In this document: piece after piece, positions 1 to 64,000 of the stretch
How positions within the stretch are numbered: position 1 is the first letter of the stretch
How the letters are laid out: each line of letters begins with the position of its first letter
NCBI GenBank assembly: GCA_045863235.1
Contig: BTUM01000044.1
Location: 1 to 64,000, forward strand
DNA from: Candidatus Xenobia bacterium
Lineage (GTDB): Bacteria; Vulcanimicrobiota; Xenobia; Xenobiales; QWHO01
Reading direction: 5' to 3'
DNA: 64,000 nt
The notes under the pieces: generated by a model
What the model was told of the DNA's origin: nothing
The model's input: only the letters and a program-made list of their open reading frames with translations
The model's database searches: none
Position numbers and translations under genes: made by a program

Positions 1-188
1 TCGCCCTGCTTGCCAGAGCAGCCGTCCTTGCCCGAGCAGCTGTTGTGGTCGGTCTGAGCCACGGTAGAGACCAGGCTCGGAGAGTCGCTCACCTGCGTTC
101 TGGCCGAGGCCGGCAGCAGCGACCCTCCTGCCAGGATTCCGGCGACCGCCGCCGTGAGGATGGCCCGGTTGAGCTCGTTTCGATTCAT
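1..188 (-). CDS. Small secreted Cys-repeat peptide (N-terminal part, runs off window); resembles bufferin/MNIO-type RiPP precursors
   Basis: Hand translation MNRNELNRAILTAAVAGILAGGSLLPASA-RTQVSDSPSLVSTVAQTDHNSCSGKDGCSGKQG...; GGAGG RBS upstream of ATG; Sec signal ending ASA; tandem CSGKxG. Not in the ORF track. Confidence 0.75.
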   Translation of the reverse strand, partial: MNRNELNRAILTAAVAGILAGGSLLPASARTQVSDSPSLVSTVAQTDHNSCSGKDGCSGKQG

Positions 189-497
189 GGTAGCCTCCGT
201 CTGATGTTGGGATGCACTGTCGAGGTGCTTCAAGCGATCCAATGACGGGCTCGGCGGATGGTTCCCCGGATGGGCGATCTTTCTTCAGGGATTCTGGAGA
301 GCCGCCAAACTGCGGATTCAACACGCGCAATGGCGATGATTCTCGGGCGGCCTGGTTCGCCATCGGCGATGCGAGGCTCGGTATTACGTGCGCCGCCGTG
401 GCCCCGGGGCCCGCCGGAGGGCACCAGGGGAGCCCCGCGGGGCACGACAGCACGGCTCAGTGTAGCAGCTGAGGAGTCGCGAGGGCTTTGACGGCCG

Positions 498-1049
498 TCA
501 AGCCGGGGGCTGACCGGGCGTCTCGCCGGCCACGAAGACCACGGCCGCGTCCACCAGGCCCACCGCGTAGCCGGCCTTGAACGTGGCCAGCAGGAAGGTG
601 CGGAACTCGTCCGCCGAGCCCTGGGCGGCCTGCTCGGCCTCGGCCTCGGTGGCCTGGTTCTGGTGCTTGCCGTAGCCCGACAGGAGCTGCAGGTCGTCGG
701 CTCCCATGCCGCGCCAGCTCTGGTCGGCCACCTCGCGGGCCTGGCTCAGGCTGCGCAAGAGTTTCCCCTCGTCGCCCGTGCGATTCTCGGCCAGTGGCTC
801 GAGCTGCCCGGCCTGGTACAGGATGGCACCGTCCAGGGCCCCGCACAACAGGCCCTGCGAGAGGGCCTGCAGGCCGAGCTGGCGGGCACTCTCGCGCCAG
901 TCGGCCGGCAACGGCTCGAGCGCTCGGGCCAGAGTGTCGGAGGAAAGCTCAGCCAGCGAGTCGGCCTCCCGAGGGCTCTCCTTGAGCTGGAGCAGCCGGG
1001 CCTCATTCTGGAGAAAGGCCTGGGACACGGTGCGGGGAGTGATCTGCAT
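498..1049 (-). CDS. Hypothetical helical protein (183 aa)
   Basis: Coding-like ORF; TAGAAT 6 nt upstream of ATG; weak internal duplication (ALSQGLLCGALDGAIL / TFKAGYAVGLVDAAVV). Confidence 0.75.
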   Translation of the reverse strand: MQITPRTVSQAFLQNEARLLQLKESPREADSLAELSSDTLARALEPLPADWRESARQLGLQALSQGLLCGALDGAILYQAGQLEPLAENRTGDEGKLLRSLSQAREVADQSWRGMGADDLQLLSGYGKHQNQATEAEAEQAAQGSADEFRTFLLATFKAGYAVGLVDAAVVFVAGETPGQPPA

Positions 1050-1134
1050 GCCCGCATTCTAGCCCGATCTCGTCCCCGAGGTTGTGAACAGCAGGTCAAA
1101 GGTTCTGCAAAGAATGGCCGGCTAGGCTCAGGTC

Positions 1135-1869
1135 ATGGACCGCCCGCTCCTGTTCGTGCCCGGCTACCGGGGACTGGCCTCGCACGGCCGCCAACTGGCT
1201 CGTTCCCTGGGTCAGGACGACTTTGCCGCCGTTTATCGCGAAGGCCATGAGGCCGCCTTTCGGGCGGCCGTGCGCTCGAACCCGCCCGGGACGGCCTATG
1301 CCATCCAGTTCTCCGACCGCAAGGGCAGCTTCACGGAGCAGGCCGACGAATTGACCGCCGCGCTACGAATCCTGCGCGAGGAGACGGGGGTGGAGTCGGA
1401 CGTGGTGGCTCACTCCATGGGGGGTCTGGTCACCCGCGAGCACCTTGATCGGGGAGAGGATGACATTCACGATCTGGTCATGCTGGGCGTTCCCAACCAC
1501 GGGGTGGCCCTGGCCCGGGGGGCCGACTGCCTGCGCCTGGGCTGGCTGGTGGGGGAGGGTCCTGACAGCTTTCGTGACGACGCACCCGAGCTCGAGCGTC
1601 TCAACGAGGGTTGGGTCGAGCAGCGCCAGAAGCTCGATCAGGTTGTCTCGGTCAGCGGCACCCGCCTGCCGGTGGTGGTCTCGCGCTTCCCCTTCGTGGC
1701 CGGCGGCGACGGCGCCGTGGCAGCCGAGAGCGTAAGCCTGCCGGGGGTCGAGCAGTACTCCGTGTCCGAGCTCGACCCGGACGTGGGGCGTCTGGGCGAG
1801 CACCACCGCGCTCTGCTCAGCAACCCTCGCGTGCTGGCTCTGGTGGAGGGCGTGTTGACAGGTCCATGA
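1135..1869 (+). CDS. Alpha/beta hydrolase (lipase/esterase, PGAP1-like)
   Basis: PLLFVPG, nucleophile elbow AHSMGG, GVPNHG, GDGAV and a late His. Confidence 0.85.
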   Translation: MDRPLLFVPGYRGLASHGRQLARSLGQDDFAAVYREGHEAAFRAAVRSNPPGTAYAIQFSDRKGSFTEQADELTAALRILREETGVESDVVAHSMGGLVTREHLDRGEDDIHDLVMLGVPNHGVALARGADCLRLGWLVGEGPDSFRDDAPELERLNEGWVEQRQKLDQVVSVSGTRLPVVVSRFPFVAGGDGAVAAESVSLPGVEQYSVSELDPDVGRLGEHHRALLSNPRVLALVEGVLTGP

Positions 1870-1892
1870 GTACATATTTAGTATATACTCAT
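1855..1892 (+). promoter_or_regulatory. Sigma70 promoter and palindromic operator of the TA operon
   Basis: TTGACA (1855-1860), 18 nt spacer, TAGTAT (1879-1884), ATG 6 nt later; inverted repeat ATGAGTACATA..TATATACTCAT (1866-1892, 10/11 match) overlaps the -10 box and start codon. Confidence 0.75.
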
Positions 1893-2136
1893 GGAACGTA
1901 AACTCGTGCAGATCGGAAAGTCCCTGGCCGTGACCCTGCCGGCTGAGGTGGTGCAGGCCTTCAAGCTGCGCAAGGGGCAGGGCGTGGATGTCTCGGTCCA
2001 CCCGCTTACCGGGGCCGTCATCATTCGGCCTGGCATCAAGTTCTACGAGGACGGTCAGGTGACCGACAACTTCCGCGCCCTGGCCGAGGGAGTGCGCGAC
2101 AAGTATCATGCAGCCTTCCAGGAACTGGCTCGCTAA
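1891..2136 (+). CDS. AbrB/MazE/SpoVT-family antitoxin
   Basis: RKLVQIGKSLAVTLPAEVV swapped-hairpin signature; C-terminal KYHAAFQELAR typical of Doc-associated antitoxins. Confidence 0.9.
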   Translation: MERKLVQIGKSLAVTLPAEVVQAFKLRKGQGVDVSVHPLTGAVIIRPGIKFYEDGQVTDNFRALAEGVRDKYHAAFQELAR

Positions 2137-2275
2137 ACTTGGTCGCCTTGACCGTGCCACGAAACGTGCGGTGAGAAACTTGTTTCGAACCGCTTCCAAA
2201 GTGTTGTGGCACGGGCGATGCGACGAAGTTCTACCTGTTGGGAATTCATCGCACAGTCAATGCGCGGGACTGTAA
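2134..2275 (+). repeat. 142-bp palindromic dispersed repeat, family A copy 1 (MITE/REP-like)
   Basis: 138/142 identical to the reverse complement of 61304-61445; bounded by TAA at both ends; nested inverted repeats. Confidence 0.9.
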
Positions 2276-2668
2276 TTGGTACTTTACCTGTCAGTGGCGC
2301 AGCTCGACTGGCTCCACCAGTTTCAGCTCGAGCATTACGGCGGCGGTCAGGGCGTGCGCGACCGCGGCGCCCTGGAGGCGGCTGCAGCGCGGCCAGCCAT
2401 GACCTACGGGGGAGAGGATCTCTATCCGGACCTACCCGGTAAGGCAGCCGCCCTGATGCACTCTCTGGTCAAGAATCATCCCTACGTGGACGGCAACAAG
2501 CGGGTAGGAGCCCACGCCGCGGTGGTGTTCCTGCGGGTCAACGGCTGGGACCTGGCGGCCGAGTCCGATGACCTGGAAAAGACCACCATGGCGCTGGCTG
2601 CCGGGGATCTGGACGTTGAATCGCTGACGGTCTGGTTTCGCCAGCGCTCCTTCCAGCGGTCCACCTGA
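2276..2668 (+). CDS. doc: Doc/Fic-family toxin (death-on-curing)
   Basis: GVRDRGALEAAAARP, KAAALMHSLVKNHPYVDGNKR (Doc variant of the Fic motif); TTG start. Confidence 0.9.
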   Translation: MVLYLSVAQLDWLHQFQLEHYGGGQGVRDRGALEAAAARPAMTYGGEDLYPDLPGKAAALMHSLVKNHPYVDGNKRVGAHAAVVFLRVNGWDLAAESDDLEKTTMALAAGDLDVESLTVWFRQRSFQRST

Positions 2669-2683
2669 GCCGCCCTGACAGCC

Positions 2684-2794
2684 TGCTAATGTGCTCGCAC
2701 TTTGGTTTTGCACATTAGCACAATCTGACGAACGCGCCGGAACTGCGTTCCAGCGCGTTGTAAAGTGCAAGACCAAAGGCCTTGCACTTTAGAC
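2684..2794 (+). repeat. Multi-hairpin dispersed repeat, family B copy 1 (REP/BIME-like)
   Basis: Near-identical to 29009-29093; three hairpins (TGCTAATGTGC..GCACATTAGCA; AACGCGC..GCGCGTT; TAAAGTGCAAG..CTTGCACTTTA); lies between convergent genes. Confidence 0.85.
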
Positions 2795-2807
2795 AATCTG
2801 GACTCTG

Positions 2808-4067
2808 CTAGTACTCGACGTTGGCCTGGGGAATCGCCGCCTTCAGAGCGCTCACCTCGGCGGCCGGGATGGGATTGCCGCGCAAGGTGACCTGGCTGAG
2901 CGAGCTCAGCCCCGCAAGCCCGGGCGGCACGTGGCTGAGGCTGTTGCCCTCCAGGCTGAGCACGCTGAGGTCGCGCAGGGTCTTCAGGTCGGGCATGCTG
3001 GTCAGCTTGTTGCCATCCAGGTTCAAAGTGCGTAGCTCGGTCAGCTTCTTGGGCGCCGGAACCTCGGTGAGGAGATTGCGGGCCAGAAGCAGGGTGCGCA
3101 GCGCGCGCAGCTTGCCCAGGGTGGCCGTCACGGCCGTCAGCTGGTTGTCGGACAGATCGAGGTAGACCAGCTGGGTCAGCTCGCCCAGCCCCTCGGGGAT
3201 GGTCCCCAGGTTGTTGCCGGAAATGTCCAGCCCCTTGAGCGAGGTGATCTGGAAAACCACCGCCGCATCCCGGGTCAGGTTGTTGTCCGACAGGTCGAGC
3301 TGCTCGAGGTGCAACAGGTCGGCCAGCGAGGCGGGCAGGCCTGTGAGGCCGTTCCCTTGCAGGTAGAGCTTCTCCAGGTTGCTCAGCTGGCCCACCTCGG
3401 CCGGCAGAGTCTTGAGCTGGCAGTTGCCCAGGTCCAGCGTGTCCAGCATCTTCAGGCCGCCGATCTCCGCAGGCACCGAGCCGATGGCGTTGCCCGCCAG
3501 CACGAGACTACGCAGGGAAGCCGACTTCAGCACCTCGGTTGGAAAGGCTGCCAGGCGATTGCCGCTGACGTCCAGGTCTTCCAGCCCCGCCAGCGCGGGC
3601 ACCGCGGTCAGCTGGTTGTGGCTGGCCCGCAGGTGGCGCAGGCTGCTCAGGGCCGGCAGCGAGGTCAGCTTGTTGTTGCTCACCGCCAGAAGCTCGAGGC
3701 GGGCCAGGTTGTCCAGGGGAGGCAACGAGGCCAGCTGGTTGTTGTTGGCCGTCAACATGCGCAGCTTGGCGAGCCGCCCCACCTCGGAAGGCAGCGCGGT
3801 CAGCTGATTGCCGTCCAGGATCAGCACCTGCAGGTCTTTCAGCTGCCCGATTTCCGGAGGTATCGACTTGAGACCGAGGTCGGACAGAATCAGCACCTTC
3901 AGGTTGGCGAACTGGGCCAGCTCGGCCCCCAGAGGGGTCTTCAGGTCGCGCAGTTGGAGCACTTCCAGCCTGGTGGGCGACTTGAGGGCCTCCTCCAGGG
4001 TGGTCTGGGCCGGGGCCGGAGCGATCAGGGAGAGGGCCGCCAGGGCGGCCAGCAAGAGCTTCTTCAT
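2808..4067 (-). CDS. Secreted leucine-rich-repeat protein (419 aa)
   Basis: Signal peptide MKKLLLAALAALSLIAPAPA; roughly 16 LxxLxLxxNxLxxLP repeats; start overlaps upstream stop (TGATG) with GGAGG RBS. The 4805 start in the ORF track is too long. Confidence 0.9.
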   Translation of the reverse strand: MKKLLLAALAALSLIAPAPAQTTLEEALKSPTRLEVLQLRDLKTPLGAELAQFANLKVLILSDLGLKSIPPEIGQLKDLQVLILDGNQLTALPSEVGRLAKLRMLTANNNQLASLPPLDNLARLELLAVSNNKLTSLPALSSLRHLRASHNQLTAVPALAGLEDLDVSGNRLAAFPTEVLKSASLRSLVLAGNAIGSVPAEIGGLKMLDTLDLGNCQLKTLPAEVGQLSNLEKLYLQGNGLTGLPASLADLLHLEQLDLSDNNLTRDAAVVFQITSLKGLDISGNNLGTIPEGLGELTQLVYLDLSDNQLTAVTATLGKLRALRTLLLARNLLTEVPAPKKLTELRTLNLDGNKLTSMPDLKTLRDLSVLSLEGNSLSHVPPGLAGLSSLSQVTLRGNPIPAAEVSALKAAIPQANVEY

Positions 4068-4606
4068 CAGCGTCGTCCTCCACCGCCGGTGCGGATCATG
4101 GGGTAGCCGTCCCGGTCGAAGTGGGTCGGCTCGGCCCAGGGCTCGGGCCCCGGATAGCCCCAATAGCCGTAGGGGTAGTAATAGGGGATGCCCGAGCCGT
4201 AGACCGGGCCGACCATCGGGTATTCCTTGTACATCTGCAGGCCCGAGTCGGTCGGCTTGGACGCTGTCTCCTGCCCGCTGGGCAAAACCTGCAGGAAGGT
4301 CTGCTGTTGCAGGCTGCCCGCCGTTGCCTGGATGCGCACGTACTGGGCCTGGCTGGTCGGCGAAGTGGCCACCGAGAAGCCCGTGTACTTGGCTCCCGCC
4401 GGGATGATCACCGAGGAAGGCACGCGCACGTCGTCCCCGCTCCAGAGGTTGACCACCGTGCCGCCAGCGGGGGCGGGATTGGCGAGGGCCACGGTGCCCC
4501 CCACGGTGGCGCCGCCCACCACCTGGGACTGGTTCAGATTGAGGGCCAGAAAGTCTTGCGCCTGAGCTGGCAAGACCAGCAGGAGCAGGCAGAGGAATCT
4601 GAGCAT
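4067..4606 (-). CDS. Secreted protein with Ig-like beta domain and Tyr/Pro/Gly-rich tail
   Basis: Signal MLRFLCLLLLVLPAQA; VVGGATVGGTVALANPAPAGG..VPSSVIIPAG beta-sandwich pattern; GGAGG RBS. Confidence 0.75.
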   Translation of the reverse strand: MLRFLCLLLLVLPAQAQDFLALNLNQSQVVGGATVGGTVALANPAPAGGTVVNLWSGDDVRVPSSVIIPAGAKYTGFSVATSPTSQAQYVRIQATAGSLQQQTFLQVLPSGQETASKPTDSGLQMYKEYPMVGPVYGSGIPYYYPYGYWGYPGPEPWAEPTHFDRDGYPMIRTGGGGRR

Positions 4607-4878
4607 GGGATAGGTTTCCCTCCAGTATGAGGCTGCGGTTGAGACTGCCCGGGAGCGGGCCAAAGTTCCGCCGCACTTCCCGGCCGGGGAGGGTCAGACC
4701 TGCCTGCGGTGGCGCCTGCAGCCTGGTCAGAATGTTCCCGCGGCCGCCACAGATTCCGGGGCTGTCGAGCCGAGTTCGCAATCTCGTCATCTGCTCGCCC
4801 GTCATTCAACGCTGCATCGACGCGGGGCGCGACGCGACCTGGCTAGCATGCGGACAGTCGATATCTCAGGAGGTCGCG

Positions 4879-5982
4879 ATGCTGATCCGAGCCAGCCATC
4901 ATCCCCCCGTCCGGACCGAGCCCGAGAAATTCGGGGTCGAGGTGCCCGGCTACACCGGTCCCGAGGACGGTCTCTCCAGCCGCAAGTACGACGCCGTCCT
5001 GCAGCCCTTGAATCGGCTCCTGATCGCCGGCTGCTTCCGGCTCGAGGTGGAGGGACAGGAGAACTTTCCCCATCAGGGTCGCCACGTTTACTGCCCCAAC
5101 CACCCCAGCTACTTCGACCCGCCCCTGATCGCCAGCTTGAGCGAGCGCGACATGCGCTACATCGCCAACGTCAACGTCTTCGACGGCGTGCGCGGGCACT
5201 TCATGACCTGGGGAGGCGCCTTCCCCGTCCATCGCGAGGCAGCTCGGGTCAAGACCCTGCGCCACGCCGTGGACGTCCTGCGCGAGGGGAAGGGGCTGTG
5301 CATCTTCCCCGAGCACAACGTGGTGGCCGATCCCGAGCGTATTCCCGACCAGGTCAACCCGCTCAAGAAGGGGGCCGCTTACTTTGCCCTGCGCGGCCAG
5401 GCTGAGTCCATCGTGCCGATCGCTATCGACTATCGCGAGTTCTGCGCTCGCCCCGGTCCATCCAGGCTCGGCCTGGCCGCGGCCGCGGCCCTGGCTGTCG
5501 GGGGGGTCGTGGCCGGAGCCTGCGGCGGCCCCGTGGCCCGCATCGCCGTGGCCACCCTTTCGGGCGCCGTGGCCGGCGCCTACGGCGTGGGAAAGCTCTG
5601 CTATGACGCCGTGCCCAATCCCGGGCCTTACGACCCGTTTCCGAAATACTTCGCCACTTTGAAGGGAGGAGCGGCCGGCTCGGTGCTGGCCGGCGCCGCC
5701 GCAGGCTTCTCCACCGCTCTGGGAGAGGGGGGTCTGGCCTGCAGCCTGTCCGGATTGGCCGGGGCACTGGGAGCCTACGCGCTGGTGAAGGCCTGGCAGG
5801 AAAGGCCGGTCGCCAGGGTGCTGATCGGCGAGCCTCTGGTGGTGGCCCCCTATCGGCAGGATGGGTGCAATCGGAAGGCGGTGGTTCGGCTGACCGAGGA
5901 TCTGCACGCCGCGCTCGGCCGGACCACCGAGCAGTTGACCGGGAAGCCTTACGCCTGCGAGGGACCCCGCATCTCTTCGTGA
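4879..5982 (+). CDS. PlsC-like lysophospholipid acyltransferase with Gly/Ala-rich hydrophobic insertion
   Basis: NHPSYFD (HxxxxD), GAFPVHR, IFPEH, IVPIAI; AGGAGG RBS before ATG 4879. Confidence 0.85.
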   Translation: MLIRASHHPPVRTEPEKFGVEVPGYTGPEDGLSSRKYDAVLQPLNRLLIAGCFRLEVEGQENFPHQGRHVYCPNHPSYFDPPLIASLSERDMRYIANVNVFDGVRGHFMTWGGAFPVHREAARVKTLRHAVDVLREGKGLCIFPEHNVVADPERIPDQVNPLKKGAAYFALRGQAESIVPIAIDYREFCARPGPSRLGLAAAAALAVGGVVAGACGGPVARIAVATLSGAVAGAYGVGKLCYDAVPNPGPYDPFPKYFATLKGGAAGSVLAGAAAGFSTALGEGGLACSLSGLAGALGAYALVKAWQERPVARVLIGEPLVVAPYRQDGCNRKAVVRLTEDLHAALGRTTEQLTGKPYACEGPRISS

Positions 5983-6153
5983 GGCGGACTGCCCGACGAA
6001 CCGTACGAGGACATGCACCGAACGGCCCGAATCACAGGGCAGAAGCCGGGCCCTCAAGCAATGCTTCGCCAGCATCGATCGGCTCAAGCTGAGCTCATGG
6101 TCTGACTCACGGTCCCGGACCCTTGATCCCGGGACCGAATGGAGGAGATGAGC

Positions 6154-9100
6154 ATGCAACTGTCGACCGCTCCTGTCGTCGCTGAGTGGACCCCGATCGC
6201 GGTCACCGGTATCGGCTGCCGATTCCCTGGCAACGTCCACGATGTGGAAGCGTTCTGGGCCCTGCTCATGGACGGGGTGGACGCGGTGAGCGACATTCCC
6301 ACCGAGCGCTGGCTCAAAGCTCGCTTTCACCACCCTGACAAGGGAAAGGACTATCGCACTCCCCAAGGTCAGGGAGGCTTTCTCAAGCAGATCGACGGCT
6401 TTGATCCGGCTTTCTTTGGCATCTCTCCGCGCGAAGCTTCCACCCTGGACCCCCAGCAGCGCATGCTCCTGGAAGTGGCCTGGGAAGCTCTGGAAGACGC
6501 TGGCTATCCCCTGGAAAAGGTGGCCGGCACTCGCATGGGCGTGTTCACCGGTGCCTCGTCGCACGACTACTATGACATTCAAGACCTCGACTCGCTCACC
6601 ACCCACAGCGTCACCGGGTGGGCCATGTGCATGACCTCCAACCGTATCTCTTATGCCTTCGACCTGCACGGGCCGAGCCTGACGGTCGACACGGCCTGCT
6701 CTTCCTCCCTGGTGGCCATCCACGCGGCGGTGACCAGCATCCAGCGCGGCGAAAGCGACACGGCCCTCGCCTGCGCCGTCAACGCGATGCTCCACCCCAT
6801 CCACCACGTGGCCTTCAGTCGCCTGTCGATGCTCAGCCCCACCAGCCGCTGCCACGCCTTCGACGCAAGTGGGGACGGGTACGTGCGCAGCGAGGGGGCG
6901 GGGGTGGTGGTGCTCAAGCCTCTGGCCAGGGCCCTGGCGGACGGGGACCACATCTACGCCACCATCTTGCGCACCGTGGTCAATTCCGACGGGCGCAACG
7001 AAGGTCTCACCTTCCCCAGCGTCGAGGGCCAGATCCGGCTGCTCCAAGACGCCTACCAGGGACTGCCGATCGAGCGGGTGCGCTATATCGAGGCCCACGG
7101 CACGGGCACGGCGGCTGGCGACCCGGTGGAAACCAGGGCCATCGGCACCGTGCTCGGGCTTGCCGAACGACCGGTCAAGGTGGGCTCGGTCAAGACCAAC
7201 ATCGGTCACCTCGAGGCGGGCGCGGGCATGGCCGGGCTGATCAAGACCTGTCTGATCGCATCCAGGCGGAAGATTCCGGCCAATCTGCACTTCCACGAGC
7301 CCAATCCCAACATCCCCTTCCAGGCGCTGGGGCTGGAGATCCCCACGGCCGCATCGGATTTGCCCGAGGGCGAGGTCCTGATGGGAGTGAACAGCTTCGG
7401 CTTTGGAGGGACCAACGGTCACGTGGTGCTGGCCACTCCCCCCCTCCCGGGCGGCAAAGAGCGCCCGCCTGCCAGCCACGAGCCCCATCTGCTCTGTCTG
7501 TCGGCTCGCAGCGAAGGGGCCCTGAAAGACTTGCTGGTGAGCTATCAAGCGATCCAGGGGCCATCTCTGCGTGAGCTCGCCTACTCCAGCCTGATGCGCC
7601 GAACCCATCATCCCTACCGCGCCGCGGTGGTGGTCGAGCAGGATTTGGCCGACCTGGAGAAGGCCGTCGTGCACCCGGCCGTCCGACAGACTCCACGGGT
7701 GGCCTTCGTCTACAACGGGCAGGGGTCGCAATGGCTGGGAATGGGTCGCACCCTGCTTTCGGACCCCACCTTCAGCGCCTTCGTGGACGAGTGCGAGCCC
7801 CACTATAAGAGCCTGGCGGGATGGTCCTTGCGGGAGGCGTTCGAGCAGGACAGCACTTCCATCGATAAGACCGCCGTCGTCCAGCCCATGCTGTTTGCCC
7901 TGCAGGCCGGGCTGACGCGCATGCTGGCGGCCTGGGGCGTCGAGCCCGAGGTCGTGATCGGCCACAGCGTGGGCGAGGTGGCCTCGGCCTGGGCCTCGGG
8001 AGCTCTGGAGCTGGCCGATGCCATTCACCTGGTGGTGCATCGAGGCCGCCTGATGGACCGCGAGTCCAGCAAGGGCCGCATGATCTCGGTATCGGCCTCG
8101 GCTCAGGAGGTGTCTCGCTTCTTGCAGCCGGGTGTCTGCGTGGGGGCGGTGAACGCCCCCGGGACGGTGGTTCTGTCAGGCGAGCACCGGGCCATGGAGG
8201 AAGTCAACCAGCGCCTGCGCGACGCGGGCTTCGACTGCACCGACGTCAAGGTCGAGTACGCCTTTCACAGCGCTCAGCTCGACGTCATCGAAGACGAGTT
8301 GAAGGCTGCCCTGCAGGCACTGAGCCCCCGCCAGCCCGCTCGCACCCTGCTCTCGACGGTCACCGGCGGCCCCGTCGACAAGACCGACGCAGCCTACTGG
8401 TGGCAGAACGTGCGCTCCACGGTGCGCTTTGCCGACGCCGTGGCCCGGGCCGTATCCGACGGCGTCACGCTGTTCCTGGAGGTGGGCGGGCACCCCGTGC
8501 TGGGGCCGTCCATCAGCGAGAGCGGTGGGCGAGCGGTGGCCACCTTGCGCCGTCACCAGCCGGAGCGTCGGGCCTTTCTGCAGGCTCTGGGCGAGCTCTA
8601 CTGCCTGGGTCAGTCCCTGCAGTGGGGCGATGGAGCAGCCCCGGATTGGGTGGCGCTGCCTCACTATCCCTGGCAGCACGAGCGCTACTGGCAGGAGTCG
8701 CGTCGCGTGCACAGATTTCGCCTGGAGCCGACCCAGTACGCCATGCTCGGTTTTCAGGCCGAGCCCAATGTCTTCAACCAGCTCTTGACCTCGCAGGATC
8801 CCTCCTGGCTGAAAGACCACCAGTTCCACAGTCAGATCATCCTGTCGGCCAGCTCCATGATGGAGATGGGCTTCGAGGCGGCCCACGCCCGCCAGGGCAG
8901 CCTGCCGCTGGTGCTCGACAACGTCCACATCGACTCGGCCTGCTTCATCAACAGCCAGATGCTCCTCCAGACCATCGTCAACGAGGACGGCACTCTGGCT
9001 ATCCATGCCGAGGCCATCGACGGCAGCGAGAAGCGCACGGTCATATTCCGGGCCCACATCTGCAGCGATCCGGGGGGAATCCCGGCCAACCTGGATGTGG

Positions 9101-12100
9101 CCGCCATCGAAGCCAGGCTGCCGAGCGAGTGGCAGGGCAGCCTGTCGAAGGAGTGGGCCGCCCGAGGCCTGGTCTTCGGGCCCACTTTCGACGCCATCCA
9201 GGGAGGCCGACGCGGCCCCCGGGAAGCTCTGGCCCGGGTGCGCGGAGCTGCCCTCCTGCCTGCCGCAGACGGGCTCTCGTTCACCCATCCTGGCACCATC
9301 GACTCCTGCTTCCAGGTCGGCCTGGCCGCGCTCGACGCGGGGCTTATGGGCGAGGGCACCAACTGGCTTCCGGTGGCCGCCCGACGGGTGCGCGTGCTGC
9401 GCCCCCTCGAGGAGGAGGTGGTGGCCTTCATGCGCTGCACCCACCAGACGGCGCGCGAGCTGGAAGGAGATCTGACGGTGTGCAACCGGCAGGGCGAGGT
9501 GCTGTTCGATCTGCAGGGTTACCGCCTGGTGCGTGCGGCTGAGAGCGCGGGCGATGCCGTGGATGCTCTGTGCTACGCTCTCCACTGGGTTCCCACCGAG
9601 CTTGCGCCCACGGAGAGCTCGCCCTCGGCCGGAGGTCGCTGGCTGGTCTTCAGCGATGGCTCGAGCCTGGCCTCGGACCTGGTGGCTCGCCTTGCGGCCG
9701 ACGGATACTCGACCCAGGTCGTTCAGCCGGGCCAGAGCTTCGACATGCGTGAGGCCGGCCAGCTGGTCGGTTGCCTGCACCTTTCGGCCCTTTCGGCCAC
9801 CCTGGAGGACCCGGCCGGTCCTTTGATGCCGCTTTTGGAGATGGTGCAGCAGATCGACAGGCACCGATTGATGCCACCGCGCCTCTTCTCGGTGACCAGG
9901 CGGTGCCAGCCGGCGGGCGGCCTGGCGGTCGAGCCGCAGGGCTCTCCGGTCTGGGGACTGGTGCGCGTGCTGGCCACCGAGGACCCGGGTCTGCGGGCCA
10001 CCCTGATCGACATCCAGGACGACAGCGACGCCGAGCGAGTGCATCGCGAGCTCTTCTGCAAGCAGGCCGAGGAGGTCGCCTATCGCGACGGGGTGCGATA
10101 CGTGCAGCGTTGCCAGAGGTTCCCGCTGTCGCAGCAACCGCCCGTCCCGGTGCCTCCCCGGCCCGATCAAGGCTACGCGCTCACCTGCGAGCGACCGGGC
10201 ACGCTGGAGGCCCTGGAGTGGACCGTGCCGGCCTCCCGCGAGCCGGGCCCTGACGAGGTGCGCGTGCAGGTGGGCGCCGCCGGACTCAATTTTAGCGACG
10301 TGATGCGGGCGCTGGGTCTTTATCCCACTGAGGGCGTGCTGGGCATCGAGATGGCTGGCACCGTGAGCGAGGTGGGCTCCCAGGTCACAGGCCTGAAACC
10401 GGGCGATCGCGTGATGGGCATCGCTCCCTCCGCCTTTGCCTCCCAGGTCGTCGTGCCGCGCTCGTTTCTGGTCGCCACGCCCGAGAGCTTGAGCGACACC
10501 CAGGCGGCTGCCATGCCGCTGGTCTTCGTCACCGCTTACTACGCTCTGGTCACGGTCGGTCGACTCAAAGCGCAGGACACCATCTTGATCCACGCCGCCT
10601 CCGGCGGTCTGGGTCTGGCGGCCATTCAGATCGCGCGCAAGGTCGGGGCGCGGGTTCTGGCCACGGCCGGAACCCCTGAGAAGGTCCGCTTCCTGCACGA
10701 GCTCGGCATCGAGCACGTCTTCGACTCGCGCTCCACCTCCTTTGTGGACGGGGTTCTGGGTGTCACCGACGGACAGGGAGTGGACGTGGTGCTCAACAGC
10801 CTGGCGGGAGAGGCCCTCACCGCAGGCCTGACCCTCCTGCGTCGCTTTGGTCGCTTTCTGGATGTGACCAAGCGCGACATCTACAGCGATCTGCGGGTAG
10901 GGCTGAGCCCGTTCCGCCGGGGACTGTCCTACCACGCCATCGATCTCGAGCAGGTGATCAACTTCGATCAGGACACCGTTCAAGAGCTCTTGCAGATCCT
11001 GGTCTCAGACATCGGGGCCGGCAAGGTCACGGCTCTTCCTCTCCAGACGTTTTCCTACAACCAGGCGATCGAGGCCTTCCGCTGTCTGAGCATGGCCCGC
11101 CACATCGGCAAGGTGGTGCTGGTGGCCGAAACCCCGGAACGGGTGCAGCCCCACTGGAAACCGGGGGCGCAGGACACCTACGTGGTCACCGGCGGCATGG
11201 GCGGCTTTGGTCGCGAGGTGGTGCTCTGGCTGCTGCGCCACGGTGCCGGCCGGGTGGCCGTGCTGTCGCGCACCCCGCAAGCTCACAGCGGCTTTGACGA
11301 CCCTCGTGTCGAGGCATACGCGGTGGATGTTGGAGACCCGACAGCCGTGACCGAGCTGTTTGAGAAGCTGGGGGTGGTCCGGGGGGTCGTGCACGCCGCC
11401 ATGCAGCTCGATGACGTGCCCACCCTCAACCTCACGCGCGAGCGCCTGGAAGGGGTCTTCCAGGCCAAGATCCACGGAACCTGGAACCTGCACCAGGCCA
11501 CTGTGAAGCAACCGCTGGATTTCTTCATCATGTTCTCCTCCAACGCCGCCTGGTTCGGGGCTGCCGGGCAGGGCAACTATGCGGCCTCCAACACCTTCCT
11601 TGATAGCCTGGCCTTTCATCGACGGTCCCTCGGATTGCCCGCCCTCACGGTCAACTGGGGTCCCCTGGGGGACGTGGGCTACCTGGCTCGCAACCCGATG
11701 GTGGCTGCCTGGCTCGAACAGGGGGGAAGCAAGATGATGACTTCGGCCCAGGCGCTGCAGGGGTTGGAGAAGGCCTTGCGGGTCAATCCCACCCAGGTCG
11801 GCATCATGAACGCCGACTGGACGCTCTTGCTCAAGGCGATGGGAGGCAAACCGGTGCCTCGCTTCGAGGCGCTTCTGACCAGCATTCGCGGGGGGGACGA
11901 GAGCGGGTTGCAACACCTCGAGCACCTGGACTCAGGCGAGCGCCGGACGGCTCTTCACCCGGTGGTGATGGCCCAGGTGGCTCGCGTGCTGGGCACGCAG
12001 CCGCAAAAGATCGACGCCAGCCAGTCTCTGGTGGATCTGGGCCTGGACTCGTTGATGTCGCTGCAGCTTCGCAACTGGGTCAAGAGCACGCTGAACGTGA

Positions 12101-12270
12101 CCCTGCCCTCCAGCGCACTGCTCGAGCAGCCCTCCATCGAGAAGCTCATCGCCTTGCTGTCGGATTCGATGCAACCTCAGGCCGAAGCGAGCGACCAGGA
12201 GCTCGAGCATCTGGAGGACGACGAGGTCGAAGCCATGCTTGCCGCCATGCTCGACGACAGCCCCGTATGA
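6154..12270 (+). CDS. Single-module reducing type I polyketide synthase KS-AT-DH-ER-KR-ACP
   Basis: KS DTACSSS/EAHGTGT/NIGHLE; AT GHSVG + YAFHS; DH LKDH..HPGTIDSCFQ; ER LIHAASGGLG; KR TGGMGGFG, LDD, YAASN; ACP LGLDSL. Start 6154 chosen from RBS spacing (alternative 6139). Confidence 0.95.
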   Translation: MQLSTAPVVAEWTPIAVTGIGCRFPGNVHDVEAFWALLMDGVDAVSDIPTERWLKARFHHPDKGKDYRTPQGQGGFLKQIDGFDPAFFGISPREASTLDPQQRMLLEVAWEALEDAGYPLEKVAGTRMGVFTGASSHDYYDIQDLDSLTTHSVTGWAMCMTSNRISYAFDLHGPSLTVDTACSSSLVAIHAAVTSIQRGESDTALACAVNAMLHPIHHVAFSRLSMLSPTSRCHAFDASGDGYVRSEGAGVVVLKPLARALADGDHIYATILRTVVNSDGRNEGLTFPSVEGQIRLLQDAYQGLPIERVRYIEAHGTGTAAGDPVETRAIGTVLGLAERPVKVGSVKTNIGHLEAGAGMAGLIKTCLIASRRKIPANLHFHEPNPNIPFQALGLEIPTAASDLPEGEVLMGVNSFGFGGTNGHVVLATPPLPGGKERPPASHEPHLLCLSARSEGALKDLLVSYQAIQGPSLRELAYSSLMRRTHHPYRAAVVVEQDLADLEKAVVHPAVRQTPRVAFVYNGQGSQWLGMGRTLLSDPTFSAFVDECEPHYKSLAGWSLREAFEQDSTSIDKTAVVQPMLFALQAGLTRMLAAWGVEPEVVIGHSVGEVASAWASGALELADAIHLVVHRGRLMDRESSKGRMISVSASAQEVSRFLQPGVCVGAVNAPGTVVLSGEHRAMEEVNQRLRDAGFDCTDVKVEYAFHSAQLDVIEDELKAALQALSPRQPARTLLSTVTGGPVDKTDAAYWWQNVRSTVRFADAVARAVSDGVTLFLEVGGHPVLGPSISESGGRAVATLRRHQPERRAFLQALGELYCLGQSLQWGDGAAPDWVALPHYPWQHERYWQESRRVHRFRLEPTQYAMLGFQAEPNVFNQLLTSQDPSWLKDHQFHSQIILSASSMMEMGFEAAHARQGSLPLVLDNVHIDSACFINSQMLLQTIVNEDGTLAIHAEAIDGSEKRTVIFRAHICSDPGGIPANLDVAAIEARLPSEWQGSLSKEWAARGLVFGPTFDAIQGGRRGPREALARVRGAALLPAADGLSFTHPGTIDSCFQVGLAALDAGLMGEGTNWLPVAARRVRVLRPLEEEVVAFMRCTHQTARELEGDLTVCNRQGEVLFDLQGYRLVRAAESAGDAVDALCYALHWVPTELAPTESSPSAGGRWLVFSDGSSLASDLVARLAADGYSTQVVQPGQSFDMREAGQLVGCLHLSALSATLEDPAGPLMPLLEMVQQIDRHRLMPPRLFSVTRRCQPAGGLAVEPQGSPVWGLVRVLATEDPGLRATLIDIQDDSDAERVHRELFCKQAEEVAYRDGVRYVQRCQRFPLSQQPPVPVPPRPDQGYALTCERPGTLEALEWTVPASREPGPDEVRVQVGAAGLNFSDVMRALGLYPTEGVLGIEMAGTVSEVGSQVTGLKPGDRVMGIAPSAFASQVVVPRSFLVATPESLSDTQAAAMPLVFVTAYYALVTVGRLKAQDTILIHAASGGLGLAAIQIARKVGARVLATAGTPEKVRFLHELGIEHVFDSRSTSFVDGVLGVTDGQGVDVVLNSLAGEALTAGLTLLRRFGRFLDVTKRDIYSDLRVGLSPFRRGLSYHAIDLEQVINFDQDTVQELLQILVSDIGAGKVTALPLQTFSYNQAIEAFRCLSMARHIGKVVLVAETPERVQPHWKPGAQDTYVVTGGMGGFGREVVLWLLRHGAGRVAVLSRTPQAHSGFDDPRVEAYAVDVGDPTAVTELFEKLGVVRGVVHAAMQLDDVPTLNLTRERLEGVFQAKIHGTWNLHQATVKQPLDFFIMFSSNAAWFGAAGQGNYAASNTFLDSLAFHRRSLGLPALTVNWGPLGDVGYLARNPMVAAWLEQGGSKMMTSAQALQGLEKALRVNPTQVGIMNADWTLLLKAMGGKPVPRFEALLTSIRGGDESGLQHLEHLDSGERRTALHPVVMAQVARVLGTQPQKIDASQSLVDLGLDSLMSLQLRNWVKSTLNVTLPSSALLEQPSIEKLIALLSDSMQPQAEASDQELEHLEDDEVEAMLAAMLDDSPV

Positions 12271-13673
12271 CGCAATCGCTCACCCCGGAGCAAAAACGGG
12301 CCATGTTGGCCCGCCTGCTCAAGCAGCAGCCGGCCGTGTGCAAGACCGCCTTCATCCTGCAGGGCCTGTTCCTCGATTGCATGATGAGCCCGGGTCCGGT
12401 CTGGAACATGCGCTCCACCATCCGGTTCTTTCGCAAGGTCGACCCGGAGCTTCTGCGCAGCCGGATGCAGCGCATCATCGATCGCCATCCGGCTCTGCGC
12501 ACCACCTACGAGGTTCCTCCCGAGCACCAGCTGGATTACCAGGCCAGGATGTTGACCATCCAGCTTGACACCATGAAGCTGTATGAGCTCAACCTCCAGG
12601 CTCGGGTCGAGCAACGGGTGCATCCCTCGCACACCCTGGAGCTCACCGTCGTGGACGCCAGCAAGTGGACGGCTCAGGAGCTGCGCGAGCGCCTGCTGGC
12701 CGACGCCCTGGAGGGCTACGACCTGACCCGCCTGCCGGTCTGTCGGCTGCGCCTGTACCGACGCGAGCAAGACGACGTGATGCAGTTCGACGTACACCAT
12801 TGCGCCGCCGATCTCTGGAGCCTGGAGATCATCATGGCCGAGTTGGAGGAGCCCCGCGAGGGGCCGCCTCCCCCGAGCTTTCCCGAGTTCTGCGCCTGGC
12901 AGCACGCCTGGTTCGCCCTGCCCAAAGCCCGCGAGATGCGTCAGTGGTGGGAAAACGAGCTGCAGGGTTGTCCGGGCCTGGCATTTCCTCACTCCGTCGC
13001 CGATGACATCGCCGATTTCGTTCTCTTTCGACTCGATTGCGAGGTGCTGGCTCGGGCCCGCCAGACCTGCCGGACCCACAAGATCACCCTGTTCAACCTG
13101 TTTTTGTCGACCCTGCAGGTCACCATGGGCCGCTCGCTTGGGATCGACGACTTCCCCATCGGGGGAGCCGTGGCCAACCGACCTCACCAGCGTTTTGACG
13201 ACACCGTCGGATTCTTCGCCCAGCTGGTCTTGTACCGTCGCGATCTGCGACAGGTGCGAACCTGGGAGGAGCTCTGGGCGAAAAATCGTGTGACCATCAG
13301 CGAGGTTCTGGACCGGCAGTTCTACCCGGTCACGACGACGATGGACACTCCTCGCACCGATGTCTGGATCATGTTCCAGCAGTACCAGAAGGCGCGCTGG
13401 CTGGAGGGCGAAGCGGCTCCCAGGGGCGAGCCACTCGGACTGCGCTCGGGCGGGGTGGTGGATAGCCCTCTGGGGCCCTGGGAGTTTCTCTTCGTCGAGC
13501 CGCCCTACCACTCGTCTCCCGTGATGCTGGAGATCATCGAGCAAAACGACGGCTTCCAGGGATTGTTTCGCTATCGCACCACCTGTTTCTCGAGGAAGAA
13601 GGCCGAGTTCTACGTGCAAGACTTCCAGGCCCGGCTGCTCGCCTCACTGGCCGACCCGAGCGCGTCTATCTGA
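12267..13673 (+). CDS. Stand-alone condensation-domain / PapA-like acyltransferase
   Basis: RHPALRTTY, HHCAADLWS (HHxxxD), VANR..VGFF; ATGA overlap with PKS stop. Confidence 0.9.
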   Translation: MTQSLTPEQKRAMLARLLKQQPAVCKTAFILQGLFLDCMMSPGPVWNMRSTIRFFRKVDPELLRSRMQRIIDRHPALRTTYEVPPEHQLDYQARMLTIQLDTMKLYELNLQARVEQRVHPSHTLELTVVDASKWTAQELRERLLADALEGYDLTRLPVCRLRLYRREQDDVMQFDVHHCAADLWSLEIIMAELEEPREGPPPPSFPEFCAWQHAWFALPKAREMRQWWENELQGCPGLAFPHSVADDIADFVLFRLDCEVLARARQTCRTHKITLFNLFLSTLQVTMGRSLGIDDFPIGGAVANRPHQRFDDTVGFFAQLVLYRRDLRQVRTWEELWAKNRVTISEVLDRQFYPVTTTMDTPRTDVWIMFQQYQKARWLEGEAAPRGEPLGLRSGGVVDSPLGPWEFLFVEPPYHSSPVMLEIIEQNDGFQGLFRYRTTCFSRKKAEFYVQDFQARLLASLADPSASI

Positions 13674-14472
13674 GGTCGAAACGGAGCGTGCAGTAACCCA
13701 GGCCGCCCAGGTCCATGATGAGCTGAGACTCCTTCAGCACCGCCTCCGCCTCGGGATAGTGTCGACCCAGAAGCTGTCCGAACCAGTGGTAGGTGGGCCG
13801 CACGTGCCGGCTGATGTCGTGGGCGTGGGTCAGCACCAGTCCGACCTCTTCGCCCAGCTCTCGATAGGCCTCGAGACCGATGGCCGTGTGCGAGCCCCAG
13901 AGCGGATCGTCGGCGGTGTCGAACTGGGCCGCAGGCGCTCCTTCCGGCTGCAAGAAGTCGGTCAGGGTCAGGTTGCCTCCCGGGCGCAGAATTTGGCCCA
14001 CATGCTCGAAGAACGCCCTGCGGCTCGGAAAATGGAAGATGCACTCGAGGGCCAGGACCCGATCGAACGAGCGGGGCGGAAACTCCATCCTGCAGGCATC
14101 CCCCAGCATGAAGTCGAGCTGGTTGCCGGGGCGGGGGGAGAGTCGGCCCCTGGCCACCTCGAGCTGGCGCTCGTCGATGTTCAGACCGGTCAGACGCACC
14201 GATGAAAACTGCTCATCGAGGGTGGCCAGCGTGCCCCCGAAACCGCAGCCAACGTCCAGGATGTCCTGCCCATCCCGGATGTCCGCCAGCTTGATCAGGT
14301 GCAGGCAGAGCCGATCCATGGCCTTGATGCTATCGGCCCGGTCGAGGTAGGCGTTGTCGGGATCTTCCCAGGCGCCAAAGTGGACGTGGCGTCGGAAGGC
14401 CTCTTCGAAGTCCGGGTCGCCCTGCGCGAGCCGGGCCAGGATCATGTCGAAGTAGGGGAGCTTAACGTGCAA
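13666..14472 (-). CDS. Class I SAM methyltransferase (sterol/tocopherol/EryG-like small-molecule MT)
   Basis: HVHFGAW, ILDVGCGFGG, SFDRVLALECIFHF, LRPGG; TTG start uncertain. Confidence 0.88.
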   Translation of the reverse strand: MHVKLPYFDMILARLAQGDPDFEEAFRRHVHFGAWEDPDNAYLDRADSIKAMDRLCLHLIKLADIRDGQDILDVGCGFGGTLATLDEQFSSVRLTGLNIDERQLEVARGRLSPRPGNQLDFMLGDACRMEFPPRSFDRVLALECIFHFPSRRAFFEHVGQILRPGGNLTLTDFLQPEGAPAAQFDTADDPLWGSHTAIGLEAYRELGEEVGLVLTHAHDISRHVRPTYHWFGQLLGRHYPEAEAVLKESQLIMDLGGLGYCTLRFDLR

Positions 14473-14514
14473 TGCCAGAGCCGCGCACTTACGACGCGTT
14501 CGTCAGACCGTGCT
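14467..14514 (-). repeat. Degenerate inverted copy of repeat family B
   Basis: Reverse complement AGCACGGTCTGACGAACGCG..GTAAGTGCGCGGCTCTGGCATTGCAC shares TCTGACGAACGCG and the GTGC..CTCTGG..TTGCAC hairpin. Confidence 0.65.
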
Positions 14515-14529
14515 GAATGGGTGAGCCCA

Positions 14530-15114
14530 TCAATCAGAATCCGCTTGCGCAGCCTTCTGAGCTCTCACGGCCTTCTCGTCCTGCTCACGCTGCAAGATGG
14601 CCGCTCTCTCCGCATCCGCCTTCTTCTTGATCTCGTTGGAGGCGTTCAAAGAGGCGACCGCGATCTTCAGCCCGGCTTCCAGATCGCCGACGGCCTTACT
14701 CTCGGGGTAAGTGAGCATCAGGGCCAGGCCCTTCTTCAGGTTATGCAGCTCAACTTCCAGGGCCGACACGATGGAGTTCTGGTAGTCGGTCAGCTTGCCC
14801 GGAAGGTCGTTCTTGACGGCCGGAATGGCGTAGATCTTGAGGGCGTTGTCGGCGATTGCGTCCAGTTTCCCGATGCCCTCGATGAACTCTTCCACAGTGA
14901 TCTCGCCGCTCTGGACAGTGCGAGCTGCGGCGTGCAGCAACACGACGTAGGGTAACTCTCCGTTGTCGCTCTCCGCCCCCGCGCTCGAGCCGGACAGCCC
15001 GCCGCTGCTGACGACATCGATGCCGGACGGGTCCTCCTCGTCCCCTGCTTCGGAGATTGCTCCCTGGAGCGCTCCGCTCCAATCGGCTGCTTTGTCTTCA
15101 CCTTCTGAGCTCAT
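14530..15114 (-). CDS. Hypothetical helical-bundle protein with acidic disordered N-terminus (194 aa)
   Basis: GGAGGT RBS before ATG 15114; similar to the 57521-57901 protein. Confidence 0.8.
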   Translation of the reverse strand: MSSEGEDKAADWSGALQGAISEAGDEEDPSGIDVVSSGGLSGSSAGAESDNGELPYVVLLHAAARTVQSGEITVEEFIEGIGKLDAIADNALKIYAIPAVKNDLPGKLTDYQNSIVSALEVELHNLKKGLALMLTYPESKAVGDLEAGLKIAVASLNASNEIKKKADAERAAILQREQDEKAVRAQKAAQADSD

Positions 15115-15133
15115 TTTAACCTCCAGAAAATTC

Positions 15134-15161
15134 AAAAACCCGACCTGTGAGGCCGAGTTTT
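15134..15161 (-). terminator. Intrinsic terminator after the small peptide gene
   Basis: Minus strand AAAACTCGGCCT-CAC-AGGTCGGGTTTTT hairpin with U tract. Confidence 0.7.
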
Positions 15162-15182
15162 AGATACAAGTGTTTTCAGGAA

Positions 15183-15323
15183 CTACTTGCCGGCAATAGC
15201 GCCGGTCACGGCTTCCACGATCTTCGAGATGAGCTCCATCGCTCCCCCGCCAGCGCCACCTTTGCCGCCGCCCTTGCCGCCGCCGGCGACCGCACCAATG
15301 ATTCCACCAATCGCATTACCCAT
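15183..15323 (-). CDS. 46-aa Gly/Lys-rich amphipathic peptide
   Basis: MGNAIGGIIGAVAGGGKGGGKGGAGGGAMELISKIVEAVTGAIAGK*; GGAGG RBS 9 nt upstream, TGaGATAAT extended -10 near 15359-15367, terminator downstream. Below the ORF-track size cut-off. Confidence 0.85.
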   Translation of the reverse strand: MGNAIGGIIGAVAGGGKGGGKGGAGGGAMELISKIVEAVTGAIAGK

Positions 15324-15393
15324 GATTTGTGTCCTCCAGTGTAGTTTGACTTGGGGAAATTATCTCACACGGAGAGGGTGCATGGGAAGAGTT

Positions 15394-16371
15394 TCACATT
15401 CTTTTAACATCCCCGAGAGGCGCTTGGGATCGGCAGTCCAGGGCGAAGCGGATGGACTCGACCAGGTAGCCCATCTGCGCGTGCCAGCTGGCGATCACGC
15501 GGGTGCCCAGGCTTCCGTCCCCATACAGAATCGAGCCCTCCTGTCCGGCCAGGGTTTCGGCAAAACCAATGAGGTAGAGGGACAATCCCCGACCGGCGAA
15601 GGCAGGAGCGACGGCCACGTCGTACACGTAGAAGCTCTTGACCGTCCCCAGGACCTGGCCTTCGTGGAGGATGAGATAGCCGGCCGGGACACCCGAGGCT
15701 ACCTCCTCGAGGATGAAGTAGAGAGAGCCGCTCGAACTGGTGAGATCGAATCCGGCATAGAGCAGTTGATAGCGGAACTCGACCGTCTGAAGGTCGACAT
15801 CTCGACCGGCCGGCAGGTAGGCGGCCGGATGCGCCGCGTGCACCTCGAGAATGAAGGAGAGATCCTCGGGACGAGCCTTGCGAATGCGGTAATCGGGCGA
15901 GGACGCTCCCCGGTGTCCCCGCGGAAAGCGTCTGGCGGCACGGTTTTGCTCGGCTCGAAAGCCGCAGCGATAGAACCAGAGCTGCAGGCGCTTGTCAGCC
16001 GGGGGCAGCTCACTCACCAGGTATTCGTTCTCGAAGGCCGTCACGGTCTTTCGGGCCCGGGCCACCAGGGCTGAGAGCCCCTCGAAGCTGAACACGGCAA
16101 AGTCCAGGATCAGCGCCTGCAACTGGTGGGTCACCCCGTGCTCATCATCGAGGACGAACAAGAGGTACCCGCGTGGCTTGTCTTCCTCGACCAGCACCAG
16201 CAGCCGCCAATCGGTGAGCTCCTCGGGGCGCGTGAGATACTGGCTCAAGCGCTCGAGGGCCTGCTGAAAGTAGCTCTCTTCGTCGTAGAAGACCGAACCG
16301 GGATAGCCCATCGCCAGTTTCAAGCGCTCGAGCTCGGGCAAGTCCTCCGGGCGGGCCTTGCGAACCTGCAT
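15394..16371 (-). CDS. Tandem (double) GNAT-fold acyltransferase
   Basis: RKARPEDL occurs twice (start of each GNAT domain); motif A VYDVAVAPAFAGRGLS. Confidence 0.85.
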   Translation of the reverse strand: MQVRKARPEDLPELERLKLAMGYPGSVFYDEESYFQQALERLSQYLTRPEELTDWRLLVLVEEDKPRGYLLFVLDDEHGVTHQLQALILDFAVFSFEGLSALVARARKTVTAFENEYLVSELPPADKRLQLWFYRCGFRAEQNRAARRFPRGHRGASSPDYRIRKARPEDLSFILEVHAAHPAAYLPAGRDVDLQTVEFRYQLLYAGFDLTSSSGSLYFILEEVASGVPAGYLILHEGQVLGTVKSFYVYDVAVAPAFAGRGLSLYLIGFAETLAGQEGSILYGDGSLGTRVIASWHAQMGYLVESIRFALDCRSQAPLGDVKRM

Positions 16372-16373
16372 CT

Positions 16374-17273
16374 TCAGTGCAACCTGCGGCCAAAACGCTG
16401 GCTGTCCACGGAGAAGCCCAGGGCGTGACGGGCGAATTTGAGCGCGCGCAGGTTGCAGGCGCTGACATCACCTGCCAGCAGCGGGACGCCTCTTTGAAAA
16501 AGCAGCTGCGAGCCAGCTCGCATGATGTGGCGCACCGCCGTTCCGCCCCAATGCTCCCGGGCCACGGCCAGGTCATAGATGTAGCCGGTCTGGCCCATGA
16601 GCTCGAGGAGAAGGTGGCCGACCAGCTCCTGGCCCCGGGTCAGGACCAGGGCCGCGCACTCGGCGTCCTGTCGGCCCAGTTGATGAAAAATCGCCTCCAT
16701 CGAGCGGAACGTCAGCTCGCTGAGGTCGTAGTCGCGTTCAGCGCACAGGGTGTGCTCGAGCATCATCGAGTTGAGAACGGCGATCGAGAAGTGGTCTTGC
16801 GCCTCGGCCAGACGAACCGAGTAAGGACTTCCTTCGGGAGGGCGGCAATCGGCCGTTGCGACAGAGATTCGATGGCTTTCCAATCGGTATCCCAGGCCTT
16901 CGAGCATTTCTCGCTGGTGGCTGTCCTCGGGAGTGATCTCGATGGTGAGAAACTGCGAAGCATAGCCCCGCGCCGCGTCTGCCGCGCACTCGAGGAGGCT
17001 CCTTTGCTCCGGCAAATGCCGGGCGAAGAGGTCACAGATGACAGACTCGCGGTCGCCGGTGATGCCGCGGGTCAGACGCTTTTTCAGAACGAGGAAGCCG
17101 GTCGGACCTTGCGTTCCGTCGCAGACGTACAGGTCGTATTCGGACTGCCAGGTGTCATCCTCGCGCACGCGCTGGTAGAAAGCCTCGTTGCAGGGAGAAA
17201 TCTTCCTCTCGGTTAGCGCAAGGACGCCCTGAAGGTCGGTGGAGCTGGCCAGGCGGGGTTTGGGTTGGTCCAA
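16374..17273 (-). CDS. Tandem (double) GNAT-fold acyltransferase
   Basis: PRLASSTDL / VRLAEAQD domain starts; IYDLAVAREHWGG; NLRALKF..LGF; paralog of the downstream gene. Confidence 0.8.
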   Translation of the reverse strand: MDQPKPRLASSTDLQGVLALTERKISPCNEAFYQRVREDDTWQSEYDLYVCDGTQGPTGFLVLKKRLTRGITGDRESVICDLFARHLPEQRSLLECAADAARGYASQFLTIEITPEDSHQREMLEGLGYRLESHRISVATADCRPPEGSPYSVRLAEAQDHFSIAVLNSMMLEHTLCAERDYDLSELTFRSMEAIFHQLGRQDAECAALVLTRGQELVGHLLLELMGQTGYIYDLAVAREHWGGTAVRHIMRAGSQLLFQRGVPLLAGDVSACNLRALKFARHALGFSVDSQRFGRRLH

Positions 17274-17367
17274 CGTGCAGCAACGATTCTAGGAGCGCAG
17301 CCGGAACCCCCCTTGACAGGGTTTCCGGCTTGGACCTGTTTCCGGCGGCACGTTTCTTGCCTGGACG

Positions 17368-20300
17368 TCAGCGCTTCTTGACCACCACGCCGCCCACCAG
17401 CACGCGCTGCTCCTCCTCGGCCAGCCCCAGCCCGGACTTCTTGCCCAATCCGAAGCCCGTGCGGTAGACCTCGCTCAGCTCTTTCAGTTTGGCCGGCTCG
17501 TAGCCCCGCGAAAGTTGGGCGGCCAGCTCGAAGTAGGCGTCCACATCCTCGCTGGTGCGGATCTCGGGGGTGGTCAGCGCGGCCAGCACCAGGGCGTGCC
17601 GGGTATCGGCCTGCTCGACCTGCTCGCAGCTCACCCGCGCGATGGCGGCCGCTTTCTCGGAGCGCGAGGCGAGCTCTTGCAGCACCTTCTGCTCTTTGGT
17701 GGCATCTCCCAGGACCAGGAAGCCCTGAGCGAAGGCGTCCAGGCTCAGAACGCCGGGGTTCTCGAGCAGGATGCGGGCCACGGGATAGCCGGGCTGGGAG
17801 GACCAGCCGGCCACCCGGGTGGCCTCGGTTTTGGTATCGGGGTATTCGCTCAGCACGCTCACCACGGCTCGGGCCAGGCCCTGCTGGTCGTAGGGCTTGT
17901 TTCGGTCGGTGCTCTGGTGGATGGTCCGGTCGATCTCCTTGAGCACTTCGCGGGCCTGGGCGCTGGTGGCGATGGGGCGGTCGGACAGTCCCAGGCGATA
18001 GGCCGCCTCCTTGAGAGCCGGGCTGTAGACCTGCTCCATGACGGCCTTGCCCAGGGTGGCGGTGGGCGTCTTGCGATCGGCCAGAACGTTGGAGCGCAAG
18101 GAGGTGTCGCCGGGATCGGCCGCCAGCGCATAGCGCTTGAGAGCCCCCGGGTCGTCGGCGTTGGGGGTCTTGAGCAGCTCGGCCACCGGACCGAAAGGCA
18201 GGCCCGGCTTCCAGGCGGCTACCCGGGCCGCCGCGTCCTTGGTATCGGGGTACTGCTGCAGGGCGTCCAGGGCGTAGGTGCCCAGTACGTTGAAGTTGTG
18301 GTTCTTGTAGGAGTCGTTGGCAGTTTGCAGGGCGCCGCCCACCTCCTGCAGCCAGGCGGCCACCTCCACCCCGCTGTCGAGCTTCTGGTGGCGCAGGCTG
18401 GCCTGGTAGGCGGCGTGTTTGGCGGTCTGAGAGTAAAGCTGGTCGTACAGCTTGAGGACCAGGTCCGCCCGGGGTAGCTCGGCCATGCGCCTTTTTTGGA
18501 AGACGGCGTCGCTCGGGTCGCAGGCCAGCGCCACCTTCAGGAGATCGGGTCGAGCTGGATTGTTGACCAGCGCCTCGGCTACCGCGCCCGGCCGTCCGGG
18601 TTCCCAGGCCAGCACCCGCTCGGCTGCGGAGCTGGTATCGGGGAAGCTCTTGAGGGCCTCCAGAGCGGCCCCGCCCAGGGCCTGGAGGCTGTTGTCCTTG
18701 TAGCTGTCGTCGGAAGCTCGCACGGCGGCAAGAGCGCTCTGGAACATCCGGGCGGCCTCGATTCCGGTGGTGACGGTGGGATGAGCCAGCGCGGCCCGCA
18801 TGGCCTGGGTCTTGCCCTGGCCGCTGTAGCAGCTGTCGTAGGCCTTCTGCATCAGCGTGGCGGCCCGCTCGGTGGCCGGGTCGGCCTTCAGCTCGGCCAG
18901 CACCCGGGTCTCCATCTCCTGGTCGCCAGGACTGCCCTGCAGCGCGATCTGCCGGAACTCGGCCGGCGTGCTGGCGGTTGGATTCCTGAGCAGTCCGCTG
19001 GCCACGCCGTGGGGCCTGCCGGGCTGCCAGGCGGCAACCTTGCCGGCCGCTTCCCGGGTGTCGGGGAACTGCTGCAGAGCCTGGAGCACGGCTGTCCCAA
19101 GTCCCATCTGGTTGGTCGACTTGTAGCTGTCCTGCGACTGGCCGATCTGCTGGTCCACCGAGCTGAACATGGCGGCGGCCTCCAGGCCGTTGCTGATGCT
19201 TGCATGGCGCAACGCGCCCTGGTAGACGGCGTGCTTGCCAATGGTGCCGTAGATCTTGTCCATGGCCAGCAGGCCCAGGTCCGCGGCCGCGGCCGTGGAG
19301 GGGTCGGCTTTCAGCTCGGTCAGCACCCGTTTTTGCATCTCGGTGTCGTTGACGTCGGCCCCCAGCGCGATCTGGCGCAGCTCCTCGGGGGTGGTGGCGG
19401 TCGGGTGCTCGAGCAACGCGCGGGCCACCCCGTGCGGCGAGCCTGGCTGCCAGGAGGCAACCTTCCCAGCCGCCGCCTGCGTGTCCGGATACTTTTGCAG
19501 GACCTCGATGGCGGCCGTTCCCAGGGCGTTCAGGTTAGAGTTCTTGTAATAGTTGTCCTGGCTGCGCTGGATGCGGCGAGCGATGATCTCGAGCATGCGG
19601 GCGGCCTGCACCCCGTCCCCGATGCTGGGGTACTGCAGAGCCGCTTTGTAGGCTGCGTGCTTGCCTGTCTGGCCGGGGCATCGGTCCCAGACCGCCCGGG
19701 CCACCCCGGCCGCCGCGGCCGTGGTGGGATCGGAGGCCAGCTCGTCCAGAACGCGTTTCTGGGCCTCCTGGTCGTGGGGCTCCACGCCCAGCGCCACCCG
19801 GCGCAGCGCTTCGGGAGTGCTGGCGAGGGGCTTCCTGAGCAGAGCCCGCACCGGGCCAAAGGGGTAGGCCGGAGCCCAGCCGGCCACGCGGCTCGCGCTG
19901 GCCTGCGTCTCGGGAAGCTCCTTGAGCAGCTCCAGCGCGATGCTCCCCAGGTTGGCCCGGGTCTGGTTGGCGTGGTAGTCGGAGGCAGGGGCAACTTCCT
20001 CGACTGCCTCGCGCAACAGAGCGGTCACCTCGCCTCCATGGTGACGTAAAGCCGCTCGAAAGAGGGCCATCTTGCCGGCTTCGGTGGAGCACTTGCCGAC
20101 CGCCCTCTCGGCCAGCTCCGCCGAGCGCGCCGTGGCCGGGTCGGCCTTCATCTCCTCGAGCACTCTCTGGCGCAGCTTCTGGTCCCCGCTCTCGACCCCC
20201 AGGGCCAGGGCGCGCAGCTCGTCGGGCGTCCCGGCGGTAGGGTTTTTCAGCAGCTCGCGGGCCGGGCCGAAAGGCGAGTCGGGCTCCCAGGCGGCCAGTC

Positions 20301-21468
20301 GGGCGGCTCCCGCGCCGGTATCCTGGTACTGGCCCAGGATGGCGATGATCGACTTGCCCAGGCTGACTCGATCTTGCGAGCGGTAGTAGTCCTGGCTGGC
20401 GTCGATGGCCGCGACGATCGGCTCCAGGAACCGGCTCACCTCCACCCCTGTGCTGACGGGAGGCAGCTTGAGGGCGGCCTGGAATACGGCCTGGCCCGAC
20501 TCGCCCCCCTTGAGGCCTGCTTTCGCCATGAGGGCGACAGCGGCCACGGCGGCCGTCTCGGGGCGGCCCTGCAAGAGCTCCAGGAAGCCTTTCTGAAATT
20601 GCAGGCTGAGCGTGAGCTGCTGGCCCAGTTGGACCACCTCGTTGGTGGGCAGCTTCTCCACCTCGCGCAAGATGGCCGGCATGACCCGCGCTTCGCCCCA
20701 CTGCTTGATCATGCCCTGGATCGAGGCCGCGTCGGGCTTGAGCTCGAAGAGTTGCCGGGCGGCGGTGGGGCTCTGCGACTCCTGGCGCAGCTGGGCAAAG
20801 CGGACCAGGCTGGCCTCGAGATCGGGAGTTGTGACGGGCAGCCAAACCTCGCCCTCTCGTCCTACCTGGCGAGGTTGCGAATCACCGTAGGAGGCACGCC
20901 GTCGGTTCTGGTCGTCGAAGAACTGGTAGCCCTTGAGCTCGAGCTGGCCCAGCGCGTCGTGTTGATAGAAGGCCGCCAGCCCGGGCAACCCGGCCAGCTC
21001 CAGGGCCAGCTTCTGGTCATTCACCTTGAGCTGCACGCTCAGCTTGTGAGCCGGATCGGTGAGGGCGTTGTAGGCGCCGTAACCGCCGACGTTGCGGCCC
21101 TCCGGGTCGACGAAGGTGGGCCCGAGCTTCTCCAGAACCTGGAGCTCCTCGCCCGTGGCCGCGTGGGGGAGGAGCTGGACCGGACGCAGCCCGCTGAACA
21201 CGGCCACCTCGGTCAGGTCTTGCTCGCTGAGCAAGGGCAGCGTGACGCCCTGGTGCACCACCTGCAGGGGGCGCTTCCCCTCGCGGAGCTTCTCGGCCGT
21301 TTCGGCAGCGTCGAGCTTGCGGGTGCCAAACCACCAGCGCCGCTTGGCGCGGATCTCGACCCCCGCGTCCAGCACGTCCTGAGCGACCCGCTCGAGCGTG
21401 TCGTCGGCAGCAGGCGTCGAGACCGCCTGGCTGGGCCGGGCGGTCGGACCGATGGGACGGATGTTCAC
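17368..21468 (-). CDS. Large helical repeat protein (1366 aa, seven ~140-aa repeats) with family-specific N domain and C-terminal tag
   Basis: Seven recurrences of A(A/G/S)W.P..P.G..LL..P; terminus EEEQRVLVGGVVVKKR; GTG start 7 nt after TAGCCT. Confidence 0.85.
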   Translation of the reverse strand: MNIRPIGPTARPSQAVSTPAADDTLERVAQDVLDAGVEIRAKRRWWFGTRKLDAAETAEKLREGKRPLQVVHQGVTLPLLSEQDLTEVAVFSGLRPVQLLPHAATGEELQVLEKLGPTFVDPEGRNVGGYGAYNALTDPAHKLSVQLKVNDQKLALELAGLPGLAAFYQHDALGQLELKGYQFFDDQNRRRASYGDSQPRQVGREGEVWLPVTTPDLEASLVRFAQLRQESQSPTAARQLFELKPDAASIQGMIKQWGEARVMPAILREVEKLPTNEVVQLGQQLTLSLQFQKGFLELLQGRPETAAVAAVALMAKAGLKGGESGQAVFQAALKLPPVSTGVEVSRFLEPIVAAIDASQDYYRSQDRVSLGKSIIAILGQYQDTGAGAARLAAWEPDSPFGPARELLKNPTAGTPDELRALALGVESGDQKLRQRVLEEMKADPATARSAELAERAVGKCSTEAGKMALFRAALRHHGGEVTALLREAVEEVAPASDYHANQTRANLGSIALELLKELPETQASASRVAGWAPAYPFGPVRALLRKPLASTPEALRRVALGVEPHDQEAQKRVLDELASDPTTAAAAGVARAVWDRCPGQTGKHAAYKAALQYPSIGDGVQAARMLEIIARRIQRSQDNYYKNSNLNALGTAAIEVLQKYPDTQAAAGKVASWQPGSPHGVARALLEHPTATTPEELRQIALGADVNDTEMQKRVLTELKADPSTAAAADLGLLAMDKIYGTIGKHAVYQGALRHASISNGLEAAAMFSSVDQQIGQSQDSYKSTNQMGLGTAVLQALQQFPDTREAAGKVAAWQPGRPHGVASGLLRNPTASTPAEFRQIALQGSPGDQEMETRVLAELKADPATERAATLMQKAYDSCYSGQGKTQAMRAALAHPTVTTGIEAARMFQSALAAVRASDDSYKDNSLQALGGAALEALKSFPDTSSAAERVLAWEPGRPGAVAEALVNNPARPDLLKVALACDPSDAVFQKRRMAELPRADLVLKLYDQLYSQTAKHAAYQASLRHQKLDSGVEVAAWLQEVGGALQTANDSYKNHNFNVLGTYALDALQQYPDTKDAAARVAAWKPGLPFGPVAELLKTPNADDPGALKRYALAADPGDTSLRSNVLADRKTPTATLGKAVMEQVYSPALKEAAYRLGLSDRPIATSAQAREVLKEIDRTIHQSTDRNKPYDQQGLARAVVSVLSEYPDTKTEATRVAGWSSQPGYPVARILLENPGVLSLDAFAQGFLVLGDATKEQKVLQELASRSEKAAAIARVSCEQVEQADTRHALVLAALTTPEIRTSEDVDAYFELAAQLSRGYEPAKLKELSEVYRTGFGLGKKSGLGLAEEEQRVLVGGVVVKKR

Positions 21469-21539
21469 GCCTGCAAGGCTAGCAGGTCAGGCTGAAAGTT
21501 CTTTGATTGTCATCGGAGCGGACAGAGCCATCTTGCACA

Positions 21540-22610
21540 CTACCTGGGGCTGTCCGCTGCGACCATCTCCTCCACGCCGCCTTGAGACGGCACACAGGCG
21601 TAAATCTCCGGCTTCACGCCCGCTGACTCCTCATACTGCCGCGAGACCGCATCCACGAATCCCGCCACCGATTCCTCGCTCACCAGCGACACCACACACC
21701 CGCCAAACCCTCCACCCGTCATGCGCGCCCCGTATACGCCCGGCTGGGCGACACAGAGTTCGACCATCTTGTCCAGCCCGGTGCAGCTGACCTCGTAGTC
21801 ATCCCTCAAAGAAACGTGCGATTCCCCCATGAGCCGGCCAAAGCGGGCCACATCCCCTGCCTCCAAAGCTTTACCAGCCTCGAGCACGCGGGCGTTCTCG
21901 CCCACGACGTGCCGGGCGCGCTTGAGGATCACGCCGGTCAGGCCATCCAGCGAGACGGCGTCTCGCAGAGACTTGACCCCCAGCCGCTCAGCCGCCTCCT
22001 CGCATTGGGCGCGGCGCTCGTTATAGGCGCTCGAGGCCAGCGAGTGCTTGACCATCGTGTTGGCGATCACCACTCGCACGCCACTGGGGATGGGCACCGG
22101 TCGGTACTCGAGGGAGCGGCAATCGAGCAACAGGGCGCTCCCCTCCTGGCCGCAGCAGCAGATGAACTGGTCCATGATGCCGCAGCGCATGCCCACGAAC
22201 TCGTTCTCGGCCCGCTGGCAGACCAGGGCCAACTCGGGCCGAGACAGGGTGATCCCGTTCAGCGCGGTCAGGGCCAGAGCCGAGGCGACCTCCACGCTGG
22301 CCGAGGAGCTGAGGCCGGCTCCCAGGGGAACGTTCCCCTCCAGCTCCAGGTTGGCACCGCGAGGCACCTCCAGCGTCACGGCCACCCCCACCACGTAGTC
22401 GCTCCAGTGGCCGCGCGGGGCGGCCTCATCCAGCGAGACCTCCACCGTCTCGCCGAAGCCCAGGCTGTGCAACTTGAGCACTCGGTCCTGCCGCGGCGAG
22501 GCCTTCACCCGGGTGAACCGGTCGATGGCCGCGGGCATCACGAAACCCTGGTTGTAGTCGGTGTGCTCCCCGATCAGGTTGACCCGCCCCGGGGCCCGGA
22601 AGACCCTCAT
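21540..22610 (-). CDS. galK: Galactokinase
   Basis: [48 protein letters not shown] overlap with galT. Confidence 0.97.
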
Positions 22611-23656
22611 GCTCTCGCCTTTCGATAGTGCTCGGCGGGCAGCGCCCGCAGGCGCTCGGCCGCCTGCTCGGGGGTGATGTCGCGCTGGGCCTCCCCGCTC
22701 ATCTCGTAGCCTACCTGGAACTTCTTGATCGTGGCCGAGCGCAGCAAGGGCGGGAAGAAGTGCTGGTGCAGCTGCACCTCGGGGTGCTCCCGGCCGTCGG
22801 CGGGAGCCTGGTGGATGCCCATGGAGTATGGGAACGAGGTCAGGAACAGGTTGTCGTAGCGCACGAGCAGCTCGCGCATGAGGGCCGCCCAGGCCTGGCG
22901 CTCCTCGCCGCCGAGCTGCCCGATGCGGCTTACCGCCCGGCGGGGCACGATCATCGTCTCGTAGGGCCACAGGGCCCAGTAAGGCACCAGGGCGACGAAG
23001 TGCTCGTTCTCCGCCAGCACGCGCTCTTTCTCCCAGGTCAGGTAGTCCAGCAAGAGGGGGCGCCCGTGCTCACGGAAGTAGGCCTGCTGTTGAGCCAGCT
23101 CTCGGGCCTGGATCGTGGGCACCGACTCGGTTGCCCAGATCTGCCCGTGGGGGTGAGGATTGCTGCACCCCATGATCTCGCCCTTGTTCTCGAAGATGGT
23201 GACGGCCCCGATGAACGGCTTCTGGGCCAGGTCCTCGTACTGCGCGGCCCAGAGGTCCACCACGGGGACGATCTCCTCCACCTCCATCTGGGCCAGCGTC
23301 AGGTCATGGCGCGGGGCGAAGCAGACCACGCGGCAGATCCCCTGCTCGGCCTGGCGACGGATCAGGCCATTGCACTGGGACTGATGGCCATCGCTGACCT
23401 CTCCCGGCATCACCGCAGCGAAATCGTTGTCGAAGACGAAGGTGGAGGGATAGTCGGGGTTCTGTGCCCCGTTGGCGCGCGTGTTGCCAGGGCAGAGATA
23501 GCAGCCGGGATCGTAGGCCGGCCGCGTGTCCGCGCCGCTCTCCTCGGTTTGTCCCGACCAGGGACGACTGGTGCGGTGGGGCGAGCACAAGACCCACTCG
23601 TCGAGCAGCGGATTGTAGCGCCGGTGGGGATTCTGGCTGGCATCGAAGGCAGGCAT
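22607..23656 (-). CDS. galT: Galactose-1-phosphate uridylyltransferase
   Basis: [42 protein letters not shown]. Confidence 0.97.
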
Positions 23657-23777
23657 TCCAGCGAGCTTCGTTCAGATTTTTTTTGGCCCTCCATGGCACA
23701 CTTGATTCTATGCGTCTACGACTGGCCATCGTCAACGAGGGCACTCCCAGAGACTACCGGAGGAACAATCCCAGGCC

Positions 23778-25517
23778 ATGAAGATCAGACTCCTCCTGCT
23801 GTTCCTGTTCGTTGCCTGGGCCCCCGCGCCCGGAGGGCTCACGACCCGATGGGGGCGAGGCCTGGACCCGTCTCACGTGCTCGGGGACTATCCTCGGCCC
23901 CAGATGGCGCGCTCCACCTGGATGAGCCTGAACGGCCTCTGGAGCTATAGCATCCTGCCCAGCGGCGCTCAGGGCGAGATTCTGGTGCCCTTCCCCATCG
24001 AATCCTCGCTCTCCGGGGTGGGCCTCACTCCCGGCTCCAACAAACGCTTGCTCTACCGCCGCCAGTTCACCGTGCCCCCCGAGTGGGCCCGGCACAAGGT
24101 GCTGCTGCATTTCGGAGCCGTCGACTGGGACGCCACGGTCCGACTCAACGGCGAGGTCGTGTCTCGCCACCAGGGCGGCTTTGACCCCTTCGAGGTGGAC
24201 TTGACCCCCCATCTGCGCCCCGGCACGCAGGACCTCAGCGTCACGGTGCGCGATCTCAGCGACCAGGGCCAGCAGCCGCGCGGCAAACAGGTGCTCAAGC
24301 CGCGGTCGATCTGGTACACCCCGGTCACGGGCATCTGGCAGACCGTGTGGCTCGAGCCGGTACCAAGGCTGAACGCGATCCGCGACCTGCGCATCGTGCC
24401 CGACGTGGACCGCTCGGAGGTCCGCGTCACGGTGGAGACGGACAACCCCACCACGGTCACCTTGACCGGAGCGGGCGTCACTGTCAGCGGCCCCAGCGGG
24501 CAGCCCCTGGCGCTGCCGGTCTCCGATCCCCACCTGTGGTCTCCCGAGGACCCGTTCCTGTATGACCTCACGGTGCGCACCCCGGACGATCAGGTGCAAA
24601 GCTACTTCGGCCTGCGCAAGATCTCGCTCGGCCAGGATGCCGAGGGCAAGACCCGCATCCTGCTCAACGATCGCTTCGTGTTCCAGTTCGGCCCCCTGGA
24701 TCAGGGCTGGTGGCCCGACGGCCTCTACACCGCGCCCAGCGATGAAGCCCTGCGGTACGACCTGGACATCACCAAGAAGCTGGGCTTCAACATGGTGCGC
24801 AAGCACATCAAGACAGAGCCCCAACGTTGGTACACCTACTGCGACCGGATGGGGCTTCTGGTCTGGCAAGACATGCCCAGCGGCGGCCCCGAGGCCCCCT
24901 GGACGCCCGAGGGGAAGCACGACCGCACCGAGCTCAACCGCACGCCCGACGTGAAAGAGATTTACGAACGCGAGTGGGCGGCCATCATCGACAGCCTGGA
25001 GAACCACCCCAGCATCGTGGTCTGGGTGCCTTTCAACGAAGGCTGGGGACAGTTCGATACCGAGCGCATTACCCGCTGGACGATGGAGCGCGATCCCTCT
25101 CGCCTGGTCAATCCGGCCAGCGGGGGCAACGACTTCCCGGTAGGGCACATGCGCGACATCCACCGCTACCCCGGCCCCTACGCTCCGCCCATGGAGTCGC
25201 AGCGCGCCATCGTGCTGGGCGAGTTCGGAGGCCTGGGATGGCCTGTGCCGGGACACATCTGGCAGCAGAAGGACAACTGGGGCTACCGCACGCTGACCAG
25301 CCGTGAAGAGCTGAACTCAGGCTTCCTCGACCTGCTGGAAAAGCTGGCTCCCATGGTGGATGAAGGCGGGCTCTCGGCCGCGGTTTACACCCAGACCACC
25401 GACGTGGAGGGCGAGGTCAACGGCTTGATGACCTACGACCGCGAGGTGCTCAAGCTCGATGCCGACCGGGTCGCCCCGGCGGTGCAACAGATCATCGGGA
25501 GGTTTTCTGGTCGATGA
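23778..25517 (+). CDS. Secreted glycoside hydrolase family 2 (beta-galactosidase-like)
   Basis: Signal peptide; YPRPQM, LHFGAVDW, GPLDQGWWPDG, GFNMVRKHIK, WVPFNEGWGQ, GEFGG, YTQTTDVEGE. Confidence 0.92.
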   Translation: MKIRLLLLFLFVAWAPAPGGLTTRWGRGLDPSHVLGDYPRPQMARSTWMSLNGLWSYSILPSGAQGEILVPFPIESSLSGVGLTPGSNKRLLYRRQFTVPPEWARHKVLLHFGAVDWDATVRLNGEVVSRHQGGFDPFEVDLTPHLRPGTQDLSVTVRDLSDQGQQPRGKQVLKPRSIWYTPVTGIWQTVWLEPVPRLNAIRDLRIVPDVDRSEVRVTVETDNPTTVTLTGAGVTVSGPSGQPLALPVSDPHLWSPEDPFLYDLTVRTPDDQVQSYFGLRKISLGQDAEGKTRILLNDRFVFQFGPLDQGWWPDGLYTAPSDEALRYDLDITKKLGFNMVRKHIKTEPQRWYTYCDRMGLLVWQDMPSGGPEAPWTPEGKHDRTELNRTPDVKEIYEREWAAIIDSLENHPSIVVWVPFNEGWGQFDTERITRWTMERDPSRLVNPASGGNDFPVGHMRDIHRYPGPYAPPMESQRAIVLGEFGGLGWPVPGHIWQQKDNWGYRTLTSREELNSGFLDLLEKLAPMVDEGGLSAAVYTQTTDVEGEVNGLMTYDREVLKLDADRVAPAVQQIIGRFSGR

Positions 25518-26599
25518 GACTCGCCTTGATTCTTCTGCTTTGCCTGACAGCCAGCGCTGAGGTCGTGAAAACGCCCTTCGGCCAGACCAGGGAGGGCGTT
25601 TCCGTGGAGCAATACACCCTGACCAACGGCAACGGCTTGAGCGCCAAAGTGATGACCTACGGCGCCACCTGGACCCACATGCTGGCGCCTGATCGCGGGG
25701 GCAAGCTGGGCGACGTGCTGCTCGGATTCGATACCCTGGAGCCCTACCTGGGCGAGCACCCCTACTTCGGGGTGACGGTAGGCCGGGTGGGCAACCGCAT
25801 CGCCAGAGGGCGTTTTACGCTGGACGGCAAGACCTACCAGCTGGCCGTCAACAACGGCCCCAACCACCTGCACGGCGGGCTCAAGGGCTTCGACAAGGTG
25901 GTCTGGAAGGCTGAGCCTGTGGGAGAAAATTCCGTGCGCTTCACCTCCACCGACCCGGACGGCTCCAACGGCTATCCCGGCACGGTGGAGACCACGGTGA
26001 CCTACACCCTGACCGAGGACGACGAGCTGCGCATCGACTATACCGCCACAACCGATCAAGCCACCCCCATCAACCTGACCAACCATGCCTACTTCAACCT
26101 GGGCACGCCGGCCTCCGGCACCGTGCTCGACCACGGGCTCCGCCTCTTCTCCGACCGATTTACCCCGGTGGACGACACGCTCATCCCCACCGGCCGGATC
26201 GCGGCCGTGCGCGACACGCCCATGGACTTCACCCGGACTCGCCCCATCGGCTCGCGCATCGAGCAAGTGGGCAAAGACCCGACCGGCTACGACCACAATT
26301 ACGTCGTCAACGGACAGGAAGGCGACTTCAAGCCGGTGGCCCGCGTGGTGGATCCGCAGACCGGCCGGCAGCTCGAGATCTTCAGCGACCAGCCTGGCGT
26401 GCAGTTCTACTCGGGGAACTTCCTGGACGGCACCATCAAGGGCAAGGACGGGATCGTCTACCGCAAGCACCACGGGTTCTGCCTGGAGACCCAGCACTTC
26501 CCCGACTCGGTCAACCACGCCAATTTTCCCAGCGTCATCCTGAGGCCAGGCAGGACCTATCGCACCAGCACGGTGCACCGTTTCTCGGTCAGCCATTGA
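25514..26599 (+). CDS. galM: Aldose 1-epimerase (galactose mutarotase) with signal peptide
   Basis: GRVGNRI, NHLHGG, NLTNHAYFNL, GYDHNY, FCLETQHFPD. Confidence 0.95.
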   Translation: MRLALILLLCLTASAEVVKTPFGQTREGVSVEQYTLTNGNGLSAKVMTYGATWTHMLAPDRGGKLGDVLLGFDTLEPYLGEHPYFGVTVGRVGNRIARGRFTLDGKTYQLAVNNGPNHLHGGLKGFDKVVWKAEPVGENSVRFTSTDPDGSNGYPGTVETTVTYTLTEDDELRIDYTATTDQATPINLTNHAYFNLGTPASGTVLDHGLRLFSDRFTPVDDTLIPTGRIAAVRDTPMDFTRTRPIGSRIEQVGKDPTGYDHNYVVNGQEGDFKPVARVVDPQTGRQLEIFSDQPGVQFYSGNFLDGTIKGKDGIVYRKHHGFCLETQHFPDSVNHANFPSVILRPGRTYRTSTVHRFSVSH

Positions 26600-26725
26600 A
26601 GCAAGGCGGGGCAGCCACGCCACGGCATGCCCGCCATCGCTGCTGTCGCCAATGTTCTCCGCGTCGAGCAACTCTGCGGGCGTCAGGGCGCAGGGACCGG
26701 TTGGGGCCGGGGCGTAAATTCCAGC

Positions 26726-27823
26726 ATGGCGCTCTCCACCTCAATCACGCACGGGCAGATCCGGGGACCTGTTTTCGATGGCGCGCTGATCTTCGGCTGC
26801 GCCGCACTGGCGCTGTTGGCCGGTTACGCGGTGACCGAGTGGCCGGCGCTCTTCCCGGCCCTGCTGCTGGCGGACGTATGGTTGCTGGGCTCACACCATG
26901 TCATTGCCACCTACACCCGCATCTGCTTTGACACCGACAGCCTCAAGCAGAACAAGTTCTTCGTCTTCGTCCTTCCCTGGCTGGTGATGCTGGGCGTGGC
27001 GGCCGTGGTTTGGTTCAGTAAGGGCCGCATGATGGTCACCTCCATCTACCTCTACTGGCAATGGTTCCACTACATGCGCCAGAGCTACGGAGTCTCTCGC
27101 ATCTACCAGCGCAAAGGCCCGCCGGTCGGTCGACTGGACGAGTGGGTGACCTCGGCCATGCTTTACTCGATCGCTCTGTTCGGCATCATGTATCGCTCCT
27201 ACCAGCACATCCAGAACCCCCAACAGCTGTTCCTGGGCTCCAACTTCTTTGCCATCCCGGTCGATCTGGCGGCCCTGGCGGCGGTAGGGGCCATCGCGCT
27301 GGTCTGCCTGGTGATGTGGGTGATCAGCGTGTTGCTGCGAGCACTGGATGGCAAGGTCACCTTCCCCCAGGTGGCCTATCTGCTCAGCCACGTGGTGGTG
27401 TTCTTCGTCGGATACTATTGGATCGAGGACATCACCTTCGGCTGGCTGGTCGTGAATACGTGGCACAACTCCCAGTACATCCTGATCGTGTGGCTCTTCA
27501 ACAACAACCGCTTCAAGAACCAGGTGGATCCACGCCACAAGTTCTTGTCCTTCATCAGCCAGACCCGCTTCCTGTGGCTCTACTTCGCAGTCTGCGTGGC
27601 CATCACGTTCGCCTTCTACGGCCTCGTCGAGCTTCTGTCGGTCCGCCTTGCGCCCCTCCTGCTGCCGGTGCTGGTCACCTCGCAGGGCTGGGCCGTGGTG
27701 GCCTATCAGGGGATCAACTTTCACCACTACATCGTGGATTCTTACATCTGGAAGGTTCGCAAGCCCACCATCCAGCAGAACCTGGGAATCCAGAAGGAAC
27801 TCTCGGCGGTCGTGAACGGCTGA
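26726..27823 (+). CDS. Multi-pass membrane protein with conserved His motifs (uncharacterised)
   Basis: About 9-10 hydrophobic segments; HHVIATY, WQWFHYMRQSYG, WHNSQY, FHHYIVDSYIWK. Start 26726 preferred over 26627. Confidence 0.8.
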   Translation: MALSTSITHGQIRGPVFDGALIFGCAALALLAGYAVTEWPALFPALLLADVWLLGSHHVIATYTRICFDTDSLKQNKFFVFVLPWLVMLGVAAVVWFSKGRMMVTSIYLYWQWFHYMRQSYGVSRIYQRKGPPVGRLDEWVTSAMLYSIALFGIMYRSYQHIQNPQQLFLGSNFFAIPVDLAALAAVGAIALVCLVMWVISVLLRALDGKVTFPQVAYLLSHVVVFFVGYYWIEDITFGWLVVNTWHNSQYILIVWLFNNNRFKNQVDPRHKFLSFISQTRFLWLYFAVCVAITFAFYGLVELLSVRLAPLLLPVLVTSQGWAVVAYQGINFHHYIVDSYIWKVRKPTIQQNLGIQKELSAVVNG

Positions 27824-28999
27824 TTGGGCTCTTACTTCCGCTTCGAGCGCCTGCCGGGGGCCATTCCCGCTCTGGACGGGCTACGCGGGATCGCCATCTT
27901 GATGGTTCTGGGGCGCCACGCCGGGCGCGCCATCGGCTTTGACACGACCTTCACTCCGATGTTTCCCATCGGCTCCTGGGACCTGATGATCCCCATGCTC
28001 AACGGCTGGGCCGGGGTGGATCTTTTCTTTGTCCTGAGCGGCTTCTTGATGACCCATTACCTGCTCAAGCGTAAAGGGCAGATCTCGTTGCGCAAGTACT
28101 GGCTCAAGCGCTTGCTGCGCATCGTTCCGGCCTACTACGCCGTCTTGCTGGTAGTGGCCCTGGGCCTGGTGCCGCTTTACCCGGTCAGCCCGTTCCACTG
28201 GTGGTGGCGGCTGACCTATCACCTGCTGTTCTTGCAGGACTATCTCCATTCCAACTTTGTGGTGGCGTTCTGGTCGCTGGGGGTAGAGGAGAAGTTCTAC
28301 CTCTTGGTGCCGCTCTTGATGCTGCTCTTTCTCCGCCTGGGTCGGGGGCGAGGACTGTTGCTGTTGCTCCTTTGCATCTGTATCTCCCCGCTGTGCCGCC
28401 TCTACGGCTTTCTGGCCTGGCAGCACGAGCTAAACCACGTCAACTACTTCCTGTGGCTGCGCAGCCCCTTTCACATGAGCTGCGACTCGCTCTTGATCGG
28501 CGCCCTGGTTGCCTGGCTCTATCACCACCGGCTCTCCTACGGCTGGTTGAACGCGACCCGCAGCGGGCCACCCCTGTTCTGGGTCGGGCTGGCTGCGTGC
28601 GTCTGGCTGCTGGGCTCGAGCATCCTGGTGAAAGACCTGACCCTGGTCAACGTGGTTTTAACTCCGGACGCCCTGGCGCTCTCCTTCGGCACCCTGATGC
28701 TGGGGATGTTGCTGTGCCCGAAAGTGCCTGGAGCGACCTTCTGGAACAGCTATTTTCTGCTGATCTTCTGTCGGCTGAGCTACTGCATCTACCTGGTCCA
28801 CATGCTGTTCATGAACTCGGTCCTGGATCTACTCTGGCTCTTTCTCGACCGCCCCGTTCCCATCGGGCTCGTCCCCATCGACCCGGGCTTCTTTCTCCTC
28901 TACCTGCTCGTTTTCACGGCCGTCTCAGTTCTGGTGGCGATGGCGCTGCACTTTGCCGTGGAGAAACCCTTCTTGATCCTCAAGGACCGGGTGCGCTGA
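27824..28999 (+). CDS. Acyltransferase family 3 (OafA/YrhL-like membrane O-acyltransferase)
   Basis: LDGLRGIAILMV, GVDLFFVLSGFL, RLLRIVP, WSLGVEEKFY, SYCIYLVH, VEKPF. Confidence 0.93.
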   Translation: MGSYFRFERLPGAIPALDGLRGIAILMVLGRHAGRAIGFDTTFTPMFPIGSWDLMIPMLNGWAGVDLFFVLSGFLMTHYLLKRKGQISLRKYWLKRLLRIVPAYYAVLLVVALGLVPLYPVSPFHWWWRLTYHLLFLQDYLHSNFVVAFWSLGVEEKFYLLVPLLMLLFLRLGRGRGLLLLLLCICISPLCRLYGFLAWQHELNHVNYFLWLRSPFHMSCDSLLIGALVAWLYHHRLSYGWLNATRSGPPLFWVGLAACVWLLGSSILVKDLTLVNVVLTPDALALSFGTLMLGMLLCPKVPGATFWNSYFLLIFCRLSYCIYLVHMLFMNSVLDLLWLFLDRPVPIGLVPIDPGFFLLYLLVFTAVSVLVAMALHFAVEKPFLILKDRVR

Positions 29000-29008
29000 G
29001 GCCTTCTC

Positions 29009-29093
29009 ATGTGCTCGCACTCTGGTTTTGCACAATCTGACGAACGCGCCAGCGCGTTGTAAAGTGCAAGACCAGAGGCCTTGCACTTTAGAC
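29009..29093 (+). repeat. Repeat family B copy 2
   Basis: Matches 2689-2794 with two internal deletions; lies between convergent genes and overlaps the stop codon of 29088-29996. Confidence 0.85.
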
Positions 29094-29996
29094 GGCGGCC
29101 AGCAACACGTAGTGCGAGAGCTCGTGGGAGGCCGCCACCGTGTAAGGCCCTGAGGCATGCCGCGAGAAGGCGGCCAGCTCGGGCACCGCTCGGGTCCCCG
29201 GACCCTCGTCCTTGACTCCGCGGGGCTCCTCGGCCAACCGGTGCAGGCTGGTGCCGTAGCCGTCCACCACCAGCAGCCACCAGCCCTCGCCGTCGCCCAC
29301 GTAGAAACGGTTCTGGCCCGCGTAGCGAAGCTCGGGCGGGGCCACGAACGGCCCTCCGAAGCCGCGAAAGCCGCCCACTCGGAACATCACCCGGGGCCTG
29401 GTGCCGGGGAAGGGCTCCTCCACCGTCAGCCAGGGGTCGCGGCGCAGCTCGGCCAGCACCGCCGGGCTGACTCCGGTCAGCTCGGCCGGCAGCCGCTCGC
29501 ACAGCTCCAGCGCCCCCTCGCGGTAGTGGGGCAGCCCGGCCCGCCAGGCCAGCACCTGACCGACCTCGAGCAAACGCTCGTCCACCGGCACCTCCAGCAT
29601 GCGCTCGAGCCACCAGTTGGCGCGTGCGCCCGGCTGCTCGTCGAGGTGGTAGAGGGCGTTGGTCAGGCTGGCGGCCAGCTTGCGCGGGGCCCGAGCCAGA
29701 AGGGGGGCCACCCGGGGGAACAGCCGCTCCCAGCCGGCGGCCACCACCGGGTGGCGAGCGAAGAGGTCGCAGGCCACCAGCTCCAGGGACAGGTCGTAGA
29801 GGGCGTCGGTGACGGCCACCCGGCCCTCCTCGGGCAGGGCGGCCACGATGGGATCGAGCCGGCTGCGCAGGTGCTCGAGGAAGATCGGCCCCTTCAGCCC
29901 GGGCCTGCGATGGCGCGCCTGGGCGAAGGCCGCGTTATAGCGCTCGCGGCGCTCACGCAGCACGCGCTCGAAGGCGGGGCTCAGGCCTTCTTCCAC
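29088..29996 (-). CDS. Hypothetical protein coupled to the MoxR ATPase
   Basis: Overlaps the ATPase end; helical N-part, GGFRGFGGPF..PP motif. Confidence 0.8.
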   Translation of the reverse strand: MEEGLSPAFERVLRERRERYNAAFAQARHRRPGLKGPIFLEHLRSRLDPIVAALPEEGRVAVTDALYDLSLELVACDLFARHPVVAAGWERLFPRVAPLLARAPRKLAASLTNALYHLDEQPGARANWWLERMLEVPVDERLLEVGQVLAWRAGLPHYREGALELCERLPAELTGVSPAVLAELRRDPWLTVEEPFPGTRPRVMFRVGGFRGFGGPFVAPPELRYAGQNRFYVGDGEGWWLLVVDGYGTSLHRLAEEPRGVKDEGPGTRAVPELAAFSRHASGPYTVAASHELSHYVLLAAV

Positions 29997-31567
29997 TGCA
30001 GCCAGGCCCGATAGTTGGTGTAGCGCTGATGGAGGTACTTGAGGTAGAGCACGTCGTCGTAGAGGTGCCCGAAGAGCTTGCGCTGCTTGCTCCAGGAGGC
30101 CAGCAGGCGCTCGATCTCGACCAGGCGCGCCTTGACCTCGGGCTCGCTCAGGCCCTCCAGGCCTTTGGCGAAGTCCTGGGAGAGCTTGCGCAGGGGGTCG
30201 TCCTTGTCCAGCCCCAGCCGGTCGTATTCCTGGCAGGAGAGGTCGAACAGCGAGCGGATCCAGCTCACCCGGTCGACCCGCAGCACGCCGTTGCCGGCGG
30301 CCTCGAAGAAGGGGGCGTCCAGATCGGGCGTCAGCTTGTCGTGCAGCACGAAGGGGAGGATCTGGCGCATGTCCTCCAGGCCTACCATCGGCACTCCGCG
30401 CACGTAGGCCAGCGCCTTGGCGAAGATCAGCACGCTCATCATGGCCCGCACCGACAGCCCGTTGCGGGTCTGCACGCCGAGGTCCTTGACCCGGTCGCGC
30501 CCGCTATCGAGGGAGGCCAGCGAGGTGGGGTCGAGCCCGGAGAGCTTGAGGTTGTCCTTGGTCTTGTACTCGAGCTGCGCTCCGGCGGCCTCGAAGAACT
30601 CGAACTGGCTGGCGAAGAACTCGAAGCGCCGCAGCACCTCGGTGGGCACCGGCAGGCGGGCGATCTCGCGGTACATCCGCTCGCTCTGGGCCGGGGTGAA
30701 CACGAGCTCGGCCGGCACCACCTCCTCGGGCCGGATACCCTCCTCCACCCGGGTCAACAGCTCGGAGAAGAAGCGGGTGTTGAAGTGCAGCGCCCGCACC
30801 ACCACGTCGATGCGGTCGCGCAGGGCTTCGATCACCTGGTAGGTCCCGCCTCCCTGGTCGTCGTTGGCGGTGAGGTACCAGGCGGCTTCGGGGCACTCGT
30901 AGATGTGGTCGAGGATCTCGGCGTAGTTGTCGGCCAGCACCGTGAGCAGGGCCGACTGGGTGCGGGTGGGAATGCGGTTGTACTCGTCGATGATCTTGAC
31001 CCGCATGCCCAGCCAGCGTCGCCAGGAGATGCGGATCTGCTCCAGGCTCTGGGCCTGGATCAAATCCGCCGGCAGAGGGTTGCCCAGAAGGTCGGAGATG
31101 GTCATCTGGGGCTGTCCGTGCTGGATAGCCCGGCGCACCTCTTGCAGCGAGTATCCCGCCAGCACCCCCATGAGCACCGCGCTGGCCGTCTTGCCGCGCC
31201 CCGGCCCGCCCACCAGCAGGCAGCGACGGCGCACCGCGAAGTTCAAGAGGGGCAGCAGCACGAAGCTGGAGTAGCTCTGGGCCGTGGGCAGGACCAGGCG
31301 CGAGCGCGTGTCCCCGAAGGTGTAGCTCGGGGGCTGTCCGTCGTTGTACTCCAGGTCGTAGTGGGGGCTGATGACGGCGTTGTTGACGATCCAGAAGTAG
31401 GCCTGGCGCAGCTTCTCGTCCAGGGCCTCGCCCTCTTCGGACACCTCGCTGCCGGGGTCGACCGGGCCACGATACAGGTCGGCCACGTCGAAAGTGAGCG
31501 GCGGGGGCGGCTTGACCATCGGGTTGGTGGGGCTCTCGGGAGGGCGACGGAACAGATTCTTCAGCAC
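29981..31567 (-). CDS. MoxR-type AAA+ ATPase
   Basis: Walker A GGPGRGKT, Walker B IIDEYNR, TQSALL, TAND, EALRDR. GTG start 31567 inferred; the 32101 start would overlap YceI. Confidence 0.85.
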   Translation of the reverse strand: MLKNLFRRPPESPTNPMVKPPPPLTFDVADLYRGPVDPGSEVSEEGEALDEKLRQAYFWIVNNAVISPHYDLEYNDGQPPSYTFGDTRSRLVLPTAQSYSSFVLLPLLNFAVRRRCLLVGGPGRGKTASAVLMGVLAGYSLQEVRRAIQHGQPQMTISDLLGNPLPADLIQAQSLEQIRISWRRWLGMRVKIIDEYNRIPTRTQSALLTVLADNYAEILDHIYECPEAAWYLTANDDQGGGTYQVIEALRDRIDVVVRALHFNTRFFSELLTRVEEGIRPEEVVPAELVFTPAQSERMYREIARLPVPTEVLRRFEFFASQFEFFEAAGAQLEYKTKDNLKLSGLDPTSLASLDSGRDRVKDLGVQTRNGLSVRAMMSVLIFAKALAYVRGVPMVGLEDMRQILPFVLHDKLTPDLDAPFFEAAGNGVLRVDRVSWIRSLFDLSCQEYDRLGLDKDDPLRKLSQDFAKGLEGLSEPEVKARLVEIERLLASWSKQRKLFGHLYDDVLYLKYLHQRYTNYRAWLQWKKA

Positions 31568-31639
31568 AGGCGATTGCTTCGGAGCCGCCCGCCTGACCCC
31601 TGGGGAAGGGTGGTCCGGGCTGGAGTCGAACCTGCGGGA

Positions 31640-32284
31640 ATGAAAACGATTCTTGCACTTACCCTGCTGGCGGGCTCGCTTCTGGCAGGCTGCGCCGCCA
31701 ACCCGGCCGCCGATCGCCCCGCCGCGGTGGTCAACACCCCGGCCAGCGCAAGTCCGGCCGCTTCGCCCTCGACCGCTCCCAACGCCAAATCGCGCACCTT
31801 CGAGATCAGCGCCTGGAACTCCAGCATCGGGTTCGTAGGCTCGAAGGTGACCGGCTCCCACGAAGGCAAGTTCAAGACATTTCGGGGCATGATCGAGGTG
31901 GTCGACGAGGAGCCCACTCGCTCGCGGGTCGAGGTGACCATCGACATGGGCTCGGTGGAGGCGGACGATCCCGACCTGACCGATCACCTCAAGAGCGCCG
32001 ATTTCTTCGACGCGCCCAAGTACCCCGAGGCCAGCTTCAAGTCCACCCAGATCGCCAAGTCCGACAAGGGCTACACCGTGACCGGCGATCTCAGCCTGCA
32101 CGGCGAGACCAAATCCATCAGCTTCCCGGCCGAGATCACGCTCACTCCCGAAGGACCCACGGCCAAAGCCGAGTTCAGCATCAAGCGCTTCGACTTCAAG
32201 ATTATGTACCCGGGCAAGGCAGATAACCTCATTCGCGATGAGGTGCTGATCAAGCTCGACCTGAAGGGAACCCCCCCCGAGTAA
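31640..32284 (+). CDS. YceI-family lipoprotein
   Basis: Lipobox LAGC; SSIGF, HLKSADFFDAPKYP, VTGDLSLHGETK. Confidence 0.92.
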   Translation: MKTILALTLLAGSLLAGCAANPAADRPAAVVNTPASASPAASPSTAPNAKSRTFEISAWNSSIGFVGSKVTGSHEGKFKTFRGMIEVVDEEPTRSRVEVTIDMGSVEADDPDLTDHLKSADFFDAPKYPEASFKSTQIAKSDKGYTVTGDLSLHGETKSISFPAEITLTPEGPTAKAEFSIKRFDFKIMYPGKADNLIRDEVLIKLDLKGTPPE

Positions 32285-32400
32285 TCTCGCGACGCGTCTG
32301 GTACGGACCGCTGGGCGAGCTGGCCTGGCACGCCTCGCTGGCCGTCTATGAGCTGGCTGCCCTGGGTCGCCACGGCTGGTGGTGGCGCCTGCATCGCGCC

Positions 32401-32919
32401 TTGCCTCGCCACTATCGGGACATCCGTCCGGCCCGTCTCGAGCGCACCCATCCCGAGCGCGACTCGCTGGCCTACGGCGAGACCCCGGCCATCTCAGTGC
32501 GGCGGCTGCTGCAGGTGAGCGGTCTGGCCCCGGGGGAGCGCTTCGTCGATCTGGGCTCGGGCCGCGGGCTGGCGGCCTTGAGCGCGGCCAGCCTGGGGTA
32601 TCCGGCCCAGGGGCTGGAGTTCTTTCCCGAGTACGTGGAGCGGGCCAACCGGGTGGCCGCCGAGCTGAAGGTGCCCGCCCGGTTCACTCAGGGCGACCTG
32701 GCGGAGGACCCCTGGCCGCAAGGCGAGCTCTACTACCTGGCCTCCACCGCCTTCGGCCAGAAGACCCGGCAACGTCTGCTGGAGCGTCTGAGCGGCCTGC
32801 CCCCGGGAGCCCTGGTGGCCACGCTGGACTGGAGCTTGCCGCTGGAGGGTCGGGCAGCGTTCTACCTGCCGGTCACCTGGGGATTGGCCCTCTGCCAGCT
32901 CTACGCGACCGAAAGTTAA
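32401..32919 (+). CDS. Class I SAM methyltransferase (DOT1-like)
   Basis: YGETP, FVDLGSGRG, GLEF, VTWG; true start uncertain (frame is open back to about 32281). Confidence 0.75.
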   Translation: MPRHYRDIRPARLERTHPERDSLAYGETPAISVRRLLQVSGLAPGERFVDLGSGRGLAALSAASLGYPAQGLEFFPEYVERANRVAAELKVPARFTQGDLAEDPWPQGELYYLASTAFGQKTRQRLLERLSGLPPGALVATLDWSLPLEGRAAFYLPVTWGLALCQLYATES

Positions 32920-32965
32920 CGCTCCCAAAACAACCCCCCGGGGCAAGTTGCATACACTTGTCCTC

Positions 32966-35743
32966 GTGGAAACCAGGGCTCCGTTCCGCTTCACCGTCGA
33001 TACCGGCGCTCGCGCCGAATGGACCAACCTGCGCCTGAAAGGCAGCTTCAACCCGGCTACCGGCGAATACGACCCGCAGTGGAACGGTGGCCAGACCATC
33101 CCCATGCGCGATGATGGCCTGGAGGGCGACGAGGTGGCCGGGGACGGGGTCTACACGGCCACCGTCTCGCTCAAGACCGAGCCTCGCACCTACGAGTGGG
33201 GCGTGGTGGCTGACACGAAGGCCGGCCGCAATCGCTGGCTGCCTCTGCAAGACGGCAATCTGCGCTTTGACACCGAAGAGCGCAACCCGAGCTACACGCC
33301 TATCGCCAACCACAAGCTGGGAGTGCATCGGCGCGGCCAGGACGGGCTCTCGTTTGCGACCTGGGCTCCGGCCACGGACGAGCTGGCCGTGGAGATTTTC
33401 AACCGCGACGGCAGCCTCAAGGCCCGTCACGCCATGGAGAAGCAGCCCGACGGCACCTTCCAGCTGGAGCTGGGCCAGGGGTGGAGCGAGCTGGAGGGGC
33501 TGGGCTATCGCTATGCGACCGGCGACATCGCTTACTCCGACCCCCGGGCCCGCTTCCTGCAGGGCCAGCAGCGTGGGGTGGAGCGCGTCTTCGTGGACCC
33601 GGTTCTGGGTATCGAGACCGGCTGGTACGACGACAGCGGCAAGGGCGGGCCCAACTACGCCGACAATCCTACCTGGGGCCGTTTCACGGTGGACGACCGC
33701 CCCAACGCCGAAAAGGTACAGCTGATCATCAAGGACGAGAACGGTCGCCAGCTGAGCAAGAGCGAGCTGCTGCAGCGGCTGGGAGCGCCCCGCCTGCTGA
33801 GCTATGAGCAAGCCCCCCCCAAGGACAAGCGGGACGTGGACATCCTCAACCGATGGGGGGTGGACTCGGACGCTAAAGTGACCGACTACCAGTGGCTCGA
33901 GCGCACGGCTGAGAACGGCGCCATCGACCTCGAGCAGGTGGGCAATGCCTGGGTGACCACGGTCAACAACTTCCCCGGGCTGGCCGGGCTGCGCTACGAG
34001 TTCCGGGTCTACGAGAACGGTCGCCTGGTGGGCGATAGCAACGGCGACGGACAGCTGAGCAAGGCCGAGCGGGTGCGCACGCCCTTCAACGACCCGCTCA
34101 GCGACCGCATCTCGAACCGTCCGGGCAGCGAGCGGCTGAGCCTGATCCGCGAGTCGAAGTTCCAGTTTCAGCACCAGAACGCTCCCCGCAAGACCAGCGA
34201 CCCCTCGCGTTTCGTGATTTACGAGCTGCACGTGGGCAGCTTCATGGGCTCAAAGGACAACGCCAACCCCTCCAACTTCAAGGACCTGATGCACAACCTC
34301 GACTATCTCGAGGAGCTGGGGGTCAACACGCTCGAGCTGATGCCCTTCAACGAGTTCGGGGGTAAACGCGACTGGGGCTACACTCCCGATTACTACTTCG
34401 CCGGGGCCGAGGCTTACGGGTTCGAGCTGGACGCCGCCGAGGCGCTGCGCAAGGGCCTGGTCAGCCCACGCGAGGCAGAGGGTCGCGAGACGGTCTGGGT
34501 GCACGGGCTGGAAGCCATCAAGGTGTTCGTGGACGAGGCCCACCGGCGCGGTTTCAACGTGCTGGGCGACGTGGTCTACAACCACACCTCGGGCAAGGCC
34601 GACGCCGACAACCCGATGTGGGAGCTGGATGGAGAGCATCGCTCCTTCTTCAAGTGGAACGGACAATACATCAGCAATACCGACTGGGGAGCCAAGCCGA
34701 ACTTCGGGGCCGACGGGGTGAAGCAGTTCTTCGTGGACAACGCCGTGCAGCAACTCGAGGAGCTGGGGCTGGACGGGATTCGCTTCGACTTCACCCAGGT
34801 TCTGCACGATACCGGCACCACCCAGGAAAAGTGGGAGGGCATGCAGACCCTGCGCATGATCAACCGGGCCATCGACCACGTGCGTCCGGGCGCCTACACG
34901 GTGGCCGAGGACTTCTCGCGCTCGTGGCTGGTGGCGGCTGATTACGACCGCAGCTCGTGGGTGGGCGAGAACGAGCACCGCATGGAGAAGAAGGGGATGG
35001 GCTTCGACGCGGTCTGGAACGACCGCTTCCACGACGACATGATCGACGCCCTGGCGGGACGGGCTTCGATGGACCGCCTGATGGAGGCGCTCACCCGGCA
35101 CGTGGACGTGGAGAACTGGAGCAAGGCCGTGGTCTACACCCACAGCCACGACGAAGTGGGCAACTCGGGCCAGTGGGCGGCCCGGGTGGCGGCCGGCAGC
35201 CAGAAGACCGAGGACACTCTCAAGCCCCTGCCGCGGGCCCTGGCCCGCACGGCGGCCACGCTCACCCTGTTGGCTGCCGGGGTGCCCATGTTGTTCCAGG
35301 GCGAGGAGTTCCTGGACAACGCCGACTACAAGCACGGCGTGACGGCGACCTGGGGTAACGACATGAGCTGGCTGGGCCACCAGGTCGATCCCGCTCAGGC
35401 CAACAGCCTGTCCGGCGACGAGCGGGTGGCCGCCCTCAAGCGCGGGCACTTCAACTACTATCGCGACCTGATCAAGCTGCGCGGCTCCAGCCCGGCCTTC
35501 ACCTCCACCAGCGAGATTCGTCCCGGCAGCGTAAACAACGCCGAGCGTACCCTCAGCTACGTGCGCAAGGGCGGGGGCGAGGAGTTCTGCGTGCTGGCGA
35601 ATTTCTCCGATCAGCCGCGCCAGGTTCCCCTGCCCGAGGGCAACTGGAAGCTGGTGCTCAGCTCCGACGATCGTCAGTATGGCGGGAGCGGGTTGCAGGG
35701 CGGGGTGGCTCCCGGCTCGGCGCTGGTCTACAAGCGCGTTTAG
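32966..35743 (+). CDS. GH13 alpha-amylase-family enzyme (GlgB/TreZ-like) with N-terminal accessory domains
   Basis: IYELHVGSF, LELMP, WGY, DVVYNH, GIRFD, VAED, SHDE, PMLFQGEE; GTG 7 nt after TACACT (alternative start 32948). Confidence 0.9.
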   Translation: METRAPFRFTVDTGARAEWTNLRLKGSFNPATGEYDPQWNGGQTIPMRDDGLEGDEVAGDGVYTATVSLKTEPRTYEWGVVADTKAGRNRWLPLQDGNLRFDTEERNPSYTPIANHKLGVHRRGQDGLSFATWAPATDELAVEIFNRDGSLKARHAMEKQPDGTFQLELGQGWSELEGLGYRYATGDIAYSDPRARFLQGQQRGVERVFVDPVLGIETGWYDDSGKGGPNYADNPTWGRFTVDDRPNAEKVQLIIKDENGRQLSKSELLQRLGAPRLLSYEQAPPKDKRDVDILNRWGVDSDAKVTDYQWLERTAENGAIDLEQVGNAWVTTVNNFPGLAGLRYEFRVYENGRLVGDSNGDGQLSKAERVRTPFNDPLSDRISNRPGSERLSLIRESKFQFQHQNAPRKTSDPSRFVIYELHVGSFMGSKDNANPSNFKDLMHNLDYLEELGVNTLELMPFNEFGGKRDWGYTPDYYFAGAEAYGFELDAAEALRKGLVSPREAEGRETVWVHGLEAIKVFVDEAHRRGFNVLGDVVYNHTSGKADADNPMWELDGEHRSFFKWNGQYISNTDWGAKPNFGADGVKQFFVDNAVQQLEELGLDGIRFDFTQVLHDTGTTQEKWEGMQTLRMINRAIDHVRPGAYTVAEDFSRSWLVAADYDRSSWVGENEHRMEKKGMGFDAVWNDRFHDDMIDALAGRASMDRLMEALTRHVDVENWSKAVVYTHSHDEVGNSGQWAARVAAGSQKTEDTLKPLPRALARTAATLTLLAAGVPMLFQGEEFLDNADYKHGVTATWGNDMSWLGHQVDPAQANSLSGDERVAALKRGHFNYYRDLIKLRGSSPAFTSTSEIRPGSVNNAERTLSYVRKGGGEEFCVLANFSDQPRQVPLPEGNWKLVLSSDDRQYGGSGLQGGVAPGSALVYKRV

Positions 35744-35754
35744 TGCGCTGGGGG

Positions 35755-35817
35755 CTTCGTCGCATCGGCAAGTCTCTCACCGCACGTTTCGTGGCACGGT
35801 CCATGCGACGAAGTTTA
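35755..35817 (-). repeat. Repeat family A, internally deleted copy
   Basis: CTTCGTCGCATCG..CAAGTCTCTCACCGCACGTTTCGTGGCACGGTCCATGCGACGAAGTTTA aligns to 61351-61445 with a ~32-bp internal deletion. Confidence 0.85.
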
Positions 35818-35854
35818 AGGCTCTTTTCAACCCCGCCTGCTACTCTGCTCCGGC

Positions 35855-38800
35855 ATGCGGATCGACCCTCCTTCCTTTGCCCTGCCCTCCCGCGCCCCCG
35901 GCGGCGGCCCCCCGGTCGATCGCGCCGAGCTCGAGCAGACGGCTCAACGGCTGCAAGAGGAAGGCTATCGTTTTCAGGTCTACAAGGGCACCTGGTGGCC
36001 GTTCTCGGAGGTCAGGTGGCGTGAGGTCGACCCCGACGAAGGCCTGCAGCGTCTGAGCGAGGACGCCGAGGTTCGCCTCGTCAAAGGCGAGGATACCTAT
36101 CAGGTCCTCAGCAAATCGGACCTGGTCGAGCTGGCGGCTTTCAACTCGGGACAGGTGGACGCTTTACCTCAGCCCAGGCTGGCACGCGCCCTGGCGGCCC
36201 TGTCCAAGCAGGGCATCTTGAGCGGGCTTTCGGGCAATCTGACGGCCTATCAGGCTTACAACCTGTTGCTGCAGGACCCGAACCACGAACGGCAGGAAGT
36301 GCGCTTCACCCGCCAGGGGGACACCCTCCATCTGAACGGTCCGAGCGATGCCGAGACGGCCGCCTGGCTGGTGGCCGGGGTGGGGGAGCAGGCCGACGTG
36401 GCCCCTCGAGCGGTCCAGCTCAAGCAACTGAAGGAGCTGGGCTTCCAGGTGGATCCGTTCAAGCTGTTTGCCCAGAGGCGCTCGGGGGGCAGTCTCTCCC
36501 TGACCCTGGGTAACCAGGTGCTGGGCAGCATGCCGCTCGATCAGCTCGACCCTGGCAAGGCCGAGCAGCTCTGCCAGGAGTGGAAACAGGCCCAGCAGAG
36601 CCTGGGCCAGGAGGCCCGGGTTTGCTGGGAGGCCCTGCAAGACCGGGCCGGAGCGGCCTTGCCGTTCTCCGAGCGACTGTCGGCCATGGCCACCCTGAAG
36701 GAGCGCCTGGGGGAGCCCCGTGGACGAGAGCTCTACAAAGCCGTCCTGGGCACCCTCAAACAGGGGGAGAAGCTGGACAGCCGGGTCGCCCAGGCGCTGG
36801 AGGTGGTGGCCCTGGCCCCCGCCCACCCTGCTCTGGCGGTGCAGGTCTACCGCGGTTACCAGAGCCGCGGCGCCTTCTATCCCGAGCTGCTCGAGCGCAC
36901 CGGCGACCTCAAGATTACCGACCGCCTGGCGGCCGCGGTTCCGGTGGAGCAGGAGCAGCAGCTGTTCGGTTTGCTGGAGGACCTCAAGTCGATCGACCGC
37001 CCGGTGGCCCACGAGCTGGCCGTGGGCCTGGCCGAGCAGAAGGTGCTGGTGGAGCAGCGCTCGCTGGTGTCCGCGCTGGCTACCCCGGGAACGACCGCGC
37101 GCGAAGTCTTCCAGGCCCGCGACGAGATTCTCAAGGGCGACGTCGAGGAGCGCACGCAGCTGCTCCAGGCCAGCCGTGCCGAGATGAGCCTGCCCTCGGC
37201 CACGCGGCTGCTGGCCGCCTGCACCGACCCCGCCGCTGTCGAGGTGTATCGCGCGCTGCGCGGGGCGGGGATGGAGGAAGTCCAGGCGGTGGCCCTGACC
37301 GAAGCGATGGCCCGCTCGCGGCGTGAAGGGGAGAAGCTGACCGACCTGGTCGGACCGGCCCTCGAGCTGCGCGAGCTGGCGCCCAAGAGCTACTACGACC
37401 TCTATTCGGAGCTGCGCAAGACTTCCGGTCGTGAGGCGGCTTTCCTGGAGCACTATCGGCGCTCTCAGAACGGTCGCGAGGCGGCCGCCGTGGCGGCCAA
37501 CCTGCCACCCGAGCAGAACGCTCTGTTCTTTGCGACCTGTGACCAGCTGAAGGCCGCGGGCATCAAGCACGGACCGCAGCTTGTTCTGGAAGCGGTGGCC
37601 AAGCATCGCCTGGAGGCTGATTCCGCCCGGTTGGAGCGCATCCCCTCCCTGGCAGTCTACCAGGCCATGGTCGCGAACGCGCCGGCCGGCAGTGAAGACG
37701 CCTTTTTGAGCCTGGCCGCCGAACCGGGGCTGAAAGAGCCGGTTGCGAGCTGGAAGAAGGTGTTCAACGGGCTAAGCGAGGAGGCGCACGAGCGGGTGAG
37801 CCTGTGGAAGGCGATGCGGGTCAAGCTGGGCACCAACGCGGCCCTGGCTGACCGCCTGATGCTGGCTGTTCCCCCGTCGGTCGAGACCGATCCCGTGCTG
37901 GAAACCCTGTCCGTGCTGCTGGGTAAGACTCCCAGGGAGCCCTCCAAAGCGGTGGAGGCTTTCGAGAAGGTGTACCAGAGCCGCTCCTCCGAGCTTCTGG
38001 CCCACCTGGTCCGAGGCGGCGCCAACCTGGAGGAGGCCACCGAGATGGCCCGCCGGGTGGGGCGCAACGATCTGCCCGGAGCCCAGCTGCCTCAGAGCCA
38101 GCGCTGCGAGCTGGTGGGGCGACTGGGAGCGCTGCGCGGAGGCAACCTGCAGGAGGGCTTCCAGGATTACCTGTTTCTGGCTACCCGGCTGGAGGACTAC
38201 GAGCAGATCCCGATGGCCGTGGAGTTCTTCGCCACCCTGATCGAGACCGGCTTGAGCCCGAGCGAGGCCCGGATGGCGTATGTCGAGTTGGAGCGGCGAC
38301 CCGAGCTGGGGGTGCACCAGAGCACCGTCCTCAAGGCCCTGCGCTTTGCCGACGGCCTGGCAGGGGCGCGCGAGATTCTCGATCAGGTGGCCCGGCTCTC
38401 GCCCGAGGAGGCGGCCAGCCGCCTGGAGGAAGTGCTGGCCCACGAGGATGCCATGCAGGGCCTGGAGCCCAGGCTGCGCACGCGACTGGCCGCCGGACAC
38501 CTGGGCGCTCCCCTGGAAGCGCAAGGGCTGGAGCAACTGGGCTCTCTTCTAGGCTCTCGCCTGCACTGGACCCCTCATCCGGGCTGGACGGTGGGCGGTG
38601 ACCCCCCCGGCTTGCGCCTGGAGCTCCCCAAGGGAGCCAGCAAAGTTGGGGCCATCGAGTCCAGCCCTCTCTGGCTCGCCTCCGATGGCGAGAGCACGCT
38701 CAGCTTCGATTTCGCGGCCGGCCAGTCGTCGCGTCTGGTCGCTCTGGTGGAGGGCGCGGACAAACCAGTCGTGCTGGCCTCTCTGGAGAATTCGGGCCAG

Positions 38801-40108
38801 AATGTGGTGGTCAATCTCTCTTCCATGCGCGGAAAGAAGATTCGCCTGCGCCTGGAGTGCACCAGGACCGATCTTCAGCAGAAGCTGGAGTTCACCAACC
38901 TGCGCCTCGACACCACCCCCACGGTCGGTCGCACCGACCTCACCGCCAGCGATTTCAGCTCTTCCGAGGGACAGATCTCCACGCCGGTGCAGCTCAGCTC
39001 CACGGCCACCACGCAGCTTTGCGCCAGCCTGGGAGGCCAGTCGTTGACTATCGAGGCCTACAACGGCTCCAACTGGGTTCGCCTGCCCATCAGTCGTCCC
39101 GAAGGGGGGTTGGTGAAATCCGACCTGTCGGCCTATCGGGGCAAGAAGCTCTATCTTCGGTTTCGCAACAGCAGCGGCAGTGCTGCCCGGCCGCGTTTCG
39201 TCCAGCTGCGCGAGGACCCGGGCTCGACCGCGGTGCGCCCGCTGGTGGGCAGCCACGGACCCGTGGCAGAAGAGGTCCTGGCTCTGGCCTTCGACCCCTC
39301 GCGTCGGCCCGAGCAGCGTTTGAGCGCCCTTCAGGGACTGCAGCTGCTGGGCGACGACCTGGAGGCGGCCTGGAAGGCCTGGCCGATGCTCGAGCCCCAC
39401 GTTGGCTCGGGGGACTTTGAGGATCGGGTGGGAGCGATCAAGGCCTTGCTCCCCGAGGTCGAGTTGCTGGCGGAGCTCGAGAAGGGACGTCAGCCGGGTG
39501 AGAGCCTGACGGACCTGGCCCGTCTGCGCAAAGGACGCTCCGCCGAAGACTTCGCCCGCCTGCGCGAGCGACTTCGCTGGGAGAGCCAGGACGCCACGCC
39601 CGCTTCCTCGGTCGCGTTCGTAGGCGCCGTGCAGAGCCGGGCGGGTGTTGAGTCAGCCGACCTGGCCTGGCAGGCCGTGGCCCCTCCCATCCATGACGAA
39701 AGCCTGAACGAGCGCCGGCAGGCCTACCTCGACCTGCTGGAAGGCTGCGCAGGAGACGGCAAGCTGGCCCACCAGGTCTACCGCCAGCTCTTGACCTGGC
39801 TCGAGCCCTCCGAGGGCATCCAGCGAGCCGCGCGGGCCGCGGTAGAGCTACGGGCCCTGGTTCCCAAAGCCGAGGACTGGGTCAAGATGCTCGGGGACCT
39901 GCAGGCCAGCCAGCTCGACGGGCGTCTGCAGGGGGTGATGCTCAAACGAATGTCCACCTTCCTGATCGGCAAGGTGACCCTGGAGGGCGTCAAGCTCCAG
40001 GAGGCCTTGAGGATCATGCCCGAGGAGCTCAAGGGCAAGACCGGCATCGAGGAGCGCGAGCTGCACCTGGTGGTGGGCGGAGTGCGCCTGGGCAAGCGCG
40101 ACGAGTGA
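35855..40108 (+). CDS. Large protein (1417 aa): family-specific N domain, helical core, two beta-sandwich modules, C-terminal tag
   Basis: N-terminal ~190 aa aligns with the 17368-21468 protein; NLSSMRGKKIRLRLE / DLSAYRGKKLYLRFR duplication; ends GIEERELHLVVGGVRLGKRDE. Confidence 0.85.
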   Translation: MRIDPPSFALPSRAPGGGPPVDRAELEQTAQRLQEEGYRFQVYKGTWWPFSEVRWREVDPDEGLQRLSEDAEVRLVKGEDTYQVLSKSDLVELAAFNSGQVDALPQPRLARALAALSKQGILSGLSGNLTAYQAYNLLLQDPNHERQEVRFTRQGDTLHLNGPSDAETAAWLVAGVGEQADVAPRAVQLKQLKELGFQVDPFKLFAQRRSGGSLSLTLGNQVLGSMPLDQLDPGKAEQLCQEWKQAQQSLGQEARVCWEALQDRAGAALPFSERLSAMATLKERLGEPRGRELYKAVLGTLKQGEKLDSRVAQALEVVALAPAHPALAVQVYRGYQSRGAFYPELLERTGDLKITDRLAAAVPVEQEQQLFGLLEDLKSIDRPVAHELAVGLAEQKVLVEQRSLVSALATPGTTAREVFQARDEILKGDVEERTQLLQASRAEMSLPSATRLLAACTDPAAVEVYRALRGAGMEEVQAVALTEAMARSRREGEKLTDLVGPALELRELAPKSYYDLYSELRKTSGREAAFLEHYRRSQNGREAAAVAANLPPEQNALFFATCDQLKAAGIKHGPQLVLEAVAKHRLEADSARLERIPSLAVYQAMVANAPAGSEDAFLSLAAEPGLKEPVASWKKVFNGLSEEAHERVSLWKAMRVKLGTNAALADRLMLAVPPSVETDPVLETLSVLLGKTPREPSKAVEAFEKVYQSRSSELLAHLVRGGANLEEATEMARRVGRNDLPGAQLPQSQRCELVGRLGALRGGNLQEGFQDYLFLATRLEDYEQIPMAVEFFATLIETGLSPSEARMAYVELERRPELGVHQSTVLKALRFADGLAGAREILDQVARLSPEEAASRLEEVLAHEDAMQGLEPRLRTRLAAGHLGAPLEAQGLEQLGSLLGSRLHWTPHPGWTVGGDPPGLRLELPKGASKVGAIESSPLWLASDGESTLSFDFAAGQSSRLVALVEGADKPVVLASLENSGQNVVVNLSSMRGKKIRLRLECTRTDLQQKLEFTNLRLDTTPTVGRTDLTASDFSSSEGQISTPVQLSSTATTQLCASLGGQSLTIEAYNGSNWVRLPISRPEGGLVKSDLSAYRGKKLYLRFRNSSGSAARPRFVQLREDPGSTAVRPLVGSHGPVAEEVLALAFDPSRRPEQRLSALQGLQLLGDDLEAAWKAWPMLEPHVGSGDFEDRVGAIKALLPEVELLAELEKGRQPGESLTDLARLRKGRSAEDFARLRERLRWESQDATPASSVAFVGAVQSRAGVESADLAWQAVAPPIHDESLNERRQAYLDLLEGCAGDGKLAHQVYRQLLTWLEPSEGIQRAARAAVELRALVPKAEDWVKMLGDLQASQLDGRLQGVMLKRMSTFLIGKVTLEGVKLQEALRIMPEELKGKTGIEERELHLVVGGVRLGKRDE

Positions 40109-40114
40109 GAATGC

Positions 40115-40145
40115 AAAAGAGGGCGGCCCAACGGGCTCGCCCTCT
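40115..40145 (-). terminator. Intrinsic terminator between convergent genes
   Basis: AGAGGGCGAGCCC-GTT-GGGCCGCCCTCT-TTT on the minus strand. Confidence 0.65.
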
Positions 40146-40165
40146 GTGACAGCTCCGGGGGAGCC

Positions 40166-40723
40166 TCAGGCTCCGATGAACTGAATCAGCACGTTGCGGG
40201 TGCGGGGCCGGTCAAGCTCGAGCATGAAGACCCGCTGCCAGCGACCCAGCGTCAGACGGCCGTCCTGGATGGGCATGGTGACCGAGCATCCCAGCGTCAG
40301 GTGCTGCAGGTGGGAGTGGGCGTTGTCGCACTCGTCCTCGCACATGTTGACGGTACGGATGGTGAAGTCGTTGTGTTGGTACAGCGAGGCGGGGTCAGCC
40401 ATCTTCCAGAGGAAATTCTTCATGTCCTCAATCAGCAATGGCTCGTTCTCATTGATGATGATGGCTGCCGTGGTGTGTTGCGAGTACACCAGCGCCTGCC
40501 CGTTCTGGATGCCGGCCCGAGCCAGAAGAGACTCGACCTGATCGGTGATATCGATGAACTGGGGACCGGTGGCCGATTCGATGGTCAGTCGGGACATGTA
40601 GACCCGGGGTTGTCCCAGGCTTTGCCCGGTGGCATCGGCACGCACCTGAATGCTGGGCTTGTTCTCCAAAGTCAGCGTCGTCTTGGCGCCGTTGGATGGC
40701 GCCACCATTGTACCGTTCTTCAC
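40166..40723 (-). CDS. yjbQ: YjbQ/UPF0047-family protein
   Basis: DITDQV, HTTAAIIINENEP, NAHSHL, LGRWQRVFMLELDRPRTR. Confidence 0.92.
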   Translation of the reverse strand: MKNGTMVAPSNGAKTTLTLENKPSIQVRADATGQSLGQPRVYMSRLTIESATGPQFIDITDQVESLLARAGIQNGQALVYSQHTTAAIIINENEPLLIEDMKNFLWKMADPASLYQHNDFTIRTVNMCEDECDNAHSHLQHLTLGCSVTMPIQDGRLTLGRWQRVFMLELDRPRTRNVLIQFIGA

Positions 40724-40916
40724 TCTAAAGCTCCCTATGTTGCGAGGCCGGCCTTCACCGGCCTCCTTGCCTGTTGTAAGCGGCCAGAACCTGGCTCTGA
40801 CACGCTTTTAGTGCTGTTGCACCGATCCTAATGAACCGAAGCCCGCTCATTCTCTCCTCACCTGAAGATTCCTCTCGGCAGGTCGCTCGACCCGGTCCTG
40901 TAGAATGCACGCGCGC

Positions 40917-41618
40917 ATGCGCGCACTGGTTCTGGATGTGGAAGGCACGACGACCCCCATCAGCTTCGTCTATGAGACGCTCTTTCCGTATGCGCGCAAA
41001 CGATTGAGAAACTTCGTTGAGAGCAATTGGGATCGGCTGGATGAAGTCATTCAGGCCTTCCAGAAGCAGGCGGCCGACGATCTGGTTGCCGATCACCCGT
41101 TGCGACCGGTTACCGGTCGCGAGTCGTTGATTCACAATGCCCTGGCCTACATGGATCAAGACCTCAAGATCCCCTGCCTGAAAACGCTGCAGGGCTTGAT
41201 CTGGGAAGAGGGCTATCGAGACGGCAGCCTCAAGGGCGAGGTCTTCTTCGATGTCAAGCCGGCCTTTCAGCGCTGGAGCCAGGCCGGCTTGAAGCTGGCC
41301 ATCTACTCCTCCGGCAGCGTGTTCGCCCAGAGGCTCCTGTTCGGCAACTCCAGCGAGGGCGACCTGACCCGCTATATCTCGGATTACTTCGACACCGAGG
41401 TGGGAGCCAAGCGCGAAGCCGAGAGCTATCGCCGCATCGCCGCCCGCCTCGGCCTGGATCGAGACCTGCTGCTGTTTGCCACCGACGTGGTGGCTGAGGC
41501 CGAGGCCGCTCACGAGGCCGGCCTTGAGGTCGTCCTCCTGCGCCGCCCGGGTAATCCCGACCCGGGGCCGCATCCCTTTCCCGAGGCGCGCGACTTCACC
41601 ACGCCACCGTTTCCCTAG
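40917..41618 (+). CDS. mtnC: Enolase-phosphatase E1 (acireductone synthase, HAD)
   Basis: LDVEGTTTPISFV..LFPYAR, LKTLQGLIWEEGY, IYSSGSVFAQ, GAKREAESY. Confidence 0.95.
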   Translation: MRALVLDVEGTTTPISFVYETLFPYARKRLRNFVESNWDRLDEVIQAFQKQAADDLVADHPLRPVTGRESLIHNALAYMDQDLKIPCLKTLQGLIWEEGYRDGSLKGEVFFDVKPAFQRWSQAGLKLAIYSSGSVFAQRLLFGNSSEGDLTRYISDYFDTEVGAKREAESYRRIAARLGLDRDLLLFATDVVAEAEAAHEAGLEVVLLRRPGNPDPGPHPFPEARDFTTPPFP

Positions 41619-41958
41619 CGGGGGCGGGCGACGAAGCGGCGCCTCTGCGGTGACGCCGGCCGGGGCCCGGACCACCTTTGCCTGGTTGAGGGCCCCGAGT
41701 GGGCATCATCGCCTACCCGAGAAGGGCTGGACCGGCTCAGTCTCGAGAGCTGGTGCCGGCGGGTGCCCTGCCTGGACGACCCGACCAGGGAATCGCCCGC
41801 CCGTGGCCTAGGCCGCGGGCGGCGAGCTCGACCGCGACACCTGCGCCGAGGCCATCGCCCGCTTCGAGCGGGCCGGCGAGGTCTTGCGGGGGGAGATGCG
41901 GGTAGTGAGCGTTGCGCCGGGCTGAGCGGGTGCTGCAGCCCTCATCATCTTGGGCAGG

Positions 41959-42735
41959 TCAGGAAGGGGCCTGGGCCTTGCGTACCAGCGAGGTCACCAG
42001 CGAGCGAGGCAGGAAGCGAATGGCGGTGGCATAGATCCAGTTCATGGTTCCAGGGACGCAGACCGCCTGGCCCCGCCGGGTGGCTGCCCAGCCGACCCGA
42101 GCCACCTCGGCCGAGGTGGGGAGCTTGCGCTGCACCAGCCTGCTCTTCTGCATGCCCGCGGCGGCCTGAAAGCCTGACTCGGTGGGGCCGGGACAGAAGG
42201 CAGTCACGCTCACGCCCTGGTCTTTCAGCTCATTGGCCAGGGCTTCCGAGAGGCTGAGGACGTAGGCTTTGGTGGCGTAGTAGACAGCCATCAGCGGTCC
42301 GGGCTGAAAGGCGGCCGTGGAGGCCACGTTCATCACGCGTCCGTGGCCGCGCGCGATCATCGGGGGCAGCAATAGCTTGGTCAGATCGGTCAGGGCCACC
42401 ATGTTGAGTTGCAGCATGTCAAGCTCGGCTCTGCGGTCGGTCTCCGCGAACGGGCCATAAGTGGCAAAGCCAGCATTGTTGACCAGGATGTCCACGGGAA
42501 GCTGGCGTTTCTCGAGCTCGGCGACCAGCTCGCCCGGGGCCTCAGGGCGGGTCAGGTCGGAAGGCAGCACGGTGACCTCCACCGAGTGGCTCTGGCGTAG
42601 CTCGGTGGCCAGCTGCTCGAGCCGGTCGGCGCTGCGGGCCACCAGCACCAGGTCGCAGCCTTCGGCGGCCGCCAGGCGGGCCAGCTCCAGTCCGATGCCG
42701 CTGGAAGCCCCTGTAATCAGAACTCGTTCTTTCAT
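41959..42735 (-). CDS. Short-chain dehydrogenase/reductase (DltE-like)
   Basis: TGASSGIG, NNAG, YYATK. Confidence 0.93.
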   Translation of the reverse strand: MKERVLITGASSGIGLELARLAAAEGCDLVLVARSADRLEQLATELRQSHSVEVTVLPSDLTRPEAPGELVAELEKRQLPVDILVNNAGFATYGPFAETDRRAELDMLQLNMVALTDLTKLLLPPMIARGHGRVMNVASTAAFQPGPLMAVYYATKAYVLSLSEALANELKDQGVSVTAFCPGPTESGFQAAAGMQKSRLVQRKLPTSAEVARVGWAATRRGQAVCVPGTMNWIYATAIRFLPRSLVTSLVRKAQAPS

Positions 42736-42829
42736 GGGAAGCCATTCCCTCAGGGAATGGTGGATCTCCTGCGCCCGAGGTGCTACAATGGGGTCCGCAT
42801 TGTCATCGAATCAAAGGAGGTAGACCGTT

Positions 42830-43381
42830 TTGGCCTACGTCGTCGTTAAGGAAGAGCCCGCTCGTCGACTCGAGGGTGAGGAAGCCCTCAAGTTCCTTGC
42901 TTCGCGCGGTATTGGCTACGAGGAGTGGGACGTCTCGCAGGTTCCCGCCGAGCTGCGCACCTTTCGCAAGCTCAACGAGGACGAGCAGCGCCAGCTGCTG
43001 GCCACCTGGGGCGATCAGATCGACCGCCTGATGCGGTCGAACGACTATAAGACGGCCGACGTTCTGGCCGTGTCCGACGAGACCGTGCCCAACCTGGATA
43101 CCATGCTCGACAAGTTCCGCCCCGAGCACTACCACACCGAGGACGAGGTGCGCTTCGTCATCTCAGGTCACGGAATGTTCGGTATCCACCAGAGCCAGCC
43201 GGACGAGTGCACCTTCGAAGTGCACGTCGGCCCGGGCGATCTGCTCATGGTTCCCGAGGGCACCTGGCACTGGTTTGACCTCAAGGAGGATCGCTGCATT
43301 CAATGCGTGCGGCTCTTCCAGGACATGTCCGGCTGGACGCCCTACTATCGGACGGCGGAGATGCCTGCGGCCCGACCGTAG
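42830..43381 (+). CDS. mtnD: Acireductone dioxygenase
   Basis: EHYHTEDEVRF, GDLLMVPEGTWHWF, VRLFQDMSGW; AAGGAGG RBS before TTG. Confidence 0.95.
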   Translation: MAYVVVKEEPARRLEGEEALKFLASRGIGYEEWDVSQVPAELRTFRKLNEDEQRQLLATWGDQIDRLMRSNDYKTADVLAVSDETVPNLDTMLDKFRPEHYHTEDEVRFVISGHGMFGIHQSQPDECTFEVHVGPGDLLMVPEGTWHWFDLKEDRCIQCVRLFQDMSGWTPYYRTAEMPAARP

Positions 43382-43953
43382 TATTCCAGCAAGAACTCGA
43401 TGACCTCGACGTGGCGACGCGCTTCGTCCAGGTCGGCTCCCCAGGAATAGACCCCGTGCAGTCGCACCACCACGGCCGGGTATCGCTCGTCGAGCCCGGC
43501 CTCGACATTTTTGGCCAGCTCTTGCATGTCGCGAGCATTGTCGACCACCGGCAGCAGCACCGGGTCGCCCAGGTGGATGCCCGCCAGGCCCTTGGTCATC
43601 TCGACCCCGGTCAGCTCGATGCGGTCCCGGGCCAGCTCCGAAGCCAGGTTGTTCCAGACCGAGTGGACGTGGTAGACAGCCCGGGCCCGCGTCCGTCGGT
43701 AGACCACCTCGTGCACGGTGACCTCCGAGGAGGGGCGGTGGCGACTGGGGGCAAGCAGCTCGAGCCCGGCTCCCACGCGCAGGAAGTCCTGGGCGCTCAG
43801 GCGCGACTTGTCCACGCCGGAAGCGGAGACCAGCATCTCCAGCGGGTCATCCTTCAGCTTGACCGAGAGGTTGCCGCAGGTGCCCAGCATCCAGCCTCGC
43901 TTCCAGAAGCGGTGGGCGTCGGCCGCCATGGTCGCGATGGCGACCTCGCTCAT
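43345..43953 (-). CDS. mtnB: Methylthioribulose-1-phosphate dehydratase
   Basis: GWMLGTCGNLS, SGVDK, PSSEVTVH, HVHS, HGVYSWG, HVEVIEFL. Confidence 0.93.
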   Translation of the reverse strand: MSEVAIATMAADAHRFWKRGWMLGTCGNLSVKLKDDPLEMLVSASGVDKSRLSAQDFLRVGAGLELLAPSRHRPSSEVTVHEVVYRRTRARAVYHVHSVWNNLASELARDRIELTGVEMTKGLAGIHLGDPVLLPVVDNARDMQELAKNVEAGLDERYPAVVVRLHGVYSWGADLDEARRHVEVIEFLLEYYGRAAGISAVR

Positions 43954-44966
43954 CGCGCCTTGAGAACGGTCAGCCTGGCCTTAGGATTCAGGGCGGACAG
44001 CAGATTGCGGGTGGCGCCCTCCTGGCTGGCCGGCGCGCCTTCCTTTTCTACCAGCACCGCCCGCTCGATGTCGCGGTACTCGGCATGGTCGGCCACCAGA
44101 TTGACGATGGCCCCCTGCAGAGGGGACATGCTGGGGTTGAAAGCCGCATTCTCGGCGCATCCGCCCACGTAGATCTTGCCTGAGGTGGTCTGCAGCGCCA
44201 CTCCCGAGGGGCTCTGGGAATAAGGGGCGTAGCTCTTGCGGGCAGCCGCCAGGGCCGCCTCGCTCAACTCATCGGCCTTCTTGCCCGGCAAATGCAGGTT
44301 CCAGGGCGACGAGCCCAGCAGCCCCCCGGCCTGGCCAAGATCCTGTGGTCCGAAGAAGTTCGGCAGCAGCGTGCGCAGGCGGACAGGGCGGCGACTGGGA
44401 GTCAGGATCCGGGCGTTGCCGGCCGAGGGCAGCTCGTTGAGGAACTGGCGGCACAGGCCGCTGGGGGTGTCGAACAGGGCCACCGCTTCCAGCGAGGTCT
44501 CGCCTCGCATCAAGGCCTGGGCCACGATGGCCTGCTCGGCGTGGACCGTGTAGCTCAAGGGCACGTGCAAGAACTCGATGTTGTAGCCAAAATAGAGGTC
44601 GCCCTTTTTACCCTTGCCCACCACGCCGACCCGGTAGTGCGAGATAGGCGCTCGGGCAAAGCCGCGGGCGATAGGCAGAAGCTCGAGCATCAGTCGATCC
44701 ATGGTCAGCTCGAGCTTGCGGGCCATCTCGCGAGCGGCGCGCGCCGGGATGATGCTGCGCTTGCCCACCATCTCATCGAGCTGCAAGGTGAGCACCGAGC
44801 GGTTGTGCGAATAAAGGCCTGGCAGCATGGGGCCGGAAGCCGCGACCGCGGCTGCGGCGGCGGTGGACAGCCCGATCAGGCCGGTTACCTCAAAACGATG
44901 GAGCTGATTGAGCAGCTCGTCTGATTTCGACACGCGGTCCCCCTGTGATGGGATTGAGGGCGGCAT
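43950..44966 (-). CDS. cdd: Homodimeric-type cytidine deaminase homolog with altered Zn motif
   Basis: ARAPISHYRVG, VHAEQ, PSGLCRQFLNEL, SYAPYS, ENAAFNPS; start may be GTG at about 44933. Confidence 0.85.
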   Translation of the reverse strand: MPPSIPSQGDRVSKSDELLNQLHRFEVTGLIGLSTAAAAAVAASGPMLPGLYSHNRSVLTLQLDEMVGKRSIIPARAAREMARKLELTMDRLMLELLPIARGFARAPISHYRVGVVGKGKKGDLYFGYNIEFLHVPLSYTVHAEQAIVAQALMRGETSLEAVALFDTPSGLCRQFLNELPSAGNARILTPSRRPVRLRTLLPNFFGPQDLGQAGGLLGSSPWNLHLPGKKADELSEAALAAARKSYAPYSQSPSGVALQTTSGKIYVGGCAENAAFNPSMSPLQGAIVNLVADHAEYRDIERAVLVEKEGAPASQEGATRNLLSALNPKARLTVLKAR

Positions 44967-44991
44967 TTCGGTCGCTTCGGGGCGGATCCTC

Positions 44992-46431
44992 TCAACTGTC
45001 CTGAGAAGGACGCGGCACGGGCAATCCAGGCCCGTCCTTGCTGAGAAAATCGACCCCGGTTCGGCGAGTGGCCCTCTCTACCATCTCGCGCGCGATGCGG
45101 TTGGCTTCCTGCCAGGTCTTCTCCTCGGAAAGATGGACCAGTCGACCGTTTTCGACCACTACCTGGCCGTCTACCACCGAAAAGTCGACGATGTGGCTGT
45201 CGCCGCAGAAGACGACGGCGGCCACCGGGTCGTGGAGCGCCCCGGCATAGCCCAGGCGGCGCAGCGAGATGCCGATCAGGTCGGCCCCCTTGCCCACCGC
45301 CAGCTGGCCCAGGTCGGAATAGCCCAGCACCCGCGCGCCGCCTCGCGTGGCCAGCATCAAAGCCCGCTCGGCGGTCATGGAGGCAACCCCGGTGCGGTGG
45401 CGATGGATCAGCATGCAGGTTCGCACTTCCCCCAGCATATCCGAGGAATCATTGGAAGCCGAGCCGTCCACGCCCAGCCCCACGGGCACGTCGGCGGCGA
45501 TCATCTCGGGAATGGGCGCGATGCCTGAGCCCAGGCGAAGGTTGCTGACCGGACAGTGGGCCACTCCCGTGCCGGTGGCAGCGGAACGCTCGATCTCGTT
45601 CTGGTTGAGGTAGACGCAGTGGGCATACCAGATGTCCGGCCCGACCCAGCCCAGGCTCTCCATCAGGTCGAAGGGGCGCATCTTGTAGATTTCCTGGCAG
45701 TAGGCGTCCTCGTCGGCCGTCTCGGCCAGGTGGGTGTGGCAGCGCACCCCGTAGCGACGGGCCAGCTGCACCGTGTCACGCAAGACCTCAGAGGTCACCG
45801 AGAAGGGCGAGCAGGGAGCCAGGGCGATCTTGATGCGGCCGAGAGGGTCCGGGTCGTGGTAGGTGTGGATGACCCGCTCGGAGTCGGCCAGGATGGCTTC
45901 CTCGGTCTGCACCACCTCGTCGGGGGGCAAGCCGCCCTGGCTCTTGCCGCGCGACATCGAGCCCCGGGTGGGCTGAAAGCGAATTCCGATCTCGCGGGCG
46001 GCCCGGATCTGCTCGTCGAAGAGATTCTCGGGGCAGCCCCTGGGGAAGACATAGAAGTGGTCGGTGGTGGTGGTGCAGCCCGTCAGCAGGAGCTCTCCCA
46101 GGCCCACGAGGGTCCCGTAATAGAGCGCTTCGGGGGTCAGCTCGCGCCAGATCTCGTAGAGGTGAACCAGCCAGGGAAAGAGTTCGGATTCCTGGACCCG
46201 GGGCACATTGCGGGTCAGGGTTTGATACATGTGGTGATGGCAGTTCACCATGCCCGGCATGACCAGCATGTCGGTGGCGTCCAGCTTACGGTCTGCTTCG
46301 GGTGCCTGGGAGGCTGGTCCGATCCACTCGATGCGATTGTCGCGAATCAGGATGCTGGCCTGGCTCAATCGGGTGAAGCGATCGTCGAAGGTAGCCAGGG
46401 TGGAAGCGTTGTCGATCAAAAGGGTGCCCAT
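44992..46431 (-). CDS. Amidohydrolase, 8-oxoguanine deaminase / AtzB-like
   Basis: PGMVNCHHHMYQTLTR, LAPCSPFSV, HTHLAET, HCPVSN, GLGVDGSASND. Confidence 0.92.
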   Translation of the reverse strand: MGTLLIDNASTLATFDDRFTRLSQASILIRDNRIEWIGPASQAPEADRKLDATDMLVMPGMVNCHHHMYQTLTRNVPRVQESELFPWLVHLYEIWRELTPEALYYGTLVGLGELLLTGCTTTTDHFYVFPRGCPENLFDEQIRAAREIGIRFQPTRGSMSRGKSQGGLPPDEVVQTEEAILADSERVIHTYHDPDPLGRIKIALAPCSPFSVTSEVLRDTVQLARRYGVRCHTHLAETADEDAYCQEIYKMRPFDLMESLGWVGPDIWYAHCVYLNQNEIERSAATGTGVAHCPVSNLRLGSGIAPIPEMIAADVPVGLGVDGSASNDSSDMLGEVRTCMLIHRHRTGVASMTAERALMLATRGGARVLGYSDLGQLAVGKGADLIGISLRRLGYAGALHDPVAAVVFCGDSHIVDFSVVDGQVVVENGRLVHLSEEKTWQEANRIAREMVERATRRTGVDFLSKDGPGLPVPRPSQDS

Positions 46432-46514
46432 GGGCAGGCGGCTTCGAAGCCCTGGCAAGGCGAACCTCCCGGGGAGCGGTAGGCGAACGCTGGCCCGAGG
46501 AGAATGAACAGGCC

Positions 46515-47408
46515 ATGACCACCATCATGATCCCCACCGAAGACCAGGGGGAGGTTGTCGACGCGCGCCGCATCAAGCTGTTGGCCGGTGTCGGTGGAGC
46601 TCTTTTCCTGGTGATGGTGATCTTTCTGTGGGCCCTCTGGCCATCCCAGAAGAAGCCCAGCCCGCAGGGCACGCCCATGGCGTCGGCCACAGGAGCATCC
46701 ACCGGAAGCCAACCCGAGAACCAGGACCCGCTCGAGTTCGTAGCCGCGGCCAAACCGCCCCTGGTGCAGCGCTCCCCTCGGCCCGAAACAGACGGGCCGG
46801 AGCGACCGAGTGATTCCGGCACCCCCACCAGCGAGCCAACCGAAGACCCCACCGCCTGGTCCAAGGCTGACAACGTCACCGTTTACTCCAAGCACGGGCT
46901 GAATCAGCCGGTGGTGCGCACCCTGGCCCAGGGTGAGCGCGTGCTGTGGGTCAAAGATTACCAGAACTGGTCGCAGGTGCGGCTGCTGGGCAAGGGGGAG
47001 GGCTGGGTGGAGAGCAAGAACCTGGTGTTCACCCAGCCTGCTTTCGCCAAGAACCAGACTCCCGAGGAGGCTCGCCAGGCCCTGGCCGACTTCTACGCCG
47101 AGGTGGGTCGCAAGGAGTATGCCGTGGCCTACGAGCGCCTCTCGGCCGACTGGCAGGCCGAGCTCCCCTTCAAGGACTTCGTGAAAGGCTTCTCCCAGGT
47201 GCGAAGCCTGGATGTCCAGCTGGGCGAGACCGAGGTCACCTCGGGCGTCTCGGTGCGCCAGCACGTCGTCATCGACGCTGATGAGGAAGCGCGCCCACGA
47301 CGCTTTCGAGGCACCTACACCCTGGAATACCGCCCTATCGAGTGGAAGCTGACCAGCGGGATCCTGGAGGAGGGGGGGGCGCCCACCTCCTCGGCCCCGG
47401 GGCTCTGA
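46515..47408 (+). CDS. Membrane-anchored SH3b-domain protein
   Basis: Single TM helix, Pro/Thr/Glu linker, LAQGERV..WSQVR..EGWV, C-terminal NTF2-like AYERLS..W. Confidence 0.75.
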   Translation: MTTIMIPTEDQGEVVDARRIKLLAGVGGALFLVMVIFLWALWPSQKKPSPQGTPMASATGASTGSQPENQDPLEFVAAAKPPLVQRSPRPETDGPERPSDSGTPTSEPTEDPTAWSKADNVTVYSKHGLNQPVVRTLAQGERVLWVKDYQNWSQVRLLGKGEGWVESKNLVFTQPAFAKNQTPEEARQALADFYAEVGRKEYAVAYERLSADWQAELPFKDFVKGFSQVRSLDVQLGETEVTSGVSVRQHVVIDADEEARPRRFRGTYTLEYRPIEWKLTSGILEEGGAPTSSAPGL

Positions 47409-47410
47409 TC

Positions 47411-48046
47411 GTGCGACTCGAGCTCGAGCTTGACACGGCCACCGAGCTGCTGCTCAAAGCCCTGGCGCGGCTGGGCTGGGCCGGCCTGCTGGTGCTGGGG
47501 GCCACCTGGTTGGTGTGGCCCACCCTCCCGCTGGGCGGCCCGGTGGCTCTCACGGCTCTCGTGAGCTCGGCCCTGAGTCTGCTGGCCTGGGCGCTCAACG
47601 AGCTCTACGTGCTCGACCTGGGCGAGCGTCGTCTGGTCTACATCTCGCGCTTGTTTGCCCACCAGCGCGAGCAGTCGTTCCCCTTTCAGGAGATTCTGGC
47701 CACATCGCTGGTCACCACCGCCTCCCGCGGAGTCCGGGGAGGTCAGGTGCAACACCTGTCGGCTCCCTGTCTGGTCACCCGGGCCGGTCAGGTGCTGCGC
47801 GTGGGTGACTTCCAGGCCTGTTCGAAGGCTCACCAGCGTGCCCGGGAGCTGGCCGAGCAGGTGGAATGTCCGTTCCACGACCCCGGCCCGGGACGCTCGC
47901 TGAGGGTGATCCCCACCGGCTCGGTGGTCGAGCTAGGCGATGCTCCGGCTCGCCCCTCGCTGGGCGAGCGCGTGACCCTGGCCTGGAGCCTGGCTCTGTT
48001 TGCCTGGTTCTGCCTGCTCCTGCTGGCGCTCTCCCGGCCCGGCTGA
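47411..48046 (+). CDS. Hypothetical membrane protein
   Basis: Three hydrophobic segments; GTG 2 nt after the upstream stop. Confidence 0.7.
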   Translation: MRLELELDTATELLLKALARLGWAGLLVLGATWLVWPTLPLGGPVALTALVSSALSLLAWALNELYVLDLGERRLVYISRLFAHQREQSFPFQEILATSLVTTASRGVRGGQVQHLSAPCLVTRAGQVLRVGDFQACSKAHQRARELAEQVECPFHDPGPGRSLRVIPTGSVVELGDAPARPSLGERVTLAWSLALFAWFCLLLLALSRPG

Positions 48047-48065
48047 CCCGGTCAACAGGAGCCAG

Positions 48066-51000
48066 CTACTCGGGTTTCACGTGAGGATTCTGCTCGGGGT
48101 CGGCTTTACTCAAGATTGGCCGGCGACCCGGGCTGAAGGGCGTGTTGGAGCTCTCTCCCGTGGGGAACTCGGTGCGCCCGGAGGGCCGCCCGAACTCGGT
48201 GCGACCGGGGCGCGAAGGCGGCAAAGGCTCGTCTTCCGTATGGGGGATGCCCACTGAGGCGAGCTCGTCATCCAGGCTGGTGGGCTCGGTGACCGCAGGT
48301 GGCGGGGGCGGCGTTGGCGGAGTCGGAGTGGGTGGGGCGCTCGCCGGCGGGGGCGCGGCCGGAGGCCTGGGGGTGCTGGGCGGAACCGCTGTGGGGGGCT
48401 TGCCGGGCAAGGAGCTGAGCGGTTTGTTGGCCGCCAGGGTGGACGGAACCGGCTTGCCGGGCAGGCCGCTCAGAGGCTTGCTTCCGAACGAGCTGAGCGA
48501 AGGCGGCTTGGACGGGCCTGCGCCCAGCGGCTTCTGCACCGATGCCGTGAGGGAGGGCGCCGAGGGGGGCTTCACCTCGGGCGGGGCGGCGGTGGGTGGC
48601 TTGACGGTGGGCGGAGTGAGACCGCCCGGCTTGGGGACACCGAGCAAACCCGAGCTGGGCGGTTTGACGGTGCCCGAGGGCGGATTGGAGAAACTGGGGG
48701 CCTTGACCACGGTGGAGGGTGGCCCGGCCTCAAAGGAGGGAGCGTTCGGCACTTCCATGGAGGGCTCAACCGTGGGCGGGGCCGCGGCGAATGAGGGTGG
48801 CTTCAACGAGGGCGGCGTGCCGGGCACGGCCTCGCCCGCGGGCTCTTCCTCCTCGTGGGCGATGGGGCCCTTGATCTGGCTGGTGAGCTCGAGCGAGGAG
48901 GTGTCGGGCACCTGACCACCCCACTGGTTGCGCAGCTTCTTCGCCAGGGAGGTAACTCGCTCGAGCAGGTTGCGCCCGACCTCCAGCCGCTCCTCGCCCG
49001 GGATTTCATCCAACTCGAACGGCTCCACGCCCAGCTCTTCCAGCTTCGCAAAGACGCTGGCCATCTCCGCCTTGGGGTCGAGGAAGTACAGGCTCCCGCG
49101 CAGGCGGATGAAGCGCCATCCCATCCGGGTCAGCACCACTTCACGGTAGATGTCGGCCGGCAGCTTCTCAGGCGGGTACTCGCTCTCTCCGTAGCACTTG
49201 ATGGCGACCCGGCCGCCCTTGCCCTCCACGATCAGGTCGAGCTGATAGGAGCCCACCGGCTGGTGGATGTTGACCCGATAGCCGGCCTTGCGCAGCCATT
49301 CGCCCACCTTGTGGTGGAACTCGAAGTCGGCTCGGGAGGTGGCCCCGGCGGCAGCTCGCTCGACCTCGGTGGGCGGGGGCGCCAGGGTCGAGGGATCGCG
49401 GGCAAAGCGGATGATCATTTCGCGCAGGTCACCCTGCTTGAGATGCTTGACTGGATCGAGCGAGTGCACGACCCACATCTGGTCGCGGGCGCGGCTGGCA
49501 GCAACGTTGAAGCGTTTGATGAAGACATCGGAGCGTCGGATGGCGACCGGGCCGTCTCCCTCGGGGGCGTCCACCATCGAAAGGAAGATGACGTCTCGCT
49601 CGTCGCCCTGGAACTGGGCGGCATTACCGCAGACGATGCGACGCCGCCGATACTCGGTCAGGGGCAGGTGCTGCACCAACAGCCGGTCGATCAGCTTGGC
49701 CTGATCGTCGCCCACCAGGGTCACCACGCCCATCGTGCAGTGAGCATACTCCGGCTGCATGGTGGCGGCCACCAGCAAGGAGGCCACCTCCAGCGCCTCG
49801 GGCTCATTCACCTTCCGGTCAGAGGTCGCTTCGGCGAGATAGTGCGAGACCGTGGGCGGGGTCACCTTGACCCCATAGCCCTCTCGCAGCGGCAACACTT
49901 CGTAGTCGTAGCAGAGGGCGTTCGAGAAGGCGATGATCTCCGGCACCGAGCGGAAGTGCTCCAGCAGGCGCAGGCTGCCTCCAAACGACTGGCGCGCCAG
50001 GTCGTAGACCGAGGTGGTGCCGTCGTAAAGCTCGCGGTTGGGAATGTCGGACAGGAACTCGTCCGAAAGCGCCTTGGCGAAATGCTGCGCCTGGCCCACG
50101 CCTTCGGGGCTGACCTGCTGGTGGTCGCCCACCACCAGGACCTGCTTGCCCAGCGCCAGGGCGGTCAAACCGCGCAGGTCGCACTGGCTGGCCTCGTCCA
50201 GGACCACCACGTCGAAGCTTGACTGGCCTGGTTGGAAGCTTTCGGCCACCTTGGACAGGGGCATGATCCAGACCGGCACCGATTCACGGCACTCGGCCAG
50301 GCTCTCGCGGGCGGTGGCGCGCAGCTCGGCGGCCCGCTTTCCGCTTCCTGCACCCACCTTGCGCATCAGGTCGAGCCAGCCGACCAGGGCCTGCTGCTGA
50401 CGAACTCCGGTTCGCCGCAGCTGGGCCGCCCAGGCCTGGTTCTCGACGTAGCGCACCGAGGTCTCTTGCAGCGCGTCGCGCAGGCGGGTGCACTCCTTAT
50501 GCAACTCGTCCAGGTCTTCCTGGCCGATCGCCTTGAGGGCCAGCTCCCAGCTCTTGTGTTTCCAGGCCCTGGCCGCATCGCCCGGGGGACGGCCCTGATC
50601 GTGGGGAGGCATGCGCTGGCGGATGGCCTCCGCCCAGTCGGGTGCAGCCTTTCTCAGCAGCTCCAGCAACTGCTTGCGCCGCTCGTACTTCTCCACATGG
50701 CGGGTCAGGTCGGCCACCCGGTTCCAGGCTGCCGCGTAGCCCTGCGCGTCCCGGTCGTTGGCAGCCTTCTTGAGCTTGTAGCCAAGCGTGGTCGGGTTCT
50801 GGGAGGAAGGCGACTCGCTCAGGTAGTCCAGCATCATCTGGAAGCGCGCAAACAGTGGGCGCCATTCGAGCTGGTCCATACGCCGGTTGATGCCGGGCTC
50901 CACCACCTGGGCCAGGGCCATCTTGATGCGCAAAAGGTCGCCGCCCTGCTCCGGGCTGGGTGGCACCGCCTCGAGCACCTTGTCCCAGGCAACCGAGCAC

Positions 51001-53195
51001 TTGTGCAGCGCCTTCTCCACGGGCCCGAAGAACTCCACCAGCCAGTTGAGCGCCAGTCGGACCTGTTTGGCATACTGCTGACAGACCTGCTCGGGATGCT
51101 CTCCCAACTGCTCGGAGGTGGGCACCCCCCGGCCCATCATCTGGCGGTCCCAGCGCCGCCTGAGCCCTTCGCGGCGGATGCGCAGCTGCAATAAGGCGTG
51201 CAAGGCCTGGAAGTGGTCCAGGGTGCTGGGGCGCACTCCGTCCACTCGGGCCGAATCCAGGAATTTCTTCCAGTTGGGCTTGAGCAGCGTTTGCTGCCAG
51301 CCGACCGAGCGACCCGACTCGACCAGGGCGATCAGGGCCGTGCAGATCTTCTCGGCTTCCGAGTCGGGCATATCGGTGTTGAGCTGGGGGCCGGCCTGGA
51401 AGACGCGTCGCTCCAGGCTGGCGGTCTCGGCCACCACTTTCTCGACGTAGTCGGCCAGGTCTTCCCACGACTGACGGTACTCCTCGCCTACCCGCACTGA
51501 CCAGGCGCAGTCCAGAAACCAGGGCTCGGCGCCCGACAGCGACTCCAGGGCAGCCCGGGTCACCTTCAGCAAAGACTGCAGGTCTTCCGGATCTTGCTGG
51601 TCGTTGGCCCAGATCACCCCCGGATCGCTTGGGTTGGGACCCAGTCGGGCCTCCAACTCGAGCATGTGGCGCAGGCGGTTCTCGGACACAATGCGGTCCA
51701 GGGGCGGCAGGTTGCCGGCTAGCTCCTTCTCGTCGATGAGCGAAAACGTGTCGTGGAAGCTGTAGAGCTCGGTCAACTCGTCCGAGCTGAGCGGCAGGGG
51801 AGCCCCGGGCTCGACGCTGCCGGGGATCCAGTCGTGCACACCCCGTCCTTCGGCCACCGCGCGCGCGGCAGTGACCGGGTGGATGGCCTCGGCGCCCAGC
51901 AGTCCGCTGGTGGAGTATTCCTGGCGGCACGAGTCCAACAAGCGCTGCTCGGCCTGGCGCAGCCGCTCCTTCAGCTCTTGTCGGCGTCGTTCGTAGGACT
52001 CGGCCAACCGGGTCATCTCCTCGGGATCGCTATGCGTGAAGCGGTCCACGATGCCCTTGACGGAGATTTCCAGTTGCTCGCGGCTCTCCTGGTCGTTGTC
52101 GAGCACGCTGACGCAGAGGGGACGAAGGGCCGGGCTGACCATGCCGCGCAGAACTCGGAGGGCTTTGGTGGTGTGGCTGGTGATCAGCACGGTCTTGCCC
52201 TCGGCCAGCAGATGGCCGATCAGGTTGGCAATGGTGTGCGTCTTCCCCGTGCCAGGCGGCCCCTGGACCAGCACGCAGCCCATCTTGTCCAGTCGCTCTC
52301 CCACTCGCTCCTGCTCCGGATTGGACGGCAGGGTGTAGAGCAGCTCGAAGGGTCGGTCGCCCGAGCGAGCCGGAGCCCGGTCGTCGATCCCCACGATGCG
52401 AACCAGGGCGGGGGGCAGTTCATTCAGGCCTGGCAAGACTTCCAGGAAGCCTTCGATGGCCTGAGTCAGTCCCAGGTGGCGCTGTCCGAGGTAGATGACC
52501 GCTTCCGAGGCCAGCCAGGGCCTCCCCTGAGGAGGAGCCGACAGCCCGCCCGGACCCACGTAGTTGATGCCCAGAATCTTGGCCAGGCCTTCCAGCAAGA
52601 CCTGAGGACCGCTCTCGTAGGTATGGGCCTCCAGAAAGCGGCGACAACTGCCGATGCGATTGCCATCCACCCCCGACCAGTGCAACACGGCCGAATAGAG
52701 CTCGGCGCCCCGGTCGGCTTCGCGGAGAGTAAACTCGGGAATCTCCGGGTTGAAGTCGAGCGACAAGCTCCAGACTGCCAGCGGGTGGTAGACGGTGCCC
52801 TTGCCCGAGGTCCAGGCCAGCACGGCCTGGCCGAACATCAGCTCATAACGGTCGGATTCGCGCTCAAGCAGACGCCAGACTTCGAGCAGGCGGTCGAAGA
52901 GCTGACGCGCGCCGCGGTCGGTCGGCGTGGCGGCCTCTGGACGAGCGGGGGGAGTGGGACGGCGCACCTTGAGGACGAAGTCACTGGAAGGATCGTCAAG
53001 CCCGGGCGTGGGCACAGGAATGCGCCCCACCACGATACACGGATGCCTGGGCAGGTCGGAAATGCGCAGCCCCCACGGATGATCCTTGAGGTGGATCCTC
53101 GGTGGGTGGGCAGCCTGCTGCAATCCGGACAAAAAGCGGAATAGCCGGAAGATCCGGTCCCGCGCCAGGGCCTGTTCTTCGTGCGAGAGTGCCAT
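48066..53195 (-). CDS. UPF1/DNA2-like SF1 helicase with Vsr/DUF559-like nuclease domain and Pro-rich tail
   Basis: VQGPPGTGKT, VVLDEASQ, VGDHQQ, EHFRS, FQGDERD, NVAASRAR; then VGSYQLDL..VAIKCYGE..GWRFIRL; about 250-aa P/S/T tail. Confidence 0.9.
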   Translation of the reverse strand: MALSHEEQALARDRIFRLFRFLSGLQQAAHPPRIHLKDHPWGLRISDLPRHPCIVVGRIPVPTPGLDDPSSDFVLKVRRPTPPARPEAATPTDRGARQLFDRLLEVWRLLERESDRYELMFGQAVLAWTSGKGTVYHPLAVWSLSLDFNPEIPEFTLREADRGAELYSAVLHWSGVDGNRIGSCRRFLEAHTYESGPQVLLEGLAKILGINYVGPGGLSAPPQGRPWLASEAVIYLGQRHLGLTQAIEGFLEVLPGLNELPPALVRIVGIDDRAPARSGDRPFELLYTLPSNPEQERVGERLDKMGCVLVQGPPGTGKTHTIANLIGHLLAEGKTVLITSHTTKALRVLRGMVSPALRPLCVSVLDNDQESREQLEISVKGIVDRFTHSDPEEMTRLAESYERRRQELKERLRQAEQRLLDSCRQEYSTSGLLGAEAIHPVTAARAVAEGRGVHDWIPGSVEPGAPLPLSSDELTELYSFHDTFSLIDEKELAGNLPPLDRIVSENRLRHMLELEARLGPNPSDPGVIWANDQQDPEDLQSLLKVTRAALESLSGAEPWFLDCAWSVRVGEEYRQSWEDLADYVEKVVAETASLERRVFQAGPQLNTDMPDSEAEKICTALIALVESGRSVGWQQTLLKPNWKKFLDSARVDGVRPSTLDHFQALHALLQLRIRREGLRRRWDRQMMGRGVPTSEQLGEHPEQVCQQYAKQVRLALNWLVEFFGPVEKALHKCSVAWDKVLEAVPPSPEQGGDLLRIKMALAQVVEPGINRRMDQLEWRPLFARFQMMLDYLSESPSSQNPTTLGYKLKKAANDRDAQGYAAAWNRVADLTRHVEKYERRKQLLELLRKAAPDWAEAIRQRMPPHDQGRPPGDAARAWKHKSWELALKAIGQEDLDELHKECTRLRDALQETSVRYVENQAWAAQLRRTGVRQQQALVGWLDLMRKVGAGSGKRAAELRATARESLAECRESVPVWIMPLSKVAESFQPGQSSFDVVVLDEASQCDLRGLTALALGKQVLVVGDHQQVSPEGVGQAQHFAKALSDEFLSDIPNRELYDGTTSVYDLARQSFGGSLRLLEHFRSVPEIIAFSNALCYDYEVLPLREGYGVKVTPPTVSHYLAEATSDRKVNEPEALEVASLLVAATMQPEYAHCTMGVVTLVGDDQAKLIDRLLVQHLPLTEYRRRRIVCGNAAQFQGDERDVIFLSMVDAPEGDGPVAIRRSDVFIKRFNVAASRARDQMWVVHSLDPVKHLKQGDLREMIIRFARDPSTLAPPPTEVERAAAGATSRADFEFHHKVGEWLRKAGYRVNIHQPVGSYQLDLIVEGKGGRVAIKCYGESEYPPEKLPADIYREVVLTRMGWRFIRLRGSLYFLDPKAEMASVFAKLEELGVEPFELDEIPGEERLEVGRNLLERVTSLAKKLRNQWGGQVPDTSSLELTSQIKGPIAHEEEEPAGEAVPGTPPSLKPPSFAAAPPTVEPSMEVPNAPSFEAGPPSTVVKAPSFSNPPSGTVKPPSSGLLGVPKPGGLTPPTVKPPTAAPPEVKPPSAPSLTASVQKPLGAGPSKPPSLSSFGSKPLSGLPGKPVPSTLAANKPLSSLPGKPPTAVPPSTPRPPAAPPPASAPPTPTPPTPPPPPAVTEPTSLDDELASVGIPHTEDEPLPPSRPGRTEFGRPSGRTEFPTGESSNTPFSPGRRPILSKADPEQNPHVKPE

Positions 53196-53314
53196 CGGCT
53201 AGATATGAATATTCTTCTTGCTGTGCGGGTACACCTTTGCCACTGAGCCAGTTCGGCGGTAGTTACCGGGTGACCTGCGCGGCCTGACAAGAATTCCCTG
53301 GGGGGAACGTTCAA

Positions 53315-55555
53315 TCATGCTTTGGCCGGAGATGGGGCAGGGCCCGCTCGACTCTGGCCCGAGCCCAGGAAGCCCCCGCGGGGCTCCTTGCGACGGGGCT
53401 GATAGCGCACCCCCTGGATCATGTCCAGCAGACGCACCTGGGTGCCCGGGTTCTCGCGGAAGAAGCGAGCCAGATCGGCTCGGGCGATGTGGTAGAGCTG
53501 GCATCTTTCCTCGGCTCGGGCTCCGAATCGGTGACGTTCTACGTGCAGGAAGCGGTCCGGCTCGCCCACCAGCCCGCCTCGGCCCACCATGAGCGACTCT
53601 CCGTCCGGGGTCGTGACCCGGACGCATCCCTGGTCGACCAGGAAGTAGCGCGTCACCGGGTCGTTGGGCTTGAACAGCCAGCTTCCGGCGGCCGCCTCCT
53701 CGTGCTTGAGCAAGATGGTGAGCTGGTTCTTCTGCAGTGCCGTCATCTGGCGCAGCACGCGATTGGCATCGAAGAGCTCCCAACTTCCCAGCACCCGGTT
53801 CTCAGCCAGGCGGCGGAACATGCTGGGCAGGTCAGTATCCCGGATGAAGGCCAGAAAATCCCGCCGCTCCATCCACAGGAGCTCGACCGGGGTGCGGGTG
53901 ACCAGGTCGGCGGCCCGCCCTTCCTGCAAGATCAAGGCTCTTTCCCCGAAGTAGTCGTAGCGTCCAAAGATATAGCGATGCTGCTGATCGGGGATGATCT
54001 CCACCTCGCCCGACATGACCATGTAGAAACGGTCGCCGCGCTCGCCTTTGCGGAAAATCGTGGTTCCGGCCGGAAGCTCCAGATAGTGGGTGATCTGCAT
54101 GAACTCGTGAGCCCGCTCCAGCGGCATGGAGCGGAACATGTCGATGTGGGCCAGCACGTCCAGCATCTTCTGGGCCATGCTGGTGTTGGGGGGATCGACG
54201 GGCACCACGATGGTGTGCTCCGGCCCGGGGGGAGCCAGGCGCAGCCCCTGGTCGGGGGGGATGGAAGACTCCGAGACGTGCACCAGATAGAGCCTGGATT
54301 TGACCTCCTCGGGCAGGTCAGCCAGCACCTCCAGGGGGGTGTGGATGGGGGGCACGCCGGCCTCGTGGAACAGGACGTCCAGGTGCCAGGGAAAATCGAG
54401 CAGAGTGCGCTTGCGCGCTTCGCTGAGATAGCCTTCCTGGTGCAGGTCGGCCAGCCGGACCGGGTCATAGAGCGTGTCGCAGGAGTAAGCAAAGCCCTTG
54501 CCCTGATACTCGACCTTGAAGCCCAGCGTGGGAATGGGGTGAAAGGTGTAGTGGAAGGTGAACATTGCTCCGGCAATGCGGAAGGGCTGACCGATGATGA
54601 CGGGCCGGAAGGCGAACAGGCTGCTCAACTCTCCGCGGGTCAGGCCGGTCAGGGCCGAGTACTTGGTCAAGAAGCTCTGCATCACGGTTTCGGTCGAATG
54701 CAGCCGAACGCGCCCCTCCTCGAGCAGTTTTTGCATGGTGCCCGAGTCGTGGTCAGCGTGGCAGTGGGTCAAGACGACGTCCTGGATGAGCCGATTGTTG
54801 ATTCCGTTCGCCCTCATCCAGGCCGTGCTGTTGACCGGTGGGTCTACCATGACGCCCTTCTGGTCCATCCAGAGGATGAACCCGGAGGTGCTGGTGGCGG
54901 CGTCAAAGCCGTGTCCGCTGCCAATCACGGTGACGCCGAAGACCGGAGGCTTCCAGAGAGGCCCGGGAGCCTCTGCCTCGCTCTGGGGCCGGGCTGAGCG
55001 ATAGCCGAAGACGATCTCCTGCGATTGGCCGTCCTTCTCGAATCGATACGAGTTGGGGGCCAGCCGGGTCAGCAGGGTGCCGTCGACGCGCACCTGATCG
55101 AGCTCGTCGAAAGTCAGCACGTCCAGAAAGTGCTTCAGGCGCAGCTGCCCGTAATCGGGGTCCTTCTTGAAGAAGGACATCTCAAGCTCGAGATCGGGAA
55201 AGTCAGGCGCGTGCCGTCCCTCGGGAAACTCCTGCTCGAGGTAGAGCCGGCGGGGCCCGAAGAGGGCCTCGCAGAGCACCCTCAAGATGCGACGCACCTG
55301 GTTGCGCCGACAAATGAGCCTCAGTTTGCGGCGCTGCACGTAGAAGTTGAAGTAGAGCGGGAACTCTAACTCGGCGGCGCTGACCCCGGCCTCGGTATCG
55401 AACAGGAGGTCAGGCAAGAGGTAGAGGTCGGGAACACCCTCGCCCAGGAGCATCGTGTCCTTGATGGTCTCGGGATAGGCGCCCACTTGCATGCGGATCC
55501 CCGCCCCCGAGACCAGCAGCCCTCCGCGGTTCAGCTCCTCTAGCTTCAGGAACAT
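53315..55555 (-). CDS. Metallo-beta-lactamase-fold protein with two cNMP-binding domains (PdeD/PdeE-like phosphodiesterase)
   Basis: IGSGHGFD, THCHADHD, YSCDT, HEAG..PIHT, LVH; GERGDRFYMVMSGEV..FGERAL..RAA; second CNB LVGE. Confidence 0.85.
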   Translation of the reverse strand: MFLKLEELNRGGLLVSGAGIRMQVGAYPETIKDTMLLGEGVPDLYLLPDLLFDTEAGVSAAELEFPLYFNFYVQRRKLRLICRRNQVRRILRVLCEALFGPRRLYLEQEFPEGRHAPDFPDLELEMSFFKKDPDYGQLRLKHFLDVLTFDELDQVRVDGTLLTRLAPNSYRFEKDGQSQEIVFGYRSARPQSEAEAPGPLWKPPVFGVTVIGSGHGFDAATSTSGFILWMDQKGVMVDPPVNSTAWMRANGINNRLIQDVVLTHCHADHDSGTMQKLLEEGRVRLHSTETVMQSFLTKYSALTGLTRGELSSLFAFRPVIIGQPFRIAGAMFTFHYTFHPIPTLGFKVEYQGKGFAYSCDTLYDPVRLADLHQEGYLSEARKRTLLDFPWHLDVLFHEAGVPPIHTPLEVLADLPEEVKSRLYLVHVSESSIPPDQGLRLAPPGPEHTIVVPVDPPNTSMAQKMLDVLAHIDMFRSMPLERAHEFMQITHYLELPAGTTIFRKGERGDRFYMVMSGEVEIIPDQQHRYIFGRYDYFGERALILQEGRAADLVTRTPVELLWMERRDFLAFIRDTDLPSMFRRLAENRVLGSWELFDANRVLRQMTALQKNQLTILLKHEEAAAGSWLFKPNDPVTRYFLVDQGCVRVTTPDGESLMVGRGGLVGEPDRFLHVERHRFGARAEERCQLYHIARADLARFFRENPGTQVRLLDMIQGVRYQPRRKEPRGGFLGSGQSRAGPAPSPAKA

Positions 55556-56550
55556 GTGAGGCTACCTTTCTGCTTCGAAGAAAGGAGTTCCCCCACGAGC
55601 TGACAGGCAGTCTGGAATCGTTGCTCGTAGGTGCCCTTGAGCTCAATGGGGCCGCGCTGGCGATAGGCGGCCCGGAACCTCTCCAGAAACTCCTCGCGCT
55701 GGTGGGGCTGGTCGCGCTGCGGGTCAGCCACCCAGGGAACATCGACCTGGCACAGCAAAGTGAGGTCGTAGCGTTGCTCCAGGGCCAACCGGGCCACGTT
55801 ATCGGGACAGTCGCCGAAGAAATGGCGGCTCCACAGCACCGTGGTGTTGAGATCGGTATCGCAGAAGAGCAGTCGGTTGCACTGGCGAGCCAGAGCTTCT
55901 TCGCTGGCAAGCTGGCCCCGGGCGATGAAGGGAATGTCCTGGGGGCGACAGATGCCCTCGACCGGGCGGCGGGCGTTGCGCCAATCGAGATAGAAGCGGG
56001 CGTATTCCGGCACCCAGGCGGTCTGGAAATGGCCGGCCAGGCGCTCGGCCAGAGTACTCTTCCCGGTCGACTCGGGTCCCACCAGGGCGACCCGCAGGGC
56101 GTAATGGGCCCGCACGCATGGAGGAAGATATGCCCAGGATTCCCAGGGATTTTGGCGGGCCTGCAGGCCCGAGATTGGGAAGCGGCTGCGAGACGGGTCC
56201 ACCGGGACGTGCTCGGCTCCCAGGCACCGGGCCAGTTCTTCGCCGTAGTCCTCCGAACTGAAGACCAGATCGGGTGGCTCGGGCAGCAGCCTGGTCAGGC
56301 TGGCCTTCCAGAGGGCCCAGAAGTCAGGATGCTCGTGCGGGTAGGAGGGCAGTTCGTCGCTCAGGTGCCAGACCCGAGCCCAGGGCGCCAGCTCTTTGAC
56401 CCAGCCGTGGCGCATGGCTCCGGAGATAGGCTCGGCCGCGAGGCTGGCGACCACGATGTCCACCTGCTCGCAGGCCCGGCGCGCGAACTGGAAGAGATAC
56501 TCGTGACCCAGGTGGGGGGGGAGGAATTTGCCCAGGACGAGGCCTCGCAA
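55546..56550 (-). CDS. nadR: NadR-like NMN adenylyltransferase / ribosylnicotinamide kinase (no HTH)
   Basis: GKFLPPHLGH, FSSEDYG, GPESTGKS, PEYAR, CDTD, VPWVAD; AAGGAG RBS before TTG 56550. Confidence 0.88.
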   Translation of the reverse strand: MRGLVLGKFLPPHLGHEYLFQFARRACEQVDIVVASLAAEPISGAMRHGWVKELAPWARVWHLSDELPSYPHEHPDFWALWKASLTRLLPEPPDLVFSSEDYGEELARCLGAEHVPVDPSRSRFPISGLQARQNPWESWAYLPPCVRAHYALRVALVGPESTGKSTLAERLAGHFQTAWVPEYARFYLDWRNARRPVEGICRPQDIPFIARGQLASEEALARQCNRLLFCDTDLNTTVLWSRHFFGDCPDNVARLALEQRYDLTLLCQVDVPWVADPQRDQPHQREEFLERFRAAYRQRGPIELKGTYEQRFQTACQLVGELLSSKQKGSLTCS

Positions 56551-56648
56551 AGCCAGGTTCCCTCTCCTTTCTCGAATTGACGCGAGCTTCAACACACGAC
56601 CAGGTTTCCTGCCCTGGCCCGAACCTGGTCCCTGTTGTCAGGAGAAGT

Positions 56649-57464
56649 TTACCGGGCAGAGCGCTGCCAGCCCAGCAGGCCCAACAGGCTGAATCCCAGC
56701 GAGTTCAGAGTGCTATGCCAGCGCAGCATGGGTTCGAGGTCGCCGTGGCCGTGATACTCGCTGCGGGAGTAGACCAGGGCCAGTCCCATTCCGGCCACCA
56801 GGCAGAAGCCAGATGTCAGGAACAGCGCACGTTGGACCCGGTCGCCCTCGAGCCGCATCTGTAGGAATGCGACCAGGATGGCCGAGGCGGCCATTGCCCA
56901 GGCTCCCAGCCACTCCAGGAGGGGAGAGAAGGTGATGCCGGCCGCCACGATCGGCATGCCGCCCATCACCGCCAGGGCCGCTCCCCGGGTGAGCGGGGCG
57001 GGTTGCCTCTCAGCCAGTCGGGCGGCCAGGGTGGAGAGAGCCCATCCAGCGTAGTGAAAGTGGGCGGCCGTCAGAACGACGATCAGGCCGTTGAACCCGA
57101 GGAGCGGAAAGCCGCCCCGGAAGGCCACGAACCAGAGCGCCCCGACGGTCAAGAAAACGGGCGCGGCCGTGGCGGTCAGTTGCTCGGCCGGCCAGAACCG
57201 ATGCTTGAGCAGGGTTTCCAGCGCCAGCAGGGCGGCGAAGATCAGCCAACCGCAGGCCACCGCCGCCGAGAGCGGACCTCGAGGCAAGAAGAGGCTGGCT
57301 CCCGCGCACAGGGCAAAAGCTGGTTGCAGGCGGCGCAGCCGGCTCTCGGCTGGCATCCCCAGCGGAACCAGCACCTGGGCTGCAAACCAGACCAGCGCCC
57401 CCGGCCAGTCGGGACGCAGCCCGATCAGAGCCAGCAGCCAGACCAGCGCGCCTGCTTTGGTCAT
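56649..57464 (-). CDS. YndJ-family membrane protein
   Basis: IVVLTAAHFHYAG, VAAGITFS, MLRWHSTLNSLGF. Confidence 0.85.
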   Translation of the reverse strand: MTKAGALVWLLALIGLRPDWPGALVWFAAQVLVPLGMPAESRLRRLQPAFALCAGASLFLPRGPLSAAVACGWLIFAALLALETLLKHRFWPAEQLTATAAPVFLTVGALWFVAFRGGFPLLGFNGLIVVLTAAHFHYAGWALSTLAARLAERQPAPLTRGAALAVMGGMPIVAAGITFSPLLEWLGAWAMAASAILVAFLQMRLEGDRVQRALFLTSGFCLVAGMGLALVYSRSEYHGHGDLEPMLRWHSTLNSLGFSLLGLLGWQRSAR

Positions 57465-57520
57465 GGCCAGGGCTTCGCCCCGGGGCAGGCGCCTTCTTGC
57501 CCGAAAGCGAAACCGGGGGA

Positions 57521-57901
57521 ATGTCAGGCTCGGGTGATTCACCCTACTTCTTGCTCAGTCACCTGATCGCGCGCTTTCGCAGCGGAGACGTGCCGCTCGA
57601 AGAGTTCAAGGCTCGCCTGGATGAATTCGAGTCCAAGCTGGAAGACTGGTTCGAGGATCTGGAGGCCAATCCGCCGCCCTACGACTTCCCCGAAGGAATG
57701 GAGCTGGTGGAAGTGACCCAGATGGGCCTGTACCTGTTCCTGCAATCCATCGAGGCCCTGCGCGAGTTTGCCGACGGCGGGCCGGAAGAGCTGATCGCCA
57801 ATTCCTTGCAGCTCTCCCTGGCCGCCCACGAGCGCATTGTCGCCATGTATGAGGCCAGCGAAGACTATCTCGATCAGCTGGCCGAGATGGAAGCCGAGTA
57901 G
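57521..57901 (+). CDS. Hypothetical acidic helical protein (126 aa)
   Basis: Coding-like ORF; similar to 14530-15114. Confidence 0.75.
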   Translation: MSGSGDSPYFLLSHLIARFRSGDVPLEEFKARLDEFESKLEDWFEDLEANPPPYDFPEGMELVEVTQMGLYLFLQSIEALREFADGGPEELIANSLQLSLAAHERIVAMYEASEDYLDQLAEMEAE

Positions 57902-57933
57902 GGTCCGCAGGAGCAAATCCCGAACCACTCCAG

Positions 57934-59514
57934 GTGACCGATGCCCATCCAGAGCTCGCCAATCTGCTGGAAAACCTTCGCTCGGAAGGGACTTTCCAGT
58001 CCCACGGGAGCTTTACGCTCGATCTGGTCCACGCTCGCGAGAAACTCAAGAAGTTCCAACTGCTCGACCCTTATCACTACGTGCTCCCGCTGGTCAGCGC
58101 CGTGGTGCTGGGGGGCGGCAGCACCTTGCGTTGTCGGGTTGGACCTGCCCGGTTCAGCATGGAGTTCGACGGCACGCCCTTCACGGTCGAGGAGTTGGAG
58201 GGGATGTTCAGCGTGCTGCTGGTCGGCTCGAGCCCAGTGGCCCAACGTCGGGTGGCCGAACTGGCGGTGGGCATCAATGCGGCGCTTTCGCTCTCTCCGC
58301 GTCAGGTGAGCCTGGTCAGTGTCCACCCCGATCAGGTGGTGAAGGCGACCTTCACTGCCCGCAAGCAGCAAGTCGAGACGACGCCTCCGCCTGAAAAGGC
58401 TCAACCCTGGACCCGTATCGAGGTGCAGCACGCCGGCATGCGTGCCCTCTGGCGCAAGACGCAGCGCGACGCGCCCGAGGTCCTGGCCCTGCATCAGCGC
58501 TGCCGACTGGCCAACCTCGAGCTGACCGTCAACGACCTGTCCTTTCCTCCCCAGGTGGGCTGGGAGAGCCATAGCTGCCTGGTCGCCAGCTACCTGCGCG
58601 CCGGCGAGGCACGCAAAGGCTGTGAGATCACGATCGGAAAGCTGAGCTCCCGCGTCGACCCGCCTCGCACCGACGTCACCGCCGGGCCCTACTCGGCGGT
58701 GGTGACACTGGGGGGAGAAGCGCCTCAGGAGCTTGTCTTCGTCCATCACGGGCTGATCTTCCGGCGCCCCGACCTCAGCCTCGGACCCGGCACCCGGGCT
58801 GCCATCTGGGCACCCGAGCTGCGACGCAATCTCTCCCACACCGAACTGGTGCAGGACGAGTCGTTCGAGCTGATCGTGGAGCAGCTCAAGCTGGAGATCT
58901 TCCGCATGCTGACACTGCTCGAGGGCCGCTTCGCCGAGTTGCCCGACCCTGACCGGCAAGAAGCGGTGGACTGCCTGCAACGGCTGGTAGGCTTTCGCAT
59001 GCAGCATGACGAGGTGCTGCAAGCCCTCAAGCTGGCTCGTTTGCTCATTCGCGCCCGCCCAGCGGGCTCGCTGCCGGCCCTGCTCGACGACTACGTGGTG
59101 GCCCTGATCGAGCAGCGCGACCCGCGCAAGAATGACCCGGCGGCTGTCCAACTCCGTCTGGAGCAGACCCTGGGGGCTCTGGCCCGGGCCCACGGTCTCG
59201 AGCTCAAGCGGATCGTCCTCGGTGCCCGCGACGACAGCGCTGTTTCCCGCTTCACCTTTGATGGCCCCTTCCCACGCGTGGAGACGCTGCTCAACCGCCT
59301 GCTGGCCACCGAGGAGCAGCTTTTCGGGCTGGCCCACGAGCACGTGCAGGCTCGCATGCAGAGCATGGTGACGCTTTTTGGCAGCAAGCGCCCGGCCCGG
59401 GCCCGTGAGCTGAAGATCACGCTCAATGAGCTGCAGCGGCCCATGGAGCTGGCGCTGGAGAGTCAGGCCCGCTACCACGGCAAGCAGTTGAGCAAAGTCT
59501 CGTTAAGGGATTGA
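57934..59514 (+). CDS. Hypothetical protein, possibly degenerate GHKL/HSP90-like N-terminus
   Basis: FTLD..AREKLKKFQL.DP..YVL.LVSA, FDG.PF, LAVGINAA; the fold call is tentative. Confidence 0.65.
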   Translation: MTDAHPELANLLENLRSEGTFQSHGSFTLDLVHAREKLKKFQLLDPYHYVLPLVSAVVLGGGSTLRCRVGPARFSMEFDGTPFTVEELEGMFSVLLVGSSPVAQRRVAELAVGINAALSLSPRQVSLVSVHPDQVVKATFTARKQQVETTPPPEKAQPWTRIEVQHAGMRALWRKTQRDAPEVLALHQRCRLANLELTVNDLSFPPQVGWESHSCLVASYLRAGEARKGCEITIGKLSSRVDPPRTDVTAGPYSAVVTLGGEAPQELVFVHHGLIFRRPDLSLGPGTRAAIWAPELRRNLSHTELVQDESFELIVEQLKLEIFRMLTLLEGRFAELPDPDRQEAVDCLQRLVGFRMQHDEVLQALKLARLLIRARPAGSLPALLDDYVVALIEQRDPRKNDPAAVQLRLEQTLGALARAHGLELKRIVLGARDDSAVSRFTFDGPFPRVETLLNRLLATEEQLFGLAHEHVQARMQSMVTLFGSKRPARARELKITLNELQRPMELALESQARYHGKQLSKVSLRD

Positions 59515-59517
59515 CCC

Positions 59518-60654
59518 TCAATCCACCGGGCGAGGGGTTGTCCACCAGCGGGTCAGTTGCGACTGAGCTTCGTCCCAGTGGGTATCCTTCTGCAGGGCGA
59601 GGTCCTTGTAGGCGCCGCCCGGAGCCCAGAACATGGGGATCTCCAGGGTCAGTCCGTGAGCCCCATCCTGGGAGGGATGGTGCTGCTCTTCTACGACCGC
59701 CTCGTCGATGGCGGCCACCAGACCGCGAGCGGCCGACTTCAGGCGCTCGTCCTTGATCCCGCCGTGGTTGGAGATGCGCTCGGCAAAATCGTATGCGTCC
59801 TTGTGGCCCTCGAAGCTCTGGGTGCTCCAGGTCACCCGGCGCAGCTTCCAGACCGAGGTATCGGTGGCCAGCAGGCTCTTGGAGAACTCCTCCAGCGCGT
59901 TCTTGACCTGATCCATCTTGCCCAGGTCGGTGGCCGAAAGCGTCATGATGCAGTCGTTGTAGGAGGCTGAACCGGCTACGATGGAGCGCGCCAGGTCCAG
60001 AGGGGAGGCGTCAACTCGCGAGCTCAGCTTCTGCTGCAGGTCGGCAAAGCCGCCCTTGGCGAGCCAGCGGTCGTAGGTCCAGCCTTCGCCACCTTCCACC
60101 TTCTCGGAAGCGATCATGTAGTTGGCCCGGTCCTTGAGCTCGTAGGCCACCTCGGTGGCGGCCATGTTGCAGGCGTCAAAACCCAGGATGTCGAGTTTCA
60201 CGCCCGTTTTCTGCTCGGCCATGCTCAGGCCCTGATGGATCTCCTTGAGGCTCATCCAGCCTCCGTGGCTCTGGTCTTCGCAGGCTCCTTTCCAGCCGTC
60301 GCCGTGGTTGGAGATGACCAGCATGTAGTGCTCGGCCGGATAGTTCTTAATGCCCCACTCGACGAACTCGGCCAGAACTTTGGGATCGGCCATGTCGATC
60401 GGCCCAGACTCCTCCACGGAGGGGGAAGCGATCCCCTTGTTGGGGTCTTGCTGCAGGAAGATGCGCTGCATCGCACGCCCGGAATCGTACTGGGCCACCA
60501 GATTCGTATTCTCGTCCGAGCCGACTTTCTCCATCTCGTCGATGTCATCGAGCATGAAGCCCTTGAGGTTATTGTCAGCGGCCGAATACTGCAGGATGGT
60601 CCACTTTTTCTTCTCCTGCGGCACGGTTGGCAAAGTTGCGGCGGTTACGTTCAC
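59518..60654 (-). CDS. Clostripain-related cysteine peptidase (C11)
   Basis: WTILQYSAADNNL, NYPAEHYMLVISNHGDG, ILGFDACNM..EVAYE, ASE. Confidence 0.93.
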   Translation of the reverse strand: MNVTAATLPTVPQEKKKWTILQYSAADNNLKGFMLDDIDEMEKVGSDENTNLVAQYDSGRAMQRIFLQQDPNKGIASPSVEESGPIDMADPKVLAEFVEWGIKNYPAEHYMLVISNHGDGWKGACEDQSHGGWMSLKEIHQGLSMAEQKTGVKLDILGFDACNMAATEVAYELKDRANYMIASEKVEGGEGWTYDRWLAKGGFADLQQKLSSRVDASPLDLARSIVAGSASYNDCIMTLSATDLGKMDQVKNALEEFSKSLLATDTSVWKLRRVTWSTQSFEGHKDAYDFAERISNHGGIKDERLKSAARGLVAAIDEAVVEEQHHPSQDGAHGLTLEIPMFWAPGGAYKDLALQKDTHWDEAQSQLTRWWTTPRPVD

Positions 60655-60739
60655 GGGTCAAGCCCCCTTGCTTGGATTGCTGAGAGGATAGAGGGGGCGA
60701 GGGGCGGGGAGATGAACTTCATGTTAACAAGGTGGGTGC

Positions 60740-61258
60740 ATGGAAGTCTTGATTGTCCACGGGGATCTGATCCGCCAGCCGGTCGAGGTGATCGTCAACG
60801 CCTGGAATCGGAATGTGTTGCCGTGGTGGTTGCTCTTGCCTCAGGGGGTCTCAGGGGCCATCAAGCGTCACGGGGGTCTGGCTCCTTTCCAAGAAGTGGC
60901 GCGCCATGGCCCTATTCCCCTGGGAGGGGCGGTGCTCACTTCAGCCGGAAGGCTCCCCTTCAGAGCCATCATCCACGTGGCTGGCATCAATTTGCTCTGG
61001 CGGGCCAGCGCCCGCTCCATTACCGAGAGTGTTCGCAATGCCATGGCCCTGGTCGATCACCATGGCTTCAGCTCGGTGGCGTTCCCGGTGCTCGGCGCCG
61101 GTTCGGGAGGATTCAAGGCCGAACAGGCCCTGGACCTGATGGTGGGCGAGTTGGACAAAATGACCTCGCCCGCCGAAGTGCGCATCGTGCGCTACGCCAC
61201 TCGCCCTGTGAATCCCATCTTGATACCCACCGAGGAGGCCAACCCCGCCCCGGCTTAG
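60740..61258 (+). CDS. Macro-domain (ADP-ribose binding/processing) protein
   Basis: GDLI..VEVIVNAWN, GVSGAI, TSAGRLP..IIHVAG, VAFPVLGAGSGG. Confidence 0.92.
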   Translation: MEVLIVHGDLIRQPVEVIVNAWNRNVLPWWLLLPQGVSGAIKRHGGLAPFQEVARHGPIPLGGAVLTSAGRLPFRAIIHVAGINLLWRASARSITESVRNAMALVDHHGFSSVAFPVLGAGSGGFKAEQALDLMVGELDKMTSPAEVRIVRYATRPVNPILIPTEEANPAPA

Positions 61259-61263
61259 CACAG

Positions 61264-61298
61264 TGATGCAAAAGTCCTCGAAGAGGGCTATTGCATCA
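61264..61298. terminator. Hairpin downstream of macro gene (possible terminator or repeat unit)
   Basis: TGATGCAA-AAGTCCTC-GAA-GAGGGCTA-TTGCATCA; no clear U tract. Confidence 0.4.
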
Positions 61299-61303
61299 GC
61301 CTG

Positions 61304-61445
61304 TTACAGTCCCGCGCATTGACTGTGCGATGAATTCTCAACAGGTAGAACTTCGTCGCATCGCCCGTGCCACAACACTTTGGAAGCGGCTCGAAACAAG
61401 TTTCTCACCGCACGTTTCGTGGCACGGTCAATGCGACGAAGTTTA
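61304..61445 (-). repeat. Repeat family A copy 2 (142 bp)
   Basis: Reverse complement of 2134-2275 with 4 mismatches; perfect AACTTCGTCGCAT..ATGCGACGAAGTT arms. Confidence 0.9.
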
Positions 61446-61453
61446 GGAGTCGC

Positions 61454-63487
61454 TCAGGCCGGGCGGTCTTTCGACCAGCGCTCCAGCATGCTCCGTAATT
61501 GCTCGGTCGTCACCGGTTTGCTCAGGTAGTCATCCATGCCGGCCTCCAGACAGCGCTCGCGGTCTCCTTCCAGGGCGTGGGCGGTCATGGCGATGATGAC
61601 CAGATCCCGGCTCCCCTGGCGGCGTAGCTCGGCGCAGGCTTCGTATCCGTCCATGTGAGGCATTTCGCAGTCCATCAAGACGATGTCGAAGGCCTCCTTG
61701 TGGGCCATCCCCACCGCTTCTTGACCGTCTCGGGCCAGCTTCGGCTCGAGTCCCAGTCGACGGAGCTGGCGTTCGATGACGGCCGAATTCATGGCGTTGT
61801 CTTCCACCACCAGAATGCGCAGATCGGAAGGAAGCGGTTGGCGGACCTGTCCGTCCGGCCCGGGCGTCTGCAACGGCTGGGGCGACTTGAATCGAGCAGT
61901 GAAAGTAAAGCTTGCGCCCTGGCCGGGCTCGCTGCGGACGCGCATTTCGCCACCCATCAGCTTGACGAGTTGAAGCGATATGGCCAGCCCCAGCCCTGTA
62001 CCACCGGCTCTCTGTCCGGCCTGGGTCTGGAAGAACGGATGAAAGAGCTGGGTCTGGTCTTCCTGGCTGATGCCTGGCCCGGTATCAGCCACCTCGAACT
62101 CGAGCAGGCCATGGGAAGCCTCCGTCACCCGGACCCTCACCCAACCCTGGTGGGTGAACTTGAGGGCATTGCCGACGAGGTTCGTCAGAACTTGCCTCAG
62201 GCGGCCCGGGTCGCCCACGACCGTGGAGGGCACCTCCTCTGAGAGCTGACAGCTCAGCTCGAGCCCGCGGGTCAGGGCCTGTCCGCGCAGCAGGCTGAGC
62301 ACGCCATCCACAACCGCTCCGGGACTGAAAGCGACGGACTCGAACTTGAGCAGGCCTGCCTCGATCTTGGAAAAATCCAGTACGTCGTCCAGGATGGTCA
62401 AAAGCGAGTCGGCGCTGGAATGGACCGTTTCTGCCAGGCGCAGCTGCTCCTCGCTGAGAGGAGTGTCCAGTAAGAGCTCGGTCATGGCAATGACGCCGTT
62501 CATCGGAGTGCGGATCTCGTGGCTCATGTTGCGCAGGAACTCTGATTTCTGACGGGCCGAGTGGAGAGCCGCGTCGCGGGCCCGGGCCAGCTCTTCCTCG
62601 ATGACTTTGTGCTGGCTCATGTCGCGTTTGATGCCCACATAGCAGACCGGCTTTTGGTCGCCGTCGAAAACGGTGAAGGCTGACAGCTCGAGCGGGCGGG
62701 TGGTGCCGTCCTTGGCCCGGCTGAGGGCCTCGGTCCGGCACTTGCCGGTGGCGGCGAGCTCGGCGGCAATGGCTCCGAAGGCCTCCTGGCCCAGGTGGAT
62801 CGCCGGGGTCTGGCCCTCAAGCTCCAGGTCGGTATAGCCGAGCAGCTCGGCGTGGGCCTGGTTCTGCATGAGGTACTTGCCCTGGAGGTCGACGACCGCG
62901 ATGGCGTCGTTGGAATTGAGGTAGATTTGCTCGTAGAGGGTCAGCTGGTCGCGAGCCTGTCTCGAGGCAGTGCTGTCGACGGCCACCAGATTGGCCAGCT
63001 CGACCCGGCCGGCCCGGAGGACGGGTCCCACGCTCCCGGTATACCAGGCCCGGCTCCCGTGGGGGCCGGGGCCGGGCACCTCGAAATGGACGGTCTCGCC
63101 CAGCTCGAACACCCCCCGGACGCTCTGGTCGATGACCGCGTGATAATCGGGCTCGACCCACTGGTAAATCGAGCTGCCCAGCACCTGCTCGCCAGTCAGG
63201 CCAGGCAGGATCAAGTTGCAGAACAAGATTGTGCCCTGGCTGTCGAGGGTGAGCACAAAACCCGGAACCTGGACGAGCTCGGGGGCACAGGTGGCCAGGA
63301 TCAGATCCTGGCTCAGATCGACGAATCGCAGGCCCCGGGATGGCGCAGAGCCAAGGCCGAAACGGCCTTCCCAGCCGGAATTGGCGACCAGTACGTGACC
63401 ATGGCGGTCGAGCACCGCCTGCGGCTCGCGACCGGCTTCCAGGAGAGCTTTCAGGGCGCTCTGGTCGAGAGCGCTGACCGCCTGCAT
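61454..63487 (-). CDS. Hybrid PAS histidine kinase with receiver domain
   Basis: PAS domains; MSHEIRTPMNG, NLVGNALKFT, DTGPG, GTGLGL; receiver VEDN, LMDCEMP, SKP. Confidence 0.95.
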   Translation of the reverse strand: MQAVSALDQSALKALLEAGREPQAVLDRHGHVLVANSGWEGRFGLGSAPSRGLRFVDLSQDLILATCAPELVQVPGFVLTLDSQGTILFCNLILPGLTGEQVLGSSIYQWVEPDYHAVIDQSVRGVFELGETVHFEVPGPGPHGSRAWYTGSVGPVLRAGRVELANLVAVDSTASRQARDQLTLYEQIYLNSNDAIAVVDLQGKYLMQNQAHAELLGYTDLELEGQTPAIHLGQEAFGAIAAELAATGKCRTEALSRAKDGTTRPLELSAFTVFDGDQKPVCYVGIKRDMSQHKVIEEELARARDAALHSARQKSEFLRNMSHEIRTPMNGVIAMTELLLDTPLSEEQLRLAETVHSSADSLLTILDDVLDFSKIEAGLLKFESVAFSPGAVVDGVLSLLRGQALTRGLELSCQLSEEVPSTVVGDPGRLRQVLTNLVGNALKFTHQGWVRVRVTEASHGLLEFEVADTGPGISQEDQTQLFHPFFQTQAGQRAGGTGLGLAISLQLVKLMGGEMRVRSEPGQGASFTFTARFKSPQPLQTPGPDGQVRQPLPSDLRILVVEDNAMNSAVIERQLRRLGLEPKLARDGQEAVGMAHKEAFDIVLMDCEMPHMDGYEACAELRRQGSRDLVIIAMTAHALEGDRERCLEAGMDDYLSKPVTTEQLRSMLERWSKDRPA

Positions 63488-63573
63488 GGGTTGATTATAG
63501 CACAGGTCGGGCTACACTCCCGCGCGCTGACCTGTTCGGAGCTAGAACGGGCGGGAGTTCTGGTGCCCGCGCC

Positions 63574-64000
63574 CTACTTCGGGGCCGTCTCGCGCATGTA
63601 GCGTTGCAGATAGCCGGCCAGAACCTTGCGTTGGTCAGGCGTTATCGACTGGAACACGATCGAGTGCTGGAACTTCTTCTCCTGCGCCTTCACCTCGATG
63701 ACCTTGCCGGGGAACATCAGACCTTTGAATTCGGCTCCAAGGAAGAACAGCTTGACCTCGCGCCCCTGCATGATGGGATCGCTGGTCTCCACCATCGCTC
63801 CGCCCATGGACAGACTGGTGATCTTGCCGGTCGCTTCCATCTCGCCTACGGACGGGTCAAATCCGAGCAGTTTCCCGGGCGTGGCGACGGGGGCCCGAAT
63901 GCTCTGTCTTCGTTCGCGCAGGGTATCCGGAGTGAAGCCCACGTCTTCGAGCACGAACTTGACCCACGATTTGGCCATGTTGGCAGCCGGTTCGAGGTAG
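63574..64000 (-). CDS. PilZ-domain protein (N-terminus probably beyond the window)
   Basis: RRQSIR (RxxxR) and SLSMGG; frame is open from 63978 to the window edge. Confidence 0.8.
   Translation of the reverse strand, partial: YLEPAANMAKSWVKFVLEDVGFTPDTLRERRQSIRAPVATPGKLLGFDPSVGEMEATGKITSLSMGGAMVETSDPIMQGREVKLFFLGAEFKGLMFPGKVIEVKAQEKKFQHSIVFQSITPDQRKVLAGYLQRYMRETAPK

Follow-up and report, generated by a model that had tools for sequence, protein, structure and literature searches.

A 64,000-nt stretch of a Candidatus Xenobia bacterium contig (the window) holds a 46-aa Gly/Lys-rich open reading frame behind two genes for tandem GNAT proteins, which raises the question of whether this frame is a gene and what the enzymes beside it might do to its product. 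A first-pass annotation had taken the peptide for a GNAT substrate, acylated at its N-terminal glycine or at lysine. What is observed is a genomic association, namely a multi-copy cassette and, linked to one subtype of it, a polyketide synthase (PKS), a condensation domain, a methyltransferase and a second GNAT. Judged from the genes present, we hold it an evenly balanced proposition that this is a leaderless RiPP-like lipopeptide system which, in the subtype of the window, carries a PKS-made chain.

The peptide gene and its cassette

The precursor peptide gene (15183–15323, minus strand; 46 aa) was recovered exactly as quoted in the first-pass annotation, 70 bp from the stop codon of GNAT2 and downstream of two paralogous two-domain GNATs that share 23% identity over 259 aa. 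It is a real gene on account of its conserved promoter, ribosome-binding site and terminator, mostly synonymous change and coverage by RNA-library contigs. The GGAGG ribosome-binding site (15333–15337, minus strand) lies 9 nt ahead of the ATG and the promoter-like site with its extended -10 (15359–15388, minus strand; TG-n-GATAAT with TTCCCA 18 nt upstream) is the sole one in 3.8 kb (shuffle mean 0.3), which bears out both signals as first described. The pattern TTCCCA...TG-n-GA(T/G)AAT was found again upstream of close peptide orthologues. The proposed intrinsic terminator corresponds to a hairpin of 12 pairs with a T tail (15135–15161, minus strand) between the peptide and partner genes, and 13 of 22 loci examined have a hairpin with T-run after the peptide gene, although the scan by itself was weak, with 3 terminator-like sites where shuffles averaged 2.8. 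Synonymous/non-synonymous codon changes numbered 3/0 and 6/1 relative to G001 and G002 and 14/4 between G007 and G035, while both comparisons with G031 gave 9/7 and 8/9. The X2 and X3 RNA contigs leave a gap at 15526–16079, which is not to be read as lower GNAT expression. The peptide had been called unannotated; its sequence is present letter for letter in the ESM Atlas and so was not wholly uncalled. An ESM Atlas similarity search returned no usable peptide match, a result that says nothing on novelty or absence. No Pfam match to the window peptide and no relevant NCBIfam match to 19 peptides were found. A paralogue in its own genome was sought as well; the best tblastn match (contig C59) was a different Gly-zipper protein and was rejected.

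The peptide belongs to a cassette, made up of a tandem GNAT, the Gly/Lys-rich peptide and a zinc-ribbon/four-helix protein, that is present in multiple copies in Vulcanimicrobiota (class Xenobia and kin). The peptide was found in 54 of 61 partner-protein loci and in 22 of 27 tandem-GNAT loci, against a background rate of 2 in 2315 genome genes, one of which is the window locus itself. Gene order is shuffled between loci with the genes still together, and the GNAT is kept in 47 of the 61 partner loci despite this reshuffling. The peptide is conserved beside the GNATs at most loci, also in changed order; 8 of the 54 peptide loci have no GNAT nearby. Three tandem-GNAT loci with intact flanks (G033:C142, G060:C53 and G057:C175) are without the peptide. 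Outside the phylum, the matches in a genome scan were all weak and partial (4 to 5 of 21 loci). The upstream 1366-aa gene shows synteny within the genus only and was left out of the cluster.

Neighbouring genes were counted at 41 loci; another 17 of 58 dropped out for want of a picked partner ORF. Apart from the PKS block and synteny within a genus, the 240 neighbours contained no recurring transporter or protease, and no recurring ABC exporter. This bears on whether the peptide is a leaderless cationic bacteriocin, as aureocin A70 and garvicin KS are, with the four-helix protein conferring immunity and the GNAT shielding the producer by neutralising lysines. The peptides are indeed cationic, amphipathic, Gly-rich and leaderless, with an acidic four-helix neighbour and a strong promoter of their own. 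We nevertheless regard such a role as highly improbable, given that no exporter recurs, the lack of any bacteriocin model match and the single peptide per locus, and since the PKS block and the arginase pairing described below would be left unexplained.

Tandem GNATs and candidate acylation sites

GNAT2 (15394–16371, minus strand), the tandem GNAT of the cassette, was assigned from Pfam and from its predicted fold, which is a tandem GNAT (pLDDT 90). GNAT1 (16374–17273, minus strand) belongs to the same family by sequence matches and tree, travels with the PKS and matches the tandem-GNAT profile over positions 38–314. In the tree it forms a clade within the cassette GNAT family. It adjoins GNAT2 only in G000–G002 and lies directly upstream of the PKS in G009, G023, G029 and G033; G004, G007, G031 and G035 have no close GNAT1 match. 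A CoA-type loop is recognisable in the C-terminal domain only of cassette tandem GNATs. The GNAT1 loop is degenerate (W-G-G-T-A-V), as it is in many non-PKS members.

N-myristoyltransferases (NMTs) share the tandem GNAT fold, and the first-pass annotation had proposed that a double GNAT of this kind acylates the N-terminal glycine after Met removal. NMT structures are among the GNAT2 fold matches and the C-terminal domain has weak sequence matches to N-alpha-acetyltransferases. The window peptide has Gly2, and residue 2 is Ala in 22, Gly in 21 and another residue in 11 of the 54 peptides, hence Gly or Ala in 43. Gly2 is however obligatory in NMT substrates, and 33 of 54 peptides, including 4 of 11 close orthologues, have Ala, Asp, Ile, Glu or Pro instead. 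In the fold search NMTs came no higher than rank 41 (TM 0.40), with bacterial tandem GNATs ahead of them. NMT-like chemistry is therefore unlikely, as the N-terminal glycine is not conserved, and as a full account of the locus we consider it very improbable. N-terminal acylation without Gly specificity may still take place.

The 46-aa precursor consists of a hydrophobic N-segment (residues 2–13), a Gly/Lys linker (14–28) and an amphipathic helix (29–44; hydrophobic moment 0.62 over residues 29–39) ending V-T-G. Every one of the 54 family members, of median length 63 aa, has at least two lysines, and many have Pro before the C-terminal helix. Of the 43 non-PKS peptides, 29 have an [ALV]-K-G motif among their final 32 residues (shuffle mean 7.1, maximum 17). 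The window peptide is without this K-G site; at the helix end T-G replaces [ALV]-K-G in 11 of 11 PKS-linked peptides, all of which keep Lys17, Lys34 and Thr40-Gly41 and lack Cys. T-G also occurs in peptides without a PKS (G013a and G005:C48). The histone-like GKGG that had been pointed out is not a family motif, being found in 21 of 54 peptides, though GGKG is present in 11 of 11 PKS-linked ones.

Sister loci offer a parallel. Single-domain GNAT paralogues adjoin PF12640/peptide-arginase-like genes in 28 of the 30 loci fetched, the arginase assignment consisting of sub-cut-off matches (E 0.003 and 0.0005) together with metal-binding motifs. In one orthologous group of these loci the Gly-rich precursor has Arg at residue 6 in 11 of 14. 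We find it reasonably probable that enzymes of the GNAT family transfer acyl groups to side-chain amines in Gly-rich ribosomal peptides, the acceptor being the [ALV]-K-G lysine at loci that encode no arginase and Arg-derived ornithine at those with a peptide-arginase-like gene. The earlier interpretation is retained in part: side-chain acylation has a family-internal parallel in the arginase-like gene, paralogous GNAT and Arg precursor, whereas N-terminal Gly, GKGG and a leader were not upheld.

The polyketide synthase block

The gene cluster reaches to about 6139; its methyltransferase, condensation domain and PKS make up a half that the first-pass annotation had missed. Pfam domains identify a single-module reducing type I PKS (6139–12270, plus strand; KS-AT-DH-ER-KR-ACP), which may actually begin about 15 codons later. 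Its KS Cys/His/His, AT Ser, DH His/Asp, KR Tyr and ACP Ser residues are all present, it matches a Pks2-like NCBIfam architecture below cut-off, and homologues beside related cassettes are 74–95% identical. It is followed by a stand-alone condensation-domain protein (12267–13673, plus strand; PF00668, E 1e-35; HHxxxD motif at 177) and by a SAM-dependent methyltransferase of small-molecule/lipid type (13666–14472, minus strand; Methyltransf_25), whose best NCBIfam matches, all below cut-off, include Mtf2 and a phthiotriol methyltransferase.

These three genes occur in exactly the 12 genomes with the GNAT2 subtype of the window; the 12 with GNAT2 of at least 57% identity are the same 12 with a condensation domain of at least 68%. 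In 8 of 8 other genomes of family f2 GNAT2 was divergent and no condensation-domain match was found. A related condensation domain without a cassette was seen in G031:C32 and G041. As the PKS-linked GNAT2 subtype is a single clade, PKS co-occurrence and the K-to-T change count as one evolutionary event.

The PKS of the window may iteratively build a reduced acyl chain on its own ACP, which GNAT1, GNAT2 and/or the condensation domain would pass to the peptide, with the methyltransferase tailoring the chain and Lys17, Lys34, the N-terminus and Thr40 as candidate sites; we put this scheme slightly short of an even chance. Two systems might instead lie side by side, the GNAT2–peptide–partner cassette acylating or acetylating with ordinary CoA/ACP donors and the PKS, condensation domain, methyltransferase and possibly GNAT1 making a separate lipid, in the manner of mycobacterial Pks2/MAS with PapA-type acyltransferases, and inserted once. 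The single origin of the clade would fit, as would the opposite, convergent strands of PKS and cassette, the 43 of 54 peptides (most cassettes) without a PKS, and G017, where about 22 kb separate the PKS from the cassette and GNAT1 is found about 28 kb beyond that; the best NCBIfam models of PKS and methyltransferase are also mycobacterial lipid enzymes. Against this, the block adjoins the cassette in 9 of the 12 genomes, in three genera and at different chromosomal sites, two more being cut by contig ends. GNAT1 derives from the cassette family, and in PKS-linked loci the methyltransferase gene comes immediately after the partner gene in the same orientation. The PKS-linked GNAT2 clade also sits on a long branch, and the Asn that follows G-D-x-S in most other members has been lost from it. 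Separate systems are rated as an unlikely alternative to PKS-dependent acylation of the peptide.

Partner protein, export and known systems

The partner (14530–15114, minus strand) is an acidic four-helix bundle by its AlphaFold model (pI 4.5), and its most likely start is ATG 15114, which is preceded by a GGAGG of its own, rather than TTG 15135. Most distant homologues have a zinc ribbon at the N-terminus, as seen in 5 of 19 aligned members. The partner matched nothing in Pfam/NCBIfam, nothing in Foldseek at E 0.001 or better, and generic bundles with no specific fold match in a wide VIA search; its best ESM Atlas value of 0.76 has no bearing on novelty or absence. On viral contigs no partner relative was found, and a helical protein on contig C77, absent from the partner profile matches, was not counted as a homologue. 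FliS and FliT are flagellar export chaperones and harpin-type proteins are export substrates. Shared with these systems are a small, acidic protein of four helices next to a Gly-rich substrate whose C-terminal part forms an amphipathic helix, and partner homologues that adjoin an export gate; zinc ribbon, modifying enzymes and the lack of a specific structural or profile match set the cassette apart. In the FliS/FliT comparison, structure 5xef aligned with the partner at Z 9.5 (rmsd 5.3, 103 aligned) and designed bundles scored higher at Z 11, so that the match to FliS is not above background; none of 19 partner members matched FliS/FliT in Pfam. Complex prediction with partner residues 48–194 and the peptide scored 0.25 (mark 0.32) and was weighed on neither side. 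There is about an equal chance for and against the partner holding the amphipathic helix in the cytoplasm as a chaperone or self-protection factor.

In G000, and in 4 of another 13 loci, short partner homologues adjoin needle-like genes or the export gate, and partner homologues flank a type III-like cluster and other Gly/Met-rich ORFs, the link consisting of weak profile matches (E 1e-4 to 1e-10). The needle-like query had no match in genus g4 or in G046, both of which hold cassettes. WXG100/type VII export was also considered and gave no match in G000. Since the cassette contains no signal peptide, protease or transporter, the product could leave through a flagellin-less type III-like apparatus and then either target the membranes of prey or competitors or serve as a lipopeptide at the surface, which we consider somewhat doubtful. 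The most far-reaching version appears rather improbable as a whole: a lineage-wide superfamily of leaderless lipidated peptides with a zinc-ribbon/four-helix chaperone and flagellin-less, flagellum-derived type III export, to which here PKS and condensation domain would attach a polyketide chain, possibly as a Thr ester replacing the ancestral acceptor Lys.

The same data could describe a harpin-like export substrate, or a structural subunit, that is left unmodified or at most acetylated and has a cognate chaperone; the GNAT would then act elsewhere or only tune charge, perhaps with a deacetylase to reverse this. The link from peptide to partner is closer than that to the GNAT (54 versus 47 of 61 loci), the type III-like cluster is flanked as described, and in G019, G007, G035, G031 and G046 an HDAC-family gene is found next to a cassette or its PKS, or in their vicinity. 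Retention of the GNAT despite reshuffling, the pairing of K-G versus arginase with R-G(A), which points to basic peptide residues, and the background-level FliS match make this improbable next to acylation.

To our knowledge, the making of ribosomal lipopeptides involves a leader that is cleaved off and an enzyme that forms rings, the features that genome-mining rules seek, so that cassettes with neither would be missed. The 54 natural peptide–enzyme pairs are a testable set, for which K-G without arginase, R-G/A with arginase and T-G with PKS are predicted. The condensation domain is possibly the first to act on a ribosomal peptide, the tandem GNATs might be usable for site-directed peptide lipidation, and RiPP-type maturation would be tied to an undescribed type III-like export system. 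The cassettes also bear on how the biosynthetically rich, supposedly predatory Ca. Eudoremicrobium relatives (PMC9259500) might attack cells.

The bacterial tandem GNATs MAB_4324, clavulanate Orf14, Legionella VipF and MshD have the same tandem fold with a CoA-type loop in the C-terminal domain only, yet share just 12–18% identity with the cassette GNAT (TM 0.45–0.54); we know of none that acts on a co-encoded peptide. In mycobacteria, Pks2/MAS, PapA and methyltransferase form lipid pathways whose acceptor is a sugar or diol. The KS-AT-DH-ER-KR-ACP synthase, separate condensation-fold acyltransferase and methyltransferase recur here, all matches being below cut-off, but with a peptide cassette attached. 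Double-glycine-leader bacteriocins have a C39 peptidase/ABC exporter with the precursor and a conserved leader, which the window locus lacks; the double-glycine leader suggested earlier was dropped as the locus has no C39 peptidase, though one of two C39 matches on other contigs may act in trans. No NHLP or Nif11 leader ending Gly-Gly was found by Pfam on the window peptide or NCBIfam on 19 peptides.

Goadvionins and lipolanthines are marked by a class III lanthipeptide synthetase, a Cys decarboxylase, a C-terminal Cys and a cleaved leader. The ORFs of the window locus include no such synthetase, decarboxylase or protease. Goadvionins, lipolanthines and lipoavitides resemble the cluster in PKS or FAS genes and a GNAT beside the precursor gene, and differ in N-terminal acylation after leader removal and in avionin/aminovinyl-cysteine rings (10.1101/2023.10.25.564083). 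In that work, goadvionin GdvG is an ACP-dependent GNAT that transfers a PKS chain to the peptide, a possible model for GNAT1. The stand-alone condensation domain is an addition relative to goadvionins and lipolanthines. By its sequence the cluster is neither a selidamide nor a goadvionin, as it has no leader, lanthionine enzyme or Cys; no class II lanthionine synthetase was found among the ORFs of 4.6–21.5 kb. The selidamide GNAT is single and that of the cassette tandem. Selidamides (kamptornamide, phaeornamide and nostolysamides; PMC8784127, PMC13647313) have a GNAT beside a ribosomal precursor; they differ from the cassette, which has no NHLP/Nif11 leader or LanM, no Cys in its PKS-linked peptides, and an added PKS/condensation block and obligatory four-helix partner. 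In selidamides, arginase with GNAT leads to ornithine acylation and GNAT alone to Lys acylation (PMC8784127), the division also seen here between Lys acceptors where no arginase gene is present and a PF12640-type arginase with an Arg-rich precursor in sister loci. The conserved K-G and the arginase/Arg pairing are indirect hints that GNAT-catalysed fatty acylation of Lys/Orn side chains, as in the selidamides, may take place in this family.

The peptide gene and its cassette

Re-inspection of the window bore out the first-pass annotation of a 46-aa ORF (15183-15323, minus strand) with its own RBS, extended -10 and terminator, 70 bp downstream of two tandem GNAT genes (GNAT1, 16374..17273; GNAT2, 15394..16371; both minus strand). 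The promoter pattern was found again in orthologues, and codon changes between close genomes were mostly synonymous (synonymous/non-synonymous 3/0, 6/1 and 14/4), with less favourable ratios against the related genome G031 (9/7 and 8/9). In 4 of 15 listed RNA-library runs compared with the window, a sludge contig covered 14779-15331 with 2 differences and a second contig, from a relative, covered 14309-15912; these show presence in RNA libraries and do not amount to transcription or translation. A TGTGAAA-type motif at 15388-15400 (minus strand), possibly a regulator site, lies just 5' of the -35, overlaps the GNAT2 end and is kept in close orthologues.

GNAT1 and GNAT2 share 23% identity and Pfam recognises only their C-terminal halves. 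The claim of two domains was upheld for GNAT2, its structure model being a confident tandem GNAT (pLDDT 90.3) whose top structural matches were bacterial tandem GNATs at 12-18% identity. The family is small: when its profile was run against 1.84 billion representatives, 81 clusters reached E 1e-30.

GNAT2 matches were obtained in 40 of 61 genomes. The proposed check for a conserved short ORF beside GNAT homologues was positive in 22 of 27 tandem-GNAT loci, the other five comprising two contig ends and three real misses. Of the phylum's 301 genomes, 65 matched the profile of the partner, encoded at 14530..15114 (minus strand), with at most eight matches per genome and none in the 207 genomes of family f15. 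Titles of the close relatives' records read Vulcanimicrobiota/Eremiobacterota or Candidatus Xenobia, and some carry other depositor labels. Around strong partner matches 61 loci were fetched, of which 54 had a short RBS-led ORF upstream of the partner (47 by a strict rule, 7 by a relaxed one) and 47 had a family GNAT within 2.2 kb; two of the seven loci lacking the ORF were at contig ends. Gene order varied between GNAT-peptide-partner, peptide-partner-GNAT and opposite strands. As background, a comparable upstream ORF was found for only 2 of 2315 genes of the window's own genome, one being the window locus, under a rule of at least 25% Gly that 39 of the 54 peptides meet. Loci from kin are not independent, yet the cassette recurs across many paralogous clades; both peptide gene and conserved cassette are real.

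A polyketide synthase block beside the cassette

The conserved cluster is larger than first stated, as a PKS block had been overlooked. Downstream of the cassette lie a methyltransferase gene (13666..14472, minus strand) and, convergent to it, genes for a condensation-domain protein (12267..13673, plus strand) and a KS-AT-DH-ER-KR-ACP synthase (6139..12270, plus strand). Catalytic motifs are intact in the condensation-domain protein and the synthase, and a phosphopantetheinyl transferase is encoded in the genome. Twelve genomes have a GNAT2 match of at least 57% identity, and a search of 44 genomes for the condensation domain gave matches of at least 68% in exactly these 12. In nine of them the block is next to the cassette; in G017 it is about 22 kb away, and in G029 and G035 contig ends truncate it. 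Close GNAT1 orthologues were present in 9 of 44 genomes, before GNAT2 in G000 (own genome), G001 and G002, directly before the PKS in G009, G023, G029 and G033, while the G017 copy is distant and the one in G003 is at a contig end. A quick maximum-likelihood tree built from 60 tandem GNATs put GNAT1 in one well-supported clade and PKS-linked GNAT2 in another; the link is therefore a single event, retained in three genera.

An HDAC-family gene, which could remove acyl groups, was seen at five places (L036:11231-12199; L160:9744-10682; L166; L161; L042): it adjoins the cassette in G019, is near it in G046, and precedes the PKS or lies near it in G007, G035 and G031. G031 also has a second condensation-domain copy on contig C32 (L162:12341-15797), where genes for a sulfotransferase and a reductase-like protein take the place of the PKS. 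For a PlsC-type acyltransferase gene just 5' of the PKS (4627-5982, plus strand), G002 was the only one of the loci checked to show synteny. In genus g4, a ~90-aa ORF with repeated P-F-G-N-C-W-G-T motifs (L160:7554-7832, L161:7906-8178, L166:9645-9923) lies near the PKS and resembles the precursor of a separate, repeat-core RiPP. Elsewhere in the window, an AbrB-like and Fic/Doc-like gene pair at 1891-2668 (plus strand), recognised by reading the sequence, is likely a toxin-antitoxin module.

Partner protein and possible export

In the structure model the acidic partner is a four-helix bundle whose N-terminal part is disordered and likewise acidic; structure searches gave no specific relative, and distant homologues carry a zinc ribbon. 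The cassette contains neither transporter nor protease. A flagellum-type export cluster (FlgB/C, FliE/F/G/H/I/J, FliM/N/O/P/Q/R, FlhB/A) is present in the same genome at G000:C27:55986-79252 (L175/L176), with FlhA, FliI and FliF over cut-off and other components read from sequence, together with five stand-alone FlhA C-terminal-domain proteins elsewhere, over cut-off; flagellin had no match in this genome. The cluster holds three identical tandem 81-aa genes that had no family match and are read as needle-like, and it has the look of a non-flagellar type III system not yet described. Of the phylum's 301 genomes, 53 matched the needle-like gene, but none of these belongs to family f15 or to genus g4. 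A short partner homologue (E 4e-4) lies 1.7 kb from the needle-like genes, and 4 of the 13 additional loci retrieved show the same arrangement. Chaperone-guided type III export is thus a lead, short of a result.

Long multi-repeat partner homologues adjoin Met/Gly-rich harpin-like ORFs on contigs C61, C51, C1 and C64 of the genome (L179-L182), and one of this set adjoins a TIGR03975 RiPP radical-SAM methyltransferase, over cut-off. Large repeat proteins with Ser/Pro/Thr-rich N-termini and no family matches, possibly export substrates, are encoded at 17368-21468 (minus strand; ~141-aa internal repeats, C-terminal V-G-G-V-V-V-K-K-R) and 35855-40108 (plus strand).

Predicted acylation of the peptides

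The 54 peptides span 40-142 aa (median 63), have a median Gly content of 35% and all contain at least two Lys. N-terminal Gly acylation of the N-myristoyltransferase (NMT) type, as first suggested, is disfavoured because residue 2 is Ala in 22, Gly in only 21 and another residue in 11; NMT ranked 41 or lower in the GNAT2 fold search. The best-conserved feature is a C-terminal amphipathic helix with an [ALV]-K-G end, found in 29 of 43 non-PKS peptides versus 7.1 in shuffles. All 11 PKS-linked peptides recovered have [VIL]-T-G at that position, none has [ALV]-K-G or Cys, and all retain G-G-K-G in the linker and a Lys in the helix; two peptides without a PKS likewise have T-G. A His-rich subfamily of 83-89 aa with the same cassette type (L081:5454-5714, L082, L083, L091, L094) retains an L-K-G end.

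Single-domain members of the GNAT family in the window's own genome come after a gene of UPF0489/PF12640-TPR type. Its product has arginase-type metal motifs and matches Pfam at E 0.003 and the NCBIfam peptide arginase model at E 0.0005, in each case below cut-off. This gene gave 56 matches in 24 of 44 genomes, and 28 of 30 loci fetched (two being one split gene) had a family GNAT. Of the 14 loci in the C77 group, 11 encode a Gly-rich precursor whose Arg6 is followed by Gly or Ala; precursor, arginase-like protein and single-domain GNAT (L177, G000:C77:8006-10602; also L202-L231), widespread in large-genome Xenobia, make a candidate ornithine-acylated protein system of its own. Further neighbours of the GNAT family are a P450, to which the GNAT of P0096 is fused, and the radical-SAM methyltransferase beside a long partner homologue.

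In selidamides (PMC8784127, PMC13647313), PF12640 arginases convert Arg to ornithine, which the GNAT then acylates, and clusters without arginase acylate Lys. The same arginase/no-arginase split here is the strongest reason to infer side-chain acylation of the peptide. The window peptide is most likely leaderless and side-chain-acylated. GdvG (10.1101/2023.10.25.564083, PMC11685415) shows that a GNAT can transfer an ACP-bound polyketide to a peptide. No description of the cassette was found in the open-access literature searched, passages of PMC9259500 and PMC11484240 included; the rows listed from the former's supplements contain GNAT, T3SS and T1PKS annotations but not this system. The cassette falls outside the selidamides and the goadvionins as classes, and its likeness to both would lie in the way of working.
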